Shown: positions 1 to 64,000 of the stretch, piece after piece | How the letters are laid out: every line of letters starts with the position of its first letter | Position numbering within the stretch: position 1 is the stretch's first letter | Source of the DNA: Thermomicrobiales bacterium | Lineage (GTDB): Bacteria > Chloroflexota > Chloroflexia > Thermomicrobiales > UBA6265 | NCBI GenBank assembly: GCA_041390825.1 | Contig: JAWKPF010000009.1 | Span: forward strand, 59,808-123,807 | DNA length: 64,000 nt | Direction: 5' to 3' | Program-made: the position numbers and the translations under genes | The notes under the pieces: generated by a model | The model's database searches: none | Told to the model about the DNA's origin: nothing | The model's input: only the letters and a program-made list of their open reading frames with translations

Positions 1-1094
1 AGGCGCTGACCCTGCACTACGCGCTCGCCTTCATTCTTGTACGGATTCAATCGGACATATTGAGACAAGACCGAGCTACCTGCTTCTTTGAGCTGCAACA
101 CAAGCGGGTCGCTGCTGTCTTTCCCAGCAAGGACGACGATGTAACAGCGTGTTCCCACGCTTCCGACCCCACCGACGCGAATGGCAGAGTCGATGTAGCG
201 ATAACGATCGAGTAGCGCGCGCCGATCATCCGTCAGCGTCTGCATGTATTTGGCGAAGACGGGTTGGATAACGGCTCCCACCTCGTCTTCAGGCAGCCGC
301 ACGATCAGGGGCGGTCGCTCGACGATGCGAAGGTCGCCATGAGCAGCATCGGTGAGCTTCGCCGCCGCGTAGAGACTGTCCTTTCCCCGGGCTTTCTGGA
401 TCTTGGCTAGGACATCTTTACGGCGTCGTGCGTTCGGAATGAAATCGAGCAACGACTCTGCAGTCACATGGGAATACCAGACCTCGAGCGTCGTCATCTC
501 GGAAAACTCTATCAGCTTCTTGCGGTATTGATATACACAAGATCGAGCAATGTCCCTGCAATTGGGGTCCGAAAGGCCATTGCTCCGCCCAGCGAGAACC
601 GCACTCGCAGCAAGCCGCTTCACGTCCCACTCGAATGGTCCCGGGATGGTCTCGTCGAAGTCGTTCATGTCGAACATAAGCACGCGTTCTGGCGAGCCAA
701 AGAATCCAAAATTCGATAGGTGTGCGTCGCCGCAAAGCTGCGCTACCAGGTTGGTGCTTGTTGCGTGGCCGAGATCCCATGCCATGATCGCCGCCGAACC
801 CCTGAAGAACGCAAACGGAGACGCCATCATCCGTCCATAGCGGATGGGAAGCAGGTGCTGGAGGCGGCTCTCGCCTTGTTGAACCAGTGTGTCGACCGGA
901 TCCGGACGGTAGGCGCTCTTCTGAAAGATCTCATGCGCTTGGCGTGGGACCGCTACGCGCTGCGCTCGTCCCTTGTCCCTGCGTTGGTCAGGAGTAAAGA
1001 GCTCGACACGCCCCGAAACGGAACGGTATTCCGCGGAACTTCCGTTGCTCGCTTTCGAGGTGACGGTTTCTGTGGCTGAAGGTCGATGTGCCAT
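1..1094 (-). CDS. DUF2252 domain-containing protein, C-terminus beyond the window edge
   Basis: Absent from the ORF track because there is no stop inside the window. My reverse-strand translation from the ATG at 1094 stays open to base 1: MAHRPSATE..PFAFFRGSAAIMAWDL..CGDAHLSNFGFFGSPE..FDMNDFDETIPGPFEWDVKRLAAS..GERVVQGQRL. Family assigned from remembered motifs. Confidence 0.75.
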   Translation of the reverse strand, partial: MAHRPSATETVTSKASNGSSAEYRSVSGRVELFTPDQRRDKGRAQRVAVPRQAHEIFQKSAYRPDPVDTLVQQGESRLQHLLPIRYGRMMASPFAFFRGSAAIMAWDLGHATSTNLVAQLCGDAHLSNFGFFGSPERVLMFDMNDFDETIPGPFEWDVKRLAASAVLAGRSNGLSDPNCRDIARSCVYQYRKKLIEFSEMTTLEVWYSHVTAESLLDFIPNARRRKDVLAKIQKARGKDSLYAAAKLTDAAHGDLRIVERPPLIVRLPEDEVGAVIQPVFAKYMQTLTDDRRALLDRYRYIDSAIRVGGVGSVGTRCYIVVLAGKDSSDPLVLQLKEAGSSVLSQYVRLNPYKNEGERVVQGQR

Positions 1095-1163
1095 AGCATG
1101 ACGTTCCTGTTGTCCGGGAACCGCGCGCCACTGCGCGCGGTTCCATTTTCCGTTTTCGGCGAT

Positions 1164-1910
1164 CTACGAAGCTGTCGTTGCCTGACCGACCTGAAGGATG
1201 GTCAGCGGATGGTCGGTCGATCCCGGGCTCCCGATGACGACAAATGTGTAGGACTGCCCTGCCTCGATCGAGACTCCGTTGCTCTCCACCGCGACGGTAT
1301 CTGTGCCAGTGGCCTTGCCGGTGATGTCGTAGCTGCCGGAGTGCACCTCGCCCGCGTCAGTTGCCTGACCAAAGCGGACGTCGGTGACGACCGGAGACAG
1401 ATCGCCAACCACCGTCGCATCGCTGGCACGGGTGAGATAGAAATCGAGCGCTGGCGCCTGAGCTGCGCCATTGATCGCGCGAACGCGCGCCTGGTCCTCA
1501 CCAGTGGCGGAGAGGTCGACCTCGGTCGGGATGATGAGTAGATCGGAAACGACGACCAGATACTCCTTGCCGGCTTCCGTCGGAACCACGACCTGGTACA
1601 GATATCGGTCGAACCCGCTGTTGACATTCTGCTTGACGATGACAGCGGTGACAGGAGCGGTTCCCTGATAGGCATCGGAAACGGTGCCGTACTCGAGTCC
1701 TTCGACAACGCGCTGATCGGATTCATCGCCGTTGATATAGACATCGATCTTGTCGAGCGATGTCATCGCATTGACAAAGCGAATGTTGACCGGAAACTCA
1801 TTGGTCGGAGTGCCGTCCTGAGCGCGGGCGGCCGGCATGGAGGCCAGCATGCCCAATCCAAGTGCGGCGACTGCCGCGATGACGAGAAACCGAAGTCGAA
1901 GTGATTTCAT
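1164..1910 (-). CDS. secreted DUF4397 domain-containing protein
   Basis: ORF 1164..2000(-) trimmed to the ATG at 1910, which has a GGAAAGGGA RBS-like upstream. Signal peptide MKSLRLRFLVIAAVAALGLGMLASMPAARA. Repeated beta-rich modules (NIRFVNA.., ARVRAINGAAQAPALDFYL). Confidence 0.7.
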   Translation of the reverse strand: MKSLRLRFLVIAAVAALGLGMLASMPAARAQDGTPTNEFPVNIRFVNAMTSLDKIDVYINGDESDQRVVEGLEYGTVSDAYQGTAPVTAVIVKQNVNSGFDRYLYQVVVPTEAGKEYLVVVSDLLIIPTEVDLSATGEDQARVRAINGAAQAPALDFYLTRASDATVVGDLSPVVTDVRFGQATDAGEVHSGSYDITGKATGTDTVAVESNGVSIEAGQSYTFVVIGSPGSTDHPLTILQVGQATTAS

Positions 1911-2084
1911 TGGTGATCCCTTTCCGTGATGAATGCGAATTGGCATCGAATGACGATCGATAGTTGAGGCGAAATGCGCGACTACCTTGAGACCATTCAC
2001 ACGCCTCCCTTCTGTCTTTCAGCGGGTCCGCACGGCTGCGACCGTTCGTGCTGAACTTCTTGTCGCGGCGCGTACAATGACGGT

Positions 2085-2582
2085 CTATTCTTCCTCGCCG
2101 AAGGCATTTCGCAGGGCGGTTTCCTGCTCGGCTGATAGATTGCTGGCGATCAACTCAGGCGCAACACCGGCATCCTTGAGCTGTGCAATGACGCGGTCAC
2201 GGGCGGTGACCTCGCCGAGCAGGAAGAGCGCAGACGTGCCTGGAGTCACCTTTCCCTGCACACTCTTGATGAAATTGTCATCGATGCCATAGTCCTGAAA
2301 ACTCGCGGTCAACGCCCCAGCCGCCGCGCCAATCGCAAGACCCAGGAACGGAATGAAGAAAAGCAATCCAAAGAGCATGCCCCAGAATGCACCGCTCAGC
2401 GCTCCTGCGCTCTTTAGATGAACGAGTTGCTCTGTCTTGGGCTTCTTCTTACCGACTTCCCAGCGAACAATTGCTCCGTCCTCGATCGTGACGATTCGCT
2501 GAGCTTGCAGGCTCTTCAGAACCGCGAGCGCCCGATCCGCTCCGTCCACCGTATCGAACTTCCATGCCGTGAGCGTTGTCAT
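2085..2582 (-). CDS. DUF1269 family membrane protein
   Basis: ORF 2085..2660(-) trimmed to MTTLTAWKFDTVDGADRAL. Glycine-zipper TM segment GAFWGMLFGLLFFIPFLGLAIGAAAGAL. Confidence 0.7.
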   Translation of the reverse strand: MTTLTAWKFDTVDGADRALAVLKSLQAQRIVTIEDGAIVRWEVGKKKPKTEQLVHLKSAGALSGAFWGMLFGLLFFIPFLGLAIGAAAGALTASFQDYGIDDNFIKSVQGKVTPGTSALFLLGEVTARDRVIAQLKDAGVAPELIASNLSAEQETALRNAFGEEE

Positions 2583-2695
2583 GTTCCTTTTCCCAGTTTC
2601 GAAATTCGCATTGCGACCACATAGATCGCGCCATTTTCGTCGCTCCGCTCTGTGAGCCAATTCAGTCCTGCCGGTCGAGAGTCCTCCTTATTTCA

Positions 2696-3205
2696 CTACT
2701 TGAGGAGCGGTTGCTCGCGCAGAAGCATCTGCGAGAGGAGCGTTGGTGTAATCCAGCAATTCGCAAGTACGTGCCCGTGCGCCTCAGCAGCAGCGATGTC
2801 TAGTTCAGCAGCCCATAGGTGCTCGATGAGCAAAATGAGCGCGCGTGAATTGACCGGAATCAGGTCGGCGATCTCGAGGAGTTGCTCTTCGGTAACGCTA
2901 AAGTCGGATTGCCTCTCGATCGAACTGTTTGGTTCCGGGAACGATCTCGCCTTCCAAGAACCTTGGTTTGGAAGACCAAAGAGTGCTTTGCTGAGCAGAC
3001 CGCTCCAGCGTGGATCGCCGCGCGGAGCATCGAGCGTATCGAGAACGATGAGCTCTCCATCTTTTCCCTTCACGGTGACCACGCTGTCGATGAGTCCGAT
3101 CAAACTCCTTCGACGCAGATGATCGACTTGCGCGTGCGCCAATGTTGGCAGTACTGCGCTGTCGAAGTTAATGACTACCAACTGGAGTGGTCCGACTGTG
3201 TTCAT
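2696..3205 (-). CDS. hypothetical protein, DUF6325-like (usual neighbour of DUF1269)
   Basis: ORF 2696..3346(-) trimmed to the ATG at 3205 (MNTVGPLQLVVINFD..). The family call is from memory and weak. Confidence 0.45.
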   Translation of the reverse strand: MNTVGPLQLVVINFDSAVLPTLAHAQVDHLRRRSLIGLIDSVVTVKGKDGELIVLDTLDAPRGDPRWSGLLSKALFGLPNQGSWKARSFPEPNSSIERQSDFSVTEEQLLEIADLIPVNSRALILLIEHLWAAELDIAAAEAHGHVLANCWITPTLLSQMLLREQPLLK

Positions 3206-3228
3206 AAGCGACTCTCGGCAACATAAAC

Positions 3229-3801
3229 TTATGACGGCGTTCCACCATGTGACATCAGATCCAGGGCAACAACGCTTGCAATGAGTAGTGCGTCTGGCTG
3301 GCCCGGAGTAGTTTCGATTCCATATGAGTTTGTCGTCCGAAACCATTTTCGAGATATGGCTGCGACAATGCCGCTTGGTCCGACAATCGAAAACTCGTAG
3401 GAAGCCGGGCTTCCCTTAACCTCGAGCGAGATCCCGTTCGAGAGTTCAATCGAGAAACGGTCTCGGAGTGGACTTGCGAGCGATCGGTGCACCACTCCTG
3501 TCTCTGTTCCCGTTGCGTCGTAGATGGTGAGACGATCGGTCTTGCGCACGTGATGTGCAGGAACCCGGAAGAGCGTGCGACCAGCGAGGTCTTCGACAAC
3601 GATCGTGTCTCTCTCGGCAAGTTCGATTCCGCTGATACGCAGCACATGTTCTCCATCTGCGTTGAGGATCAGGAAGTCTGTGCCGAGCGCAGCTAGATCT
3701 GACGTCATCCGATAGCGGTTCGATCGTGACCGTGTTGGGTCTTCGCCTCCAGGATCAGCGCTGTCGCTGCTTGACGACGTGATCGGCTTGTCATCGTCCA
3801 T
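3229..3801 (-). CDS. LURP-one-related / scramblase-like (DUF567) protein
   Basis: ORF 3229..3885(-). GTDFLILNADGEHVLRISG..DTIVVEDLAGRTLFRV..LTIYDATG..SYEFSIVGP resembles the tubby-C-like LURP1 family. The start (ATG 3801) is uncertain. Confidence 0.5.
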   Translation of the reverse strand: MDDDKPITSSSSDSADPGGEDPTRSRSNRYRMTSDLAALGTDFLILNADGEHVLRISGIELAERDTIVVEDLAGRTLFRVPAHHVRKTDRLTIYDATGTETGVVHRSLASPLRDRFSIELSNGISLEVKGSPASYEFSIVGPSGIVAAISRKWFRTTNSYGIETTPGQPDALLIASVVALDLMSHGGTPS

Positions 3802-3947
3802 TTGGTTCAACTCGCCTGTACCTCCGTCAACGCAGCGGGTTTCGCCACAACGAACGTAACAGGCGTGGTCGCACCTCACCATCACCAGAAAGCGGTAATG
3901 GTCAGGGGTACTCGTCGAGATAACGGGAAAATGGGCAGAATCGAAGG

Positions 3948-6680
3948 CTAGAGCAGACCGAGTTGCTGAGAGCGATTGATCGCTTGGGTTCGGCTGGAAA
4001 CGTCCAGCTTGTCGAAGATGCGCCGGAGGTGAGTCTTGACGGTCTCTTCTGAGATAAAGAGAGCGTCGCCGACATCTCGATTCGAGAGGCCGGCGGCAAC
4101 CAGGCGCATAACGTCGCGTTCGCGCGGACTCAGAACAGATTGCGCCGAATCGATTGGGGTCGTCGAGAGATAGGGTTCGCCTGCACTTGCGAACAGTGTG
4201 ACTGCCTGCGCACGATGTGGTCCCGATTCGAGGGAGACGCGTTTCAACAGTTGGACAAGAAGCGGACCTTCGTCCAGGAACGTTCGCAGGAACCCTTCTC
4301 CGGCTCCGATCTGCAACGCATGTCCAATGGCGGAGCGAGCTGCCACATCGTTTCCGATCTGCACCTCAGCGAGAGCTCGTAGGCACTGTATCGAAATCAG
4401 GACTCGGTTCCAGCGCTGCTGGGTCGCCATTCGGCAGAGGGAATCCAGATGCGCGAGGGCTTCCTGAGCGTGTCCATCGCGGATCTGCACACGCAGCGCT
4501 GTCAGTACGATGGGCAGATCTTGGTATCGCGCTGAGTTGGTGATCTCGCTGCCGAGGTGTTGGCGCCAGCCTTGGGCGAGTGCGATTTGGTCGGTCATTA
4601 GCCACAGGCGAGACCTCATCTCTTCGAAGACCGGAACGATTCCCGAGTATCCTGCCCCTTCCGCGCCGGCTATTGCGAGCTCGATTTCATCAAAGGCCCG
4701 ATCCCATTCGCCGCGCGCGGCAGCGACTCGCGAACGAAGCGCCGGAATCTGAGCCAAGTGAAATGGAGCGCCCATGCGGCGAGCCAACGCTTCGGCCAGG
4801 TCTGCATGCGTGATGACCTCGTCGAGCTGGTTCCATTCGTAGAGGATGCCGCCAAGTTTCTGATGCGCATTCTGCAAACCGAGATCGTTCCATTCGTCAC
4901 CAATGGCAATAACGCGGCGAAAGACCTCCGCCGGTTCTCGCAACTTGGCCTGCGAAAGTTGCACGAGCCCGGTTGCCGCAAGTTCGGCAACTTGGAAACC
5001 GCGGACACCGAGTCGACTATTGACGGTTCTGGCTTCGTCGAGGACGCGCTCGGCTTCTTTCAGCTTCCCGCCGGTTTCGAGAAGCATTCCCAGCATGATG
5101 AGCGTCCGCGCTCGATCGGACAGGTCTTCAGGGTTGAAATACTCGAGGGCTGCGGCGGCGGCCGCTTCTCCCTCTGATGTTGCCCAGGCGAAAAGCGACT
5201 TGAGCACCTGGAGTTGTAATGCCGCACGCGCGACGACCGGATCGCCCTCTCGGCCCTCGATCGCCTTTTCCGCTACCTCGAGCGAGTGGTGTGCCTTTCG
5301 CGGTCGTCCAGTACGCACTTGCGCCCACGCGAGCCAATAACCCAATCTCGGTTCTATCGCGAGCGGTTCGTCGGGAAGGTCCTGCAACCACGATAAGAGA
5401 ATGCCAATCCGTTCTTGATCAAAGAAGTCTTTGCAGATCTGCACCAGCAAGTGAGCTGCCAATTGCCACGACTGAGCCTGGATAGCGTGGTATGCGGCCT
5501 CGGATGTGAATTGGTTCGTCTCGTACCACCGGGCCGCGCGGACATGCAACTCCCGAACCGCTTCTACATCGTACTCGCGTACGAGGCGCTGGCGCAGCAC
5601 ATCCGTAAAGAGGTGGTGAGAGTGGTACCAGTTTCCTGGTCCGTCCAAACGAGAAATGAAGATGTTGTCGCGTGACAGAATGCTGAGCAGCTCGTCTGCC
5701 GCGGGGACTCCAGCGACCTCGGTGGCGATCTCCGGGTTGGTTTCGCGCAAGATCGCAGTCTGAAGCAAGAAACTCTTTCGTTCTGGGGGCTGGTTCTCGA
5801 TAACTTCATCCCAGAGATATTCGGACACGGACGGAACGTTGTCCGTAAGGGATTCGAGCAAGCTGCGAATTTCAGTGGGGGAGCGTCGCCGAAGCGCTGC
5901 AGCCAAGAGTCGAAGGGCAACGGGCCAACCCTCTGCCCATCGCTCTATTTCTTCCAGATCGGCCTCCTGAAGATCGAGGTGCTGGCGTTCGATCAGGAAC
6001 AATCTAGTTTCCTCAGTGGTGAACCTGAGATCGCCGGATCCAAGCTCGACCAGCTCCCCGCGTGCGCTCATGATTAGCGTCGGGAGACTCGGGTCGGTTC
6101 GTGACGTCAGGATGAGCGACATGTTCGCTGGCATCAGACTCAGCAACTGGGCGACAGCGTCCTGTACTTCGTCCGACTCGATGACGTGATAGTCGTCCAG
6201 AACCAGCACGAACGGGCGCGTAGACTCAGCAACTTCATTGCTCAGCAACTCTATGAGGTGGCGCGCTGGGGGTTGGGACGGATCGTTGATCATTGCCGCC
6301 GTTCCGTGGCATAGAGAATCATCGATCGACTGGATGGCAGCTACAACATACGAAAGAAAGATCCTGAAGTCATTGTCTCCGGCATCGAGCGAAAGCCATG
6401 CGGAAGCGCGATCGGATTCCGACTGCCATTGGCTCACCAGCGTCGACTTACCATACCCCGGAGGCGTGACTACCAGTGTCAGCTTGCCCTCGACTCCCCG
6501 ATCGATCTCGCGAATCAAGCGATCGCGGATCACGCCATCGCTGGCGGCTCGGGGGGCGCGCAGCTTGGTGAGCAAGAGCCGCTCCCGCGGCTGGAGAGAG
6601 GTTCTGATCGTAGGTTGATTCGGATCCGACACGTCCCGGCTACCTCCACTGGGACTCCTAACGAGCTCGAGCGAATGCAT
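3948..6680 (-). CDS. MalT-like LuxR family transcriptional regulator (STAND ATPase + TPR-like region + LuxR HTH)
   Basis: 910-aa ORF. P-loop VVTPPGYGKST, a long helical repeat region, and the C-terminal HTH LSPRERDVMRLVAAGLSNRDVGDALFISEETVKTHLRRIFDKL. Confidence 0.85.
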   Translation of the reverse strand: MHSLELVRSPSGGSRDVSDPNQPTIRTSLQPRERLLLTKLRAPRAASDGVIRDRLIREIDRGVEGKLTLVVTPPGYGKSTLVSQWQSESDRASAWLSLDAGDNDFRIFLSYVVAAIQSIDDSLCHGTAAMINDPSQPPARHLIELLSNEVAESTRPFVLVLDDYHVIESDEVQDAVAQLLSLMPANMSLILTSRTDPSLPTLIMSARGELVELGSGDLRFTTEETRLFLIERQHLDLQEADLEEIERWAEGWPVALRLLAAALRRRSPTEIRSLLESLTDNVPSVSEYLWDEVIENQPPERKSFLLQTAILRETNPEIATEVAGVPAADELLSILSRDNIFISRLDGPGNWYHSHHLFTDVLRQRLVREYDVEAVRELHVRAARWYETNQFTSEAAYHAIQAQSWQLAAHLLVQICKDFFDQERIGILLSWLQDLPDEPLAIEPRLGYWLAWAQVRTGRPRKAHHSLEVAEKAIEGREGDPVVARAALQLQVLKSLFAWATSEGEAAAAAALEYFNPEDLSDRARTLIMLGMLLETGGKLKEAERVLDEARTVNSRLGVRGFQVAELAATGLVQLSQAKLREPAEVFRRVIAIGDEWNDLGLQNAHQKLGGILYEWNQLDEVITHADLAEALARRMGAPFHLAQIPALRSRVAAARGEWDRAFDEIELAIAGAEGAGYSGIVPVFEEMRSRLWLMTDQIALAQGWRQHLGSEITNSARYQDLPIVLTALRVQIRDGHAQEALAHLDSLCRMATQQRWNRVLISIQCLRALAEVQIGNDVAARSAIGHALQIGAGEGFLRTFLDEGPLLVQLLKRVSLESGPHRAQAVTLFASAGEPYLSTTPIDSAQSVLSPRERDVMRLVAAGLSNRDVGDALFISEETVKTHLRRIFDKLDVSSRTQAINRSQQLGLL

Positions 6681-7331
6681 GAGGCGTCACGTATGAGGTC
6701 TCAGATCTTATCCAATTCAGAACGACTGACTGAGTCTGGCTCGACGGTCGTCACTCGCTACGTTCTCCTCGGGACATCGGCTCGTACTGGTATCGTGTCG
6801 CTCCCGGCCTGGGTGGGAACGCCCAGATCCAGGCTGATTGCCACTGTTCACATGGTATGCCAGTACGGCGTCGATTGCTCGCGGCTTGAGGATGACTCGA
6901 ATTGACACCCTTCAGCAATTTACCTGGCGAAACCCGGTCGGGCAAACAGCTACCGCTGCAATTACTTCTTTGCAGGGATACTTGTCCGTTTCCGAATCTA
7001 GTAGCGTGCTTTCATACTCGTCCGCTGCCGATCCGTTCCCATAGATCCATGAGAGGAAGTTACCTGTAGCTTGGCTCGACCTGCGTTGGATACGGGCGCT
7101 GATCGCGTGTTGGGCTCTACCGGTGTCGGATCCGGGACCATGGTGGTGCTCGAATCGCTGATCGCACATGCGTTTTCGGAACACAGGTGACGAGAGTTCG
7201 AAGTTCAGGGAATCGGAAACGAAATCGGCAGGATTGCTTCTGCGCGAGTCCAAAAAGGAAGTCGCGTTGGGATCGTTGCCACTTGCGAATACGAAGAAGG
7301 CTTTGAGCTGAGGAAGCGGAGAATCAGTGCC

Positions 7332-7685
7332 ATGTTGAGACGACGAGGCGGACCAGGAATCATCGGCACAATGGCCACGACGGCGGTCGTGGCTGGCACT
7401 GCCGGAGCTGTGCATCATCGCCAGGATCAGCGATATCAGAACAAGGCGATGCAACAACAGCAAGACTACCAGGTGCAGCAGGCTGCATACGATAGCCAGG
7501 CGCAAATCGCAGACCTGCAAGCACAGGTGAATGCGATGCAGAACCAGCAAGCCGGCGGCGCTCAATCGGCCACTGGAGGATCCGACATCATGGCTCAGCT
7601 TCAGCAGCTATCGACCATGCAAGCGGCAGGGCTTCTGACACCAGAACAATTCGAAGCCGCAAAGAACAAGCTATTGGGTTCATGA
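7332..7685 (+). CDS. SHOCT domain-containing protein
   Basis: 117-aa ORF with a Q-rich middle and the C-terminal SHOCT-like tail LQQLSTMQAAGLLTPEQFEAAKNKLLGS. A GGAAGCGGAG RBS-like lies upstream. Confidence 0.65.
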   Translation: MLRRRGGPGIIGTMATTAVVAGTAGAVHHRQDQRYQNKAMQQQQDYQVQQAAYDSQAQIADLQAQVNAMQNQQAGGAQSATGGSDIMAQLQQLSTMQAAGLLTPEQFEAAKNKLLGS

Positions 7686-7901
7686 CGTTTTCGGTCGTGT
7701 GTCGCCCTGGGTCTTACTTCCGGTCGAGCGAACTCCTTCTCGTGTTGTGACTTTGCAATCATGCTGACGTTCGGCAAGCGGTCATGGCGGCGAGGGGCGC
7801 ATTGAGCCGCTACTCGACATTCGAGTACGACGGTCTGCCCAACCGCACTCGAAAGGCAACGGGGCCAGCGGGTTCACCAGCAGAGCAGGAGACGGGACCG
7901 T

Positions 7902-9233
7902 ATGGAGTCGGCGACGAGTCCGCGCAAGATCAGCACATTCAGCGCGGCGTTCATGGGCATCGGTGCCATGGTCGGGGCAGGTATCTTCGCATTGCTTGGC
8001 GAGGCGGGAGCAATCGCTGGGACTGCTGTGTGGCTCTCATTCCTGATTGCCGGTGGTATCTCCCTCCTCCAGGGTTATTCGTTTGCCAAATTGGGGCGCG
8101 TCTACCCTTCACGCGGCGGGATGCTCGAATTCTTTGTGAAAGGATTTGGCAACGGCCACATGACCGGGGCAACGTCATGGCTCTTCTACCTGGTGGGTCA
8201 GCTCATCACTGTGATGGTGGCGTTGTCATTCGGTAGCTACGCCGGAGCGCTTTTCTTCGGGGATGACGTGACGGTCCAGGCGGAGAAACTGCTTGCGATT
8301 GGCATCATCATCGTGATGGCGCTGCTTAACATGGAACTTGCTCGCGGAGCCGTCGCCCGCGTACAAACCGGCATCGTCTGGGCAGTTGTAGCGATCCTGG
8401 GCGGATTCGCGTTTATCACGCTTCGCAATGCAGACTATTCTCTCCTATCACCAGATGGGTATCCGGGCGTCTCGTCGATCATTTCGAGCGTGGCCATCAC
8501 GTTTTTCGCGTTTCTCGGATTCTCTGTGGTTGCGTTCATTGGACCCGATATGGACGACCCCGACAAGAACCTGCCGCGTGCAATGTACTTATCACTCATC
8601 CTGACCACTGCGCTCTACGTTGCAATTGCGATCGGCGTGTTCGGGATGTTGACGCTCGATGAGGTGATTGCCGCCGGAAACACGGCAATTGCAGCGGCTG
8701 CTGAACCGGTGCTCGGCGCGGCAGGCTTCACCATCATGACCATTGCTGCAGTGTTTTCCACGTCATCGGCTGTGAACTCGCAGTTCTTCGCGACGACCGG
8801 TGTCACCGCCTACCTTGCCGAGATCGGCCAGTTCCCACCGGTTCTCGGGCAGAAGACGGGGAACTACGGCAACCTGGGCACTGTCATTTCGACGGTCGTT
8901 GTCATCGCGCTGACGCTGATGTTCGATTTGTCAGCCATCGCTTCCATTGGAAGCGCGGTGGCGTTGCTCATTTTCATGCTGGTCGGAATCGCTCACTTGC
9001 GGCTGATCGATGAAACCGGCGCTCGCCGCTGGATCATCTATCTCTCGATCATCACAGTCGTGATCACACTGCTGGTTTTCACGTTTGTGACCTTAGTCGA
9101 CGAGCCGGCAACGGCCATCGCCATGGTGATCTTTCTCGTATTGGCAGTGATCATCGATCGAATTTGGCGCGGTATCAGCTGGCTCAACCAACCACTGCCC
9201 ACACAGGAAGCGTCGGACACGTCTACGGTCTGA
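7902..9233 (+). CDS. APC family amino acid permease
   Basis: 443-aa polytopic ORF with the N-terminal signature FSAAFMGIGAMVGAGIFALLGEA. About 12 hydrophobic segments. Confidence 0.8.
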   Translation: MESATSPRKISTFSAAFMGIGAMVGAGIFALLGEAGAIAGTAVWLSFLIAGGISLLQGYSFAKLGRVYPSRGGMLEFFVKGFGNGHMTGATSWLFYLVGQLITVMVALSFGSYAGALFFGDDVTVQAEKLLAIGIIIVMALLNMELARGAVARVQTGIVWAVVAILGGFAFITLRNADYSLLSPDGYPGVSSIISSVAITFFAFLGFSVVAFIGPDMDDPDKNLPRAMYLSLILTTALYVAIAIGVFGMLTLDEVIAAGNTAIAAAAEPVLGAAGFTIMTIAAVFSTSSAVNSQFFATTGVTAYLAEIGQFPPVLGQKTGNYGNLGTVISTVVVIALTLMFDLSAIASIGSAVALLIFMLVGIAHLRLIDETGARRWIIYLSIITVVITLLVFTFVTLVDEPATAIAMVIFLVLAVIIDRIWRGISWLNQPLPTQEASDTSTV

Positions 9234-9438
9234 GCAGTCTGAAACTAGAACCGCGCGGTTGAGTGATGCATCGGTACCTCAAGAAGACGCTGGGCGTCGG
9301 CTCACTCCAGCCCGATCGACAGCGCCAAGCAGTGCCATGAGGGTCGTCATTTGCCCAGGTTTGAGCTAGTTCGGCTCACTCCTCGAATGCATTCGATTAC
9401 CACTTTCCAGCGATTACGGCGTCCTGCACCGGCGAATA

Positions 9439-9465
9439 GGATCGAACTCGTCAGGAGTTCGATCC
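9439..9465. promoter_or_regulatory. perfect 11-bp inverted repeat 33 nt upstream of arcA
   Basis: GGATCGAACTC-gtcag-GAGTTCGATCC read directly from the sequence. It could be an operator or a 5'-UTR hairpin. Confidence 0.4.
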
Positions 9466-9497
9466 CGTCTCTCCGCGGGCGATTGGAGGTGGAAACA

Positions 9498-10760
9498 ATG
9501 AGCGGCTATGGAGTTCATTCCGAAGTCGGGACGTTGCGGAAGGTCATCGTCCATCGCCCGGAGTTGAGCCTGAAACGGCTAACACCGGGGAATCACGACG
9601 AACTGCTCTTCGACGATGTGCTTTGGGTCGAGCAGGCGCAACGCGAGCATGATGCATTCGTCGAGGTGCTCCGCAGCCGTGGCGCCGAGGTGTTCTACGT
9701 CCAGGATCTTCTTGCGGAAGCGTTGGCGGCCAGCGACGTGGCGCGCGATCGAATCATCGAGCATGTCGCCGGCGCCTATACGGTTGGGTGGTCAGCATCC
9801 GACGAAGTTCAGTCGCTCCTCCAGGGGTTCAAGCCAGATGTGCTGGCAAAACATCTGCTCGGTGGCCTCACGATCGGCGAGTCCGGGCTCGACATGAAGC
9901 GACTTGGCTCGGTCTCCCTGCTTGCGGCTGCAAGCGACGATCCAGATGCGTTCCTCCTTCCGCCGCTCCCCAATTCCCTCTTCACCCGTGACTCTTCATG
10001 TTGGATCTACGGCGGCGTTTCGGTAAACCCGATGTACTGGCCGGCGCGCCGCCGCGAGGCCTTCAACATGATGATCATCTATCGCTATCACCCGATGTTC
10101 GATGGTGCCGACTTCGACTGGTGGTACCCCCACCGAGGATCGGACGGGCAGGCCATCCTGACCGATTTCGGCCAGGCTGCGCTCGAGGGTGGTGACGTGC
10201 AACCCATCGGCAACGGAACCGTGCTGATCGGCATGAGCGAGCGCACGACAGGCCGCATGATCGAACAGATCGCGCATGGGTTGTTCAAGGCCGGGCAAGC
10301 GGAGCGCGTGATCGCCGCAGTGATGGGCAAAGACCGAGCCCACATGCATCTCGACACCGTATTTACCATGCTCGATCGCGACGTCGTCACTGCGTACACC
10401 GAGGTTGTCGACAAGATCCGAGCCATCAGCCTGCGTCCCGGGAAGAAAGAGGGCGACTTTCACGTTACCGAGGAGGGGAGCTTCCTGGGGGCTGTCCAGG
10501 ATGCGCTTGGGGTATCCAGGCTTCACGTGGTTGGAACCGGTGGCGATACGTATCAACAGGCCCGCGAGCAATGGGACGATGCCAACAACACGGTTGCATT
10601 GGCACCAGGGGTCGTCATCGCATACGAGCGAAACACCTTCACGATCTCCAAGATGCGCGAAGCCGGAATCGAGGTTATTCCGATCCAGGGATTTGAGCTT
10701 GGCAAGGGACGTGGCGGCGGCCACTGCATGACCTGCCCGATCCTTCGCGACCCGATCTAG
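9498..10760 (+). CDS. arcA: arginine deiminase
   Basis: ORF 9351..10760 trimmed to the ATG at 9498, preceded by [33 protein letters not shown].. and C-terminal [15 protein letters not shown] (catalytic Cys region). Confidence 0.92.
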
Positions 10761-10778
10761 GTCAGGATAGGAGAACCC

Positions 10779-11282
10779 ATGCGCATCTGGGCGTATCTCT
10801 TTGGAGTCATCGCAGCGGTGGGAATCGTCGCGCTTATTGTCACGGACAACCGTGCGGATGGCGAGACGGTCGCCCCCCAGGCGGCCAACACCACGGCGGA
10901 CTTGGAAGCCGGCGCTTTCGAGGCATCCATTGGGCTCCTGTCACCCGCGACATCGATCCAACTCTTGATAGATGGGGGGACGTTGCCCGAGTCGGCAATC
11001 GCGCCGCTCGAGGAAGCGTCGGGGCAATATCAGCAAGCGCTATCAGTACCGCCTGCAGAGGCCGCCGAACTCCTCGAACAATCCCTGGCGAACCTGAACG
11101 AGGCTGAGGCGATCGTTGAGGAAGCTGCGATCGATGCGTCGAACCAGGTAAGCAAGGACGCGCTCAAGCGGAGTGCGTCCGCGATCGATGCCATCGCTGC
11201 ACGCGTCGAATCGGATCTCGGGCTGGTGCAACAAACGGGGAGCCCGGTCCCATCCGTGGTCGCCGAGGGAGAAGAGAAATGA
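10779..11282 (+). CDS. hypothetical membrane-anchored Ala/Glu-rich protein inside the ADI operon
   Basis: 167-aa ORF with one N-terminal TM (IWAYLFGVIAAVGIVALIV). Its stop overlaps the next start (ATGA at 11279-11282), implying translational coupling. Confidence 0.55.
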   Translation: MRIWAYLFGVIAAVGIVALIVTDNRADGETVAPQAANTTADLEAGAFEASIGLLSPATSIQLLIDGGTLPESAIAPLEEASGQYQQALSVPPAEAAELLEQSLANLNEAEAIVEEAAIDASNQVSKDALKRSASAIDAIAARVESDLGLVQQTGSPVPSVVAEGEEK

Positions 11283-12793
11283 CCGAAGCTGCTGCTTCAA
11301 CGCCGATTCAACCTGAGCCGTCCGAGAAAAAGCACGGTTTCAAGATGCCCGGCGCGTACACGATTCTGTTCATCCTGATCGTGATCGTGGCCATTTCCAC
11401 GTACTTCATCCCAGCAGGGGTCTACGACCTGAATGCTGACGGCGAGCCGATCCCTGGCACATATCACGAGGTCGATGCTCAGCCAGCGCGCATCATCCGC
11501 GATTCACTCAGCGCCCCAATCGAGGGCATGTACGGCATCCAGGATGAAACCGGGAATGTCAACGCATTCAACTACGGTGAGCTCTATGGAGCTATCGATG
11601 TCGCGCTCTTTGTAATCATCGTCGGAGGCTTTCTGGGTGTGACGATGAAAACCGGAGCAATCAACACTGGGATCAACAGCTTGGTGAGGTCGCTCAAAGG
11701 GCGCGAGAAGCTCATGATCCCGGTACTTATGTGCATTTTCGCACTCGGCGGCTCCACGTACGGCATGGCGGAGGAAACACTCGCGTTTTACCCACTCGTT
11801 GTCGCAGTGATGATTGCCGCTGGATACGACGCGCTGACCGGCGCCGCGATTCTCTTGCTGGGTGCTGGGATCGGTGTGATTGGGTCGACAATCAATCCGT
11901 TCTCGACCGGCATCGCATCCGGATTCGCCGATGAGTCGATCGCTGACGGATTGCCCGGGCGGCTAGTCATGCTCGTAGTTGGTTCGGCCATCGGTATCTT
12001 CTGGGTGATGCGGTACGCGGAACGGGTCAAAAATGACCCGTCCAAATCGCTCGTCTTCAGCATGAAGGAAGAGAACGAGCAGAAATTCCTCTCCTCGAGC
12101 GCCGGAGAGGTGAATGAGTCGCTGACCGGAAAGCAGAAGATTTGCCTGATTCTCTTCTTCTTAGGATTCCTCTTCATGATGTACGGGGTCATTCCATGGT
12201 CGGATCTCGGGCTTGGGTTGCCCACCCTCTGGTGGTGGTTTCCTCAGATGAGCGCCTCGTTCATTCTCTTTTCGATCCTGATCGGGATCGTCGGCGGGCT
12301 TGGCGAAGAAGGATTGACCAATGGATTCGTCGATGGGGCTCGCGACCTGCTTGGGGTTGCGTTGATCGTTGGAGTGGCACGGGGTATCTCCGTGATCATG
12401 AACAACGGTCAAATCACCGACACGGTCCTGCACTGGGCGGAAGACGCGGTTAGCGGCTTGAGTGGGGCCACCTTCCTTATCCTGCTCTTCCTCTTGTTCA
12501 TTCCGTTGTCATTTCTCATTCCTTCCAGCTCCGGTTTGGCGACTGTGACGATGCCGATCCTGGTGCCGCTTGCTGGCTTCGCCGGAGTCACCGGATTTCT
12601 TGTTGTGTCCGCATATCAATTCAGCTCTGGATTGGTTGCGTTGCTCACCCCCACGTATGCGGTCGTGATGGGCGGCTTGGCCATTGCCCGGGTGCCCTAT
12701 CCCACATGGGTGAAGTTCGCGATTCCTGTCGTCGTAGCGCTTGGAATCTTGAGTGTCTTGATCCTGTTGGGAGGTAATGCCCTGCAGAGCTGA
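11279..12793 (+). CDS. YfcC / C4-dicarboxylate-anaerobic-carrier family transporter, probable arginine/ornithine antiporter
   Basis: 504-aa polytopic ORF with the N-terminus [33 protein letters not shown] typical of YfcC. Located between arcA and arcB. Confidence 0.75.
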
Positions 12794-12851
12794 TGTCGAC
12801 GTTTTGAAAGCGCGCAGTCCGGTTGTTCCGGATCCAAGGGAGACAAGACAG

Positions 12852-13853
12852 ATGAAATTCGAATTCTCGGGACGTGACCTACTGGATGTTGGCGAGTTGA
12901 CCAAGGACGAGTTCGTCCGACTGCTCGATTTGGCGGCCGAGTTAAAAGCAGCCAAGAAGGCCGGTAATGAATTCGAATACCTGCGGAAAAAGGAGATTGT
13001 GCTCATCTTCGAAAAGACCTCGACTCGCACGCGTTGCGCATTTGAGGTCGCCGCGTACGACCAGGGCGCTCATGTGACGTACCTCGGACCAGAGGGGTCG
13101 CAGATCGGCCACAAGGAGTCGATGAAGGACACCGCCCGCGTGCTTGGCCGCATGTACGACGCAATCGAATACCGCGGCTTTTCGCAGGAGATGGTCGAGA
13201 CACTCGCCCAGTATTCCGGTGTGCCGGTCTACAACGGGCTGACAGATGAGTTTCATCCAACGCAGATGTTTGCGGATGTCCTCACCATGCGCGAGCACAG
13301 CTCCAAACCTTTGGAAGAAATCGCGTACGCGTTCCTCGGAGATGCTCGCAACAACATGGGCAACTCGTTGCTGGAGTCCGGCGCGAAGCTTGGAATGGAT
13401 GTGCGCATCGTCGCCCCGAAGCACCTCTGGCCACACGACGATCTGGTAATGAAATGCAAGCAATGGGCGGCAAAGAGCGGCGCGCGTATCACATTGACCG
13501 AAGACATCAGTGAGGGAGTGCGCGGCGCAGATTTCGTGCACACCGATGTCTGGGTCTCCATGGGAGAGCCGATGGAGGTGTGGGGCGAACGAATCGAGCT
13601 GCTGCGTCCGTATCAAGTCAATGCCGCGGTTCTTGCGCAAACGGGCAACCCGAACGTCAAGTTCATGCACTGTTTGCCAGCGTTCCACAACAACGAGACA
13701 AAGGTGGGCAAGGAAATCGAAGAGAAATACGGGATCGTTGGGCTGGAAGTTACGGAAGAGGTCTTCGAGTCGCCGGCCTCGATCGTCTTCGATCAGGCCG
13801 AGAACCGCATGCACACCATCAAAGCGATTCTGGTCGCAACCCTGGCTTCGTAG
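12852..13853 (+). CDS. arcB: ornithine carbamoyltransferase (catabolic context)
   Basis: ORF 12777..13853 trimmed to the ATG at 12852 (AAGGGAG upstream). Motifs [33 protein letters not shown]. Confidence 0.92.
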
Positions 13854-13886
13854 GACCGTCAATAGTCGTCGACCGGGATTGCCGCG

Positions 13887-15401
13887 ATGTCTGCCGACTT
13901 GCCCAGTGCTCGACAAGACGAATCAATTCCGACGCCTTCGCTTGCCGAAGCATTGGTCGCTGTTGGGGTGCTTGTCACGCTGCTGGCATTGTCGGTCTAC
14001 CTCTATGGTCTCGATTCGAGCAGCGGACCGATCCAGGTGAGTCTCCTGACAACGTCGCTCTTTGTGGCGATGTTGGCCGCGCGTCGCGGGGTGTCGTTCG
14101 ACCATCTTCGGATTGCAATCATCGAGGGCATTTCCGCTGGCCTGGGCGCGATATTCATTCTGCTCGGGGTCGGTGCGTTGTTGGGGATTTGGAACATGGG
14201 GGGCACGATTGCGACCGTTGTCTATTACGGCCTTGATCTGCTCGAACCGAGCTATTTCTATTTCGCGGTCAGCATCGTTTGTGCAATCACGGGGTTGGTA
14301 ACCGGCAGTTCGTGGACGACCGCTGGAACTCTTGGCGTGGCATTTGTGGGAATCGCGAAGGTACTGGGCATGGATCCCGCAATTACGGCGGGAGCTGCGA
14401 TCTCGGGGGCGTACATGGGCGACAAGATGTGCCCGCTCTCTGAGACCACGGTCCTTGTGCCAAGCATCACTGGCGCCAAGCTGTCCGCTCACATCAAGGC
14501 AATGATGTGGACTGTTGTCCCGTCGTTTAGCATCGCCGCGGCACTTTTCTTGGCACTGAGTTTGCGAGCGAACCCTACCTCAAATTCACTGAATGTCGAC
14601 GAAGTCAAAGCGACGCTCGACGCGACGTACAACATCGGCTTGGTCACGCTCCTACCGATCGTCATTCTTATCGTCTTGAGTGTGCTCCGGTTTCCTCCAT
14701 TTGTTGCGATCTACCTCACTGCGCTTGGGTCCGGAATTCTGGCCTGTTTCACGCAACGTGACCGGGTCGATGCCTTCGTCGCCGATCCGAGTTTGGGTCC
14801 GGTCTTGACCTCCATCAAAGCGATCATTTCGGCCGCGGGAACTGGATTCACACTCGAAACAGGAAATGCCTCCATCGACAAACTCTTCAGCGGAGGTGGT
14901 ATGTCCAGCATGCTCACGACGCTGTGGTTGATCATCGGCGCCCTTACCTTCGGAGCAGTAATGGAGCGAGCGGGGTATCTCGACGCGCTGGTTGCTCCAC
15001 TCTTAAGGCACGCCACATCCAGCGGGCGACTGACTCTTGCCGTAGCGTCGAGCGCCATCGGACTCAACATTCTCGCTGGTGACCAGTATGTTGCAGACGT
15101 GATTCCAGCAAAGACTTTCAAAGAAGAGTTCAGAAACCGGGGGTATCGGCCGGAAACGCTCTCTCGCATTGTTGAGGACAATGGGACAGTAACATCCGTG
15201 CTCATTCCCTGGAATACATGCGGCGCATATCACGCCGCGGTGCTGGGAGTCGCAACATTTGACTATCTTCCCTATTGCTTCTTCAACTTGATCAACCCCT
15301 TGCTTTCCATCGTTTACGGATTCTTGGGATTCCGAATGGAAAAGTTCAAAGACGGGGAACGTGATGGCGAATCTGCAATCGACGCCAGAATTGCTATCTG
15401 A
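13887..15401 (+). CDS. nhaC: NhaC family Na+/H+ antiporter
   Basis: 504-aa polytopic ORF with NhaC-like N-terminal and central blocks (GIWNMGGTIATVVYYGL, PWNTCGAYHAAVLGV). Confidence 0.75.
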   Translation: MSADLPSARQDESIPTPSLAEALVAVGVLVTLLALSVYLYGLDSSSGPIQVSLLTTSLFVAMLAARRGVSFDHLRIAIIEGISAGLGAIFILLGVGALLGIWNMGGTIATVVYYGLDLLEPSYFYFAVSIVCAITGLVTGSSWTTAGTLGVAFVGIAKVLGMDPAITAGAAISGAYMGDKMCPLSETTVLVPSITGAKLSAHIKAMMWTVVPSFSIAAALFLALSLRANPTSNSLNVDEVKATLDATYNIGLVTLLPIVILIVLSVLRFPPFVAIYLTALGSGILACFTQRDRVDAFVADPSLGPVLTSIKAIISAAGTGFTLETGNASIDKLFSGGGMSSMLTTLWLIIGALTFGAVMERAGYLDALVAPLLRHATSSGRLTLAVASSAIGLNILAGDQYVADVIPAKTFKEEFRNRGYRPETLSRIVEDNGTVTSVLIPWNTCGAYHAAVLGVATFDYLPYCFFNLINPLLSIVYGFLGFRMEKFKDGERDGESAIDARIAI

Positions 15402-15412
15402 GGAGGTCCGAG

Positions 15413-18190
15413 ATGAGTAGTGCGCCCGTTGGCCGTGATGAACATTGGTACAAGGATTCTCCAGAGAATGCTTGTAAGCAGCTCGGCGTCGTTCCCGCAA
15501 TCGGTCTCTCGTTGGAAGAAGTCTCCAGCCGGCAGTCGAAGTACGGGCCGAACAAGCTGGCTGAGCAACCACCTGAACCTACCTGGAAAGCATTCCTCCG
15601 CCAATACAAGGACCTGATGCAGATCGTCCTCATTGGTGTTGCGGTCATCAGCATCGTAGCACTGGGCGATCTTGGCACTGGATTGCTGATTCTTGGGTTG
15701 ACCGTTTTCAACGCTGTGCTTGGGGTAAACCAAGAGGGAAAGGCCGCTGAGAGCGTCGCCGCGCTGCGAAAAATGCTGATCATGAAATCCAAGGTCCGCC
15801 GCAGCGGTGAGATTCAGGAAACACCGGCAGAGGAGCTGGTCCCAGGCGACATCGTTACCTTCGAAGCAGGCGACAAGGTCCCGGCCGATGGACGGCTGAT
15901 CAATGCTGCGTCGTTGCAGATCGAAGAGGCTGGTTTGACCGGAGAGAGCGCCCCCGTCGACAAGGACATTGCCACGATCTCGGCTGACGACGTGCCACTC
16001 GGAGACCGGGTGAACATGGCCTTCATGAACACAACGGTGACACGTGGCAGAGGCGAGATGGTGGTAACCGGCACCGGGATGCAAACGGAAATGGGCGCCA
16101 TTTCGAACATGCTTGGGCAGGTGGAGCAGGAGAAAACGCCGCTCACCAAACAGCTTGACCAGCTCACCATCGCGATAACGATTGCTGCCGCCGCCGCGCT
16201 TGTGCTCATCGTGGCCATCGGACTGTATCGAGACCAGTCGGCTGAGCAGATGTTGCTCCTGGGCATCAGTCTCGCGATTTCAGCAATTCCAACGGGTATG
16301 CCGGCCGTGGTCACCACGCTTCTTTCTATCGGGACGCAACAGTTAGCGGAAAAGGGAGCGATCATCAAGCGGCTGCGATCCGTCGAAACACTCGGAGCCA
16401 CATCCGCCATCTGCTCGGACAAGACCGGCACGTTGACACTCAATCAGATGACAGCACGCCAGATGGTGATCCCGGGGCGGAAATACGAGATTGATGGGGA
16501 AGGGTATTCGACCGTTGGCAAGATTCTGCGAGTGGCCGGCGAAGGAGAGCCCGAATTCGATGAAATCCTCATGCCGATGTCACTTTGCTGCGATGCGGTG
16601 GTCTCAGATGGGGAAATTGTCGGCGATCCGACCGAAGCCGCGCTGGTTGTGCTGGCGGCCAAGGGAGGCATCGATGTTTCTGGAACGCGCCAGCAATACC
16701 CGCGCGTTGCCGAGGTTCCGTTCGATTCCGCATACAAGTTCATGGCTACGTTCCATGAAATGGAGGGAAAGGACGGGAAGCCCACCGTTCGTTGCTATGT
16801 CAAAGGCGCGCCCGATGTCATCCTCGCGCGCTCGTCATCAGCGCGGTTGTCAGATGGGTCGCTGACCGACATTGCCACCTACCGTGACACCGTGTCGGCG
16901 GAAAACGATCGGTTGGCCAGCGAAGGTCTGCGCGTTATGGCGGTTGCGTCACGAGACATTCCTCCGAAGTCTTTCGATCCAAATGGGAACTTGATGGCGC
17001 AAGTCCAGGACTTGCAGATGCTGGCCCTGGTGGGCATAGTCGACCCGCCGCGCAAAGAAGCAAAGGACGCGATCGCGCTCTGCAAGGATGCCGGCATCCG
17101 CATTCGCATGATCACAGGAGACCACGCGACAACTGCTGCTGCGATTGCGAAACAACTCGGCATCGAGGGTGAGGCGATCACCGGAGCAGAGTTTGCTGCC
17201 ATGAGCGACGAGGAGCTCGATCGCCGCGTGGCGAATATCGGGGTGGTCGCGCGCGTGGCGCCGGAAGACAAGGTCCGCTTGGTCGACATCCTCAAAAAGC
17301 AGAACAACGTGGTGGCGATGACTGGGGACGGCGTCAACGATGCTCCCGCGCTCAAGCGAGCGGACATTGGCGTCGCCATGGGGATCACCGGCACGGAGGT
17401 CACCAAGGAAGCTGCCGAAATGATCCTGACCGACGACAACTTCGCGACCATCGTGAAGGCAGTCGAGGGCGGTCGAGGACTCTATGACAACCTCATGAAG
17501 TACGTTCGCTTCCAGATTGGCGTTCTGGTGGCATTCATCGCGCTCTTCGTGTTGGCCGGCATTTTCAACATTGCGAAGGGCAGCCCACTCAATCCGCTTC
17601 AGGTTCTGTGGATCAACTTCGCGATTGACGTGCCGTTGGCGATTGGTTTGGGGTTCGATGCCCCGACGGCAGGACTCATGAGTCGGCGACCGCGACAGGC
17701 GAACGCTGCCGTCTTGCCACGCCCCCTTGCGATTCGGCTGATCTCAGCGGGGCTCTTGATGTCGGTTGTTGTCCTTGGCATCGTCAGGTACGCAGAGGAC
17801 CACTACGGCCTGCCAGTGGCGTTGACCATGGGATTGACAACCTTGTCGCTCTGTCATGTTGTCGCTGCCATCACGACCCGCGATCCTGACCGGAGTGCGT
17901 TATCGCTCTATACGTTCGTCAACCGGCGATTTACGTACATGATTGGTCTCGTCACGCTCTTGACAGTGTTGGCGTCCGAGCTGGATTTCATGCAACGAAT
18001 CTTCGACACGGTCTCGCTCACGAGGAATCAGTGGCTCATCTGTCTCTTGGGTACGGGCCTGCTGCTGGCGATCTATGAGGTTGGGAAGCTGGTGCTCGGC
18101 AAGACAGGCTGGCTTGGAGTGTCTGCTGCACAATCGGGTCGGCCAGAGGGAGCAACCGTCTCAATTGCGCCCGAAGGGGCGAACCCATAG
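15413..18190 (+). CDS. cation-transporting P-type ATPase, type II (Ca2+/Mg2+-like)
   Basis: 925-aa ORF with motifs [40 protein letters not shown]. Confidence 0.9.
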
Positions 18191-18236
18191 TGCACATCGC
18201 AGCAATTGTCACCGACTGAGCCAGAGGAGAGCAGTC

Positions 18237-19148
18237 ATGAGGATCGTCATCGCGCTTGGGGGCAATGCCCTACTCGAACGTGGGCAGGCAATGTCGCAAG
18301 AGAACCAGGAAGCCAATGTCCGCACTGCTGCCTCCGCAATCGCGCCGCTCGTTGCTGAACACGAGGTAGTGGTTACCCATGGCAATGGACCGCAAGTCGG
18401 TCTCCTCGCGCTTCAGTCGCACGCCTATTCCGGTGTGGAGCCATATTCACTGGACGTACTTGGCGCCGAAACGGAGGGGATGATCGGCTATCTGCTGGAA
18501 ATCGAGCTTGGGAACAGGCTCCCACCCGACCAGCCGATTGCAACAATCCTAACCATGGTCGAGGTGGACGCCAACGATCCCGCGTTCGACGATCCAACAA
18601 AGTTTGTCGGCCCGATCTACGAAAAGGCCGAGGCCGATCGAATCTCTGCCGAAAAGGGCTGGGTGATGAAAGCTGATGGCGCGAAATGGAGACGAGTGGT
18701 CCCGTCTCCTGCCCCGCGGCGCATCTTCGAAATTCGCCCCATTCGCTGGCTGCTCGACAAGGGAACGCTCGTCATTTGCGCGGGAGGAGGAGGAATTCCA
18801 ACTGCGTTTGCTGCCGGGAACCAACGGACCCTCGAAGGAATCGAAGCTGTTATCGACAAGGATTTTGCCAGTGAACTCCTGGCGCGTGAGATCGGCGCAG
18901 ATCTCTTTGTCATGGCTACTGATGTGGATGGTGTCTACCGAGGCTGGGGGACGGCCGATCAGACCCGGATCGAGACGATTCGGCTCTCCGAACTCGAGGG
19001 CGTGTCGTTTCCCGCTGGGTCGATGGGGCCAAAGGTAGAGGCAGCCGCTCAATTCGTGCGGGAAACCGGGAACATCGCCGCGATCGGTTCCCTCAACGAC
19101 ATCGAGGGCATTGTTGCGGGCAACAAGGGAACGCGGTTCTCCGCGTAG
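18237..19148 (+). CDS. arcC: carbamate kinase
   Basis: ORF 18075..19148 trimmed to the ATG at 18237 (AGAGGAG upstream). [17 protein letters not shown].., [18 protein letters not shown]. Confidence 0.9.
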
Positions 19149-19169
19149 CACCCTGGAGCGATAGATTCT

Positions 19170-20801
19170 GTGGACAACCCAACACAAATCACCAGCGACA
19201 CTTTGAGCGTCGGGTCAGCGCCACAAGACGGGCTCTTGACTGGGTCAGATCGACGGCTTGCACTTCTGCTCGCGATGGCGATGTTTGTGCTTGTGGTCGA
19301 TACCTCCCTAATGAACGTATCGATCTCGGCAGTTGTTTATGACCTTGGCACAACAGTCAGCCGGGTTCAGTCAACGATTGCGCTCGAAGCGTTGATTTCG
19401 GCATCGTTCATTCTCATTAACAGCAAGATCGGAGACCTCATCGGTCGCAAGCGCGCCTACGTTCTCGGTCTGTTGGCCTACGCGTTGGGTGCGGCCGCGA
19501 TGGTGCTTGCGCAGAGCATGACCGCCATTGTCATCTTTTGGGCCATTCTCGGTGGGCTCGGTGCGTCGTTGCTCCTACCGGCCATGCAGTCGTTGATTCA
19601 TGGCAATTTCGAGGGGACCGCACAGACGAAGGTTTACGCCATGGTGGGCGCGTCGGCTGCCATCGCTGCTGCAATCGGTCCATTGATTGGCGGGTTCATC
19701 ACAACCTATCTCTCCTGGAGAGTCGGGTTTGCTCTGGAAGTCGTCATCATAGCCATCGTCCTGTCCGGCATCAAGCTTGTGAAGGATGTGCCATACACCG
19801 GCGAGCGAGGGATCGACATTCCGGGCGCGGTATTGTCGGTGATCGGGATGGGGGGCGTCGTGCTTGGGATCCTGGTCTGGCAGGAAGGTGGAGAGTCCGT
19901 CGCCATATTGATTGCGGTTGGTGCGTTTGCGATGGGCGCGCTCGTGTACTGGTTGATGCGACAGAAGCGCCTTGGAAAACGCGCACTGCTCGACATCGAC
20001 CTCTTCCGCTCTCCGCACTACCGCCTGGGTATCTCGCAACAAATGTTGCAGCAACTGGCGCTCGGTGGCGCGATGATCGTGCTGCCAATCTTTTTCCAAA
20101 TGGTGCTCGAGTACAACGCAATGAAATCGGGGCTCTCGATTGCTCCGCTGTCACTGAGCATGTTTGCGATTGCCATGATCGCTGGGCGACGAGCTGGCAA
20201 GCGTCGGCCGGCCATCATCGTGCGTGCGGGCTTTGCGTTGTTGGCAATCGGATCTGCCTTGCTCATCATCATCGTTCCCAGAGCAGACAATGGATGGGCC
20301 TTTGCTCCGGCCTTGATCGTCATGGGAAGCGGCTTGGGACTGCTGGTCTCACAGCTCAACAACTACACGCTTGCTCCGATCTCTGACGATCGCATCAGTG
20401 AGGCAGCCGGCGTGAACTCCGCCGCCGGTCAATTCGGGCTGTCAGTGGGATTGGCGCTCGCTGGAGCCATCATGTTGGCAACATTGGCCTGGGCATTCAC
20501 TGACCTGGCCGATCAGAGCACCGTACTCACACCAACTGAGCAGGAACAAGTTGCTACCGCGTTGGATGAAGACGCGGAAGTCATGAGCAATACGCAACTT
20601 GAAGCGATTATCACGGATGTGCCGCCCGAAACCAAAGAAGAGGTGCTCCGAATCAACTCTGAGGCACGCCCGTTTGCGTTGCAGGTAGCGCTTCTCGTCC
20701 CGTTGCTGGCCGGAATCATTGGATTGTTTCTCTCGTTCCGTATGATTCGCCTCCCTGACATTGAAAATACCGCTGATCGGCCGTCGGTTCTGGGTGCATG
20801 A
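19170..20801 (+). CDS. MFS transporter, 14-TM DHA2-like
   Basis: 543-aa ORF with a GTG start. Typical MFS loop GDLIGRKRAYVLG and many TM segments. Confidence 0.8.
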   Translation: MDNPTQITSDTLSVGSAPQDGLLTGSDRRLALLLAMAMFVLVVDTSLMNVSISAVVYDLGTTVSRVQSTIALEALISASFILINSKIGDLIGRKRAYVLGLLAYALGAAAMVLAQSMTAIVIFWAILGGLGASLLLPAMQSLIHGNFEGTAQTKVYAMVGASAAIAAAIGPLIGGFITTYLSWRVGFALEVVIIAIVLSGIKLVKDVPYTGERGIDIPGAVLSVIGMGGVVLGILVWQEGGESVAILIAVGAFAMGALVYWLMRQKRLGKRALLDIDLFRSPHYRLGISQQMLQQLALGGAMIVLPIFFQMVLEYNAMKSGLSIAPLSLSMFAIAMIAGRRAGKRRPAIIVRAGFALLAIGSALLIIIVPRADNGWAFAPALIVMGSGLGLLVSQLNNYTLAPISDDRISEAAGVNSAAGQFGLSVGLALAGAIMLATLAWAFTDLADQSTVLTPTEQEQVATALDEDAEVMSNTQLEAIITDVPPETKEEVLRINSEARPFALQVALLVPLLAGIIGLFLSFRMIRLPDIENTADRPSVLGA

Positions 20802-20844
20802 CCAGCAAGTGCGCCAGAGACCGATTTCGAAAGGAGCACCAGAA

Positions 20845-21336
20845 GTGCCCGATCTCATTGCCATTACCTACCCAGACTCCGGCACTGCAGCCAAGGCAAT
20901 TGAGCATGTCGACTGGGCTGGATTCGACAAGCGAGTCGACATCATTGACGCATGTTGGATGTCGAACGAAAACGGCAAGGTCGTTGTACGGCCAGGTGGC
21001 CATCCGGTTCTTGGACGTGCGGTTATCGGCGGCACACTTGGACTTGTGATCGGTGCTGTGTTCGCGCTTCCAGTGGCCGGAATCGCAGCTGGAGCGGCAC
21101 TGGGCGCGCACCGCGGAGCTAAGAAGGCACATGAGCGGGACGATCCATTCATCGCGTCAATTGAATCCGAGGTCGCATCAGGCGGATCAGCGTTGGTCGT
21201 TCTATTCGAAGGTGGCACTGACACCGAGGGTGCGGGCGCCGACCTTCTGGAATTCGGAGGAACTATCAGAAGTACAACGATATCAGCCGAACGGCTGGCG
21301 GAAATCCAGGCCAGGCTCGATCTCGCTGGAGGTTGA
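20845..21336 (+). CDS. DUF1269 family membrane protein (second copy)
   Basis: ORF 20761..21336 trimmed to the GTG at 20845, preceded by AAAGGAG. VPDLIAITYPDSGTAAKA.. and the Gly-zipper GGTLGLVIGAVFALPVAGIAAGAALGA. Confidence 0.65.
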   Translation: MPDLIAITYPDSGTAAKAIEHVDWAGFDKRVDIIDACWMSNENGKVVVRPGGHPVLGRAVIGGTLGLVIGAVFALPVAGIAAGAALGAHRGAKKAHERDDPFIASIESEVASGGSALVVLFEGGTDTEGAGADLLEFGGTIRSTTISAERLAEIQARLDLAGG

Positions 21337-21410
21337 GTTAATCACGCACGCTATCTAGGTCGCAGGTCGTTTGGGTCGTTACCCAGATGAGATGCGAGAG
21401 GAGACTTCGC

Positions 21411-22109
21411 ATGAAGAATAACATCGATCGGATTCAGTATCACCGCGCCGCGTTCCGAATAGCCGCGGTCCTTGGCGTTGCCTTGATGCTGTTCATGGCG
21501 GTGAGCGCAACGTTCGCCCAGGATGCTACCCCGGTCTCGATGAGCCCATACGATCCGGCCAACTGCGCCACTGAGCCGATATCCACCGACCATATGGCGA
21601 GCCTGCTGGAGACTCCGGTCTCCCAGCCTGTGCAGCCGACAGATGCAAGTGGAGTTGTGGCGCTGCCGACCGGTGGTCCTGTGAGCGAGACCGACCAGGC
21701 GCTCGTGGTCGACACGCTCGAGCAGCTCTGGGCATGCAATAACGCCCGCAACAAGGCGGCGGTTTATGCGCTCTTCACCGATCAAGCGATCCAGGAGACG
21801 ATCGGCTTCACCGATGGATCGTCCTGGGATGCCGCCGATCTGCGCGCCGATGTGGCGGCTGCATTGACACCCGGAGAGCCTCGATCGGAGGAAGAGTGGG
21901 CCACCGTGAACTCGATCGTGAGCGCCACCACCTATGACGACGGTCAAATTGGCGTACTCATTCTGAACACCGATCCACTTGTCGCGGATGGCGACCAGGT
22001 GCTCGACTATTTCCGCTTCATCATCGTGGATGGTGTCGCCAAGGTGAGCCAAGTTGTGCTCGATCCGTATGACCTCACGTCGGGGTATGGATTCGAGAAG
22101 TCTTCCTAA
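21411..22109 (+). CDS. secreted hypothetical protein
   Basis: ORF 21387..22109 trimmed to the ATG at 21411 (GAGAGGAG 7 nt upstream). Signal-like AAFRIAAVLGVALMLFMAVSATFAQD. The longer antisense ORF 21351..22205 is judged spurious. Confidence 0.55.
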   Translation: MKNNIDRIQYHRAAFRIAAVLGVALMLFMAVSATFAQDATPVSMSPYDPANCATEPISTDHMASLLETPVSQPVQPTDASGVVALPTGGPVSETDQALVVDTLEQLWACNNARNKAAVYALFTDQAIQETIGFTDGSSWDAADLRADVAAALTPGEPRSEEEWATVNSIVSATTYDDGQIGVLILNTDPLVADGDQVLDYFRFIIVDGVAKVSQVVLDPYDLTSGYGFEKSS

Positions 22110-22152
22110 CGACAGGAAACCGACATGCGGTCGGTGAACGAAGGAGCCACGG

Positions 22153-22962
22153 ATGACATCAAGACTGCGAAATCTCCGTGAGCGCTGGGTGATCGTTGGG
22201 GGCATGCCGATCCATTACTGGGCGTCGGTTCCCACCGAAGACCAAAGTTCGCCGACCCTTATTCATTTGCACGGATTCGGCATTTCTGGATCGTATCTGT
22301 TGCCGACGGCAGACCTGCTCGCCGCGGAGTTTCCAACTTGTGTTCCGGACCTGCCAGGATATGGCCGCAGCCCGAAACCCGAGCATGTTTATGGAATTCC
22401 GGAGCTTGCGCAATCGGTGATCGGATTCATGGACGCGCTCGGGATCGAGCGTGCGTGGCTGGTAGGAAACTCGATGGGATGCATCGTGGCGATCGAGACA
22501 GCCAACGAGGCGCCGGATCGAATCGAAGCGGTGGTTCTGGTTTCGCCTGCCGGTGGCCAGAACAACCGACCGATTTTCAAGGGAGTCGGACAACTCGCGA
22601 TCGACAGTGTGCGCGAGCCAGTGCGTATGTATCGCATCGCGCTCCCTGACTATCTGCGATTCGGCATGATCAATGCGGGGCGACTCTTTTGGCGGATGAT
22701 CCACTACCCGACGGTCGACCGGTTTCAGGAAACGACCACGCCTGCGCTGGTCGTGATCGGGCGAAGGGATCCCCTCGTCAATGGGGCGCGAATACTGGAG
22801 GGGACTGCGTCGAATCCGCAGATTCGGGTCGAGTACATCGACGACGCAGCCCATGCCATCAACTATTCACATCCAGAGGTGCTTGCGAGGTTGATTCGCG
22901 ACTTCCTTTCCGAGCGCCACTTCGAAGGTGAGCGCGTGATCCTGGTTGCCGATATCGAATAG
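22153..22962 (+). CDS. alpha/beta hydrolase
   Basis: 269-aa ORF with HLHGFG and the nucleophile elbow GNSMGC. C-terminal DDAAHAINYSHPE. Confidence 0.8.
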   Translation: MTSRLRNLRERWVIVGGMPIHYWASVPTEDQSSPTLIHLHGFGISGSYLLPTADLLAAEFPTCVPDLPGYGRSPKPEHVYGIPELAQSVIGFMDALGIERAWLVGNSMGCIVAIETANEAPDRIEAVVLVSPAGGQNNRPIFKGVGQLAIDSVREPVRMYRIALPDYLRFGMINAGRLFWRMIHYPTVDRFQETTTPALVVIGRRDPLVNGARILEGTASNPQIRVEYIDDAAHAINYSHPEVLARLIRDFLSERHFEGERVILVADIE

Positions 22963-23359
22963 GCTCCAGTTCCCTATCGGAACGTGACTGCGCCTCGAAC
23001 GGCTCCTCATTCCACGTTACTGCAGATGATCACTATTAAGGGCCGCACCGCTGAGCTCCGTGGGGACGCCGATCAGTTTCCTGCCGGTGTTTGAGGACGA
23101 GTCTCCTGCTGGGAGCGAATTGCTGCCCAACAGGTTCATGTTGTCGTTGGCTTGGAAGCTGATCTCCGACCGCCACCTCGGCGGTTGAGGGCAGATGGAA
23201 GCGAACGCAATGCTCCCAGGACGTCATTCGCGGGATTCGCTTCGATGTCTGTTGGGCGCTCAGCCGGATCGATACAAGCTAGCCAGCGCCACTTTCAGTT
23301 GAACGCGAGAAGTCGATGTGGTGCCGCGTTGGACATGTGCAGTGCAGATGGTTAGCTGC

Positions 23360-23434
23360 GGTACGCCCGGCGTGACTCGAACACGCGGCCTCTTGCTCCG
23401 GAGGCAAGCGCTCTATCCACTGAGCTACGGGCGC
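23360..23434 (-). tRNA. tRNA-Arg (anticodon CCG)
   Basis: Hand-folded from the reverse complement. Acceptor GCGCCCG/CGGGCGT (G1:U72), D arm GCTC-AGTGGATA-GAGC, anticodon arm CTTGC-CTCCGGA-GCAAG, variable AGGCC, T arm GCGTG-TTCGAGT-CACGC, discriminator A, then CC (the final A is not encoded). Confidence 0.9.
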
Positions 23435-23562
23435 GCAACCGTGAAGCTGTCGAAGCACTGTCCCGGAAACCGGGCCGACAGAGTTCGATCAGCTTCCCCA
23501 TATGATACATGCTCCGTTCTTCTGGCTGTGGTGGTTCCCAGAAAGCGCCGCACGATTCATTC

Positions 23563-24100
23563 TCAGCCAGGCATCGGCCCGGTCGCCGGTTCCTGCGGGC
23601 GCGGGCGCAAGCGGACCGAGAGCCTGGAAAACCCGTTGCCGGGATAGACGCCTCGTTGCGCGGAATCCCCAGCGACACCTTTGATGACCGATGTGCGGGC
23701 GAGGAGTTCCTCCAGCGCGACGCGTAGCTCGAGCCGAGCCAATGGCGCGCCGATGCAGTCGTGGATTCCGGAACCGAACACGAAGTTGCCCCGCTGATCG
23801 CGGTCCAGGTGAATTCTTTCAGCATCGGGAAACGCTTGCTCGTCGCGGTTTGCCGCCATCCACATGAGCGTCACCTTGGAGCCTTCCGGAATCTGTCGGC
23901 CACCTATTTCGACGTCCTCGCTGGTGGTACGCCGATTTGCAACCAGTGGATCGTCGACGCGCAAGATCTCGTCGACGGCCGCCGCGATCGAAGCAGGGTC
24001 GTTTCGGAGTCGTTGTTGTAGCTGTTGGTCGGTCACCAGGTGAAAGATCAGGATGCCGAGCCCCGCCGCGACTGTTCCATGCCCAGCGATCCAGTTGCGC
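23563..24100 (-). pseudogene. cytochrome P450 C-terminal fragment (I-helix to end)
   Basis: The reading begins at IAGHGTVAAG (I-helix AGxxT-like) and contains the heme loop FGSGIHDCIGAPLARLE. There is no N-terminal half; it abuts a truncated ATPase reading near 24100-24110. Confidence 0.7.
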
Positions 24101-24104
24101 AAGA

Positions 24105-26301
24105 TGCTGCCCCTGCCGTTGCAGCTGCTCAACCATTTCCGCTTTTTGCTCGAGGAGTACCTCGGCGATGACGTGATCTGCCGGAATGCCGGCCTGTTCG
24201 GCGATGGCCTTAGCCGTTCCTTTGTGATCGCCAGTAAGCATCCAGACATCGAGCCTCAGCGCGCGCATTTCCTGCACCGCCTCCGGTGATTCGGGGCGAA
24301 GTGCATCTGCAACCGCAAGATCCCAGCGATCTTACCGTCGATCACGACGTAGATCGGAGTCGCGCCTGTTCCGCAAGCTGCTGCGCTTTTCAGCAATCGT
24401 GCGCCCATCGATGCCGAGCTGGTCCAACAGTCCGAGGTTCCCCGCAGCAACCAACCGACCAGCAACCATGCCGGTAATGCCGCGACCGGGAATAGCCTCG
24501 AAGTCCTCTGCCGGTTCGAGCACGACATTCCGTTCTGCGCAGCGGTGACAATGGCTTCACCGAGCGGATGTTCTGAGCCAACCTCCAGCGCTGCTGCCAC
24601 AGGATGTCGTCCTCGGTGAACGGCGCTTCGGGCGAAATACCGCTCACTGTTGGCCGGCCACTGGGTCAACGTGCCGGTCTTATCAACACGATCGCGGTAA
24701 TGCGCTTCGCGCCTCCAGTGCTTCACCTCCCCGAATCAGAACACCATTCTCGGCAGCCTTGCCGGTTCCCACCATGATGGCAGTTGGCGCGGCCAGACCC
24801 AAAGCGTAGCGGACACGCGATGACCAGCACCGCGATAGCAGGTAATCGCCAGCGTGGTGGCGTCGGCTGCTGGTCCAAGAAGTACCAACCTAGGAACGTG
24901 AGGAGCGAGACTACCAAGACAATGGGAACGAAATAGCCGGAAACGGTATCAGCCATGCGCTGCATGGGAGCCTTCGACCCTTGCGCTTCCTCAACGAGCC
25001 GAACAATCTGTGCCAAAGTCGTATCTTCGCCGACCTTGGTGGCTCGAAAGACGAATGACCCGGTCGTGCCAATCGTGGCTCTGATGACCGGTCCCCCGGC
25101 CTCTGCCAACCGGAAGGCTTTCACCGGTCAACATGCTTTCATCGAGCGTCGAGCGTCCCTCGACGATGGTTCCGTCCACAGGGATTTTCTCGCCCGGCCG
25201 AACCCGTACGAGATCGCCGACGACCACGGCCTCAAGAGGGACGTCGATTTCCGACCCGTTTCGCACTACGCGAGCCGTGGTGGCCTGCAGGCCCATCAGC
25301 GCGCGACGCTTCACCAGTGGATCGCTGGCGCGCGCTTCCAGCCAGCGACCCATCAAGATCAGCGCGATGATGATGACGGCCGACTCGTAGTACAGATCGA
25401 AGGGCAGATCCCATCGCAAAGCCAGATGCGGCCAGAGGGTGACAAAGGCGCTGTATCCGAACGCCACGCTGGTCCCGACAGCGACGAGGGGTATTCATGT
25501 TCGCGGAACCGTGCTTCCCTGCCGCCCAAGCCGCCTGATAGAAAATGGCTCCGGCCCATACCTGCACAATCGTTGCAGCGATCAGCAGCAGCGGGGCGAG
25601 GGTGACCATACTGACATCCAGGGGCAGATACATCAGTCCCATCATCACCAGACCGATGGCCAGACTGACGAACGATTTGCGCTTCAGATCGGCAATCTCG
25701 GCGTCCCGCCGGATTTGGCGCTCGTCCTGCGCAGGGTACCTGTCATATCTGGAACTGTCACGCTCTTGGCGACAGAGAGTTGGCCCACGTGGTAACCGGC
25801 CCGCTCAACAGCTCGCTCGAGATCCTCGCGTGAAACCCGTGCTGGATCGAATACAACCGATGCTTGTTCGGTCGCCAGGTTGACGTTCGCCTGTGCAACG
25901 CCGTCTACCTTCTCCAGTGCCTTTTCGATCCGTCGGACACATGACGCGCAGGTCATCCCCTCCACCGGCAACTCGATGGTGCCCGTGGATCCGTTTAGAG
26001 AAGCGTGCCCATTGCTCGTAATCGCCGACGGTGCGGGAGCGGGGGGAGGCGCCACGGGTCGTGCCTGATAGCCCGCCTTCTCCACCGCCGCCTCAAGCTG
26101 AGCTGTCTCCACCAGCGTGGGATCAAACCGAACGCTCGCTCGCTCCGTGGCGAGGTTCACCGTCGCTTGGTCGACACCGGGAACCTTCTCAAGCGCCTTT
26201 TCCACCCGTCGCACACACGATGCACACGTCATTCCTTCTATTTCAAATTGCACATCGAGCGTCGTAGCCGACATGGGACCTCCATTTACGTCTGTATTCA
26301 A
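24105..26301 (-). pseudogene. copA: copper-translocating P-type ATPase, heavily frameshifted and 3'-truncated
   Basis: Pieces lie in different frames: two HMA domains ([18 protein letters not shown], twice, 25684..26301), TM region, [47 protein letters not shown]. At least 9 frame changes. The reading ends at LQRQGQ, before the GDGxNDxP motif. Confidence 0.8.
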
Positions 26302-26327
26302 GTAGGGGACATCAGGTAACCAAGCGA

Positions 26328-26353
26328 TTCCCGGTGCCCTTGGGCACCGGGAA
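26328..26353. other. perfect palindrome with 12-nt arms between copZ and copA-1
   Basis: TTCCCGGTGCCC-tt-GGGCACCGGGAA read directly. No U-run follows on the minus strand, so it is not a classical intrinsic terminator. Confidence 0.4.
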
Positions 26354-26381
26354 CCTGCGCTATGTGCCTTGCCAGGTGCGG

Positions 26382-26612
26382 TTAGTTGCCGCCGGCCTCT
26401 TCAAACGCCGAGACCGGATAGGACTCCTCCGCCAGCACGTCCCTGAGCTGGGTGATCGAGACCGTCTGCGGGTCGTAGTTCACCAGGATGGTTTTTGTAG
26501 GCAGGTCAACCGTCACCTGATGGACGCCGGTTAGCGGTGTAAGTGCCTCGGTCACGGTGCGTTCACAGTGGTCACAACTGAGATCAGGAACGGTCAACTT
26601 CGTCATGCTCAT
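26382..26612 (-). CDS. copZ: copper chaperone, HMA domain (CopZ-like)
   Basis: 76-aa [27 protein letters not shown].., with a CxxC metal site on the HMA ferredoxin-like pattern. Confidence 0.8.
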
Positions 26613-26660
26613 GGTCTGCTCCTTCGCGCTCTTTGGAAGAGCGACTTCATTGGACGATTG

Positions 26661-26706
26661 ATACCCCCTGGGGGTATAATGCGAATAGGATACACCCCGG
26701 GGGTAT
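26661..26706. promoter_or_regulatory. two CsoR-type operators in the copZ/csoR divergent intergenic region
   Basis: ATACCCCCTGGGGGTAT (26661-26677, a 17-bp palindrome) and ATACACCCCGGGGGTAT (26690-26706). These G/C-tract pseudo-palindromes flanked by ATAC/GTAT match the known CsoR operator style. Their centres are 29 bp apart. Confidence 0.7.
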
Positions 26707-26754
26707 ACGGGTCAAGTCATAGGCTTGGCCAACTCCCGAGAAGGAGCTCGCGTT

Positions 26755-27093
26755 ATGGAATCAGCAATCCCGTCGATGGAAGCGTCTGCGGCTGAGCCAG
26801 CCCGGACTACGGATTACGAGGCAGATCGAGAAAAAATCGTCAAGCGGTTGCGCCGCATCGAGGGGCAGGTGCGCGGCGTGCAGGCCATGGTCGAACGAGA
26901 CGATTACTGCGTGGATGTGTTAACACAGTTGTCAGCAGTGATGGCTGCTACCCGATCAGTCGGCTTGGCAGTCCTCGATAGTCACATCAGCGGATGTGTG
27001 ATGGGAAGTTGCCGACATGGGCATCACGACCAGCAAGAGCTGCTTGATGAACTTTCCACGGCCATCGAGCGGTTTGTGAAGGCCAATGGCTAA
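26755..27093 (+). CDS. csoR: CsoR family metal-sensing transcriptional repressor
   Basis: ORF 26725..27093 trimmed to the ATG at 26755 (GAAGGAG upstream). KIVKRLRRIEGQVRGVQAMVERDDYCVDVLTQLSAV...LDSHISGC. Confidence 0.85.
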   Translation: MESAIPSMEASAAEPARTTDYEADREKIVKRLRRIEGQVRGVQAMVERDDYCVDVLTQLSAVMAATRSVGLAVLDSHISGCVMGSCRHGHHDQQELLDELSTAIERFVKANG

Positions 27094-27130
27094 TTCGGCT
27101 GATCCCGTTCGGAGCAGCTAAGGTAGACGC

Positions 27131-27514
27131 ATGTTGATACGGCACACGCTTCCTTCTCTTACCGCGGTGGCGTTGTCCCTGACGCTGGCGCTGTTGGCGC
27201 ACGACGTCCTGATGGCGGCCGATGGGCCGGTTCATCCGCCGCAGCACCGACTCCACGCGACTGCAGTGGTTTCCACAGATCGACCCATGAAAGCGGATCT
27301 TTTGCTTGCCGTTGCTCCTATGCATCCTGAAGGATGCGCTCCGAGTTTGCCGGCAGTTGCCCCGTTGAAATGGCCGTCAGCTGGCTCGCACACGAATAGC
27401 GTGGTGCTCATCAATCAAGAGCGCTACATTGCCTTGGAAGTATCTGAATCGAGAACTCCCCCAACCTGCTCTCCTCAGGTCCGTCGCGCATTGTTTCAGG
27501 TGTACCAAATTTGA
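27131..27514 (+). CDS. hypothetical exported protein downstream of csoR
   Basis: 127-aa ORF 37 nt after csoR. N-terminal hydrophobic segment and several His/Met/Cys residues (HPPQHRLH, MHPEGC). No family recognised. Confidence 0.4.
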   Translation: MLIRHTLPSLTAVALSLTLALLAHDVLMAADGPVHPPQHRLHATAVVSTDRPMKADLLLAVAPMHPEGCAPSLPAVAPLKWPSAGSHTNSVVLINQERYIALEVSESRTPPTCSPQVRRALFQVYQI

Positions 27515-27600
27515 GTTTCCTTCGATCACCACGACCGGGCGTTGCCGTGTTCGGCAGCTGACGCCCATGAACCTGGTTTGATACGAAAGGAATTCAATCC

Positions 27601-28317
27601 GTGAACAGCAACACCTTCTGGCGGTGCGCCGCCATGATGGTTCTCGCCCTGGGAACCTTTTTCAGCCTTGGCACCATGACCACTCACGCAGCGCAGTCGA
27701 GTGCCGCTGCAACACCAGCAAATTGCGACATCCCCGGCACTCCAACAAGCGACAGTCAGGCACATTCCAATATGGATATGGGCTCACCGGTGTCACAGGA
27801 CATCGACTTGATCTACATCGATATGATGATCCCGCATCACGCCAGTATCATCGCGCTGTCCCAAGCCGCGCTCCCGCGATTGGAGGACGAACGGCTCCGC
27901 ACCCTGGCCCAGAACGTCATCGACGCGCAGTCGGCCGAGATCGAGGAGCTACAGGGCTATCGACTCGAGTTGTATGGCAGCGCTGACGTGCAGCCAATCG
28001 ACGAACAGAGCATGATGCTGCTGATGGGGGACATGGGCCATTCCATGGACGCGATGATGTCGGAAATGGATGCCACGGCCCAAGTGGCGGCCATCTGCGC
28101 CGCGCTCGATGTCGATGTCGCCTTCATCGACCTGACGATTCCGCATCACGAGAGTGCGATCATGACCTCGCAAGTGGTGGTCGAACAGGCAGTGCATACG
28201 GAAATTCGCGACTTCGCACAGCGTGTGATCGAGGATCAACAGCGTGAAATCGAGGAGCTGCAGCAGATTCGTCTGGAACTCACCGGATCGACCGTTGTCG
28301 CCGCGTCGAAGATGTAA
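27601..28317 (+). CDS. DUF305 domain-containing protein (two repeats)
   Basis: 238-aa ORF with a GTG start and a signal peptide. Twin motifs DLIYIDMMIPHHASIIALSQ and AFIDLTIPHHESAIMTSQ. Confidence 0.8.
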   Translation: MNSNTFWRCAAMMVLALGTFFSLGTMTTHAAQSSAAATPANCDIPGTPTSDSQAHSNMDMGSPVSQDIDLIYIDMMIPHHASIIALSQAALPRLEDERLRTLAQNVIDAQSAEIEELQGYRLELYGSADVQPIDEQSMMLLMGDMGHSMDAMMSEMDATAQVAAICAALDVDVAFIDLTIPHHESAIMTSQVVVEQAVHTEIRDFAQRVIEDQQREIEELQQIRLELTGSTVVAASKM

Positions 28318-28350
28318 GTGCCGGAGCCTCGTACTTCAGATGGTGCACCC

Positions 28351-28758
28351 ATGAAGTTGGCGTGGCCAGACCTCGACCAGACCGTGGACGAAGGGCCGGA
28401 GACGGATGCGCGACTGCGGTGCATTCAAGCCTGCCTCATCTGTGCGCAGGTGTGCACTGCCTGTGGCGATACGTCGTTGCAGCAATTTGCGCTCAAGGAG
28501 CTGGTCGCCACCGTTCGGCTGACACTCGATTGCGCGGATCAATGCGAGGCAACCGGTCGCACCATCTCCCGTCTCACCCTAAGCCACCCGCAGGTGCTCC
28601 GAGCCTCCTTGCTTGCGTGTGCCACTATTTGCGGGCATTGCGCAGAGGAATGCGAGCTTCATGGTCGCCACGGGATGGACCACTGTCGACAGTGTGGTCG
28701 TGCGTGTCGCCGGTGTGAACAGGCCTGCCAGGCGTTTCTGAAGCAGCTCCGCTTGTAG
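28351..28758 (+). CDS. Cys-rich four-helix-bundle copper-binding protein (DUF326-like)
   Basis: ORF 28318..28758 trimmed to the ATG at 28351. Repeated CxxxC arrays (CIQACLICAQVCTAC, CATICGHCAEEC, CRQCGRACRRCEQAC). Confidence 0.75.
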   Translation: MKLAWPDLDQTVDEGPETDARLRCIQACLICAQVCTACGDTSLQQFALKELVATVRLTLDCADQCEATGRTISRLTLSHPQVLRASLLACATICGHCAEECELHGRHGMDHCRQCGRACRRCEQACQAFLKQLRL

Positions 28759-28831
28759 CGGCTCAAAGCATTGCCACTTGCGATCGGCCATAACGGCTGG
28801 TCGCAAGTGGTTGCATCAGGCGCGAATGCTT

Positions 28832-31392
28832 TTAGCTCCCGACCACGGGCTGGGGTTGCAAGAAGTTGGTAGACAAACCACTGTCATCGGCCAACTGGCG
28901 CTCGACGCGCTTAAGTGACACTGCGTTCAAAGCCACGATAATTGACGACACACTCATCAAGAGCGCCGCCCATTCGGGACGCAATTCGATACCGTAGCGC
29001 GGGTAGAGCACGCCGGCGGCGATCGGTATCGCCAGGATATTGTAGACACTGGCCCACACGAGGTTCTGTTTCATCTTGCGCACGGTTGCCTTGCTCAGCT
29101 GAATGGCGCGCAGAATGTCTAGCGGATCCGAGCGCATCAGCACGACCCGCGCAGTTTCGATGGCCACATCGGTGCCAGCGCCGATGGCAATACCAACATC
29201 AGCTTGCGCTAAGGCCGGCGCGTCGTTCACGCCATCACCCACCATGGCCACCACCTTTCCCTCGCCTTGCAATTGCGCGATGTAGGTGGCTTTGTCCGCT
29301 GGCAGCACGTCGGCAAAGACGCGCTCGATGCCGAGTTGCCGCGCAATCGCTTGTGCCGTGCGAGCGTTGTCTCCGGTGAGCATGACCGGCTCGATACCTA
29401 GAGCGCGCAATTGCGTGATGGTTTCTGCTGCACTGGCGCGTTGAGTATCCGCCACTGCCACCACCCCAGCAATTCGGCCATCCAGCGCAACGAACATAGG
29501 GGTCTTACCCGCCGCGGCCAGGGTTTCCGCCGTTGTTTCCAACTCGCCAAGCTCGACGTTGTTAGTGGTCATGAGCGCACGATTCCCCACCAGAATGCGT
29601 CGATCGTCTACGGTGGCTTGCAAGCCAAGACCGGAAAGGGCCAGAAAGTCGTGCGCTTCTGGAAGAGCGAGTCCCCGCGCTTCCGCGGCGTTCACGATCG
29701 CACGGCCCAGCGGGTGCTCGGAACCGTATTCAGCCCCGGCCACCAACCGTAAAAGCTCGTCTTCCGTGATGTTGTCCGTCGTATGTACGTCGGTCAGACT
29801 TGGTCTTCCCTCGGTGAGCGTCCCGGTTTTGTCGAAGACAATCGCGTTGACCTGTGAGATCCGCTCAAGGGTAGCGGCGTCTTTGATCAACACTTTGTGC
29901 CGAGCGCCAATTCCCGTTCCAACGGCGACCGCCGTCGGGGTCGCTAGCCCGAGCGCGTCAGGACAGGCGATGACGACTGCGGCAATGGCAAAGGTCAGGG
30001 CTTCCAGCGCTGAGACATTAGCGACCCAAAACCAGACTGAGAAAGTCGCGACACCCGAGCCAACTGCCAGGATGACCAGATACTGGGCTGCCCGGTCCGC
30101 CAGTCGCTGTCCAGGCGCCTTGGACGACTGCGCTTGCTGCACCAGATTCACGATCTGAGCCAGGGTCGAGTCGGCACCAACTTTGGTCGCGCGCACCGTG
30201 ATCGTACCGGAGCGGTTGATACTGCCACCGACCACAGCGTCACCCGGACGCTTGTCCACTGGCACTGACTCTCCCGTGACCAGTGACTCGTCGATGCTGG
30301 TTTCGCCCCGGAGCACTTCTCCGTCGACGGCCACCTTTTCTCCGGGACGAATCACAATGTCATCGCCGACCACGAGGTCCGCGGTGGGGACCTCGACTTC
30401 ACGGCCGTCACGCAGCACGTTCGCCGTGGGCGGCACCAGATCCAGCAGGGCGCGGAGGGCATCCGTCGTGCCGCGCCGACTCTTCATTTCCAACCAATGT
30501 CCAAAAAGCACGAAGGTCACCAGCATGGCGGCCGCTTCAAAGAAGGTGTCTTCCCGATCGCTGTAGCCTGCCAGCGTCAAGCCAGCACTAAACCCCCACG
30601 CGGCCATGACGCCTACGGCGATGAGGACACTCATGTTCAACATGCGGTGCTTTAACGAGGTGATGGCTCCACCGATGAACATCCAGCCACACCAGAAGAC
30701 CACCGGAATCGACAGCGCCAGCATCAACCAGTTGGGTGATGCCGAATGGTTCAAACGATTCGAGACCGAAGAGGGTCTCACCCAGCATGGACAGCAGAAT
30801 GATCGGAATGGTGAGCAGGAAGGAGACGAAGAAACGGTTGCGCATGTCCCGCTCCATGGCCTCTGCCATGGACGGATCCGCCATCATGGCGCTATGGTCG
30901 TGCCCTCCGGCTTCGCTCGGTCGATCACTGGCATGCGTAGCGCTGCCGTGCCCCGCATGATCCTGCGCCGCTGCGTTCCTTTGTCGCAGCCCGAGCGAAC
31001 GCTTCGTGCCCGTGAGCGGCGGCGGAGTGCGGGGCTTCGTACTGCATCCGGTCGTATTTGGTGCCCATGGTGATCGGACTGACATGGACCTGATGAGCGA
31101 GGCCTGCCGCGCTCTGGAGACGTCGCTGTCCGCTGGTGTCGTCTCCTCGATGCTCACACTGGCAGCCGAACGCGCTGATCATGCGCTCAACAGCTTCCGG
31201 ATCGCCCTGAACTGTGGCGAAGACGATTTGCGCTTCATTCCGTCGAAAGTCAACGGGCCGACGTCACCGCCGGCAGGTTCGCCAGATCCGCCTGAGCGCC
31301 TCAGCGCAGCCGACGCAGTGCAACCCAAGAATGTGAAACGTTTGGGGAATTGACTCATCTTCAGATGAAGAGTGTTGATACTGGTGTTTCAT
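28832..31392 (-). pseudogene. copA: heavy-metal (copper-type) P-type ATPase, frameshifted in its first ~660 nt as sequenced
   Basis: The 649-aa body ORF (28832..30781) is intact, with [45 protein letters not shown]. The N-terminus is reconstructed by hand from the ATG at 31392 (TATACT and GGTGAGG upstream): MKHQYQ..FHILGLHCVGCAEAL (HMA), then a His/Met-rich linker. Indels lie at 31288-31289, 31255-31257, about 31000 and 30733-30735. Confidence 0.8.
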
Positions 31393-31882
31393 GGTCGCGA
31401 CAGTATACCTCACCGGGTAAACAACTCGACTCAACCTTCGATAATGATCGCTGAGTTAGACCAAGTCGTTATCGAGCAACCGACTGTCCAGTATTGCTCG
31501 CCAGAGTGTCGTATACCGGCTATTCCCCACCGGTCGGAAGATTGGGGCGCCGGTCGTTGCGTAATAGCTACGCAGCTTGAGCCGAACCTGGGGAGGGCTT
31601 CAACTCTTTTGCTTTTGGCTTCGCGCATCACTGCTGGGTAGCCACCGTACGTCCAACCGCTTGAAACGACTGAACGAGAGGCGATCGAACTCCAACAGCA
31701 TCTCCCAAGGAACATCTTAAATTCTCACTTTTTTACTTGGTGGGAACAGAGTAACCGGCACACATCACGTACTGATCGTTCGGAAAATTGCAGTGTTTTT
31801 CAGGCCTCTTCTGGGTTAGGGATTGCTTTGTCCCTGCAAGCAAGCCGGGATGAACAGTCGTTCAGAAGTCTGAATGTCGAAC

Positions 31883-32083
31883 GATGCTCTACGGAGACCT
31901 CAAGAAATATCACGGGTGATTGACCCGTCAGCTGATGCTCCACCCGCCCATGACAAATCAACGAGGATCACCAAAAGATTCAGACGATGCTCTGATGAAT
32001 CTCGGAAATGATCTTCAGCCGCGCGGATGATCCTCATTGAGACTCAGGATCTGTGATCTTTCATGAGGCACCAGATGATGCTC
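31883..32083. repeat. four phased copies of GATGCTC in a non-coding stretch
   Basis: Copies at 31883, 31934, 31986 and 32077 (spacing 51, 52, 91 nt), plus a degenerate GATGATCCTC at 32027. They lie upstream of the gene at 32274. Confidence 0.5.
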
Positions 32084-32273
32084 AGTTGAATCTCCGGCCA
32101 CAATTGGAATATCACGAAAAGTCCTGTCGCAGGGCGTGTCGCAGCTGGTGTCGCGCCGTTGTGGCAGGTCCTTCGATGATTGTTTGTCTGAGATATCAGC
32201 TGATGATCTAGTCGGGCGGATTACGCCCGACACCCCGAGGCGTCTTGCAAGACCAAGCGAAGCCGGTGCTAGC

Positions 32274-32756
32274 ATGAACGGCATGATCACCAAGACCGGC
32301 TATGGCAACTACAACGTTGAACATCCTCTCGACTGGTGGGCCCAAGGTGGCCTCGAAGCCGTCTGCGCTGAATACGCCAAGTTTGAACCGGAGCGCGACT
32401 GGTCTTATCCGCACGCCAAACGCCGCGCCTACAAGCGCGTCCATGGAGCGCTCAACCGAATGCACAAAGCCACCGGCGACAAACTCTGGAAGCCGGTGGG
32501 GCACAAGCAGCATGAGCAGCTGCGCAAACGGATTGTCAGTTTCAAAATTTGGAACTACGACCTGGTGGATCACCTCCTTGTGCCGACAGGCACAGCCGCC
32601 AATCTGAAAGAGCAGGAAGAGTCGGGGCACCTACCTGGTTTTATCGTCCTCACCGACCCCCGCCGGCGTCAGCGGGTAGACGCTTGCTCGGACCAGTCAA
32701 AATGGGCGGCCCTGGTGTATGACCGCTTACTGCACACGCCTGCTCAAAGAGTTTAG
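32274..32756 (+). CDS. hypothetical protein
   Basis: ORF 32136..32756 trimmed to the ATG at 32274 (MNGMITKTGYGNYNVEHPLDWW..). No family recognised. Confidence 0.45.
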   Translation: MNGMITKTGYGNYNVEHPLDWWAQGGLEAVCAEYAKFEPERDWSYPHAKRRAYKRVHGALNRMHKATGDKLWKPVGHKQHEQLRKRIVSFKIWNYDLVDHLLVPTGTAANLKEQEESGHLPGFIVLTDPRRRQRVDACSDQSKWAALVYDRLLHTPAQRV

Positions 32757-32842
32757 GATTGGTCGTCCCTACCTGTCGGTTCATCCATTGTAGAGTCGCG
32801 TTTTCCTCCCTCCAACAACCAAACGTCCCTCCAGCTTGACTG

Positions 32843-33881
32843 GTGCAGGGCACCAAGGTGCGTGCTACAACAGACCAGTCTATGTGCGACCACTCCCCTG
32901 CCCACTCGCGCTACCGCCTCCATCCTTCTCGACGCCGAGACTACCCCCTACATCTCATTGATCAAGGGTTACCTATTCTTGAGTCGCTCAGCGCCATGCG
33001 TTTTGCCACCCACGGGCAGCTCACCAATCTGCACTTCGTGAATCGACTCAACCGGCAGGGTCGATCTCGCACCTTTGGTGGAGCCGATCGAGCCGGCCGG
33101 AATCGCACTCAAACGCCTCTGGGAAGCGGGATTTATCGAGCGCCGCCTGGTAATGATGGCCAGTCGAAGCACCGGACTCGGGTACCAGCACTTCGTCAAT
33201 GTACTGACCGCCAATGGACAACGGTCGGTGTCGCCTGATATGACGCGCCCTCGAACGATTTCGATCAGTCACCAAACGGTGGACCATTCGCTGGCTATCA
33301 ATGATTTCTACGTACTGATTCATCGTGCGGCAGAATTGCATGGCATCGCAGTGCATGACTGGCTGGACGATCGCCAGCTGACTGCCATGCAGGTCAAAGG
33401 ATCGCTCAAGCTGGTGTCGATCCCAGATGCGTTCTTCGTCTTGGCCTACCACGGCAGATACTTCGGTCATTTCTTAGAAATCGATACCGGAACGGTGCGG
33501 GTGGGCAGCCGAAAACGCGCTCGCAGCTGGACCCAAACCATCGCCAATTACGGAACGTACTTTCGCGAGCACTACCCACATGACGGTTTCTTTCGGGGTT
33601 TCAGTGCGCCCATCGTGCTAACCATCACGAGGAGCAATGCTCGACTGGAACACTTGTTGACCGCCACCAAGCATGCTGGTGGTGCCGGTGTCTACTGGTA
33701 CACAACCAAGGATCAAGTTGAGCCTATCCGAAGAGACGCCGAATCAAAGAAAGTCACCGCATTCGAGCCTGAGGTGCTGTGGCGGCCGATATGGCGAGTA
33801 CTCTATGATCGCGCTCCCCGCTCGCTGTTGGATCGACTGGAACGCAGTCCTAATCCGCCAAAGCGTCTGGATCGCGTCTAG
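32843..33881 (+). pseudogene. replication-relaxation family protein, one frameshift as sequenced
   Basis: ORFs 32843..33238 and 33075..33881 join at the T-run 33074-33076: LPILESLSAMRFATHGQLTNLHF.. (wHTH) then ..LKRLWEAGFIERR..HSLAINDFYV..IPDAFFVL..FLEIDTGT. Confidence 0.65.
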
Positions 33882-33995
33882 CGCCGTCGCATTTCGTAAG
33901 GATGACCTATGGAAGGTCTGACACGGCCAAATCAATCCTAGAGGCATTGACGGCCCGCAAAAGCGGCCATGGATTGTGGTTTGGAAACGTTGAAC

Positions 33996-34442
33996 TTACG
34001 ATGCTATGGGTAATGCGTCCGACTCGACCCACGGATCAATGACCAAGGCACCAGTCACAGCAAAGTGTTTGGTGTTGCGGGTCAAGACATGCAGTCCGCG
34101 GCGCAGGGCGGTGGCCGCAATCAATCCGTCACCGACAGGTACTTGGATGCCTTCACTTTGAGCGCGAGCAGTCAGTTCTCCCCACAGTCGAGCCGTTTCC
34201 AGATCAATGGACAAGATGTGATCGGCGTAGCGTTGCTCCAGCTTGGTCTGCCAAATGGAGAGTTCCCGTTTTCGCGATCCGGCTGACAGTTGGGCGATGC
34301 CCTTCGCCAGCTCCCCCATTGTCACTACACTCAGAAACATCTGTTCCGGATCCAGAGCGGCGACATAGTCGCGTACCTGAGCATTGCCTTTGGGTCGTTG
34401 GATCTCAGACAGGACGCAGGTATCGATTAGAACTCTTACCAC
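33996..34442 (-). CDS. vapC: type II toxin VapC (PIN domain)
   Basis: 148-aa ORF with PIN acidic residues in VLIDTCVL, MGELAKG and VGDGLIAATAL. Overlaps the antitoxin by 7 nt. Confidence 0.85.
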   Translation of the reverse strand: MVRVLIDTCVLSEIQRPKGNAQVRDYVAALDPEQMFLSVVTMGELAKGIAQLSAGSRKRELSIWQTKLEQRYADHILSIDLETARLWGELTARAQSEGIQVPVGDGLIAATALRRGLHVLTRNTKHFAVTGALVIDPWVESDALPIAS

Positions 34443-34675
34443 GTCACCTCACGCATCGGCGTCTGGTCGCGATCCAGATCCAGATCGGTCAGATCGGGAC
34501 CAGAAAGAAGGAAATCCTTGAGTGACGGCCGTTCACCAGTCAGGCGGTCGTAGTCTGCTTCAGAGACCATCACCACCGTGTCACCACGACGACGAATACG
34601 TTGGGGACCCTGCTCCAGCGCCTGATTCATGACTTCGCTCAGTTTGTTTTTTGCTTCGGCCAGTTGCCAGCTCAT
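34436..34675 (-). CDS. type II antitoxin, Phd/YefM-like
   Basis: 79-aa ORF, MSWQLAEAKNKLSEVMNQALEQGPQRIRRRGDTVVMVSEADYDRL. Confidence 0.75.
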   Translation of the reverse strand: MSWQLAEAKNKLSEVMNQALEQGPQRIRRRGDTVVMVSEADYDRLTGERPSLKDFLLSGPDLTDLDLDRDQTPMREVTW

Positions 34676-34740
34676 GGGGTGGATTCTCCAAAATGGCTAG
34701 ATGATCTAGCTAGGTAATTTTATCATGAGCGGTCGTGCCC

Positions 34741-35688
34741 TCACGCACGTTCCTTCAAGCCAAGCCGTTCTTCCACCACCGAGAAAAAGTAGGCCATGGG
34801 TTTCTGTGGTCGATTCTTTACCGAGTTGCGCATTTCCTTGGTCGAGGCGCGTGCTTGAAACAGCAGATCCACGAATCCGTCGCGACCAGCTCCGCTCTGC
34901 TCGAACAGATTCATGGCTCGGGAGACCGATGACCGCGTCGGTGCTTGATCCCCCAACTCTTGCGCAAACCGTTCAATGACCGACCCAATGGCTTGGCGAT
35001 CCTCGGTCATGGCAATGCGCTTGGGAGCACGGCGAGCCACCAAGTCCTTGAGCGGCGAATCAGTGGGTTTGGCTGTCGTGCTGGTTGCCTGCTGATATTC
35101 CGTTTTTCTGGGATGGACGGATTTCTGTCGGTCGCCGTCATCGTCTGCTAAGAATTCATTCGTCGAAGTATTCGAAGATTCGAAATCTGTATGTTGTTTG
35201 ACTGTATGTTGTGTGGGGACTTTTTACCCCACGGGCCTGGGGTACTTTCTCCCCCACCCCCTGGCGTACTTTTTCCCCCACGGGTACCGCATCGACGTAT
35301 TTCTCTGATGAAGCACCGCTCATATTCAGCCGGTAGCTGGTCGGTTCGTCTCCCGATCTTTACTACGACGTCGCTCGGTGACGATGATGTTTTGGGTTTC
35401 AAGACTGCGGATGGCTTGCAACAGCGTCTTCTTGGTCAGACCAACGCCGGAGTCCAGCTGACGGCCGTCCTGGGTGCGAATGCCGTTCAACATCTGAGAC
35501 AGCGAGATGTTGTCACTGGCCTTCTTGAAGCCGAACGTCCGCCGCGTGATATACAGCAGCACCTTCAGTTCCCCTCCGGAGAGAATCGGCAGCAGTTCGT
35601 CGAGGTATTGATCTGGCACCTGGGTGGTGTTGGGTGAAGTGACGCCAGCAAATCGAAAGGTGGAGCTGGTGGACTTCAGGCGAGGCAT
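34741..35688 (-). pseudogene. plasmid/phage-type replication initiator (Rep-O/DnaD-like wHTH N-domain), two frameshifts as sequenced
   Basis: N-domain ORF 35326..35688 (QVPDQYLDELLPILSGGELKVLLYITRRTFGFKKASDNISLSQM). Hand reading continues ..GDEPTSYRLNM..VGEKVRQGVGEKVPQARGVK.. and then into ORF 34741..35043 (..KNRPQKPMAYFFSVVEERLGL). Shifts lie at the C-run 35352-35354 and the T-run 35221-35225. Confidence 0.6.
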
Positions 35689-35710
35689 GGGCTCCCCTTC
35701 CTGAGACTAA

Positions 35711-35800
35711 ATCCGTACGGACGTACGTGCGATCGATTAGCTGACCGTCCGAACGAGCGTACGCCCGTACGCCCGACCGTCCGGAGGTTCGTCCGAACGA
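35711..35800. repeat. iteron-like repeat cluster between rep and the par genes
   Basis: Four CGTACG hexamers (35714, 35722, 35758, 35766) and two CGTCCGAACGA copies (35746, 35790). Related copies occur at 35979, 35987 and 31646-31659. Confidence 0.55.
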
Positions 35801-35812
35801 TCAGGCGCAAGC

Positions 35813-36241
35813 TCATGCATCCTCCGGCCTTGGATGATTGGCAAGATACTCGTCAATCGCCAGCCGCACCATTTGGCTCATATTGCCGGACCCACCTTGG
35901 ATGCGTTCTTGCAGCGACCGATCTTTCAATTCCGCAATCTGGTCTTGGTAAAACTCAAAGGCGTAGCGACTGACCGACCGTACGGGCGTACGTCCGACCG
36001 GACGAACAGACGAACGCCCGTCCGTATGTGCAGAGACTGTTGGTTCAGCGTCAACGACTGTTGTAGGAGGTGCTGGTGTTCGAGGAGCACGAGTCGCCTT
36101 CACAGGAGCCGCTTTCTTCGGTGGAGCAGGGGAGACCTCGGCAGTGGGCTCCTCATCAGGTTGCTCGACAGGGCTCTTAAAATATGAAGAGGCACCCTTC
36201 AGCTCGTTTTGGACTTTGGTTAGGTCGTACTTCTTGTTCAT
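35813..36241 (-). CDS. ParG-like / ribbon-helix-helix partition adaptor
   Basis: 142-aa ORF with a Pro/Ala-rich disordered N-half and an RHH-like C-terminus RYAFEFYQDQIAELKDRS..MSQMVRLAIDEYL. Located downstream of parA. Confidence 0.5.
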   Translation of the reverse strand: MNKKYDLTKVQNELKGASSYFKSPVEQPDEEPTAEVSPAPPKKAAPVKATRAPRTPAPPTTVVDAEPTVSAHTDGRSSVRPVGRTPVRSVSRYAFEFYQDQIAELKDRSLQERIQGGSGNMSQMVRLAIDEYLANHPRPEDA

Positions 36242-36638
36242 GCTGTGGCCTTACTTCGGCTGGTCTCGATCTGTTCCTTTAGATCCTGGCAACCAGCGAG
36301 GTTGTTGATCTTGATTTCGTTCTTGTCGTTGCCCACTGACAGCGCAATCGTGCCGTAGTCGAACTGCGAGGCGATCGGGCCAACACTGGTGGAGACGGAA
36401 TGGATGTTGGCCAGGGAAAGCGCTTTTCCTGAATCGTTAGGAGTCCTTGCTTGAGCGTGACGCCGGTGTCGTCGATCAACACGCTAGTTCTGGTGTAGAG
36501 CAGGATCGATCGGGCGATTAGGACCACCCCGATGAGGGGAACCACGACGGTGAAGGAGGCGAACACGCTGGCGAGAAACCAAAAGGCGATGGACAGCAGA
36601 GTCCAGGCTCCGCTGACGCGGTACTGAGTAGATTCCAT
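36238..36638 (-). pseudogene. membrane protein with bacterial PH (bPH_2/YdbT-like) domain, one frameshift as sequenced
   Basis: ORF 36279..36638 has two N-terminal TM segments, then LIDDTGVTLKQGLLTIQEK. After the T-run 36424-36427 the reading continues in another frame as ALSLANIHSVSTSVGPIASQFDYGTIALSVGN.., ending in a TGA that overlaps the next ATG (ATGA at 36238-36241). Confidence 0.5.
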
Positions 36639-36640
36639 AA

Positions 36641-37393
36641 CTAAACGCTAAACAGCTCTCCAATAAGCCGCTCATACGCCTGAGATCCTTTGGAACTGGC
36701 GTTGTAGGAGAAGATGTCTTGCTGGTTGAAGTGGGCATCACGCAGATCGACGTTCTTCGGGATGATCGTGTTGAGCACCGAGTCGCCATAGGTCTGGCGC
36801 AGCAATTTCAAAGAGTTCTTGGTATTGATAGTTGGCTCGCTCATGGTGAAGACGAACCCAGCCAACTCCAGTTCCGGATTGAAGTGAATCTTGACCTCTT
36901 CGATGGTCTTGCCCATCTGGACGGTCGAGTCAAGCTCAAAGTAGCCAGGGGAGACCACCACCAACACCTTGTCAGCGGCCGTGAAGGCATTCAGCGTCAA
37001 CCAGGACAGTGCGGGAGGGCAATCGATCACCACGAAGTCGTAGTCGCCTTTGACCGCCTCCAGCGCCGCTTTGAGGCGAGCTTCACGGTGATCAATGGCG
37101 GTCGTCAGTGAGATGTCTGTCTCAGACAACAAAATGTGCGACGGCACGATGTCCAAATTGGGAATCGACGTAGGGGAGATCGCCAAAGGTTTGCGATCGA
37201 TGATCGTCGCGTACAGCGTTCGATCTTTAGAAAATTCTTGGTAGTTGGGTAAAACGACCTTGGAGGAGTTGGCTTGGGAGTCCGTATCGATCAGAAGGGT
37301 CCGCTTGCCACGATGGGCAAGTCCGGCAGCGAGCGATATGGATGTGGTGGTTTTGCCAGTCCCACCTTTTTGAGAGGCAACAGCGAGAATCAT
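36641..37393 (-). CDS. parA: ParA/Soj family partition ATPase
   Basis: ORF 36641..37483 trimmed to the ATG at 37393 (GGAGGAAA upstream). Deviant Walker A MILAVASQKGGTGKTTTS. Confidence 0.88.
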   Translation of the reverse strand: MILAVASQKGGTGKTTTSISLAAGLAHRGKRTLLIDTDSQANSSKVVLPNYQEFSKDRTLYATIIDRKPLAISPTSIPNLDIVPSHILLSETDISLTTAIDHREARLKAALEAVKGDYDFVVIDCPPALSWLTLNAFTAADKVLVVVSPGYFELDSTVQMGKTIEEVKIHFNPELELAGFVFTMSEPTINTKNSLKLLRQTYGDSVLNTIIPKNVDLRDAHFNQQDIFSYNASSKGSQAYERLIGELFSV

Positions 37394-37539
37394 TTTCCTC
37401 CAGGTCAGCCACGGTAGTGCCCGCGAGCGGGGTAGCCACACGTGATTGTGGTGATACGTCCATACTGGACATAATGCAAGCAAGTGTCAAGCTGGAATCA
37501 CAGCTTCCCTGGGAAACCATTAACTGCATGGAGTAGCTA

Positions 37540-39156
37540 TCAGGATCCTTGGGCGACGAGTCGTCGAAGTCCGACCTTAATATCACTCACCAAAACTTCT
37601 CCACCGCTTGGCTCAAAGACCGAGATCCAGCCGAGTGAGGCAAACTCTTTAAGGACTGATTCAACCAGCAGTGTCGGCAGCTCCAGGGCTCGCGCGATCG
37701 TGTCACTGTCAGTCGTTCCTGCAACGACAGACGTGGCGATCTCTTGGCGCTCCTGCTTGAACTCAGGGTGTGTTTGTTGAAAGTAGAGCCGTAAGGCACG
37801 GGGAGTGACGGTGATTGCCGCTGGAACTGAGCCAGCCGCGATGACCCACGCAACTTCAATGTGCCCCTTGCTCTCAAGGACCTCGATCGCATCATCAAGT
37901 TCTTGTCGGCTCAGCCCGTCAGTAAGCAGCATCTGGCAAATCGAATCGCCGTCGAGAAAATCTTGGCCTGCAGCCTCAGCCTGACGACACGCCGCCCACA
38001 ATACTTTGATATCGGTTTCTGTTAATCCAGCTATCGCCGCAGTCGTTTCATGGTTGGTTGGTGTCGGATGATACAGGGAAGCGCCAGCGGTACCGAGATC
38101 TTTTCTCATACTCTGCGCGAGTTTTTCCAAGAGCTCGGCCATCCTTCCAACAGAGCTTTCTTTAACGGAGATCCGTTGGCCGAGCTTGAGTGCTAGATCA
38201 CCGGTTTCGTCGAGGTACTTTTGATCAACTATTCCCTGTTGATGCTCCAAGAGGTGCCGTTGTTGGAATAGCTTCTGCAGTTGTGCCCACTCTTTCGGAT
38301 CCAGGGTCTGAGTGTATGAACGGCCACCAGCTTGCGTCCAAAGCCGGTCGCCCCTCGACAAATTTTGAAATGCATTGCGACTAGGGACAGTTGTGAAGTT
38401 TGGTAGGCGAGGATAGGAGATCTCGGCAAACCGCTGAAAAGCGGTGACGAGATTGCCGATCTGCCCCTCTAACATATCTCGCTGATACTGATCTATGAGA
38501 TTGATATCACCACCACTTGCTGCGATCAAGGCCACCGCCTTACCGACCGACCGCGCCTTCGTTAGGGTCTGGTCAAATGTCTGCCCGGCCGAGTTATGGC
38601 CGCAAGCGGGGCAAAAGAATCCAGAGCCAATCACTGCAAACTGACAACCACAGGATTCGCACTCGATTTGCAGAGTCATAAGATCGGCGGCGATAGGAGG
38701 GACGGGCGCTAACCGGGGGCTTGCCTTGTACTCAGCTGAGACAGACACCATTTCACGGGAACGACGACGGCGATTGATGCTGCGGGCGAAATCCCCGAGC
38801 ATCTTGTCGAGATGGCCCTGCGCTTCCGCCAAGGCAGCGCTTCTTACATATTCCGCGAGTTCATCCGTGTTGAAAGCTTGGGGCTCGGCCTCAACGCGAC
38901 AGAATGGGCAATAGGCAATGGCTTCGGGAACCTTTTCCTTCCAATGCGCGAAGAGAACCTTAAATGGTCGCCCACATTCGTCGTCGGGACACTTACGATC
39001 CCAATATCCTTTGTCATCAAGCTCGATAGGCACCTCTATGCGAAAAATTTCCGACACGGCAGGACCTCCAGAAACACGGATGGCGTTCGATTTAGCGAAC
39101 TTGAAGAGTAGACCATGCGTTCTAAGATACGGCTGAACCTTGTTTCTGTCGACCAC
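37540..39156 (-). CDS. orphan 538-aa protein: two zinc ribbons + HEPN-like R-x4-H region + C-terminal wHTH-like repeats
   Basis: The ORF is intact. Cys pairs CPDDEC..CPFC (residues 56-86) and CESCGC..CPAC (166-185). QQRHLLEHQQG at residues 298-308 (nt 38242-38259 encode RHLLEH). No family recognised. Confidence 0.6.
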   Translation of the reverse strand: MVDRNKVQPYLRTHGLLFKFAKSNAIRVSGGPAVSEIFRIEVPIELDDKGYWDRKCPDDECGRPFKVLFAHWKEKVPEAIAYCPFCRVEAEPQAFNTDELAEYVRSAALAEAQGHLDKMLGDFARSINRRRRSREMVSVSAEYKASPRLAPVPPIAADLMTLQIECESCGCQFAVIGSGFFCPACGHNSAGQTFDQTLTKARSVGKAVALIAASGGDINLIDQYQRDMLEGQIGNLVTAFQRFAEISYPRLPNFTTVPSRNAFQNLSRGDRLWTQAGGRSYTQTLDPKEWAQLQKLFQQRHLLEHQQGIVDQKYLDETGDLALKLGQRISVKESSVGRMAELLEKLAQSMRKDLGTAGASLYHPTPTNHETTAAIAGLTETDIKVLWAACRQAEAAGQDFLDGDSICQMLLTDGLSRQELDDAIEVLESKGHIEVAWVIAAGSVPAAITVTPRALRLYFQQTHPEFKQERQEIATSVVAGTTDSDTIARALELPTLLVESVLKEFASLGWISVFEPSGGEVLVSDIKVGLRRLVAQGS

Positions 39157-39412
39157 CCCAAATGTGAACAGGGGCGTCCATCGGCAGTTCCTCGATCGGC
39201 GAAAGGGTCACTTGCGTTTCAGCGGTATAATGTCTCCGATAACACCCCGGAGAAAAACCCTTGAATGCCTGATGAAATTCCACCTGGACCGTACTCTGTG
39301 ACCCCGCAACAATTCCGAGGCCACAGCAATAAAGCTCACAAGCCATCCTGGCCAAAGCATTTCACAGGAAGCTGAGCGTCGGCGCTGAATTAGAAGTCGA
39401 TGGAGCTCAATA

Positions 39413-40271
39413 ATGGCGACTACGGTGACGGAGTCATTCCGAGGTTGCAAATCCAACTTGGAGATTACTGACCTGCAACAAACTACAGTGGCAAATAGGC
39501 AAAAGAGCGTTCGTGATGCAGTTTCTCGAAAAATGAATGTCATCGATTCATTCGTCACCGGTTCTTATAAGCGGCACACCATGATTAGCCCGCTGAAGGA
39601 CGCAGACATAGACGTTTTCCTAATTCTCAATTCGAGTGAATTTGCGTCTGACGGCTATACAGCGCTCTTGGATAAGGTTCGAGCCGTCTTGCTGGAGACC
39701 TACCCTAGCACGCCCAAGATCAGTCGAAATGGACAGGCAGTCACTATAACGTTCACCGACTTTGTGGTTGATGTAGTGCCTGGTTTCCATCGGAAGGGCG
39801 GGGTTACTTAATCCCGAGTACACCAGAAAAGCGTTGGATACCCACGAACCCAAAAGTTCACGAGACCGCGATCACAGCCGCCAACGAACTGCACAATGGC
39901 GATCTCGTTCCACTTATTAAAATGATTAAGGCGTGGAACCGCGAAATTAGCAGCCCGTTCAGATCGTTCTACCTAGAGCTCATGGTTGAAAAGCTGCTGC
40001 GCGGCGTTACCATCAGCAGCTTTCCAAGCGGATGCAGGTACGTATTTGACAAGGGCCGTGTACAGATCAAATCGAAAATTGCAGATCCCGCGGGTTTCAA
40101 AAACCAGCTGAATCCCTGGGTACGGGCAGCGTAGAAGAGGCGGTACAGCGATTTGAGACCGCATATGGCAGAGCAATAAAGGCTGAGCAGCTGGACAAGA
40201 GCGGAGATTCCGCAGCTGCCGTGGCTGAGTGGCAAAAGATCTTTGGCAGTAGCTTTCCGGCATACGGCTAA
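39413..40271 (+). pseudogene. SMODS-type (CD-NTase-like) nucleotidyltransferase, paralogue 1, two frameshifts as sequenced
   Basis: VTGSYKRHTMISPLKDADIDVFL (G-S..DxD), FVVDVVPGF (third acidic residue), then after the shift at 39804-39805 ..NPKVHETAI..LIKMIKAWNRE..RSFYLELM. After the shift at 40124-40126 the tail ..AVAEWQKIFGSSFPAYG ends at the TAA at 40269-40271. Confidence 0.65.
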
Positions 40272-40277
40272 CTAACT

Positions 40278-41155
40278 ATGACGTCACCCAATTTGAAGCA
40301 ACCCACATTCGACGACATTGCGCGCAACCAGAACCAAGATGCGATCCTCAGGTTTATGCTGGCTTCGCGTCACTACTATGCTAGAGCGCGATGGATTCAG
40401 TACCTCGGGACCTGGGGTGCGATTGCTTTCGCGCTTGCAGCCCCAGTGGTGCTGCTGTTCTATCGGATCGAGGTCCACTGCTTGGCGCACTTGCTGGTCT
40501 TTGGATTTTCGCATCGCGTTTAGGACTTTCTCGCCTCAGAGCGTCGTACCAACGAAAGGGCGCGACCGCCCAAGAACAATTCGATTGCGCAGTTTTTCGT
40601 CTCGACTGGAACAAGACCATTGCGGTGCCTCTTTCCCCTGAAGAGATTCGGCACGCCAGCGGAAATATGAACGGAATCGACGCGATCCGAAACTGGTACG
40701 CCACTCCCGGAAAAGTGGATTGGCCGCGCAGCGTTACTCTCTGCCAAAGGGCGAATGCGGTATGGGCTCGCCGACAGCATCACTTATTTGGTGTGGTGCT
40801 GTATGTTGCCGCGACTACTTGGGCCGTAGTGGGGATTTTAATAGCAGTCTGGCAGGACGCTTCACTCAGTCAATATCTGACGACGATTGCACTGCCGTCT
40901 CTTCCGGCCCTATTAGACGCAACGGATCTTGCTCAGGAACACATCGAGTCATCGTGGGCCCGAGGGAGGATTGAGGTGCGTCTGGATGGTCTGTTGGATG
41001 ATGGAACAGCTACAAATCTCGATATCCGTGAAGTCCAGGACGAACTGTTTGACTTGAGAAAGTCATCGCCCATTGTTCCCGAGTGGTTCTATAAAATAAT
41101 CAAACCCGGCTACGAGGAAGATATGACCTACGCTGCAGAGACAAGGATCAACTAG
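40278..41155 (+). pseudogene. four-TM putative pore-forming effector (S-4TM/SLATT-like), one frameshift as sequenced
   Basis: ORFs 40278..40523 and 40391..41155 join near 40464. There are two TM hairpins (WGAIAFALAAPVVLLF/LLGALAGLWIFASRL and HHLFGVVLYVAATTWAVVGILIAV/LTTIALPSLPALL) and the loop EQFDCAVFRLDWNK. The family name is from memory. Confidence 0.55.
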
Positions 41156-42030
41156 TGACGCTCACGGTCAATGAAGGTTTTGAATCGTTTCTCACGCGGC
41201 TCACACCGACTGCGGCCGAGCGCTCTGCGAGTGCTAAGCATCGTGAATCCGTTAAATCGGCACTTGAAGCGAAATTCACCGTTAGCCGCTTCTTTGAAAC
41301 TGGATCGTTTAGTCACGGCACAGGGGTGCGGAGCTTTAGCGATGTCGATGTTTTTGTCAGTGTCAGTGGCTCCCGGCCAGATTCGTCGTATGCCACTCTG
41401 GAAAAGATTCGCAACGCCCTTGCTGAGCGTTTTCAGGTAACTCTGGTGACGATTGATCGTCCAGCGGTGAAGGTCAAATTCGCTCTCGGCACGGAGACCT
41501 GGGAAGTCATCCCAGCCTACGAAGCAACGCAGGATAGCTACGGGCATCTGATCTATGACATTCCCGGCGCTAGTGTCGGATCTGGTTGGATTCAGGCAGC
41601 CCCCGATGCGCATCTCACGTATGTCAATGCCTGCAATGAATCCCCCTCCCGTGGCACGGGCAAAGCGTTGGCGCGGCTGGTTAAGGCTTGGAAGTATTAC
41701 TGTAATGTCCCGATTTCATCCTTTTATCTCGAAATGCGCGCTGCTCAACACGTGTCTTCCGTCGAGACCTACATTCACGTCTGGGACATTTGCTTGCTAT
41801 TGGAAAAGTTGAACACCCATCAACTGGCCAGCATGAACGATCCAGCGGCAGCCTCCGGTCGAATAAATGCGTGCTCTAGTGATGCGAAGCGGGAAGAAGC
41901 ATTGTCCAAGCTCGCTACGGCTGCCGTTCGATCAAGAAACGCGCTAGACGCGCATAAGGCGGATAAGGCCGACTTGGCTTTTTACTACTTAGGTCAATTG
42001 TTCGCAGGACAGTTTCCTAGCCGCGCTTGA
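41155..42030 (+). CDS. SMODS-type (CD-NTase-like) nucleotidyltransferase, paralogue 2
   Basis: Intact 291-aa ORF whose GTG overlaps the preceding stop by 1 nt. ETGSFSHGTGVRSFSDVDVFVSV, WEVIPAY, APDAHLTY, LVKAWKYY..SSFYLEM. Alignable by eye to paralogue 1. Confidence 0.7.
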   Translation: MTLTVNEGFESFLTRLTPTAAERSASAKHRESVKSALEAKFTVSRFFETGSFSHGTGVRSFSDVDVFVSVSGSRPDSSYATLEKIRNALAERFQVTLVTIDRPAVKVKFALGTETWEVIPAYEATQDSYGHLIYDIPGASVGSGWIQAAPDAHLTYVNACNESPSRGTGKALARLVKAWKYYCNVPISSFYLEMRAAQHVSSVETYIHVWDICLLLEKLNTHQLASMNDPAAASGRINACSSDAKREEALSKLATAAVRSRNALDAHKADKADLAFYYLGQLFAGQFPSRA

Positions 42031-42072
42031 AGAATTTGCTGTTTTAGATGGTAAGAGCGGTATTCGTGAAAA

Positions 42073-42096
42073 GCGGGTCGGTTGTGGCCGACCCGC
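42073..42096. terminator. GC-rich hairpin between convergent genes
   Basis: GCGGGTCGG-ttgtgg-CCGACCCGC. Confidence 0.5.
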
Positions 42097-42103
42097 AGAT
42101 ATC

Positions 42104-42310
42104 TCACTCGATTCGCGTTCCCGGTCCGATAGCCAGCTTTTGATCCGTCTCGGTCATCATCGGCACGATGCTCAGATTCATGGTGTGAACACGAGCGTAG
42201 TACTCCCGAATATTTTCCGCAGCCGAATCCAGATTCGTTTCGGGCGGAACAAACACCAAGATGCTTCGCCCGGCCTGCAGGCTCTCCAGCAGAAGATCTT
42301 CCCCATCCAT
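42104..42310 (-). CDS. hypothetical small protein
   Basis: 68-aa ORF preceded by GAGAGGAG, downstream of the recombinase. No family recognised. Confidence 0.35.
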   Translation of the reverse strand: MDGEDLLLESLQAGRSILVFVPPETNLDSAAENIREYYARVHTMNLSIVPMMTETDQKLAIGPGTRIE

Positions 42311-42368
42311 TGACGTTCTCCTCTCACGAGCCGCCAGCCAATCTGACGACTCAAGTCGAGGAGGGCAG

Positions 42369-42632
42369 TTATTTACTGATAGTGAAGAGCTGGGCGCGGC
42401 GACCTTGGCGGCGCAACGCCTGGCTAATGCTGTGTCCCACAGCCTGCAAACGTAGATTATCGGCCTGCGTGACCACTAATACGCTTCCTGGTGTCATTTG
42501 TCTAGATTCGTTCTCCCATCGAGCCAGTGAATCGAGTTCGCTGGCTGGAACCAGCGCAATGTTATCCAGGGATGTTTCGATCCGGCGCAGCGACCTCGGA
42601 GCAGGGGAGTAGTAGGGTCGGCGATACCTCAC
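42369..42632 (-). CDS. hypothetical small protein
   Basis: 87-aa ORF whose start overlaps the recombinase stop by 4 nt (42629-42632). No family recognised. Confidence 0.35.
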   Translation of the reverse strand: MRYRRPYYSPAPRSLRRIETSLDNIALVPASELDSLARWENESRQMTPGSVLVVTQADNLRLQAVGHSISQALRRQGRRAQLFTISK

Positions 42633-43516
42633 AGACTCGTTTCCTCCATCACCGCCGCTTCGTTCTCTCTTCCCAAATGCACATAAACCATCGTGGTGTC
42701 GAGCTTGGAGTGACCCAGTAAGCGCTGCAATTGATACGGTGAGACCCCTTTAGATGCCTTCACGGTGGCGAATGTGTGCCGCAGGGCGTGGCATGAAGCC
42801 TGTTTGGTTATGCCGGCATTCTCCCGGTACTTGGTCACCAGCATTCGCACGCCGCGTTCGGTGATCGCTCCGCCATCCCGCTCGTTGGTGAAGATGTGGT
42901 CGTGAGAAGCACTCGGTCGCAGCTGCAACCAAGTCTTGAGCGCCTTGATCCCTTTCGTCTCCAGTGAGATTTGGCGTGCATTCATGCCTTTGCCCGATCG
43001 AACTGACAGCTGCTTGGCCTTGAGGTCGATGTCATTGATGCGCAGATTGCAGAGCTCGGAGACCCGGATCCCAGTTTGCAGAAACACCGTCAGGATGCAG
43101 TAGTCGCGGGGATTCCCAGCTGCCAAAGAGAGCATGCGGCTATATTCATCGGGCCGGAGCCAGGCCTTGCCGTTGTGCTCGATCTTGGGGGTATCGACGC
43201 CGGTTGCCGGAGATTTCTCCAACAGGTCCATGTTGACCAGGTAGCGGCAATACTCACGAATCGCTGCCAGCTTGCGAGCTCGACTGACCCCGGTCAGTTT
43301 GCGTTCACTCAAAGACGCCAGGAAGTCGATGATGTGCACCCGCTGGATATCAGCCACCGTTTCGACGGTGGCATCGTTTTCCACGACCCACCCAAGAAAT
43401 TGCTGCAAATCGGTGGAGTAGGCCAGGACGGTTTTGGGTGATCGGTTCTTGCCGGCCATCGATCGATAGAAGCCGTCGAGGCTGGTTTGGAAATAGGCGG
43501 GGAGTGGAGTAGTCAT
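42629..43516 (-). CDS. tyrosine recombinase/integrase (XerC/D-like)
   Basis: ORF 42629..43573 trimmed to the ATG at 43516. SAM-like N-domain, catalytic ARQISL.., HALRHTFAT, LLGHSKLDTTMVYVH. Confidence 0.88.
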   Translation of the reverse strand: MTTPLPAYFQTSLDGFYRSMAGKNRSPKTVLAYSTDLQQFLGWVVENDATVETVADIQRVHIIDFLASLSERKLTGVSRARKLAAIREYCRYLVNMDLLEKSPATGVDTPKIEHNGKAWLRPDEYSRMLSLAAGNPRDYCILTVFLQTGIRVSELCNLRINDIDLKAKQLSVRSGKGMNARQISLETKGIKALKTWLQLRPSASHDHIFTNERDGGAITERGVRMLVTKYRENAGITKQASCHALRHTFATVKASKGVSPYQLQRLLGHSKLDTTMVYVHLGRENEAAVMEETSL

Positions 43517-44019
43517 ATGTGGCAACCCTTTCGTTGTGGTTCCACCTTCCCACTTTGGGTGGTTGTGGCACAACGACGCAGAGTTGAAAAACGAACTTCC
43601 GAATAACGGGCTGTAGATCCATTATATGGAAGTAAGGCACTCCAGCGTCAAGAGGGCAATTTCTGCTTGAAACCAGGGCAAAAGAGAAATCCGGCCACAA
43701 TGCGACCGGATCGATGGCTTCCGGGAAGAGGTGTTATCGGAAGTGGCTGGCATCCAGACAGGAGACGAGTTAAGGCACGCATGTCTCATTCCTCACATTT
43801 CGCCATCAAAATCCGGAAAATCCGTAATGGCGATGAGCCATAATTCTTGTTATCGTGGTACCCCAAGCAATTCGATGCGGGTCGATCAGTGAGAGAGAAC
43901 CCTCTATCCCTGTCGACGTCGAGTGCAGACTCAAGTCGAATTTCCGTATACAAAAGCTAAGAAACAACCTCATGAGATAGGCCCGTTTACCCCGTCATCT
44001 TCTTTGAAAGGAGTGGCAG

Positions 44020-45207
44020 TTGGCAGAGGCGAGTCTAGTAGGCACCGTGATTTGGTATGACTACAAGAATGGCTGGGGCAAAATTCAGCCGCATGGTACG
44101 ACCGAGGAAGTATTTGTTCACTGCACTTCGATCCTAACCCCCGAGCCAAAAATCCTGATGATCGGGGAAGCAGTCAGCTTTGAGAAGGGGCAGAACGACC
44201 GGGGGCCAGTGGCGACCAATGTCCAACGCCTGGAGACCAGAATACGAGGAACGGTCGATAGCTTTAACAAGGCACGCGGATTTGGACACATCGTTGACGA
44301 TACCGGTAAACAATACTGGGTCCACCATACCCACATCATTGGCGGTCGCTATCGTGTGCTCGAACCGAAAGAGTTAGTCGAATTCACCCCTGAGCAATCG
44401 CCCAAGGGACCGCAAGCTATGCGGGTCTGGCGGTACGACACACGGTTATCCTTAGACCGATTCGCTGTCCTGGGTGACCTCAATCGGCGCCTCGAGGAGC
44501 TTGCACGGCTCGCTCAGGAAGAAAGTTGGGACTATAAGTTCACCGAGTCGCCAACTCCCAGGCCGATTCTGCAAAGTTACCTGTATCACACCTTCGACCG
44601 GCTTGAAAAAGAAGGAAAGATTGCGGTCACGATGGATGGGACTCGGCGCCTCTCCGCATTCAATACCGGACTGGTGACCGAGCTGCAGGAACAAATCTTT
44701 GCGCTGTTCGGTGAGCATCGTCGAAGCAACCCGCAGGCACCCGAGTGGCAGTTGATCGAATTTGTCACCGAAAGTGATCGACGCTTGACGGTGTTTCCAG
44801 AGCGCCCGGATATCGCGAATTACTTCACCGACCCGGCAGACCTTATTTACGATTCGAATATTGAACTGGTCGTGGACCTGCCGCATGTCGTCAATGACAA
44901 CCGCAACCGCTTTCCTCCAGAGTTGCGCAGTAACGACTACCTGATGCAATCGACGCTGAACGCGGCTCTATCCTCGGCCAAGCGCCGGGTGCGGGGCAAT
45001 TACAAAGCCGCGATCCCGCAATACCACCATGACCGGCTACAGCTGCTCTTGCCGTTGTGCCTGCTCAAGCCAAATCGGGCCGATCTCGCCCTGGTCGTCG
45101 ATCGACAAAATCATGTGTATTACGGGTCCACGGTGCTGCCGCTCGACTGGGCGTATAAGAATGCGCGCCTCATTGCCCGACCTGATCGGGAGTGGCTCGA
45201 ACCCTAA
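44020..45207 (+). CDS. tandem cold-shock domains fused to a DUF3825-like domain
   Basis: 395-aa ORF with a TTG start. CSD 1 is GTVIWYDYKNGWGKIQP and CSD 2 is GTVDSFNKARGFGHIVDD. The C-terminal part ..LEELARLAQEESWDY..PILQSYLYHTFDRLEKEGKI resembles DUF3825 (from memory). Confidence 0.65.
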   Translation: MAEASLVGTVIWYDYKNGWGKIQPHGTTEEVFVHCTSILTPEPKILMIGEAVSFEKGQNDRGPVATNVQRLETRIRGTVDSFNKARGFGHIVDDTGKQYWVHHTHIIGGRYRVLEPKELVEFTPEQSPKGPQAMRVWRYDTRLSLDRFAVLGDLNRRLEELARLAQEESWDYKFTESPTPRPILQSYLYHTFDRLEKEGKIAVTMDGTRRLSAFNTGLVTELQEQIFALFGEHRRSNPQAPEWQLIEFVTESDRRLTVFPERPDIANYFTDPADLIYDSNIELVVDLPHVVNDNRNRFPPELRSNDYLMQSTLNAALSSAKRRVRGNYKAAIPQYHHDRLQLLLPLCLLKPNRADLALVVDRQNHVYYGSTVLPLDWAYKNARLIARPDREWLEP

Positions 45208-45235
45208 GTGACGGTAATCAGCAGGAATAGAAACA

Positions 45236-45259
45236 GGGGTGGCGTCGAAACGCCACCCC
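45236..45259. terminator. bidirectional GC-rich hairpin
   Basis: GGGGTGGCG-tcgaaa-CGCCACCCC between convergent ORFs. Confidence 0.55.
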
Positions 45260-45277
45260 AGGTTGGGTGATTGAGGC

Positions 45278-45691
45278 TCAAGAGAGCCGAAGAGACGGAT
45301 AGATTCCGCGCCATGTGTCGACGTGCTCGTCGAGGGTGACGGCCCACCCGCGATCGGAGAAGGTCTGCTCGATCTGCTCTAGCAAGCCGGTCGGCATGTC
45401 GCAGGTTCCAGCCTCGACGTCGCAACAGCCCGCCTGGAACATGAGCATGGCGAGGTCTACATTGACCGCCATTCTTGGTGCACTCGATGGCTGCGCCGCG
45501 ATGAGACACCCATCAATGTAGGTGAGGGCATCCTCCAAAAGCACGCCGTTTGTGCCGGCAGGATCGACAACTTGCGAAACATCACTCGCCAACATGGAAT
45601 CCTCCTGCTGCAGTTCACCCGCACCACTTGGTGCTTCGGCAGCGAGCAGGGCTGGAGCCGTGACTCCAGCCGCGATCACCACCGAGAACAA
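45278..45691 (-). CDS. hypothetical, probably secreted, Cys-containing protein
   Basis: 137-aa ORF with a TTG start and a short hydrophobic N-terminus. No family recognised. Confidence 0.35.
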   Translation of the reverse strand: MFSVVIAAGVTAPALLAAEAPSGAGELQQEDSMLASDVSQVVDPAGTNGVLLEDALTYIDGCLIAAQPSSAPRMAVNVDLAMLMFQAGCCDVEAGTCDMPTGLLEQIEQTFSDRGWAVTLDEHVDTWRGIYPSLRLS

Positions 45692-46019
45692 AGGAGGATG
45701 ATAAATTTAGTATAGCAAACTATAGGCTTCCTGTCAATGGGGCGGGCGGCTGCTGAATGCATGCATTGCTGCCCCTTATGGCCACGTTTGACTCATAAGA
45801 TTCTGACTCAATGCCCCGCACTAGGGAATCTTAGTTAGTGCAGCGGGCGACAATCAGACTGAGATCGCCCAAAACTACCATGTGAATCAAGTTGCTCTAC
45901 GACCAGTTCATTTCAACAGAAATACGCGTCATTGGATTTGCGAATGATTGACTTCTACACTACCGCTCATTACATTGTGTGTGATTGAGCGTGCGCAGCC
46001 ACGGAAAGGGAATGCAGAC

Positions 46020-46370
46020 ATGCAAGATCGTACGCGGCTAAGAAATGATCTCTTGGAGGCTATTCAATCTGAAGGTCTGCCTGGGGTCATCCGGGTTTCG
46101 TATCTAATGGTTGATCCTGACGGGATCTCGGCGGAATGTATCGCAGAGGCAGACAATGCCTTCGAATCTGCGGCTAACGCGGACCAGGTGTGGGACGCTG
46201 CTCTCGGCATGGCCGACTGCTTGAGGAATGCCCCACTCTTCGACGTGGCCGAACCTGAGGAACCGGAGCCCGAGCCTGATCCCGTACCTGACCCCAATTT
46301 TGGAGGTGGTAAGGTCAGCACGGTGGGCACGCAAGTGCTGGCTGCCCTCCTAGTTCACCTCCGCAAGTAG
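46020..46370 (+). CDS. hypothetical acidic protein
   Basis: ORF 45948..46370 trimmed to the ATG at 46020. PEEPEPEPDPVPDP low-complexity tail. Confidence 0.35.
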   Translation: MQDRTRLRNDLLEAIQSEGLPGVIRVSYLMVDPDGISAECIAEADNAFESAANADQVWDAALGMADCLRNAPLFDVAEPEEPEPEPDPVPDPNFGGGKVSTVGTQVLAALLVHLRK

Positions 46371-46449
46371 TCCAAGGCTGGTACCCAATTTTCGAAGCCG
46401 GCGAGAGAGGGAAGGTTCGACTGTATCGCTGCTGAGCCTCAGTGTGAGT

Positions 46450-46962
46450 CTAGAACTGATCCGGCGGGTACGGCGTATCCGTGGACGGACCCTGGTCCCC
46501 CCAGGTGGCATCAACGGCCCTGCGGATTTCGGGGAGCGACTGACCCTCTGAAAGCAGTTGCATCACGTCACGCGTGACTCCAATGCAGATGTCTCAGCCA
46601 AAGCTCATCGCGTCAAGCGCGACTGAGCCATCCTCCCGAATATCCCGAACATAACAATCAAAATTGTTTCGATGTCCACCCGACATGCACCCGCAAAAGC
46701 AAGGCATCCATTGCAAGGTTTCATAGTTGCTGACGGCGAACTTGTAGGCCTCGCGAATGTCAGAAGGGGATTGCTCGACCTCCGGTGGCCAGATGTCGTC
46801 TGCCGGCCAAGCAATCAAGCCCGCCGTTGAGCGGCCCGGACCTTCAGATCGGGAGCACCCAACGAACAACAGGGCTCCGCTGAGCAGGCTCGCATTCAAG
46901 AGCGTGCGGCGCGTCAAGCAAGCTTTGGGGTGATAGCGTCGGCGGTGGGTTGAGGCTGCCAT
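46450..46962 (-). CDS. PCYCGC motif-containing lipoprotein with an in-frame TGA (46594-46596)
   Basis: ORF 46594..46962 has a lipobox-like LLFVGCS and MPCFCGCMSGGHRNNFDC. The same frame stays open for 47 more codons after the TGA (DICIGVTRDVMQLLSEGQSLPEIRRAVD..), and these match the remembered C-terminal part of the family. Confidence 0.6.
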
Positions 46963-47438
46963 GTTGATCCCTCTAATGTGAGCACTCGTACTCGCTAGCG
47001 CTGGAGTCTACTACGGCGATGCGCCTCCGTCGCAGATGCCGTGATCATGAGCGTGGAGCGCCACTCGGCCGTACGCTCGACATTTCTGTGATCCAAACCG
47101 GGTATTCAGGCTGTCCAGCTGCGCTTGCGGTAGAGTCGGCATGGTGCGCCAACTTCCCGCGTCGTTTGATCGCCGGTGCCTGCACATCGCTAATACCACG
47201 GCATCAGCTCGACTCGCCCAGGGCAGGTTTGTCTGTACCTCGCGAACGACAATATCCGCCCAGGTGGCTCTCGCGCATGCGGCTCCCACGACTCGAGGCT
47301 GCCGCCCGACGCGAATAACTATTCTGGGTCACAACAACAGAACGTGATCGACGCGGAAATGCCCTCGATTATGCCGCTCGAAGGCCGGGCCGCTGTGTAT
47401 GCTTTGTGGTCAACCCTCAGGCTGTGGGGACTGCATCG

Positions 47439-48020
47439 ATGCGAGGGACCTTGGTGGACGATCGCCTCTTTCATAGCATTAATGGATTCAATGTCCGGTA
47501 TGGTGGCATGGACGATGCTTTCGGGGCCATTGCCATATATTCGCCCTTCGTGTTCGTGGCGCTTCTGCTCGGGATATGGTTCTGGCCACGTGATCTTGCT
47601 GGACGCGAAGACCGGCAATGGTCATGTATGGTGGCGGTGGGAGCGACGTTACTCTCCTTAGGGATCAATCAACTCATTATCCAGGTCTGGCAGAGGCCAC
47701 GTCCGTTCGCCACCCATGCTGCCCTTGTCCTTTTGCCCAGGTCGCCGGACCCGTCGTTTCCAAGTGACCATGCGACCTTTGGGTTCGCTGTCGCCGTCGC
47801 TATCGTGTTGGCGCAGCGCCGCATTGGCCTCCTCGCGCTTGCACTGGCAACGGCGCTGGCGTTCGCCCGAGTTTATGTTGGCGAGCACTATTTGGGTGAT
47901 GTGATCGCTGGTGCGCTCATAGGCACGGTCTCGGCAATTCTGGTTTTTCGGATGCGCCCGCTGGTGTTGCCGTACCTAGGCCCAATTTTGCGCTTGGCGA
48001 GGCGCGTGCGACTGGCGTAG
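47439..48020 (+). CDS. PAP2 superfamily phosphatase
   Basis: ORF 47406..48020 (alternative ATG at 47439). Motifs PRPF, SFPSDHA, ARVYVGEHYLGDV. Confidence 0.8.
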   Translation: MRGTLVDDRLFHSINGFNVRYGGMDDAFGAIAIYSPFVFVALLLGIWFWPRDLAGREDRQWSCMVAVGATLLSLGINQLIIQVWQRPRPFATHAALVLLPRSPDPSFPSDHATFGFAVAVAIVLAQRRIGLLALALATALAFARVYVGEHYLGDVIAGALIGTVSAILVFRMRPLVLPYLGPILRLARRVRLA

Positions 48021-48286
48021 CCACCGAGGGCGCGCCCGAGAGCAGACGCTGCATTCAGCCCGGTAGCATCAAAACCCGCCGTTCGATTCCCGATCGTCCA
48101 TCGCGGCTGTTCGTGTCCTAATTTCCCGGCACGGTCAGTAAGAGTTCACTTTGCCGCTAACAGGCGGCATATTTGGTTTAGTTCTGCGCCACCGTCAATC
48201 TAGTACACTCGGCCGAAGGCGTGAATTCTTATTCACACATTGGCTGACAACTCGTTGAAGGTCGCATTGCGAGCAAGGAGTGAAAA

Positions 48287-48760
48287 ATGTCTATCAGCCG
48301 ACGATTGGCGGTAGGGGTCGCGATGTTGATCCTTGGTGCCGGCGTGTTCTCTATCGGAAGCTATTCGATTGGAGAGGCCCATGCGGAGGTCGATCGATCG
48401 AACCCGGCTGTAGGGGGGCATGTGGAAAAACTCCCGGAGGAGATTGAGATCTTCTTCACCCAAGAAATCAACGCAGACGGGACCGTCATTGAGATCGTGG
48501 GACCCAACGGTGCACAGGTCGATGGGGGCGACACCACGCTTGATCTTATGGATCCAGACCGCAAGCGGGTAACTATTTCGATCAAGAGCGATGCGGGGCA
48601 TGGTATCTACACCGTCCGCTGGACGACTCAGTCTAATGAGGATGGAGAAGAAGCAAGCGGTAGTTTCGAATTTACCGTTGGTGAGTCGATGAAAGGCACT
48701 CCCGCCGCGTCTCCGATCGCAAGTCCTGCTGCATCGCCAAGCGGTAGCCCAACGTCATAG
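48287..48760 (+). CDS. copC: CopC domain copper-resistance protein
   Basis: 157-aa ORF. A signal peptide, then HAEVDRSNPAVGGHV.., YTVRWTTQSNEDGEEASGSFEFTV. Confidence 0.8.
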   Translation: MSISRRLAVGVAMLILGAGVFSIGSYSIGEAHAEVDRSNPAVGGHVEKLPEEIEIFFTQEINADGTVIEIVGPNGAQVDGGDTTLDLMDPDRKRVTISIKSDAGHGIYTVRWTTQSNEDGEEASGSFEFTVGESMKGTPAASPIASPAASPSGSPTS

Positions 48761-49002
48761 CTTGAGTTTCGGCTCGCACTTGCTCAGATCGTGCCGCGTG
48801 TCCCGTGCTAGGTCATTGTCGGCAGCTTTATGCCCGAACTCTGACATGATGGAATAGACGGAACGGCACGCGCGAGATTTTCTCCCCACCATCATTCGAG
48901 ACTGGTGCTTGAGATGGTCGGGCAGGGGGATACAGCGTAGAATGCAGAGATTCAAACATGTGAGTAAGAACTCAGCCCTCACGTGGTGTCGGTTTGCTGT
49001 GA

Positions 49003-49425
49003 GTGATCCGTGGTATGGCTCGACCTCGAAAAGTAGATCAATTGGCCGACGTTGACGATCTGGTGTGCGAAGAGCGCGTGGTTCACGTCGATGCGGTTCG
49101 TGACGCGAGACGTGATCTGCCGGCTCCGCGCACGGTCGTCGGCTTGGTTGAATTGTTCAGTGCACTGGGCGATCCGACCCGGTTACGTATTGTTTCGTCC
49201 CTTGCGGCACGTGAGTTATGCGTTTGCGATATCGCTGCGGCAATTGGGCAAAGTGAATCGGCCGTCTCTCATCAACTGCGATTGCTGCGCAACCTCGGGT
49301 TAGTGCGATCGCGTAGGGAAGGACGTCGTGTCTATTACGCGCTTGACGATGAACATGTTTCAGCGCTGTATGCCCAGGCGATCGATCACGTTGGCCATCA
49401 GGAAACGCAACCGCAACAATCCTGA
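49003..49425 (+). CDS. ArsR/SmtB family metalloregulator
   Basis: 140-aa ORF (GTG at 49003, alternative ATG at 49015). [47 protein letters not shown]. Confidence 0.85.
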
Positions 49426-49577
49426 CATCGTTCTGGATCGAATGACGTGCGCGCGGCCAGAATGGACAGCCGAGAAATGACCCATCTTGATCCCAGCATC
49501 CCCTCCTGGAATCAGCTCAAGTTGCATGAGCGTTCGTCGGGCTGCCAGCCGACTGGACTGCCGATGAATCCCGGAAG

Positions 49578-51870
49578 TTGGAAGTATTGAAACTGCGGCC
49601 ACGCCCTCTTTCAGCGCCATCGCGCACCAAGAAGTTACTGTGGAGACTTTCGTGGGCGGCCTGATTGTTCTGTTGGTCGCTGCGGCCCGTGGGCCATCGA
49701 TCAGTGCGCATGCAGAACTGGAACGCGCCGAACCTGCTGCAGATGCCCTTTGTCAGCGCCACCGCAACGAATGGAATTCTGGTTTACCGAGCGGATAGCC
49801 GGTGAGCCCGCTCTGCCGTCGATCATCGTACTCGACCAATCAGGCGACGAGGTCAAGGTGGCTGGGGTCGAAGTTGATCCGAATGACTCACGCCATGTCA
49901 GCGCCGATGTTTCGGGGATTGGAACGGGAACGTATACCGTCAAGTGGTCGGTCCTCTCTGCCGACGACGGTCACACGCTCAGCGGAACGTATGGGTTCCG
50001 TGTTGGATCTGGCAGAGCGCCGGGAGCCGCCACCGTCGCAGGGGAGCGTCCTCAGCCTTGGGCAGTATTCACGCGGTGGACCACTTTTTTGCTGCCAGTG
50101 TTATGGCGGCATGCTTGATATGGGTAAGTCTATCCTGGAGAGTTGCAGCTCCCAGTGATCACCGGCGACAGCTTGTGGCGGCCACAATCGCTGGTGCAAT
50201 CGGCCTCGTGGCGACGTCACTCGAACCTGTTTTTCAAACTCGTTTTCCGCCCGATGGTTCGATCGCCTTCGCTTTCCGACGCCATCGATGGATTGCCTGA
50301 CGCTTGGTGGTTCCGTCCGCGCGGATTTTTCCTTGCGCTCGTCGCGACTGCTGTTGGTTATGTGCTTCTTGCCCGCGGACGGCGCGTGCAATTGCTAGTG
50401 AATGTCGGGGTCGCTGGTGGGATGGTTGCCCTCCTGGGGTTAAGCCTGACCACCCATGCGGCCGCTCGCCAGCGATGGGATTGGCTTTCGACGGCGTCGG
50501 TGGTGGTGCATGAATGGTCGGTTGGATTGTGGGTGGGCGGTTTAGCTGCACTCGCCATCTTCTGGACCAGTTCGCGGGGCGTTGAAACTATTCCATGGCA
50601 CTTGAACCTATACGCGTTTTTTCCCGCGCCGCACTCCCTTGGCAGCGGTCGGATTGGCGACTGGAATCGTTAATTCTGGGCTGATTCTTCCTTCACTGAC
50701 TCACTGTGGCAGAGCGACTGGGGGCGCATTCTGATCGCCAAAGTTGCCGTCATGCTACTGGTATTGCTGCTCGCGGCTCGCCATCGTCGTTGGTTGCATC
50801 GTCACTTGGAGTCTGTTGGTGTGGTTCTCAGGCGTAGCGTCCGAGTGGAGATGCTCTTGGCAGCCCTTGTGGTCTTGGGGGGTGTTCTCCTTGCGCTCTC
50901 GGCGCCGCCGATTCAGTCGCAAGGTGATCTTACGTCGGTCAATTTGGCCGCCCTGCTTCCGGGCACCAGCGATTCGCCTGACGTGGTGCATCTGGTCATT
51001 GATCCAGCAGTGGCCGGTGAGAATCAGCTTCGGGTTTTTGTCTCCCCGGCCGACCAGCTGAATGTCGTTTCACCGACGGTGGTCGATCGGGTTCGGGTGA
51101 CCGTGACGAGCCTGACTGACAGCAGCGCCTCTCAACAACTGACCCTCGAGCCCGACGACAACGGCAATTTTGTCGCCCAGGGGACGCAGTTTTCCCTGGA
51201 TGGATGGTGGCAAGCAGACGTGCTGGTCCGTCGACCAGGTGTTGAGGATGTTGTCGTTCCCTTCTACGTGCTTCTTCCGGATCCAAATGTCAATGGGTTC
51301 GACGCACCGCCAATTCCATCCTCCTCTTCAGAAGCCCAACAATTGGTAGAAGCAGCATTCGTCCAAGTCGATAGCATCCGAAGCCTCTCTTACCACTGGC
51401 GTCTGACCTCCGGACAAGGATCAGTCGCCACTGCCGAGCGACGGCTCAGTGTCGGGTTTGATGGCAATCCGCCAACCTCCCTCCTCAAGAGCGAGGGCAT
51501 CGAGATTCTGACCGTTGGTGACCGCACCTGGCAACGCACCCCGGGACAGCCGTGGATCGAACGAACGTGGCAAGACATCTTCCCGCCGTCGGAATGGCTT
51601 GCCGCCTACGACGGTGCAACTGGGTTCACGCTTGGCCGCCAGATGGAGGTTGACGGTCAGCGTACGCGGGTCGTGACGTTTTTTGTGCCCGAGACTGAAG
51701 AACAGATAGCCGCGTGGTACGCATTTTGGATCGATGAGACGAGCGGCCATGTCGTTCAAGAAGTAATGATTTCTCGGCATCATTACATGCTCTACAACTA
51801 CTCCGAGTTCGATCAGCCGGTCATTATCGCACCGCCCGATACGAATAGCGCTACGCCACAGGTGGGGTGA
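49578..51870 (+). pseudogene. CopC-CopD fusion (YcnJ-like) with a large C-terminal extracytoplasmic domain; at least 6 frameshifts
   Basis: Hand-joined pieces: KKLLWRLSWAA / LIVLLVAAARGPSISAHAELERAEPAADAL / SAPPQRMEFWFTERI..YTVKWSVLSADDGHTLSGTYGFRV (CopC), then CopD-like TM pieces in 49944.., 50143.. and 50752..51870 (ILIAKVAVMLLVLLLAARHRR). Pinned sites are the C-run 49660-49661 and the T-run 49749-49751. Confidence 0.65.
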
Positions 51871-52316
51871 TGCACAGAGTGCGGCGGGTGTGTAAAGGAG
51901 CCGTAGCTGTCCAGTCTTCCATTCTGTCGCTATCGCAAGACGGATCAAGGGCCCGCACGAGATGGCTATTATGGATATAATCTGAATAACTACTCAAGCG
52001 TTGGAATCGGCCGCTCGACGTAAATCAAGGGAACCATCCACCGTCTTTGCATCATCGAAATAGCGAAGCGAACTGGAGAACGTGATGTCGACAGGCGCAT
52101 GGAGGATCCCAAAGCCTTCCCATCCTCATCCCACTCAGTGAATTTGGATGAGCGAATCACCAGATTGATCTGCGCACTCCATGCTCTAGGTTCTTCAGTA
52201 GGACTGGCACAGCGATGCTAGACGGGATCAAGATTAATGATATTGACCCTGAGCAAGTACGGAACGATGAGTTCGGATCTCGTGATCGAAGCCATCGAGC
52301 CGGGGAGTGAGAGAAC

Positions 52317-52395
52317 GGGGGCGGCTGGGCTCATCCACTCGTTCAATTGATCGACAGAACTGTGGCTGGAAGGTTCGATTCCTTCCGCCTCCACC
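52317..52395 (+). ncRNA. tmRNA-like / tRNA-Ala-like acceptor + T-arm mini-element (not a canonical tRNA)
   Basis: 5' GGGGGCG pairs with 3' CGCCTCC (7 bp including G3:U70), followed by discriminator A and CC. T arm GAAGG-TTCGATT-CCTTC. The 45 nt between form only one long imperfect hairpin (CCAC..GTTC / GAAC..GTGG), with no D or anticodon arm. Confidence 0.35.
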
Positions 52396-52593
52396 TCCGA
52401 TTGCTCCGTTCCGGGGACCCGTTCCGCAGATCACATGTGCTTGAAATGTCTGGAGATGCGAAATGTAGAAGGCCCTTTGAGCGGACTCAGAACTTGAGCG
52501 GAGAATGACCAGCAAGGGCGCTTTTGGGGTGGCCCATGCCACAGGGTTAATCGCATTGGACCCGCATGCAACACGTAAAGGGGAGAGTTGAAG

Positions 52594-53799
52594 ATGGACC
52601 GCAGGATCAGCCGTAGCGATCGCGCCGCACGAGTTCGTGCAACGATCCGGAAAGGAGGATCCCGCACGCTTCTGCTTGCGTTGACTGCCTTGCTGACGTT
52701 GCCGATGTTCCCGCTGGGAGCATCAGCACAGGACGACTGGGCGGCGCCGCGTACGGTGTACATCCCGGAAACCGGACATACGGTCGATGGTGTCTTCCTA
52801 GATACCTGGCGGGAGTGGGGCGGCGCTTCGGCGTTCGGGAACCCGATCACTCCGGAAATCGAGGAGAACGGGCGGACGGTGCAGTACTACGAGTACGCTC
52901 GGTTCGAGTATGTACCCGACGATCCGAATGGCCAGATCGTGCAGTTCGGCGAGATCGGCCGCGAGCTGAAGCCGACCACGGTGTTCCGGTCCAAGCCGCA
53001 GCTCTGGACGACGGGCGAGCAGAACGGACTGGAACAGATTGCGGATGAGCTCCGCGCCTGGGCGCCGGTGACGGGAAGCGCCGCACAGATTCCGGACAGC
53101 CCGACCCGCCGGTATGTGACCGAGTCACAGCACACCATTCAAAATGGGTTCAAGGATTTCTGGGAAGCCACGGGTGAGGCGAGCTATCTCGGCAACCCGG
53201 TTACCGAGGAGTTTCGCCGCGGTGATGCGACCTACCAGATCTTCGAGCGCGGCAAGCTTTCCTGGACGTCCGCCGGTGGGGTGAGGATGGAGCCGGTCGG
53301 CTCGATTCTGGTCAAGCAGTACGGACTGAAAACCGAACCGCTGCCGACGGCGACCGATTTCCCGGCGTACTCCGAGGATCTCTTCATTCCGCCGCCACCG
53401 CCGGTGCCGCAGATGCCGTCAAACCCGGGCGGTGAGCGCTGGGTCTCGGTCAATCTGAGCTCGCAGTACATGGTGGCCTATGAAGGCGATGTGGCGGTGA
53501 ACGAGACGTATGTAAGCACCGGGCGACCGGGCTTCGAAACGCCGACCGGCTCGTTCTACATCAACTCCAAGTACGAGATTCAGGACATGGAGGGACTGGC
53601 CAGTGGTGAGAGCTGGTACGTGCCCGAAGTTCCGCATGTCATGTATTTCACTGACTTGGGCCATGCCTTTCACGGAACGTACTGGCATAGCAACTTCGGC
53701 GCGGTGATGAGCCATGGGTGCATCAACCTGCCGCTCTGGTTCGCAGAGTGGCTGTACTACTGGGCACCCTACGGAATGCGCGTTGAAATCACCTATTGA
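52594..53799 (+). CDS. L,D-transpeptidase (YkuD domain) with N-terminal repeat domain
   Basis: ORF 52588..53799 (ATG at 52594 after AAAGGGGAGAG). Signal peptide. C-terminal GRPGFETPTGSFYI..HAFHGTYWHSNFGAVMSHGCINLP. Confidence 0.85.
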   Translation: MDRRISRSDRAARVRATIRKGGSRTLLLALTALLTLPMFPLGASAQDDWAAPRTVYIPETGHTVDGVFLDTWREWGGASAFGNPITPEIEENGRTVQYYEYARFEYVPDDPNGQIVQFGEIGRELKPTTVFRSKPQLWTTGEQNGLEQIADELRAWAPVTGSAAQIPDSPTRRYVTESQHTIQNGFKDFWEATGEASYLGNPVTEEFRRGDATYQIFERGKLSWTSAGGVRMEPVGSILVKQYGLKTEPLPTATDFPAYSEDLFIPPPPPVPQMPSNPGGERWVSVNLSSQYMVAYEGDVAVNETYVSTGRPGFETPTGSFYINSKYEIQDMEGLASGESWYVPEVPHVMYFTDLGHAFHGTYWHSNFGAVMSHGCINLPLWFAEWLYYWAPYGMRVEITY

Positions 53800-53868
53800 T
53801 CGCTCTGGGTGCCGGATTGTAAACGGGCCCCACGCATATGCGACTGACCGAGAAAAGAGGTTGCACTG

Positions 53869-55317
53869 ATGGCGCAAGCAACCCTGGAGGAACGCGGCTC
53901 GCGGAACAATCCGCTGGAAACCGTGGTAGACCGCATCTGGCGCTTCTTCTGCTCCGTGCGTGCGGCAGTCATTGAAATCGCCATTTTGGCAATCCTGGTC
54001 CTGATCGGCACCTTACGCGGCAGTTCAGTGCCACGCTGGATCGCTGATTACGTGCCGATCACTGAAGGGATCGTCGATCGTTGGTACGCATGGGATGTCT
54101 TCAAGTCGATCCCATTCATGTCCCTGCTGGCGATCCTGACCGTTGCCATCACCGTCTGCACAATCAACCGGGCACCCGGTATATGGCGCACGATCAGCGC
54201 TCCGACGATCACCACTACCCGCGGATTCATTCGCAACGCAGATGTCTCCGCTTCCGCGCAGCTTGCCGAGCCAATCGAACATGCCGCTGAAACCTACACG
54301 GCCACGCTTCGACGCATGCGGTATCGGGTCCTCACCCAGTGGCAGGGCGAGACGCTCCATGTGTATGCCGACAAAAATCGCTGGGCCAAGCTCGCCACAT
54401 TCCCGTTTCATCTGGCGCTCATTCTCATCCTGATCGGCGGCATCGTGGGGGGCAGGTACGGGTTCCGCGAAATGGAATTCATCATCCCGGAGGGTGAGGT
54501 GCGAGATGTCGGGCACGGCACCGGGCTGAGCGTTGAGTTAGTGAACTTCAGCGATTCCTGGCGGGAGGATGGGATTCCTGCGAGTTATCGCAGCGATCTG
54601 GTGCTCTACAAGAATGGTGAGGAGATCAAGCGCGAATCGATCACTGTCAACAATCCAATGACCTATCGCACCGTGAGTTTCTATCAGACGAGTTACGGGC
54701 AAGCGGCGCTTATGCGCGTGACCGACAAGGACGGCAACCTCCTCTTCGAAGACTCGGTCGATCTCGGCATCTATCGATCCACCATAAATCCTGATGCCCC
54801 GGCCGGAATCATCCAGCTTCCCAACGTGAATACCCAGCTCAACATCATCTCGCCAGACGAAGACCGGCCCAATCTGCCAGAGCTCGACAACCTTAATCTC
54901 CAAAGTGGGCAGATGTATGTGCAACTTCGGGAAGTTGGGCCGGGAGCATCCGCCGAGCTGCCGGATACCGTTCTGACTCAAGGATCTCCAGCAAAGCTCG
55001 GAGATCTAACCGTCGAGTTCGTGCGGGAGAGCCGCTTCACGCTGTTACAAGTCGGCAGCAACCCCGGTATTCCTATCTTCTGGGCAGCGGCGCTTCTGCT
55101 CGTCGGCGGCCTCGCCATCACCTTTTACTTTCCGCACCGCCGCATTCGAGCAATTTTCGACCGGGGGGAGGATCCGGACACATCGCAGGTGTCGCTGGCG
55201 CCACTCGCCAAACGAGACTGGTCGGGCCAGCGCGATTTCCGGCGGGCTGTTGATGCGATCTCGAAACGATTCGAAACACCGGTCGAAATCCGAGAGCGGC
55301 CCGATTCCGAGCGCTAA
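53869..55317 (+). CDS. ccsB: cytochrome c biogenesis protein ResB/CcsB (system II)
   Basis: 482-aa ORF with an N-terminus IWRFFCSVRAAVIEIAILAILVLIGT typical of ResB. Followed by ccsA. Confidence 0.8.
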   Translation: MAQATLEERGSRNNPLETVVDRIWRFFCSVRAAVIEIAILAILVLIGTLRGSSVPRWIADYVPITEGIVDRWYAWDVFKSIPFMSLLAILTVAITVCTINRAPGIWRTISAPTITTTRGFIRNADVSASAQLAEPIEHAAETYTATLRRMRYRVLTQWQGETLHVYADKNRWAKLATFPFHLALILILIGGIVGGRYGFREMEFIIPEGEVRDVGHGTGLSVELVNFSDSWREDGIPASYRSDLVLYKNGEEIKRESITVNNPMTYRTVSFYQTSYGQAALMRVTDKDGNLLFEDSVDLGIYRSTINPDAPAGIIQLPNVNTQLNIISPDEDRPNLPELDNLNLQSGQMYVQLREVGPGASAELPDTVLTQGSPAKLGDLTVEFVRESRFTLLQVGSNPGIPIFWAAALLLVGGLAITFYFPHRRIRAIFDRGEDPDTSQVSLAPLAKRDWSGQRDFRRAVDAISKRFETPVEIRERPDSER

Positions 55318-55399
55318 GTGGGGGAGTGGACCCACCCAACGCCTGGAGCGTTGAGAACGATCAGGACTCGCGAAGCTAGAAAAAGCAAAGGACAGTTTC

Positions 55400-56302
55400 T
55401 TGGAAGGCATGGTTCGGCTCTCGTTTTATCTCTTCGCAGCAGCCTCTCTCGCGGTCGGCGCGGCATTCGTGGCGTATGTGGTGTATGGAATTGGGCATAT
55501 GCGCGTGCGGCGGGCGGCTCTTGCCACGCCTAACGGGATGACGTTTTCGGGGACGGTGGCGGAATTTGGCCGCAGTTCGGTGAGTGCTGGCCGGTTTGCC
55601 ACCCTTTTCGGCTGGCTCGCTGTGGTCTTTGCCGGCTTGGCAGTCTTGACCCGCGCCGTTGCATCGAAGCGCGGACCGTACTCGAACATGTACGAATTCA
55701 GTCTGGCATTCGTCTTTGTCCTCTGCCTGGCATATATGCTGTTCGAGCGGTTCTATGGCGTGAAACACCTCGGCGCGATCGTCATGTCGGTGTCGCTGGC
55801 CATGTGCCTTTACCTCTGGTCGCTCCCGACGAACATGCGGGAGGTCGACGCGCTCAATCCCGCGCTCCAGAACCGACCGCTAATGACGGTGCATGTCTCT
55901 GCGGCAATTGTCGCCTACGCGACGTTTGCTGTTGCCTTGCCGCCGCGGTGCTTTTCTTATCCAGAACCGCAAGCAGGTAGGATGGCTGCCGAGCGCTGAA
56001 ATGCTCGATGACATTGGCTATCGTGCAGTCACCATTGGATTCCCGATGCTGGCGCTGGTTTTGATTCTCGGCTCAGTGTGGGCGCATCAGGCTTGGGGCG
56101 CCTATTGGTCCTGGGATCCTAAGGAAACGGCCGCGTTGTTCACCTGGCTGGTGTACGGAGTGTATTTACACACCCGCTCGTTGCGCGGATGGCGCGGCAA
56201 ACGGAGCGCAATCATTCTCATTCTCGGATTCGGGCTGTCGCGTTTACCTACTATGGCAACTACTTCTTCGGCGGTTTGCATGCGTACGGCGGCGTGGACT
56301 AG
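55400..56302 (+). pseudogene. ccsA: cytochrome c biogenesis protein CcsA/ResC, three apparent 1-nt deletions as sequenced
   Basis: ORFs 55400..55999 and 55893..56663 plus a third frame to the TAG at 56300-56302. WWD-type motif WGAYWSWDPKETAAL. Shifts near 55939, 55959 and 56241. Confidence 0.75.
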
Positions 56303-56309
56303 CACGCTC

Positions 56310-56935
56310 ATGTCAAACACAACGCTTTCTCCCACTCCTGCAGCAGTCCCGCGCGGCAAGACCACGCAGGCAGTCGTCGGTTTGGCCGTGGCCGCCACGA
56401 TTCTTGTCGCAGCGTGGTTCGTCGCTGGGCGGGCAGGGCTGGATGACGTCGGGAGAGGTGGAATCAACGCCAGTATTCTGCCGAAGGTGGGCGACGAGGC
56501 CCGGACTTTATCGCCGTCAGCCCGACCGGCGAAGTGGTGCAACTCAGCGACTTTCGCGGGCAACCAGTCTGGATCAACTTCTGGGGAGCTTGGTGTGCTC
56601 CGTGCCGGGCCGAAATGCCGGATATCCAAGCGGCCTGGGAAGTGCTCGAACCACGCGGATTGATGTTGCTGGCGGTCAGCCTGGGGGACAAGCCTTCCGA
56701 AGCGGTCGCGTTTGCCGAATTAAACAACGTTACCTTTCCGATCTTGCTCGACCCCGATCGCACCCTGACCAGTCCGACTTATCCGATCTACAACTTCCCA
56801 ACGCACATCTTCGTGGACGAGGACGGGATTGTTCGCAACATCGTAATGGCCCAGATGAATCGAGAGGAAGCTATCGCCGCTGCTGAATGGGTCATTCCCA
56901 ACAATGGGGAGACAATTTCGCGATCTCAGGACTGA
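56310..56935 (+). pseudogene. TlpA/ResA-like thiol:disulfide oxidoreductase, one frameshift as sequenced
   Basis: The N-terminal TM anchor frame (MSNTTLSP..VGLAVAATILVAAWF..KVGDEA) shifts at the C-run 56500-56502 into ORF 56534..56935 (..VQLSDFRGQPVWINFWGAWCAPCRAEMP). Confidence 0.75.
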
Positions 56936-57018
56936 AAAATTCCCGCATTAGCAGGCCCCGCGAAACGAGCGAGATCACAAGTACAGAAGAATAAATCGTT
57001 GCTTCCATCAGTTGGACG

Positions 57019-57324
57019 TTAAGGCTCGACCCGCGAATTTGCTCCATGACCGCTCCAATGTGTCGCGAAGACCTCTGCGAATCGTTTCGGCCTGAATCCA
57101 AGAATCATCGCGTCGCCCACGACCAGCAGCGGCGTCGCCACAATTCCGGTCGCAATCAGCTCTGTCACGGCGGCATCGTCGCTCGATACGTCTCGCTCAA
57201 TGAAGACCACCTCATGGGAGGCAAGCCATTCACGCACCCTGCCGCTATCGGCGCACTGAACGTGCGTGTAGAGGATTGGAGTTGGGTTGCGAGTCACCTG
57301 AACGATTCGATTCTTTGGCAGCAA
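57019..57324 (-). CDS. glutaredoxin-like thioredoxin-fold protein (single Cys)
   Basis: 101-aa ORF with a TTG start. ILYTHVQCADSGRVREWL..VVFIERDV..ATPLLVVGDAMILGF. Confidence 0.55.
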   Translation of the reverse strand: MLPKNRIVQVTRNPTPILYTHVQCADSGRVREWLASHEVVFIERDVSSDDAAVTELIATGIVATPLLVVGDAMILGFRPKRFAEVFATHWSGHGANSRVEP

Positions 57325-57563
57325 TTGGGGCTGGTACCAAGGGTTCCGGGAACGAAGCCGACGTGGTGGCTACTGTCGGCGACTCGCATATTCGAAGTCC
57401 TTCCGTTATCTAAACTGAGCCGGGCGGTCGAACAGATTGTATAGGGTCTAGGAACCTCGATTCCGCATTATGGGAAAAGTCACTTAGGAAATATAGAAAT
57501 TTAGTCGAGGCTACACATGCGACCATTCCTCTGCTAATATCGCTTCATCTGTTGACTTAGGCC

Positions 57564-58724
57564 ATGGTGAGACAAAACATGACAGGGATCCGTGGCGTCG
57601 ATCGCCGACAGCTCCTACGGCTCGGGGCAAGTAGTGCCGTGATCGGCGGAATTGGCGCGTCAGCGTCGTCGCTGATCGAGCGTGGGTCATCGGCATCGGA
57701 GGGTGAGAAAGCCGTCCCAGGGCATTCCCGTATGCAGACCGATGCCGACCACATGAGTGACGACCATGTGATGGCGAACGGCTCCACGGTTGGGGACATC
57801 ATCTTCTCAGAACCGCGGCTCGACCCCTCTGTTTTCGCCACGACATTCGACTACGGCGAAGTAACCACGATGGCCGATGGCACCGTGGTGCGCGAGTGGG
57901 ACATCGTGGCACTCGACAAAGAGATCGAGATCGCGCCAGGGCTCTTTTTTCCCGCATGGACATACAACGGGCAAGTGCCCGGTCCGACCCTACGCTGCAA
58001 CGAAGGCGAGCGGTTGCGGGTTAACTTCGTCAACAATGGCTCCCATCCGCACACGATGCATTTTCACGGGATCCATACCTCGCTTATGGACGGCGTTCCC
58101 GGAATTGGGCGCGGGAACATCGAGCCTGGCGCGCACTTCGTGTATGAGTTCAACGCCCGGCCCTTTGGGCTCCATCTCTACCATTGCCATACGGCTCCAT
58201 TGAAACGCCATATCCATAAGGGCCTCTATGGGGCCTTCATCATCAACCCCGATCCCGCTCGCCGGGGAGAAAAGGCACGTGCGCGTCACCCGGAGTACGC
58301 CGAATCGGAGGAATGGCAAGAGTTCGTGATGGTGATGAACGCGTTCGATACCAACTTCGATGCGGGCAACGAGGTCTACGCGGTCAACACAGTGGCGTTC
58401 CATTACATGCGTCATCCGATCGTGATCGAAAAGTCTCGTCCTGTCCGGGTGTATCTGCTCAATCTGACCGAGTTCGATCTGCTCAACTCGTTCCATTTAC
58501 ATGCCAACTTCTTCAACTATTACGACACTGGCACACAGCTCGACCCGACGTTGCGCACGGTCGACACGATCATGCAGGCGCAGGGGCAGCGCGGGCTTCT
58601 CGAGTTTCGCTATGACGATGAGGATCACCAGCCGGGGCTGTACATGTTCCACGCGCACGTATCCGAATTCGCCGAGCTGGGATGGATGAGCATGTTCGAT
58701 CTGCAGGATGGGGGTGGCGCGTGA
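57564..58724 (+). CDS. two-domain multicopper oxidase with Tat signal
   Basis: 386-aa ORF. Twin-arginine DRRQLLRLGASSA. Copper ligand blocks HPHTMHFHG, YHCHTAPLKRHIHKGLYG, FHAHVSEF. Confidence 0.8.
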   Translation: MVRQNMTGIRGVDRRQLLRLGASSAVIGGIGASASSLIERGSSASEGEKAVPGHSRMQTDADHMSDDHVMANGSTVGDIIFSEPRLDPSVFATTFDYGEVTTMADGTVVREWDIVALDKEIEIAPGLFFPAWTYNGQVPGPTLRCNEGERLRVNFVNNGSHPHTMHFHGIHTSLMDGVPGIGRGNIEPGAHFVYEFNARPFGLHLYHCHTAPLKRHIHKGLYGAFIINPDPARRGEKARARHPEYAESEEWQEFVMVMNAFDTNFDAGNEVYAVNTVAFHYMRHPIVIEKSRPVRVYLLNLTEFDLLNSFHLHANFFNYYDTGTQLDPTLRTVDTIMQAQGQRGLLEFRYDDEDHQPGLYMFHAHVSEFAELGWMSMFDLQDGGGA

Positions 58725-59935
58725 GCAGCGAATCGATTGCCACTCCCAGTCGCGCCAACCGGGGCGTTCCCTGGCTCTACGCCATCGTGCCGATCGGTCT
58801 GCTGCTGTTGACGCTAGCCATCATAGTCGCTACGGGGGCAGGAGTACCGGACAATGGTGCTCCGCCGATCGAGACGCTGGCGGTGCAGCGCGTCTGGCTC
58901 CCTGCGCAAGACGAGATCCGCATCTCGGTGATCAACGACGGGCCGGATCCCATTACGATCGCGCAGGTGGTTGTGGACGATGCCTATTGGCCGTACACGA
59001 TGGACGGCGATTCAACGCTGGACCGGCGTGAAGGGGCGACGCTGACGATTCCGTATCCCTGGATCGAAGGGGAGACGCATGCGGTTACGCTGCTCAGCTC
59101 GACCGGAGTGGCGTTCCCGGCCGAGATACCGGTGGCGATCGAGAGCCCGAAGCTGGACGGACAATCGATCTGGCGTTATGGGTTGATCGGCGTGTATGTC
59201 GGGGTCATTCCGGTGGCATTGGGATTGCTCTGGTATCCGCTGTTGCGCCGGTTGGGACGCAGCAAGCTGAACTTCATTCTGGCGCTGACGGTCGGGTTGT
59301 TGCTTTTCCTGGTGATCGACATGTTCCAGGAAGCGCAGGAGATCGCGCTTGCCGCACCGGCGTCGTTCGATACGCCGGTGCTGGTACCGCTGCTGGCAGT
59401 GCTGGCCGCGGGATTGCTGATTACGCTCAGTCACTGGTTGCGCCGGCGAGGCGAACGGTTCCGGAATCAGGAGAGTGGCGGCCTCATCCTCGCGTACCAG
59501 ATTGCGCTCGGTATTGGTTTGCACAATCTGGGTGAGGGACTCGCAATCGGTAGCGCGTTTGCCATTGGCGAGGCGGCCCTGGGCGTGTTCCTGATCGTTG
59601 GATTCACTCTGCATAATGTGACCGAAGGGATCGGCGTGGCGGCACCGCTGGTGGAGCATCGGCCGGCATTCCGGCATTTCGTAGCGCTGACGTTGCTGGC
59701 GGGTGGACCAGCGGTCATTGGCACCTGGATTGGCGCGTTCACATTTTCGCCGTTCTGGACCGCGGTTTTTCTGGCGATTGGCGTGGGCGCGATCGTGCAA
59801 GTGATCTACGAGGTGAGCCGGATGATCTGGCGGAGTCAGCAGCGAGCGAACGAACCGGGGCTGACTTGGACGACCTTCGGCGGTCTGACGGCCGGCATCG
59901 CAGTCATGTACGCGACGGCGCTCATCATCGCTTGA
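58721..59935 (+). CDS. ZIP family metal transporter with N-terminal extracytoplasmic domain
   Basis: ORF 58682..59935. The probable GTG start at 58721 overlaps the oxidase stop (GTGA). ZIP blocks GIGLHNLGEGLAIG and GFTLHNVTEGIGV. Confidence 0.75.
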   Translation: MSSESIATPSRANRGVPWLYAIVPIGLLLLTLAIIVATGAGVPDNGAPPIETLAVQRVWLPAQDEIRISVINDGPDPITIAQVVVDDAYWPYTMDGDSTLDRREGATLTIPYPWIEGETHAVTLLSSTGVAFPAEIPVAIESPKLDGQSIWRYGLIGVYVGVIPVALGLLWYPLLRRLGRSKLNFILALTVGLLLFLVIDMFQEAQEIALAAPASFDTPVLVPLLAVLAAGLLITLSHWLRRRGERFRNQESGGLILAYQIALGIGLHNLGEGLAIGSAFAIGEAALGVFLIVGFTLHNVTEGIGVAAPLVEHRPAFRHFVALTLLAGGPAVIGTWIGAFTFSPFWTAVFLAIGVGAIVQVIYEVSRMIWRSQQRANEPGLTWTTFGGLTAGIAVMYATALIIA

Positions 59936-60007
59936 CTCCCAAATCAATTCCGCGCCCGGAGACGTGAGAGTCCACACCTGGCGCGGTCCGGTGCTGTCGG
60001 TGAGCGT

Positions 60008-60850
60008 TCAAGCCCCGCCGGTCGCCAGCAACTCCATGTGGGCGTCTTTGATGATCGACCAGGACGATTGTAAGAACAGGCCGGCAATGATGAAAGCAAC
60101 GACCAAGTCGGGCCACGGCGAGGCCAGCCAGGCGACCAGAATGGCCGCGATGACCACCGCAACATTTCCGAGCGCATCGTTGCGCGAAAAGAGCCAGACG
60201 GCCCGCGCATTGGCGTCGCCCGCACGATGGGGCAGGAGCACCAGCGCTGCCGTCACGTTGATAACGAGCGCCACCAAACCGAAAGCGCCCATCAATTCAG
60301 CTTCTGGTTGCTTCTGGACGATCACCCGGTAGATCGTCGCCCCAAGCACAGTGAGACCGAGCGCCCCCAGAAAGATTCCCTGAATAAGGGCCGAACGTGC
60401 CCGCCAGATTGGGCGCCACGCAATGGCAAGCAGTCCCAAGAACGTAATCAGTCCGTCGCCCAGAAAATCAAGCGCGTCAGCCTTCAGGGCTTGCGAGTCT
60501 GAGAGATAGCCGCCACCCGCTTCAATGAGTCCATATCCGAAATTGAGCACAACGACGATCACGAGCGCCCGTTTGTATGCGGGTGTTAGATACGATGCTG
60601 GCGGCAGTGTGTCGGATGCGTCGTCCCGCGCATCCATACGGTCGAGCCGGTACCCAAGTTCGGTTATCTCCTCCTCGAGCCTCGGAAGCGGTTCCATGCC
60701 ATCGACCAACTGGAGGGTCATTACTTGGGAGGTGAGAGAAACCCGGACGCTATCGACGCCGGGAACCTTGCGAGCGGTCTTCTCGATTTTCGCCACGCAA
60801 TCGGTGCAGTCCATTCCAGTAACGCGGTAGCGCACGGTCTCTGAGGTCAT
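60008..60850 (-). CDS. HMA domain fused to a CDF-like cation efflux membrane domain (no C-terminal cytoplasmic domain)
   Basis: ORF 60008..60886 trimmed to the ATG at 60850 (ATGA overlap with the arsR stop). YRVTGMDCTDCVAKIEK (HMA), then six TM segments with SQALKADALDFLGDG and SRNDALGNVAVV. Confidence 0.7.
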   Translation of the reverse strand: MTSETVRYRVTGMDCTDCVAKIEKTARKVPGVDSVRVSLTSQVMTLQLVDGMEPLPRLEEEITELGYRLDRMDARDDASDTLPPASYLTPAYKRALVIVVVLNFGYGLIEAGGGYLSDSQALKADALDFLGDGLITFLGLLAIAWRPIWRARSALIQGIFLGALGLTVLGATIYRVIVQKQPEAELMGAFGLVALVINVTAALVLLPHRAGDANARAVWLFSRNDALGNVAVVIAAILVAWLASPWPDLVVAFIIAGLFLQSSWSIIKDAHMELLATGGA

Positions 60851-61212
60851 CCGTCGCTCCGCTCCGGCTCCGGATAGCGCGTGCAATCGTAAATGCCTTG
60901 CCCGATGTCGGCGAGTACGCGTTCAGCAAGTTCCAGCAGTTCCGCGACCCGATGGTCGATCAGGGAGTAGACCACGAACTTCCCACGCTGCTCGCGTCTG
61001 ACCAACCCGCATTCGAAGAGGCAGGCGAGATGGTTCGACGTATTGGATTGACTCAGGTCTGTGGCTTCGACAATCTCGTTGACAGTCAACGGGCCGTCCC
61101 GCAAGACGTCTCAGAATAGCCAGCCGCGACGAATCCGCGAAGCCTCGAAGGCTTCGCTCGCAGCATGTTCGCGGCTGGGCTTATGGAAGTCGACAACGCG
61201 GACTCCGTTCAT
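60847..61212 (-). pseudogene. ArsR family regulator interrupted by a compensated indel pair
   Basis: The N-terminal (ATG 61212) and C-terminal (ORF 60847..61104) parts share one frame but are separated by a TGA. The 45 nt between 61143-61144 and 61098-61100 read FADSSRLAILRRLA in another frame, which is the expected ArsR helix. Confidence 0.7.
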
Positions 61213-61238
61213 ATCATTAATCGCTGATGTAATGATAT
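61211..61238. promoter_or_regulatory. inverted repeat overlapping the arsR start (candidate ArsR operator)
   Basis: ATATCATTA-N10-TAATGATAT read directly. Confidence 0.45.
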
Positions 61239-61509
61239 GACACCGTGACACGTTCCGCAAAGGAATCTCGAGAATCGAGCCAACCAGCCCTTGGCGTCGG
61301 GTGTCAGCCGAGGCACGTACAGCTGGTCGACCCATTAGCCTCACCCTAGAGAGAGGGCAACGAATACGCCGGCATATGCCGCGTAGACGCGATCAAAATG
61401 GGCTCTGTACCCATAGGCTGGCCATATATCGCATTGGTGTTTGAAATTCGAGGCTGTAGCAGGTTTCAAAGATAAGCCCGGCCGATTTATTCAGCCGGGC
61501 ACGTTGTTT

Positions 61510-61929
61510 CTAAGGTGAGGTTCTATCATTCGATGCGGACAGCGAGCCATCGCCTGCGACGAAGTGCGTTACCACGAATATCTCACGGGATCGCTCTGCG
61601 CCATCGCTGCCGACCCACGATTCGGACTTCCATTTGCCCATGGCCGTCGTTTCGGCAGCACTAGGTAAATTGTCCCGCGCGAAGACAGCGGTCTTTCTCC
61701 ACGCCTGAATATTGATCCACTTCCATCGGCCGTCATCATCGACAATCTTGAGTCCAGCTTCCCAGATGGCGATGCCTTTGCGCTCCACGAATTCCGGTCG
61801 TCCGACCTTGCCCGAGAGCGTAATGTCGCCGTTGGGATGAGTGAGAGGGGAATCGGGAACGGCTTGTTCTTCCTCGTCGACCAGTTGAAGTGCCTCGGTG
61901 AGCAGCTCCCGCACACGATCAGTGCGCAT
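61510..61929 (-). CDS. SSB-like OB-fold protein
   Basis: 139-aa ORF. ITLSGKVGRPEF..WINIQAWRKTAVFARDNL..GKWKSESWVGSDGAERSREIFVV follows the SSB OB-fold pattern. Confidence 0.5.
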   Translation of the reverse strand: MRTDRVRELLTEALQLVDEEEQAVPDSPLTHPNGDITLSGKVGRPEFVERKGIAIWEAGLKIVDDDGRWKWINIQAWRKTAVFARDNLPSAAETTAMGKWKSESWVGSDGAERSREIFVVTHFVAGDGSLSASNDRTSP

Positions 61930-62189
61930 GTCGTTTCCTTTCTACTCAGTGATTCAACGTCGAGATAGAGAAGGGCAGCCAACTCGGGGTGAATCCACCA
62001 CACCAGTCGACTGCCCACTTGGTCCGGCAGTTTCCGAAGCAGGGGAGCGCGTGCAGCTGACCGGCCGGAATCAGCATCGGACCCGCTCGCACTTGCCTAT
62101 GGGAGACCGCCACTCCGATCCAACAACAATCCAGGCCACGAATTTACGGGAACCACCAAAGCGTTGGATGAGTAACACAGGACCCAAAG

Positions 62190-63005
62190 TTAGGAAGGTG
62201 GGCGAATGCCCTTGTTGAGAAAGCGACGCACATCTGGAGCGTCTCCCCAGACGCCACAAGCCAGGCAGTGAAACCGCCGACCTTTGACATAGAGCGAAGG
62301 CGATCCATCGTCGTGCCAGGGACATCGGCCTGATGCTTTGAACGGTGCGTAGACCTTGAGCTCAGTCAATTGACCCAAGAGCCTAGCCAGCACCTCGAAA
62401 TCCCCACAAACATGCTCAAAGGATCGTGACGTAGAGATGAGAGTGGGCATCGAACGGGTAGGGGAGCATTCCAACCGTACTGGAACAATGCTGGTCAACG
62501 CTGAAGGCAAGTCGAGCATCTCACCGGTTTTTGGTTCAACAATCGGATAGATCAACCCAGTCTTCGGGTGCCGGGTACCGATTAGTCGGACCGCGTGCAC
62601 GCCGCAGTATTTTGGGTAGACCTCGATGTCGCTAAGACCAACAGACGCGGCCAGTTCAACTCCTCGGTCGTGGGCCGTTTGCCAATCGACCAGCGAATGA
62701 AATAACCACAGATGCCCACCACGACGAGATCGTTCAAGCAGCCTCGATTCGATCGGCAGAGTCATCGCTAGCTCAGCCAGGGGCGCGAATAGCGTGACGT
62801 CATCCGCGTCCAGACAAGTCCAACGAGCCATGCCCGTTCCTGATACCGCCTGAATTCCCAAATGCATGTCGCCGCCAAGCGCCTTGGTCAGCACCTCTTT
62901 GTTGAGTGGTGCTCGACGCAGGACCCATCGGTCATACCAAGTCAGATAGCAGTCGACCCGGTTGATCAGCAATCGGTAGGTGTCGTGGATGAATGACTCG
63001 GCCAT
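62190..63005 (-). CDS. primase-like protein (prim-pol-like N-domain + CHC2 zinc finger)
   Basis: 271-aa ORF. CLDADD, RGGHLWLFH, and C-terminal CPWHDDGSPSLYVKGRRFHCLACGVWGD. Confidence 0.6.
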   Translation of the reverse strand: MAESFIHDTYRLLINRVDCYLTWYDRWVLRRAPLNKEVLTKALGGDMHLGIQAVSGTGMARWTCLDADDVTLFAPLAELAMTLPIESRLLERSRRGGHLWLFHSLVDWQTAHDRGVELAASVGLSDIEVYPKYCGVHAVRLIGTRHPKTGLIYPIVEPKTGEMLDLPSALTSIVPVRLECSPTRSMPTLISTSRSFEHVCGDFEVLARLLGQLTELKVYAPFKASGRCPWHDDGSPSLYVKGRRFHCLACGVWGDAPDVRRFLNKGIRPPS

Positions 63006-63039
63006 AGGTGATTCATGCAGGCGATGGGGCGGATACCGG

Positions 63040-63948
63040 TTATTTCCAGTCTCGCTTCCGTTGCACGCTCGGACGAGCGTCCCGTGGACCGGGATCAGCC
63101 AACGGGGAAGTCAAACCCAACGCCTTGGTCATGGTTGTGACTAAGCGGTGGATATGCCCCATCGACTGCTTGAGTTGTTCAGGAGTAGCGCCGTAGACCA
63201 GCAAATAATCCGATGCGGCCGGCGCCGCAATCCCCAGAATGTTGGCCAGCACCACGGTGACGGTCTCGGCTTCAAACTCTTTCTGAGCTTGTGGCCAAGC
63301 CGCCGCCTCGGGTTGACGATGAAAGAGCGCGTGCGCCCATTCATGGAGCAGCACCAATACTTGGTTATGCGAGTCTTTAGCCGACTCCAACACAATCTGG
63401 TGTCGAGCGCGATCGTAGTAGCCTTCCGCACCGCGAATATGGTCCGTCTCGCGAACTGATACCCCGGACGCCTCCACCTTCTCCCTTATATATAGAAGCA
63501 GGTCAGCTTGAGTGTCAGGGAGTTGCGAGCGCAGCGTCGGGAGGTTGAGCGTCTCGGCGTCGATGAGGTCCTTATCGGAAAAGACGTATCCGGTTCGAAA
63601 ACCAACCAGCACGCGTTCGTCTGTGCCGTTCACTTCTGATTCGGCTGCATCCTTGCGGATCACCGGACACCAGATCTGCGCGGACTTGGTGTTCTTGCGC
63701 ACCTGGTGGCCAAGTTCCTGCCACCGACGATACCCAGCCACCACCTCAGCATCGGGTTTCTGCTGCATGATGAGAATGGCGTTGGCCATCGAGTAGTGAT
63801 GGAATTTGGCGTAGAAGGTGAGGACCTGGCGAAAGTGATCAGTGTGACCTCGGGCCAGTTGCTCTGAGAGGTCCTGAAGGGCTTGATCAATCTTCAGCTG
63901 TAAAGGGGCAGTTTCCAGTTGATCCAGCGCGAACACACTGTCGGACAT
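63040..63948 (-). CDS. ArdC-like ssDNA-binding antirestriction protein with metalloprotease-like domain
   Basis: ORF 63040..63975 trimmed to the ATG at 63948 (AAGGAAG upstream). FYAKFHHYSMANAILIMQQKPDA..GYRRWQELGHQVRK, HExxH in LLHEWAHALFH. Confidence 0.65.
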   Translation of the reverse strand: MSDSVFALDQLETAPLQLKIDQALQDLSEQLARGHTDHFRQVLTFYAKFHHYSMANAILIMQQKPDAEVVAGYRRWQELGHQVRKNTKSAQIWCPVIRKDAAESEVNGTDERVLVGFRTGYVFSDKDLIDAETLNLPTLRSQLPDTQADLLLYIREKVEASGVSVRETDHIRGAEGYYDRARHQIVLESAKDSHNQVLVLLHEWAHALFHRQPEAAAWPQAQKEFEAETVTVVLANILGIAAPAASDYLLVYGATPEQLKQSMGHIHRLVTTMTKALGLTSPLADPGPRDARPSVQRKRDWK

Positions 63949-64000
63949 GATTCTTCCTTGCCGCAAGCTTGTCACTGAAAATGGCAGCGACGACCTGACG

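Follow-up and report, generated by a model that had tools for sequence, protein, structure and literature searches.

What is encoded by a long open reading frame that lies divergently beside a CBASS operon, and does its product belong to that operon? Few suicide and defense effectors are as common as HEPN RNases, which include Cas13, Csm6, PrrC, HepT, and several Abi proteins. An initial annotation of the window (the whole 64,000-nucleotide stretch of Thermomicrobiales DNA that was analyzed) had offered two proposals: that the protein is a stand-alone HEPN effector, or that it is a regulator or sensor partner of the neighboring operon. We find the former to be the better fit, as fold, motif, and defense-island context agree with it while RNase activity is predicted, and we judge it fairly probable that the product is a self-contained defense effector, a HEPN RNase that is normally silent.

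The maximal reading frame, 37540-39156 on the minus strand, is open throughout, as first described, and the independent short-read metagenome contigs X1, X2, and X6 span it without an indel. Its first 33 codons are probably untranslated, with translation beginning at the GTG at 39057-39055 (V34). We prefer this start because it is preceded by a GGAGG with a 7-nt spacer, because the recorded gene call (P0002) is 505 aa long, because the N-termini of relatives coincide with V34 in the family alignment, and because residues 1-35 of the longer frame have an AlphaFold pLDDT below 50. With this start the gene lies 355 nt from the first cyclase gene, which corrects the 256 nt (39157-39412) reported initially. 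The TATAAT noted in this region is present at 39226-39231 on the plus strand, and a promoter scan found no -35 matching it. The shared intergenic region, in which the independent contigs have one additional A after 39330, contains no convincing operator-like palindrome or repeat and no Rfam match; around the gene as a whole we likewise found no convincing promoter, terminator, operator-like repeat, or Rfam element. On its other side, the gene lies directly upstream of parA and a rep region on the same strand, in a plasmid-like island of lower GC.

Table 1. Features of the locus, in window positions; residues are numbered throughout by the 538-aa reading frame.
Feature	Position	Strand	Remarks
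Zinc-ribbon/HEPN-like/tandem-wHTH gene	37540..39057	-	Likely product 505 aa, GTG start at 39057
Maximal ORF of the same gene	37540-39156	-	538 aa, uninterrupted
Shine-Dalgarno GGAGG	39065..39069	-	7-nt spacer to GTG at 39057
Double zinc-ribbon module (aa 38-188)	38593..39045	-	PADLOC PDC-M14A match, Cys conservation
Ribbon 1: C56/C61/C83/C86	38899-38991	-	Cys4 cluster
Ribbon 2: C166/C169/C182/C185	38602-38661	-	Cys4 cluster
HEPN-like four-helix domain (aa 190-357)	38086..38589	-	AlphaFold model, fold search, invariant columns
R300-H301-L-L-E-H305, R-x4-H motif	38242..38259	-	Predicted catalytic site, C-terminal end of H3
Tandem winged-helix module (aa 375-538)	37543..38034	-	AlphaFold, Foldseek, shared with relatives
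Divergent intergenic region, this gene vs CBASS operon	39058..39412	.	355 nt, holds TATAAT
CBASS operon (cyclase, 4TM effector, cyclase)	39413..42030	+	Pfam SMODS, S_4TM; PADLOC Cyclase, 4TM Effector

The N-terminal module consists of the two Cys4 ribbon-like clusters that had been proposed. Across 27 homologs nearly every one of their cysteines is either invariant or conserved to 90% or more; the linker between them (aa 131-148) is poorly modeled by AlphaFold. Residues 38-188 are recognized by the PADLOC candidate model PDC-M14A (E=3.7e-14, with profile positions 4-150 of 152 aligned), as is the same module in 41 of 41 full-length relatives. None of the other PADLOC models matches P0001 at E<=1, and Pfam, NCBIfam, and PHROGs searches with the whole protein returned only sub-threshold zinc-ribbon noise, including weak Zn-ribbon Pfam matches in the N-terminal module. 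PDC-M14A traces back to genes located within BREX, DISARM, or type I restriction-modification (R-M) systems, and is component A of the candidate two-gene cassette PDC-M14 (FAM_02625>>FAM_00494). The likeness to PDC-M14 lies in this component, whose 152-position profile spans the whole double-ribbon module, and in embedding in restriction and BREX loci; the differences are that the A model spans only the first third of the protein and that the ribbons are here fused to a HEPN-like domain. Component B was found neither among the 10 window neighbors nor in the 25 most frequent of the families formed by 113 flanking ORFs, and a literature search for "PDC-M14" gave no match.

A fold search with the whole protein was swamped by its winged-helix tail, and we therefore modeled the helical domain alone (residues 190-357). 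AlphaFold gave a four-helix bundle with pLDDT 96 and pTM 0.90, in which H1 (190-213) and H2 (218-250) are separated from H3 (287-305) and H4 (333-357) by an insert at 251-286 between H2 and H3. The QQRHLLEHQQG segment singled out earlier does hold R300-H305 at nt 38242-38259, placing the motif at the end of H3. R300, H301, and H305 do not vary in either of two sets of 27 and 42 sequences, and the other invariant residues besides the Cys ligands are E230, R242, E245, N261, Q264, W273, and D311, the first three of which lie on H2 and include two invariant acids (E230 and E245). HEPN domains are defined by a four-helix bundle whose third helix ends in R-x4-6-H, with N, D, or H as a polar residue directly after the arginine, and by a conserved acid in helix 2, typically within E-x3-[KR] (PMC3710099). 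The present domain matches in helix order, the H2-H3 insert, motif position, and the polar residue after the arginine (H301). H2 does carry conserved acids, but the classical E-x3-[KR] is absent, neither E230 nor E245 having K or R at +4, with R242 instead preceding E245.

HEPN toxins (5yep, 6m6u, 6m6w, 7ae6, 8xdj, and 2hsb) are the sole recurrent natural fold at the top of the PDB fold search, with probabilities up to 0.96 and TM scores of 0.5-0.59 normalized to the target, at weak E-values of 0.4-3, and designed helical bundles score similarly. The nearest of these structures are HepT-type toxins. No Pfam HEPN family matches any of 42 members at E<=10, neither the protein nor the family profile has a relative among PDB sequences, and a fold search against viral structures returned uncharacterized proteins only. 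The bundle anticipated around R300 and H305 is thus what the model contains, with the motif at the end of H3 and HEPN toxins as the best natural folds, and R300-H305 is predicted to be the catalytic site of a HEPN-type RNase domain.

[quoted passage not shown] It differs in its length of 168 aa against ~130, in the two zinc ribbons that precede it, and in the lack of an adjacent MNT nucleotidyltransferase antitoxin. HEC-08, a HEPN protein with zinc fingers that protects experimentally and requires its R-x4-6-H histidine, is likewise a single-gene combination of HEPN and zinc-binding modules embedded in other defense systems, with the domain order reversed: in the present family the zinc modules come first. 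Separately, the only AbiJ-type HEPN copy found in the fetched loci is degraded.

The protein had been called an orphan, a description that does not hold: it has 322 word-index matches, and a profile search of a 50%-clustered library gives 2,436 representatives at E<=1e-3, members in both searches being typically ~335 aa long. The family occurs in Planctomycetota, Proteobacteria, Chloroflexota, Acidobacteriota, and further phyla; most members are chromosomal, 15 plasmids (9 of them conjugative) carry members, and none was found in 50,697 phage records. Two apparent giant fusions, L014 (1,482 aa) and L029 (637 aa), were rejected as artifacts of naive ORF calling in 67-71% GC DNA because their N-terminal parts are Arg-rich nonsense without a PDB match.

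We surveyed the neighbors of 90 family loci, scoring six recurrent defense clusters within 6 kb. At least one was present in 35 loci and none in 55. HsdS occurs in 14 of the 90, and 13 have HsdR or a type ISP enzyme; these genes are often on the strand of the family gene and overlap it by 0-4 bp. HsdM was found in 11, ImmA/IrrE in 12, a CBASS cyclase in 11, and NucC in 7. At six loci HsdS abuts the family gene at -4 to +3 bp, with HsdM or HsdR in the same loci. Immediate neighbors also include Abi_C, AAA_15/21, RES, and SLFN proteins, and integrases and resolvases are frequent; single loci lie beside SIR2-HerA, between a type ISP enzyme and a helicase, and among housekeeping genes. Across the surveyed loci there is no constant partner gene and no conserved antitoxin-like partner, nor is an MNT-type antitoxin adjacent. 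The restriction, ImmA/IrrE, and CBASS neighbors bear out the expected association of homologs with defense islands, and we conclude that the zinc-ribbon HEPN family is large and bacterial, with its genes placed within or next to anti-phage systems.

The close translational coupling with restriction subunits might also reflect physical partnership, and the helical domain might be a dead or non-HEPN bundle that serves for binding only, for example in a zinc-ribbon protein that, as an adaptor or decoy, monitors or aids neighboring restriction enzymes. That the fold match is statistically weak and that no sequence model recognizes the domain would fit this; its partners, however, are too varied for a specific adaptor, and the invariance across diverse phyla of R, H, and H at the HEPN catalytic positions together with the helix-2 acids is hard to explain without catalysis. 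We regard a dead or non-HEPN bundle as very improbable. The contexts are reminiscent of the anticodon nucleases PrrC and RloC, which share a HEPN-type motif and, for the family though not for the present copy, the co-oriented, tightly packed position in type I restriction operons; PrrC and RloC have an ABC-ATPase head, in contrast to the zinc ribbons and absence of an ATPase domain here.

The C-terminal tail, joined to the HEPN-like domain by a disordered linker (aa 358-374), had been described as two wHTH-like units, and is indeed modeled as two winged-helix units, with Foldseek matches to ScpB, ESCRT-II, and MarR (pLDDT 81-93 over most of residues 380-510, and 66-69 across the last ~30). It is common to P0003, P0158, P0168, P0177, and P0172, yet rare, being absent from >90% of the family and confined to a small sub-clade. 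The tail is homologous to the C-terminus of a plasmid-borne TIR protein (28% identity over 174 aa, E=1e-13), and because it recurs there it looks like a swappable module. Effector swapping is typical of defense proteins. A word-index search with the tail alone returned only the protein itself, and a plasmid search with the tail of the TIR protein returned only that TIR protein. Further long forms were sought in metagenome contigs, which yielded one short contig.

A pair of winged helices would also suit a gene for plasmid or island maintenance, whose product would be either an addiction toxin of the HEPN type or a regulator that binds nucleic acid and controls the partition and replication genes of the element. 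The position upstream of parA and rep in a plasmid-like island, the family members on plasmids, and the integrases and resolvases that often adjoin family genes point the same way. Against this, there is no conserved antitoxin-like partner, most members are chromosomal and lie within restriction or other defense operons rather than near par or rep, and the great majority of the family has no winged-helix tail. We consider a maintenance role improbable.

The remaining question is whether the protein functions within the adjacent CBASS system, as an extra effector, a sensor that licenses the cyclases, or a winged-helix regulator of the divergent operon. The gene is head-to-head with an intact cyclase-4TM-cyclase operon, in which the apparent frameshifts of cyclase 1 are absent from the independent contigs. 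The full-length relative nearest to it, P0003 (44% identity), is encoded on the same strand as a 2TM-effector/cyclase pair and follows that pair by 13-34 bp; at L034 a short form shares 4 bp with the beginning of a cyclase-NucC operon, and at L046 longest-ORF calls abut or overlap a cyclase operon whose true cyclase start is uncertain. As for co-occurrence with SMODS genes, a cyclase lies within 6 kb in the 11 loci counted above. These cyclases match four or more PADLOC models, and the effectors identified beside them are of the 4TM, 2TM, or NucC type; in ~88% of loci a cyclase is lacking nearby. Although much less common in genomes than type I R-M, CBASS nearly equals it as a neighbor of this family.

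However, coupling to hsdS and type ISP genes is equally tight, and the CBASS-adjacent loci collapse to about six independent arrangements, with L003, L023, L034, and L046, and likewise L059, L070, and L072, representing related islands. Two further informative long-form loci, L005 and L007, have no SMODS gene, and the intergenic region shared with the CBASS operon has no operator-like repeat. Pfam, NCBIfam, PADLOC, and fold searches revealed neither a Cap-type domain nor any recognized domain for sensing cyclic nucleotides, such as SAVED or STING. The family resembles a CBASS component in being a neighbor here and in 10 other loci, sometimes translationally coupled, and differs in that the protein is neither a cyclase, a known effector, nor a known Cap accessory, and in that most members are far from any CBASS operon. 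An obligate system comprising this gene and the CBASS operon is at odds with the family-wide context of the 90 loci. A functional link to the neighboring operon is possible; that the protein is a working part of it we hold to be unlikely, while giving this the most weight among the alternatives.

The self-contained HEPN effector that we favor would act in abortive infection, its zinc-ribbon pair preceding a metal-independent HEPN-type RNase domain. By analogy to characterized HEPN enzymes, two copies may pair such that their R-x4-H motifs build a composite site, which would cleave RNA (tRNA, rRNA, or mRNA) to leave 2',3'-cyclic phosphate ends. The enzyme would be kept silent until infection, with the zinc ribbons probably binding RNA or keeping it off, and the tandem winged-helix module may be an add-on for sensing, targeting, or oligomerization in one small sub-clade. 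The family has the behavior of a mobile single-gene cassette, carried in or beside type I and type ISP restriction systems and CBASS, and also on plasmids; PrrC, a HEPN anticodon nuclease, is similarly placed in hsd operons. Domain anatomy, residue invariance, fold and motif placement, and gene contexts were observed directly, and RNase chemistry, dimerization, trigger, and defense phenotype are inferred from them and from the characterized enzymes. A bolder version, which we think unlikely and slightly less probable than membership of CBASS, would make the family a general back-up or "guard" effector, tied physically or transcriptionally to whatever DNA-directed defense surrounds it (type I or type ISP restriction, or CBASS) and firing when a phage blocks that defense, as PrrC does, with the swappable winged-helix sensor of the sub-clade, also present on a TIR effector, coupling the RNase to the neighboring CBASS operon.

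The zinc-ribbon HEPN family is a widespread uncharacterized architecture, which one PADLOC candidate model captures in part and the Pfam HEPN models miss. A programmable or trigger-specific RNase could also serve as a tool, and if the enzyme is inactive the strict conservation of its motif would itself require explanation. The tail, being common to this protein and a TIR protein, gives a clear way into the swapping of sensor modules between effectors, and translational coupling to very different defense systems makes the family a good test case for embedded back-up immunity.

The gene is real and intact. Its ORF (37540-39156, minus strand) translates without interruption into 538 aa and contains, as in the initial annotation, both Cys4 clusters, a QQRHLLEH motif at nt 38242-38259 and a tail of two winged-helix units. 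The open frame is no assembly artefact, as independent wastewater and marine short-read metagenome contigs span it with zero indels; the sole base difference inside the gene across independent contigs is C>G at 38040, in two other runs. Translation most likely starts at GTG 39057 (V34), not at the first GTG, because GGAGG lies seven bases 5' of it, the recorded gene call is 505 aa long, the N-termini of relatives coincide with this position, and residues 1-35 have pLDDT <50 in the structure model. The divergent intergenic region is therefore 355 nt. The TATAAT at 39226-39231 that had been noted here is present on the plus strand, but a promoter scan gave no matching -35.

The protein, previously taken for an orphan, has 322 relatives in a word-indexed search; a full profile search of a 50%-clustered library returned 2,436 representatives with E<=1e-3, 430 of them reaching E<=1e-30. 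Nearly all members, at ~335 aa, are equivalent to residues ~36-357 in the window protein, which span the two zinc ribbons and the helical domain. Scanning one genome per species gave 198 copies, in Planctomycetota, Alpha-, Beta- and Gammaproteobacteria, Chloroflexota, Acidobacteriota, Nitrospirota, Actinomycetota and others. Copies were found on 15 plasmids (9 conjugative) and in just 7 IMG/VR contigs, and no record of the phage collection searched contains one. The only library model recognising the window protein, PADLOC PDC-M14A, matches residues 38-188 over its whole 152-position profile (E=3.7e-14) and also matches 41 of 41 full-length relatives. PDC models describe candidate phage defence genes collected from inside BREX, DISARM and type I restriction loci. 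The PDC-M14 cassette has two genes; its B component was seen neither beside the gene in the window nor among the 25 commonest families of 113 flanking ORFs. Judged from these searches, the family is large and taxonomically broad, and its members are candidate effectors.

Residues 190-357, modelled alone from 42 sequences, fold into a helical bundle (pLDDT 96, pTM 0.90; elements tabulated below). Across 27 diverse sequences E230, R242, E245, N261, Q264, W273, R300, H301, H305 and D311 are invariant, as are most Cys ligands, the remainder being >=90% conserved; the same invariant columns were reproduced with 42 sequences. HEPN proteins are described as four-helix bundles, often with an insert separating helices 2 and 3, that carry an R-x4-6-H motif "at the end of helix-3", a polar N/D/H as the next residue after the R, and an acid conserved in helix 2 (PMC3710099). 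The domain shares the bundle, the insert, the motif position and the polar residue; its helix 2 has the invariant acids E230 and E245, but not in the usual E-x3-[KR] form, as neither has K or R at +4 and R242 precedes E245. HEPN was also the only natural fold recurring near the top of a PDB fold search (6m6u, 5yep, 6m6w, 7ae6, 8xdj, 7bxo and 2hsb, mostly HepT-type toxins), with probability up to 0.96 and target-relative TM-scores of 0.5-0.59, at E-values of only 0.4-3 and with designed bundles intruding among the matches. The four-helix bundle around R300/H305 that the initial annotation had proposed is supported by the domain-only model, and its HEPN idea stands. Because the fold E-values are weak, no Pfam HEPN model matched any of 42 members, and PDB sequence searches matched neither protein nor family profile, we consider the HEPN assignment well grounded in anatomy and motif but short of proof, and catalysis a prediction.

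Elements of the helical domain (domain-only model; residues of the 538-aa maximal ORF) and features of the window and compared loci (L numbers)
Feature	Coordinates	Remark
H1	190-213	
H2	218-250	carries E230, R242, E245
Insert	251-286	between H2 and H3
H3	287-305	ends in R300-H301-x3-H305
Short helix and beta element		between H3 and H4
H4	333-357	
First cyclase, window	39413-39811 + 39922-40134	apparent frameshifts
Gene end to parA, window	37393-37540	gap 56-146 bp, same strand
Recurrent island	L034 7950-10446; L046 7938-10440; L003 1085-11869; L023 3034-13818	one strand
ImmA/IrrE (Peptidase_M78)	L078 7059-7931; L061 6721-7842; L044 732-1847	just upstream of family gene, same strand
SIR2_2, DUF87 (HerA-like) and Dam-type methylase	L005 4547-7937	long-form P0133 (different tail type) directly 3'
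DarT fragment	L001 835-1020	61 aa; Chloroflexota contig
TIR-domain protein	L090 5527-6519	330 aa; plasmid NZ_CP019242.1

Gene neighbourhoods were compared at 90 loci, comprising the window, nine loci retrieved by exact look-up and 80 taken from the genome scan, by clustering every ORF lying up to 6 kb from the family gene. Counting loci, with near-duplicate islands among them, HsdS specificity subunits of type I systems occurred at 14 (six abutting the family gene at -4 to +3 bp on the same strand), HsdR or type ISP enzymes at 13, often with a 4-bp overlap, ImmA/IrrE metallopeptidases at 12, HsdM and CBASS cyclases at 11 each, and NucC-type nucleases at seven; 35 loci held at least one of these and 21 a restriction-type neighbour. 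Tallies on 113 directly flanking same-strand ORFs confirm the recurrent neighbours and add integrases, Abi_C, AAA_15/AAA_21, RES and Schlafen-like proteins. At one locus the family gene has a type ISP enzyme on one side and a helicase on the other, with cyclase-NucC after it; at another it shares an island with AbiJ-like, ThiF and group II intron genes; a further copy is beside SIR2-HerA, and another is surrounded by housekeeping genes. No constant partner gene was found across the loci. Given this, the varied defence neighbours and the plasmid occurrence, the family appears to behave as a self-contained defence cassette lodging within other defence operons. Its niche is that of PrrC, an anticodon nuclease of the HEPN type found within hsd operons; its nearest tested analogue is HEC-08, a validated single-gene HEPN-plus-zinc-finger defence with an essential motif histidine and the opposite domain order.

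One island layout recurs at four loci: type ISP enzyme (three of four), zinc-ribbon HEPN gene, helicase (SF1 with DUF559, in L003 and L023 only), cyclase (PADLOC PDLC00803) and NucC-type nuclease (DUF6602), with several 4-bp overlaps. ImmA/IrrE lies just upstream on the same strand in about half of its loci, and may be a CapH/CapP-like damage-responsive switch over the family gene. A DarT (DNA ADP-ribosyltransferase toxin) fragment upstream of a 2TM-cyclase-long-form cluster likewise points to an island of defence or toxin genes.

The operon adjacent to the gene comprises a cyclase, a 4TM effector and a second cyclase. The split in the first cyclase is an assembly error and the operon intact, because three independent contigs add G after 39799 and C after 40113; they also add one A after 39330. 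A functional link between gene and operon is possible but unlikely. In its favour, the closest full-length relative lies just downstream of a 2TM effector and cyclase, a short form in L034 and a cyclase-NucC operon share 4 bp at the operon's start, family gene and cyclase calls also abut in L046, where the cyclase start is uncertain, and the suggested association of homologues with SMODS genes is seen at the 11 of 90 loci with a cyclase within 6 kb. Against it, such arrangements amount to about six independent cases, the gene is without CBASS at 88% of loci, and two other informative long-form loci show no SMODS gene. No nucleotide-sensing domain is detectable in the protein, nor any operator-like repeat in the shared intergenic region.

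About nine of the best 150 profile-search representatives are ~500-560 aa long. P0003, P0158, P0168, P0177 and P0172 share the window protein's tail; those of P0133, P0139 and P0153 are related or different. Five of the six same-tail proteins group with two short forms in one small clade (SH-aLRT 88, quick core tree), and the other long forms are scattered, indicating repeated gain of C-terminal extensions. In the structure model the tail forms two winged helices, which resemble ScpB, ESCRT-II and MarR in a fold search. Its whole 174-residue length is homologous (28% identity, E=1e-13) to the C-terminal 170 aa of a Rhodoferax antarcticus plasmid protein with an N-terminal TIR domain; the gene for that protein has an ImmA/IrrE peptidase, an HTH regulator and a tyrosine integrase nearby. 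That one module is attached to two unrelated kinds of effector suggests that the tail serves in sensing, targeting or assembly, not in catalysis.

The gene lies in a lower-GC stretch (31-46 kb) with rep, parA and a tyrosine integrase, flanked by copper-resistance genes. It may be co-transcribed with parA and the element's partition genes, given the shared strand and short gap; in the longest parA ORF, a Met some 30 codons in precedes the P-loop motif. Near-identical sequence to 37300-40300 occurs in metagenomes of 14 different studies (wastewater, activated sludge, digesters, bioreactors, sea water and invertebrate gut), so that either host or element is widely spread. In one wastewater metatranscriptome, two read-length (151-nt) contigs match inside the gene at 100% identity (38155-38438) and none lies on parA, CBASS genes or other neighbours, a weak hint of transcription, with DNA carry-over possible.

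Our best reading is that the gene encodes a predicted zinc-ribbon HEPN RNase defence effector. By sequence comparison, its family is large, and the window copy is a rare long-form variant carrying an apparently swappable tandem winged-helix module as its tail.

Follow-up and report, generated by a model that had tools for sequence, protein, structure and literature searches.

Two SMODS cyclases flank an S-4TM effector in a compact operon

Positions 39413-42030 on the plus strand of the window (the whole 64,000-nucleotide stretch of DNA analyzed here) hold three tightly spaced, co-directional genes, those of two SMODS cyclases, G1 and G3, with that of an S-4TM effector between them. Gene 1, the first SMODS/CD-NTase cyclase (39413..40271, +), is split over three frames as read in the window; when two 1-nt deletions in homopolymers are made good, it encodes a protein of 286 aa. 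Gene 2, the S-4TM effector (40278..41155, +), is split over two frames and encodes 292 aa after restoration of one 1-nt deletion, and gene 3, the second SMODS/CD-NTase cyclase (41155..42030, +), is unbroken and encodes 291 aa from a GTG start. Direct reading of the sequence bore out the packing given in a preliminary description of this DNA, with a 6-nt gap between G1 and gene 2 (40272-40277) and a 1-nt overlap between the stop codon of gene 2 and the GTG start of G3 (TAGTG at 41153-41157).

A divergent intergenic region of 256 nt (39157..39412), identified from the ORF map, lies 5' of gene 1 and is the presumed promoter site; a promoter scan found no convincing match to the sigma-70 consensus within it. 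At the other end, a GC-rich hairpin (GCGGGTCGG / CCGACCCGC, 42073..42096), read directly from the sequence, is located 43 nt past the gene 3 stop, between gene 3 and a convergent 68-aa ORF on the minus strand, and likely marks the end of the operon. This hairpin was not detected by a scan for T-tailed terminators, and the promoter and terminator scans of the locus both gave results at background level.

In the scheme of Millman et al. 2020 as implemented in PADLOC, type I CBASS consists of a cyclase and an effector in one operon without ancillary genes. The genes in the window are co-directional and match PADLOC cyclase and effector models, and Cap2/Cap3, HORMA/Trip13 and Cap6-8 were absent among the Pfam and PADLOC matches of the operon and its neighbors. 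The operon departs from the type I layout of one cyclase per operon in that two cyclases flank the effector. No plasmid match was obtained for window positions 33000-50000, no viral contig encoded the 4TM subfamily, and the att-like repeats near the integrase were just short and imperfect.

The frameshifts in gene 1 and gene 2 are most likely assembly errors

All three frameshifts reported in the preliminary description exist, and its position for the one in gene 2 (40464) stands, but the two in gene 1 had to be relocated. The first is in a G-run at 39800..39803 and the second in a C-run at 40114..40116 rather than at 40124-40126. We compared the window with L081 and L119, two independent short-read contigs (runs SRR32022410 and SRR1027651) that are at least 99.94% identical to the overlapping parts of the window. 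At the three positions the window reads GGGG, CCC and C where both contigs read GGGGG, CCCC and CC, and both encode unbroken G1 (286 aa) and 4TM (292 aa) proteins. The contigs' reading at 40464 brings back Pro63 of gene 2, which the window reading does not; this residue never varies in alignment A2 (8 sequences) and hardly varies in alignment A3 (41 sequences).

Assembly error is the most likely source of all three frameshifts, because two independent assemblies carry intact G1 and 4TM genes. Across the 13 kb that can be compared with L081 there are five window-specific indels, three of them in G1 and 4TM, one disrupting an unrelated bPH_2 gene, and one in non-coding DNA (an A-run at about 39330, inside the upstream intergenic region). 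Each is a 1-nt deletion in a short single-base run, the pattern that consensus errors in long reads usually leave. Were the frameshifts real in the window strain, G3 would be its sole functional gene of the three. The clustering of three frameshifts within 1.75 kb of G1 and 4TM and none in G3, so that these two genes hold three of the five indels in the 13 kb compared, would be in keeping with a decayed locus in which G1 and 4TM are true pseudogenes in the source organism and G3 alone survives. We give this very little credence, since L119 and L081 agree with each other without gaps and have unbroken genes, and since homopolymer deletions of the same kind also affect the bPH_2 gene and non-coding DNA. 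The caveat of decay raised in the preliminary description was dropped, and the pseudogene reading was rejected on comparison with L081 and L119.

Gene 2 encodes a membrane protein of the S-4TM family

Both the activation of type I cyclases and the S-4TM effectors themselves are poorly understood. Gene 2 matched the Pfam S_4TM profile (PF18159) over nearly its full length (E 3e-71, 240.6 bits against a cutoff of 26.9, profile positions 2-289 of 291) and the PADLOC 4TM effector model PDLC00722 (4.1e-77). Its hydropathy profile contains strong segments at residues 40-64 and 169-193, with a weaker segment after each of them. The AlphaFold2 model is all-helical (pLDDT 93.3, pTM 0.89), with helical hairpins at 21-61/63-107 and 151-192/197-242 plus C-terminal helices; the two transmembrane hairpins recognized earlier are recovered in the model. 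A profile match along the whole protein, together with four helices in the membrane, places it in the S-4TM family. Two soluble regions are conserved, namely the loop between TM2 and TM3 and the C-terminal helices.

A fold search of the 4TM model against the PDB returned nothing significant (best E 0.13), which leaves a confident model without a similar solved structure. In the same search, alpha-pore-forming toxins resembled the model weakly, below significance.

G1 and G3 are paralogous cyclases with intact catalytic motifs

The paralogy of G1 and G3 was upheld, with 26% identity over the full length (BLASTP E 6e-24) and the shared blocks TGS, D.DVF, P..H, KAW and SFYLE aligned. Both passed the curated threshold of the Pfam SMODS profile PF18144 (cutoff 26.5 bits), G1 with E 1.1e-23 and 84.7 bits and G3 with E 1.6e-14 and 54.9 bits, which together with the S_4TM match sustains the assignment of SMODS nucleotidyltransferases next to an S-4TM effector. 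Their best PADLOC cyclase models differ, being PDLC00823 for G1 (1.1e-94, full length) and PDLC00776 for G3 (1.3e-114, 380 bits). Against the NCBIfam equivalog NF041117 (CBASS_cyclase_b; curated cutoff 200), G1 scored 205.9 bits, above the cutoff, and G3 scored 105.2 bits, below it. The closest solved relatives are 6p82/6p8u/6p8j for G1 (E 1e-31) and 6p82 for G3 (E 8e-12), all of which we take to be CdnD of P. aeruginosa. With these as their nearest solved structures, the two proteins are divergent, probably CdnD-like cyclases that may fall in clade D of the CD-NTase tree.

The pol-beta signature noted earlier (GS, [D/E]x[D/E] and a third acidic residue) is present in both proteins and conserved among their homologs. 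In G1 it comprises GS at 50-51, D66 and D68 in 'DADIDVF', and D120 in 'VVDVVP'; in G3 it comprises G50 S51, D63 x D65 and E117. G1 orthologs retain GS..DxD..D/E, and the GS, DxD and E residues of G3 are invariant in alignment A1. Given these intact motifs, both cyclases look active. The preliminary description took the change from D to E as the mark of a special second copy. Among 88 members of the G3 family, however, 85 have E at the third acidic position, and most of these come from two-gene systems that have no other cyclase; E also occurs in some G1 orthologs. E at this position is what the G3 family normally has, and we discarded it as evidence for a heteromer.

The cyclase-4TM-cyclase order is conserved and its parts are exchanged

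The cyclase-4TM-cyclase order, hereafter the sandwich, is not confined to one genome: at least 13 distinct loci keep it, and their proteins are 45-65% identical in amino-acid sequence to those of the window. The arrangement G1-4TM-G3 is found at L001, L002, L003, L010/L011, L091, L092, L093, L100, L110-112, L116, L117 and L081/L119. Adjacent genes of a sandwich overlap by up to 11 nt or lie up to about 50 nt apart, with most junctions at 6 nt or less, and G3 retains GS..DxD..E in every sandwich. Among the informative loci found via the 4TM protein, eight have two cyclases and six have one, so that about half are dual. Neither a second effector nor a conserved fourth gene was found in the neighborhoods of the sandwich loci, and HORMA, Cap8 and AAA genes are absent from the window operon and from every sandwich.

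Each component also occurs elsewhere. Relatives of G3 are numerous (n=1023 with E <= 1e-10), and in 45 of 80 genome loci G3 lies 3' of a 2TM/SLATT_4 effector, with three more in which it lies 5' of one. At L083 and L088 a 4TM gene of the window subfamily is followed by G3, and the surroundings contain neither a further cyclase nor a further effector. G1 is the sole cyclase 5' of SLATT_4 at L106 and L108, and 5' of a 4TM of the window subfamily at L087. Because G1 alone sits 5' and G3 alone 3' of effectors, the sandwich is two canonical type I CBASS layouts overlapped on one shared effector. The window 4TM subfamily is paired with a cyclase of a third family alone in other loci, and it is the effector of HORMA-regulated type III operons at L114 and L115. 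The partner cyclase of G3 may be G1, a member of the third family (cx) or another G3-like cyclase, and partner cyclases are thus interchangeable.

In a tree of 4TM proteins, single-cyclase, dual-cyclase and type III contexts are intermixed. The pairwise divergences of G1, 4TM and G3 among sandwich loci correlate weakly (Pearson 0.22-0.52), which suggests that the trio has been reshuffled rather than strictly co-inherited, although a looser association would fit too. Strict co-evolution of the three genes was a claim that we dropped on account of these weakly correlated identity matrices, and a single origin of the sandwich G3 genes was unsupported, as a neighbor-joining tree (no bootstrap) mixes their contexts.

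Comparison of L006 (2TM-G3) with L008 (cx-4TM-G3) revealed 93% nucleotide identity that spans exactly the G3 ORF and nothing beyond. Because the identity is limited in this way, G3 appears to move between effector contexts as a precise single-gene cassette. The dN/dS of G3 between the two loci is 0.09, which indicates that it is under purifying selection. The sharply bounded identity, the mixed contexts of the G3 tree and the weak co-divergence could also mean that G3 is a passenger, either a mobile cassette beside G1-4TM or a cyclase bereft of its own 2TM effector, which does not signal to 4TM. We regard this as unlikely. In the 4TM-G3 pairs of L083 and L088 there is no other cyclase or effector, and G3 must use 4TM there; in addition, its junction with the 4TM stop is tight and conserved, its catalytic residues are kept under the low dN/dS, and the sandwich persists over the 45-65% range of identity to the window proteins.

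Two cyclases may act independently on one effector

The usual description of CBASS has a single sensor-synthase coupled to an effector. We somewhat favor the reading that the locus is a functional, anti-phage type I CBASS operon in which one S-4TM membrane effector is served by two divergent CdnD-like cyclases acting independently. G1 and G3 would each sense a phage cue and make a cyclic oligonucleotide, and the product of either would activate the 4TM protein, which as a pore-type effector may then damage the membrane and abort infection. Enzymatic activity, the identity of the signals and the response of one effector to both cyclases are what we infer here. The logic would be that of an OR gate, giving a broader trigger range or redundancy against phage counter-measures.

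It seems doubtful that the two cyclases make different signals that are integrated by one 4TM effector, whether through AND/heteromeric or guard-type logic. The preliminary description had suggested a heteromeric or two-signal synthetase, in which G1 and G3 would form a complex, act as an AND gate of two nucleotides, or make a mixed product. An identity of 26% between the cyclases makes different products or triggers plausible, the overlapping stop and start codons suggest that the genes are translated together in fixed amounts, and the two conserved soluble regions of 4TM would be compatible with such an arrangement. However, the G1 and G3 families mostly occur as sole cyclase, the same 4TM subfamily pairs with G3 alone, G1 alone, the third family alone and type III cyclases, the partner of G3 is swappable, effectors of single and dual systems are intermixed in the tree, and the D/E difference goes with the family. 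We therefore consider this arrangement quite improbable, and an obligate heteromer in particular is unlikely when either family can be the lone cyclase beside an effector and G3 has varying partners.

The conserved layout, with two divergent cyclases sharing one effector in many other genomes, offers a natural system for asking how specific the pairing of cyclase and effector is, whether one effector reads two signals, and whether bacteria stack sensors to recognize more phages or to withstand their anti-CBASS proteins. The apparent movement of the G3 cassette shows how CBASS systems get rebuilt. If the cyclases are merely redundant, the operon would add usefully, though modestly, to the catalog of CBASS systems; if 4TM does integrate two signals, this would be the first CBASS in which a single effector processes two inputs. 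In agreement with the earlier remark that this layout had not been seen described, we found no published two-cyclase CBASS operon in the literature on two-cyclase CBASS and S-4TM effectors, although Burroughs et al. 2015 and Millman et al. 2020 may mention one.

Comparison with characterized systems

E. coli CdnD12-4TM, a type I system with a clade D cyclase, defends against phages (bioRxiv 10.1101/2023.05.21.541620). As in that system, a SMODS/CD-NTase cyclase adjoins an S-4TM effector without ancillary Cap genes, and G1-4TM alone has the same layout; the window operon differs from the one-cyclase CdnD12-4TM in adding a second, 26%-identical cyclase, whose gene follows that of the effector and overlaps it by 1 nt. 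The type I 2TM/SLATT_4 systems (PADLOC PDLC00710 and PDLC00776) have a cyclase of the same family as G3 and the same effector-then-cyclase order, but their effector is a 2TM protein of about 175 aa, whereas that of the window is a 292-aa S-4TM protein itself preceded by another cyclase. Type III CBASS (CdnD, HORMA and a Trip13-like ATPase) includes the closest solved relatives of G1 and G3 and, at L114 and L115, the 4TM subfamily, yet the window operon carries none of its HORMA, Cap8 and AAA genes.

A parallel to two synthases sharing an effector comes from a preprint that notes a diadenylate cyclase (CdaG) and a CD-NTase beside one 2TM-beta effector and asks whether the effector answers both (bioRxiv 10.64898/2026.08.10.743972). 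There, too, two nucleotide-signal synthases lie beside one shared membrane effector, but CdaG and the CD-NTase have unrelated folds and act with a 2TM-beta effector, whereas the window pairs SMODS paralogs with S-4TM. Inverted guard logic is documented for Panoptes and PanDA, in which a minimal CRISPR polymerase or diadenylate cyclase is paired with an S-2TM-beta effector (PMC12657218; bioRxiv 10.64898/2026.08.10.743972). By analogy, the constitutive signal of one cyclase in the window could restrain the effector or serve as bait while the other activates it, so that depletion by a sponge or nuclease fires the system. This is very unlikely, as both cyclases are ordinary SMODS proteins whose families also form standard two-gene CBASS, the effector is S-4TM rather than 2TM-beta, and there was no sign of constitutive activity.

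VvCdnG09-CapV-Cap5 is a CBASS operon with one cyclase and two effectors (bioRxiv 10.1101/2023.05.21.541620), and thus another type I operon that departs from a stoichiometry of one cyclase to one effector. The window operon is its mirror image, with two synthases converging on one effector where VvCdnG09-CapV-Cap5 directs one signal to two.

Two cyclases flank a single S-4TM effector in a compact operon

Three genes, all in the same direction, occupy 39413-42030 of the forward strand, and judged by sequence the locus is a type I CBASS variant that combines one S-4TM effector with two cyclases. Gene 1 (G1, 39413-40271, forward) is broken over three frames, gene 2 (4TM, 40278-41155, forward) over two, and gene 3 (G3, 41155-42030, forward) is unbroken and encodes 291 amino acids. 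The window sequence bears out both junctions given in a preliminary description of this DNA: 6 nt separate gene 1 from gene 2, and the stop codon of gene 2 overlaps the start codon of gene 3 in TAGTG. In family searches with frame-corrected translations as queries, G1 was identified as a SMODS cyclase (Pfam, 1.1e-23) that matches the PADLOC cyclase PDLC00823 over its full length (1.1e-94) and scores 205.9 bits against NCBIfam CBASS_cyclase_b, whose cutoff is 200. Gene 2 encodes a full-length S_4TM effector (Pfam, 3e-71; PADLOC 4TM PDLC00722, 4.1e-77) and gene 3 a second SMODS cyclase (Pfam, 1.6e-14; PADLOC PDLC00776, 1.3e-114). The proposed paralogy of the two cyclases is borne out by 26% identity over their whole length (E 6e-24). 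The nearest solved structures of G1 and G3 alike are 6p82, 6p8u, and 6p8j (E 1e-31 and 8e-12), which we take to be the type III CBASS cyclase CdnD of P. aeruginosa. PADLOC already has HMMs for all three proteins, so standard software would most probably label the locus plain type I CBASS.

The AlphaFold2 model of 4TM (41 homologues; pLDDT 93.3, pTM 0.89) is entirely helical, with two long helical hairpins and C-terminal helices, and had no significant match in the PDB (best E 0.13). Relatives 48-52% identical to the window protein serve as the effector in two type III CBASS operons (L114, L115), together with AAA (Trip13-like), Cap8, and bacHORMA_2 genes. In another locus (L118, 1-5732), 4TM is followed by two G3-like cyclases directly downstream of Tn7-like TniB and TniQ genes. 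Its 4TM protein has index entries in 33 blocks of the sequence collection, which suggests that this operon is transposon-borne.

The interruptions of genes 1 and 2 are most likely assembly errors

A 13,085-bp Logan short-read contig (L081, run SRR32022410) matches window positions 35817-48896 at 99.94% and carries both genes unbroken, at 286 amino acids for G1 and 292 for 4TM. It differs from the window by three substitutions (45360, 45375, 48218) and five indels, in all of which the window is short by 1 nt in a single-base run. Three fall in the operon (G-run 39800-39803, C-run 40114-40116, and C at 40464), one lies in non-coding DNA (about 39330), and one disrupts an unrelated bPH_2 gene that is intact in L081 (about 36413). 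A 2,972-bp contig from a separate run (L119, SRR1027651) shows one mismatch and zero gaps relative to L081, and the repaired codon of gene 2 encodes Pro63, which is invariant in an alignment of 8 sequences and nearly so in one of 41. The broken frames could also reflect genuine decay of the locus in the window strain, which is less likely. The frame corrections first proposed were essentially right, except that the second was misplaced by about 10 nt. Such indels probably occur about once per 2-3 kb over the whole window assembly, and caution is therefore due with other ORFs that are split there.

The cyclase-effector-cyclase order recurs among relatives

A G3 profile scan of species-representative genomes gave 80 loci, whose gene contexts were analyzed. 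The commonest arrangement was a 2TM effector followed by G3 (45 loci), with the reverse order in three; this effector, of about 175 amino acids, matches PADLOC CBASS 2TM PDLC00710 and Pfam SLATT_4. Six loci had the order cyclase-4TM-G3 (L001, L002, L003, L008, L010, L011), the upstream cyclase being G1-type in all except L008. Others had 4TM-cyclase-G3 (two, L007 and L041), 4TM-G3 (three), or a more distant cyclase followed by 4TM (10). A 4TM protein scan of metagenomes and gene-context look-ups added further G1-4TM-G3 loci (L091, L092, L093, L100, L110-112, L116, L117), one 4TM-G3-cyclase locus (L086), the 4TM-cyclase-cyclase locus L118, and loci with a single cyclase, arranged as 4TM-G3 (L083, L088/89), G1-4TM (L087), 4TM with a third cyclase family (L096/97), or the type III operons of L114 and L115. 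Where 4TM-found loci had enough flanking DNA, two cyclases were present in eight and one in six. Proteins of the cyclase-4TM-cyclase loci are 56-65% (G1), 43-52% (4TM), and 59-64% (G3) identical to those of the window, and adjacent genes overlap by up to 11 nt or lie up to ~50 nt apart, the majority of junctions being <=6 nt. No second effector or conserved fourth gene accompanied this order in the context analysis across loci. Among the best 120 relatives of G1, 4TM, and G3, many agree in the size of their longest contig, which indirectly suggests that the trio occurs widely.

Each cyclase family also occurs alone

The G1 family has 2104 relatives at E <= 1e-20 across several phyla, its members being named "CBASS oligonucleotide cyclase" by NCBI. 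As sole cyclase, G1 has its effector downstream (SLATT_4 in L106 and L108) and G3 nearly always has it upstream; the three-gene order is thus the two canonical two-gene layouts overlapped on one shared effector. In L108 (2668-5428), HTH and Peptidase_M78 proteins precede the G1-type cyclase and its effector, much like a two-protein module of transcriptional regulators that has been reported in certain CBASS operons. Loci L006 (2TM-G3) and L008 (cyclase-4TM-G3), both at 6001-6868, share 93% nucleotide identity over exactly the G3 ORF only (dN/dS = 0.09), suggesting that G3 moves as a discrete single-gene cassette, precisely exchanged between effector contexts. Neighbor-joining trees of G3 genes and of 4TM genes, built without bootstrap support, mix members from single-cyclase, dual-cyclase, and type III loci, and the pairwise divergences of G1, 4TM, and G3 correlate only weakly.

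The catalytic residues of G3 are G50 S51, D63 x D65, and E117. The preliminary description took a D-to-E change at the last position as a hint of a heteromeric or two-signal synthetase; E117 is instead a family trait, present in 85 of 88 G3 relatives, mostly sole cyclases, and G1 orthologues have D or E, so the difference is uninformative about heteromers. Both cyclases retain the full motif in every cyclase-4TM-cyclase locus. A heteromeric or two-signal synthetase of G1 and G3 is a less likely reading. That one cyclase is a passenger, or that guard or decoy logic operates between them, is also less likely. The best-supported reading is that each cyclase would act as an independent sensor-synthase and that both would converge on the single 4TM effector, because either cyclase family can serve on its own, one and the same effector subfamily goes with any of the cyclase families, cyclase partners are interchangeable, and both cyclases retain catalytic residues under purifying selection. 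No description of CBASS operons with two CD-NTases was found in the literature, and two foundational catalogues may mention them; a 2026 preprint (bioRxiv 10.64898/2026.08.10.743972) raises the question of whether one effector responds to both synthases for a diadenylate cyclase and a CD-NTase that share a 2TM-beta effector. Two G3 homologues (L036 and L040, 6001-6867) are orphans with no effector nearby, and their degenerate motifs (GAAAK and GSDDN, versus GSDDE) make them likely inactive or repurposed.

The operon lies in a putative acquired island

GC content dips to 52-55% over 36000-46000, a stretch that includes the operon, relative to about 58% elsewhere. Divergent from the operon is a gene for a 538-aa protein with several CxxC pairs (37540-39156, reverse), which has no Pfam family; its N-terminal residues 37-187 match the PADLOC phage-defense candidate PDC-M14A (E 3.7e-14), and it may be a second defense gene on the same island. 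Beyond it, within the dip, is ParA (36641-37483, reverse). Downstream of the operon are two small ORFs (42104-42310 and 42369-42632, reverse) and a tyrosine recombinase (42629-43573, reverse). The dip and these neighbors would fit an acquired defense or mobile island, for which searches for att repeats, a plasmid match, and a viral relative found none. Adjoining it is a gene for two cold-shock domains fused to DUF3825 (44020-45207, forward; Pfam, 4.3e-74), with a weak PADLOC CSD_V match. ARAGORN and Rfam searches of the window gave a single RNA gene, a tRNA-Arg (CCG; 23360-23434, reverse). Two P-type ATPases and copper-related genes lie on both sides of the island (15413-18190, 28832-30781, 46594-48760), the copper-related PCYCGC and CopC domains coming from the annotation of L081; these surroundings suggest a region for metal resistance, which a large mobile replicon may carry.
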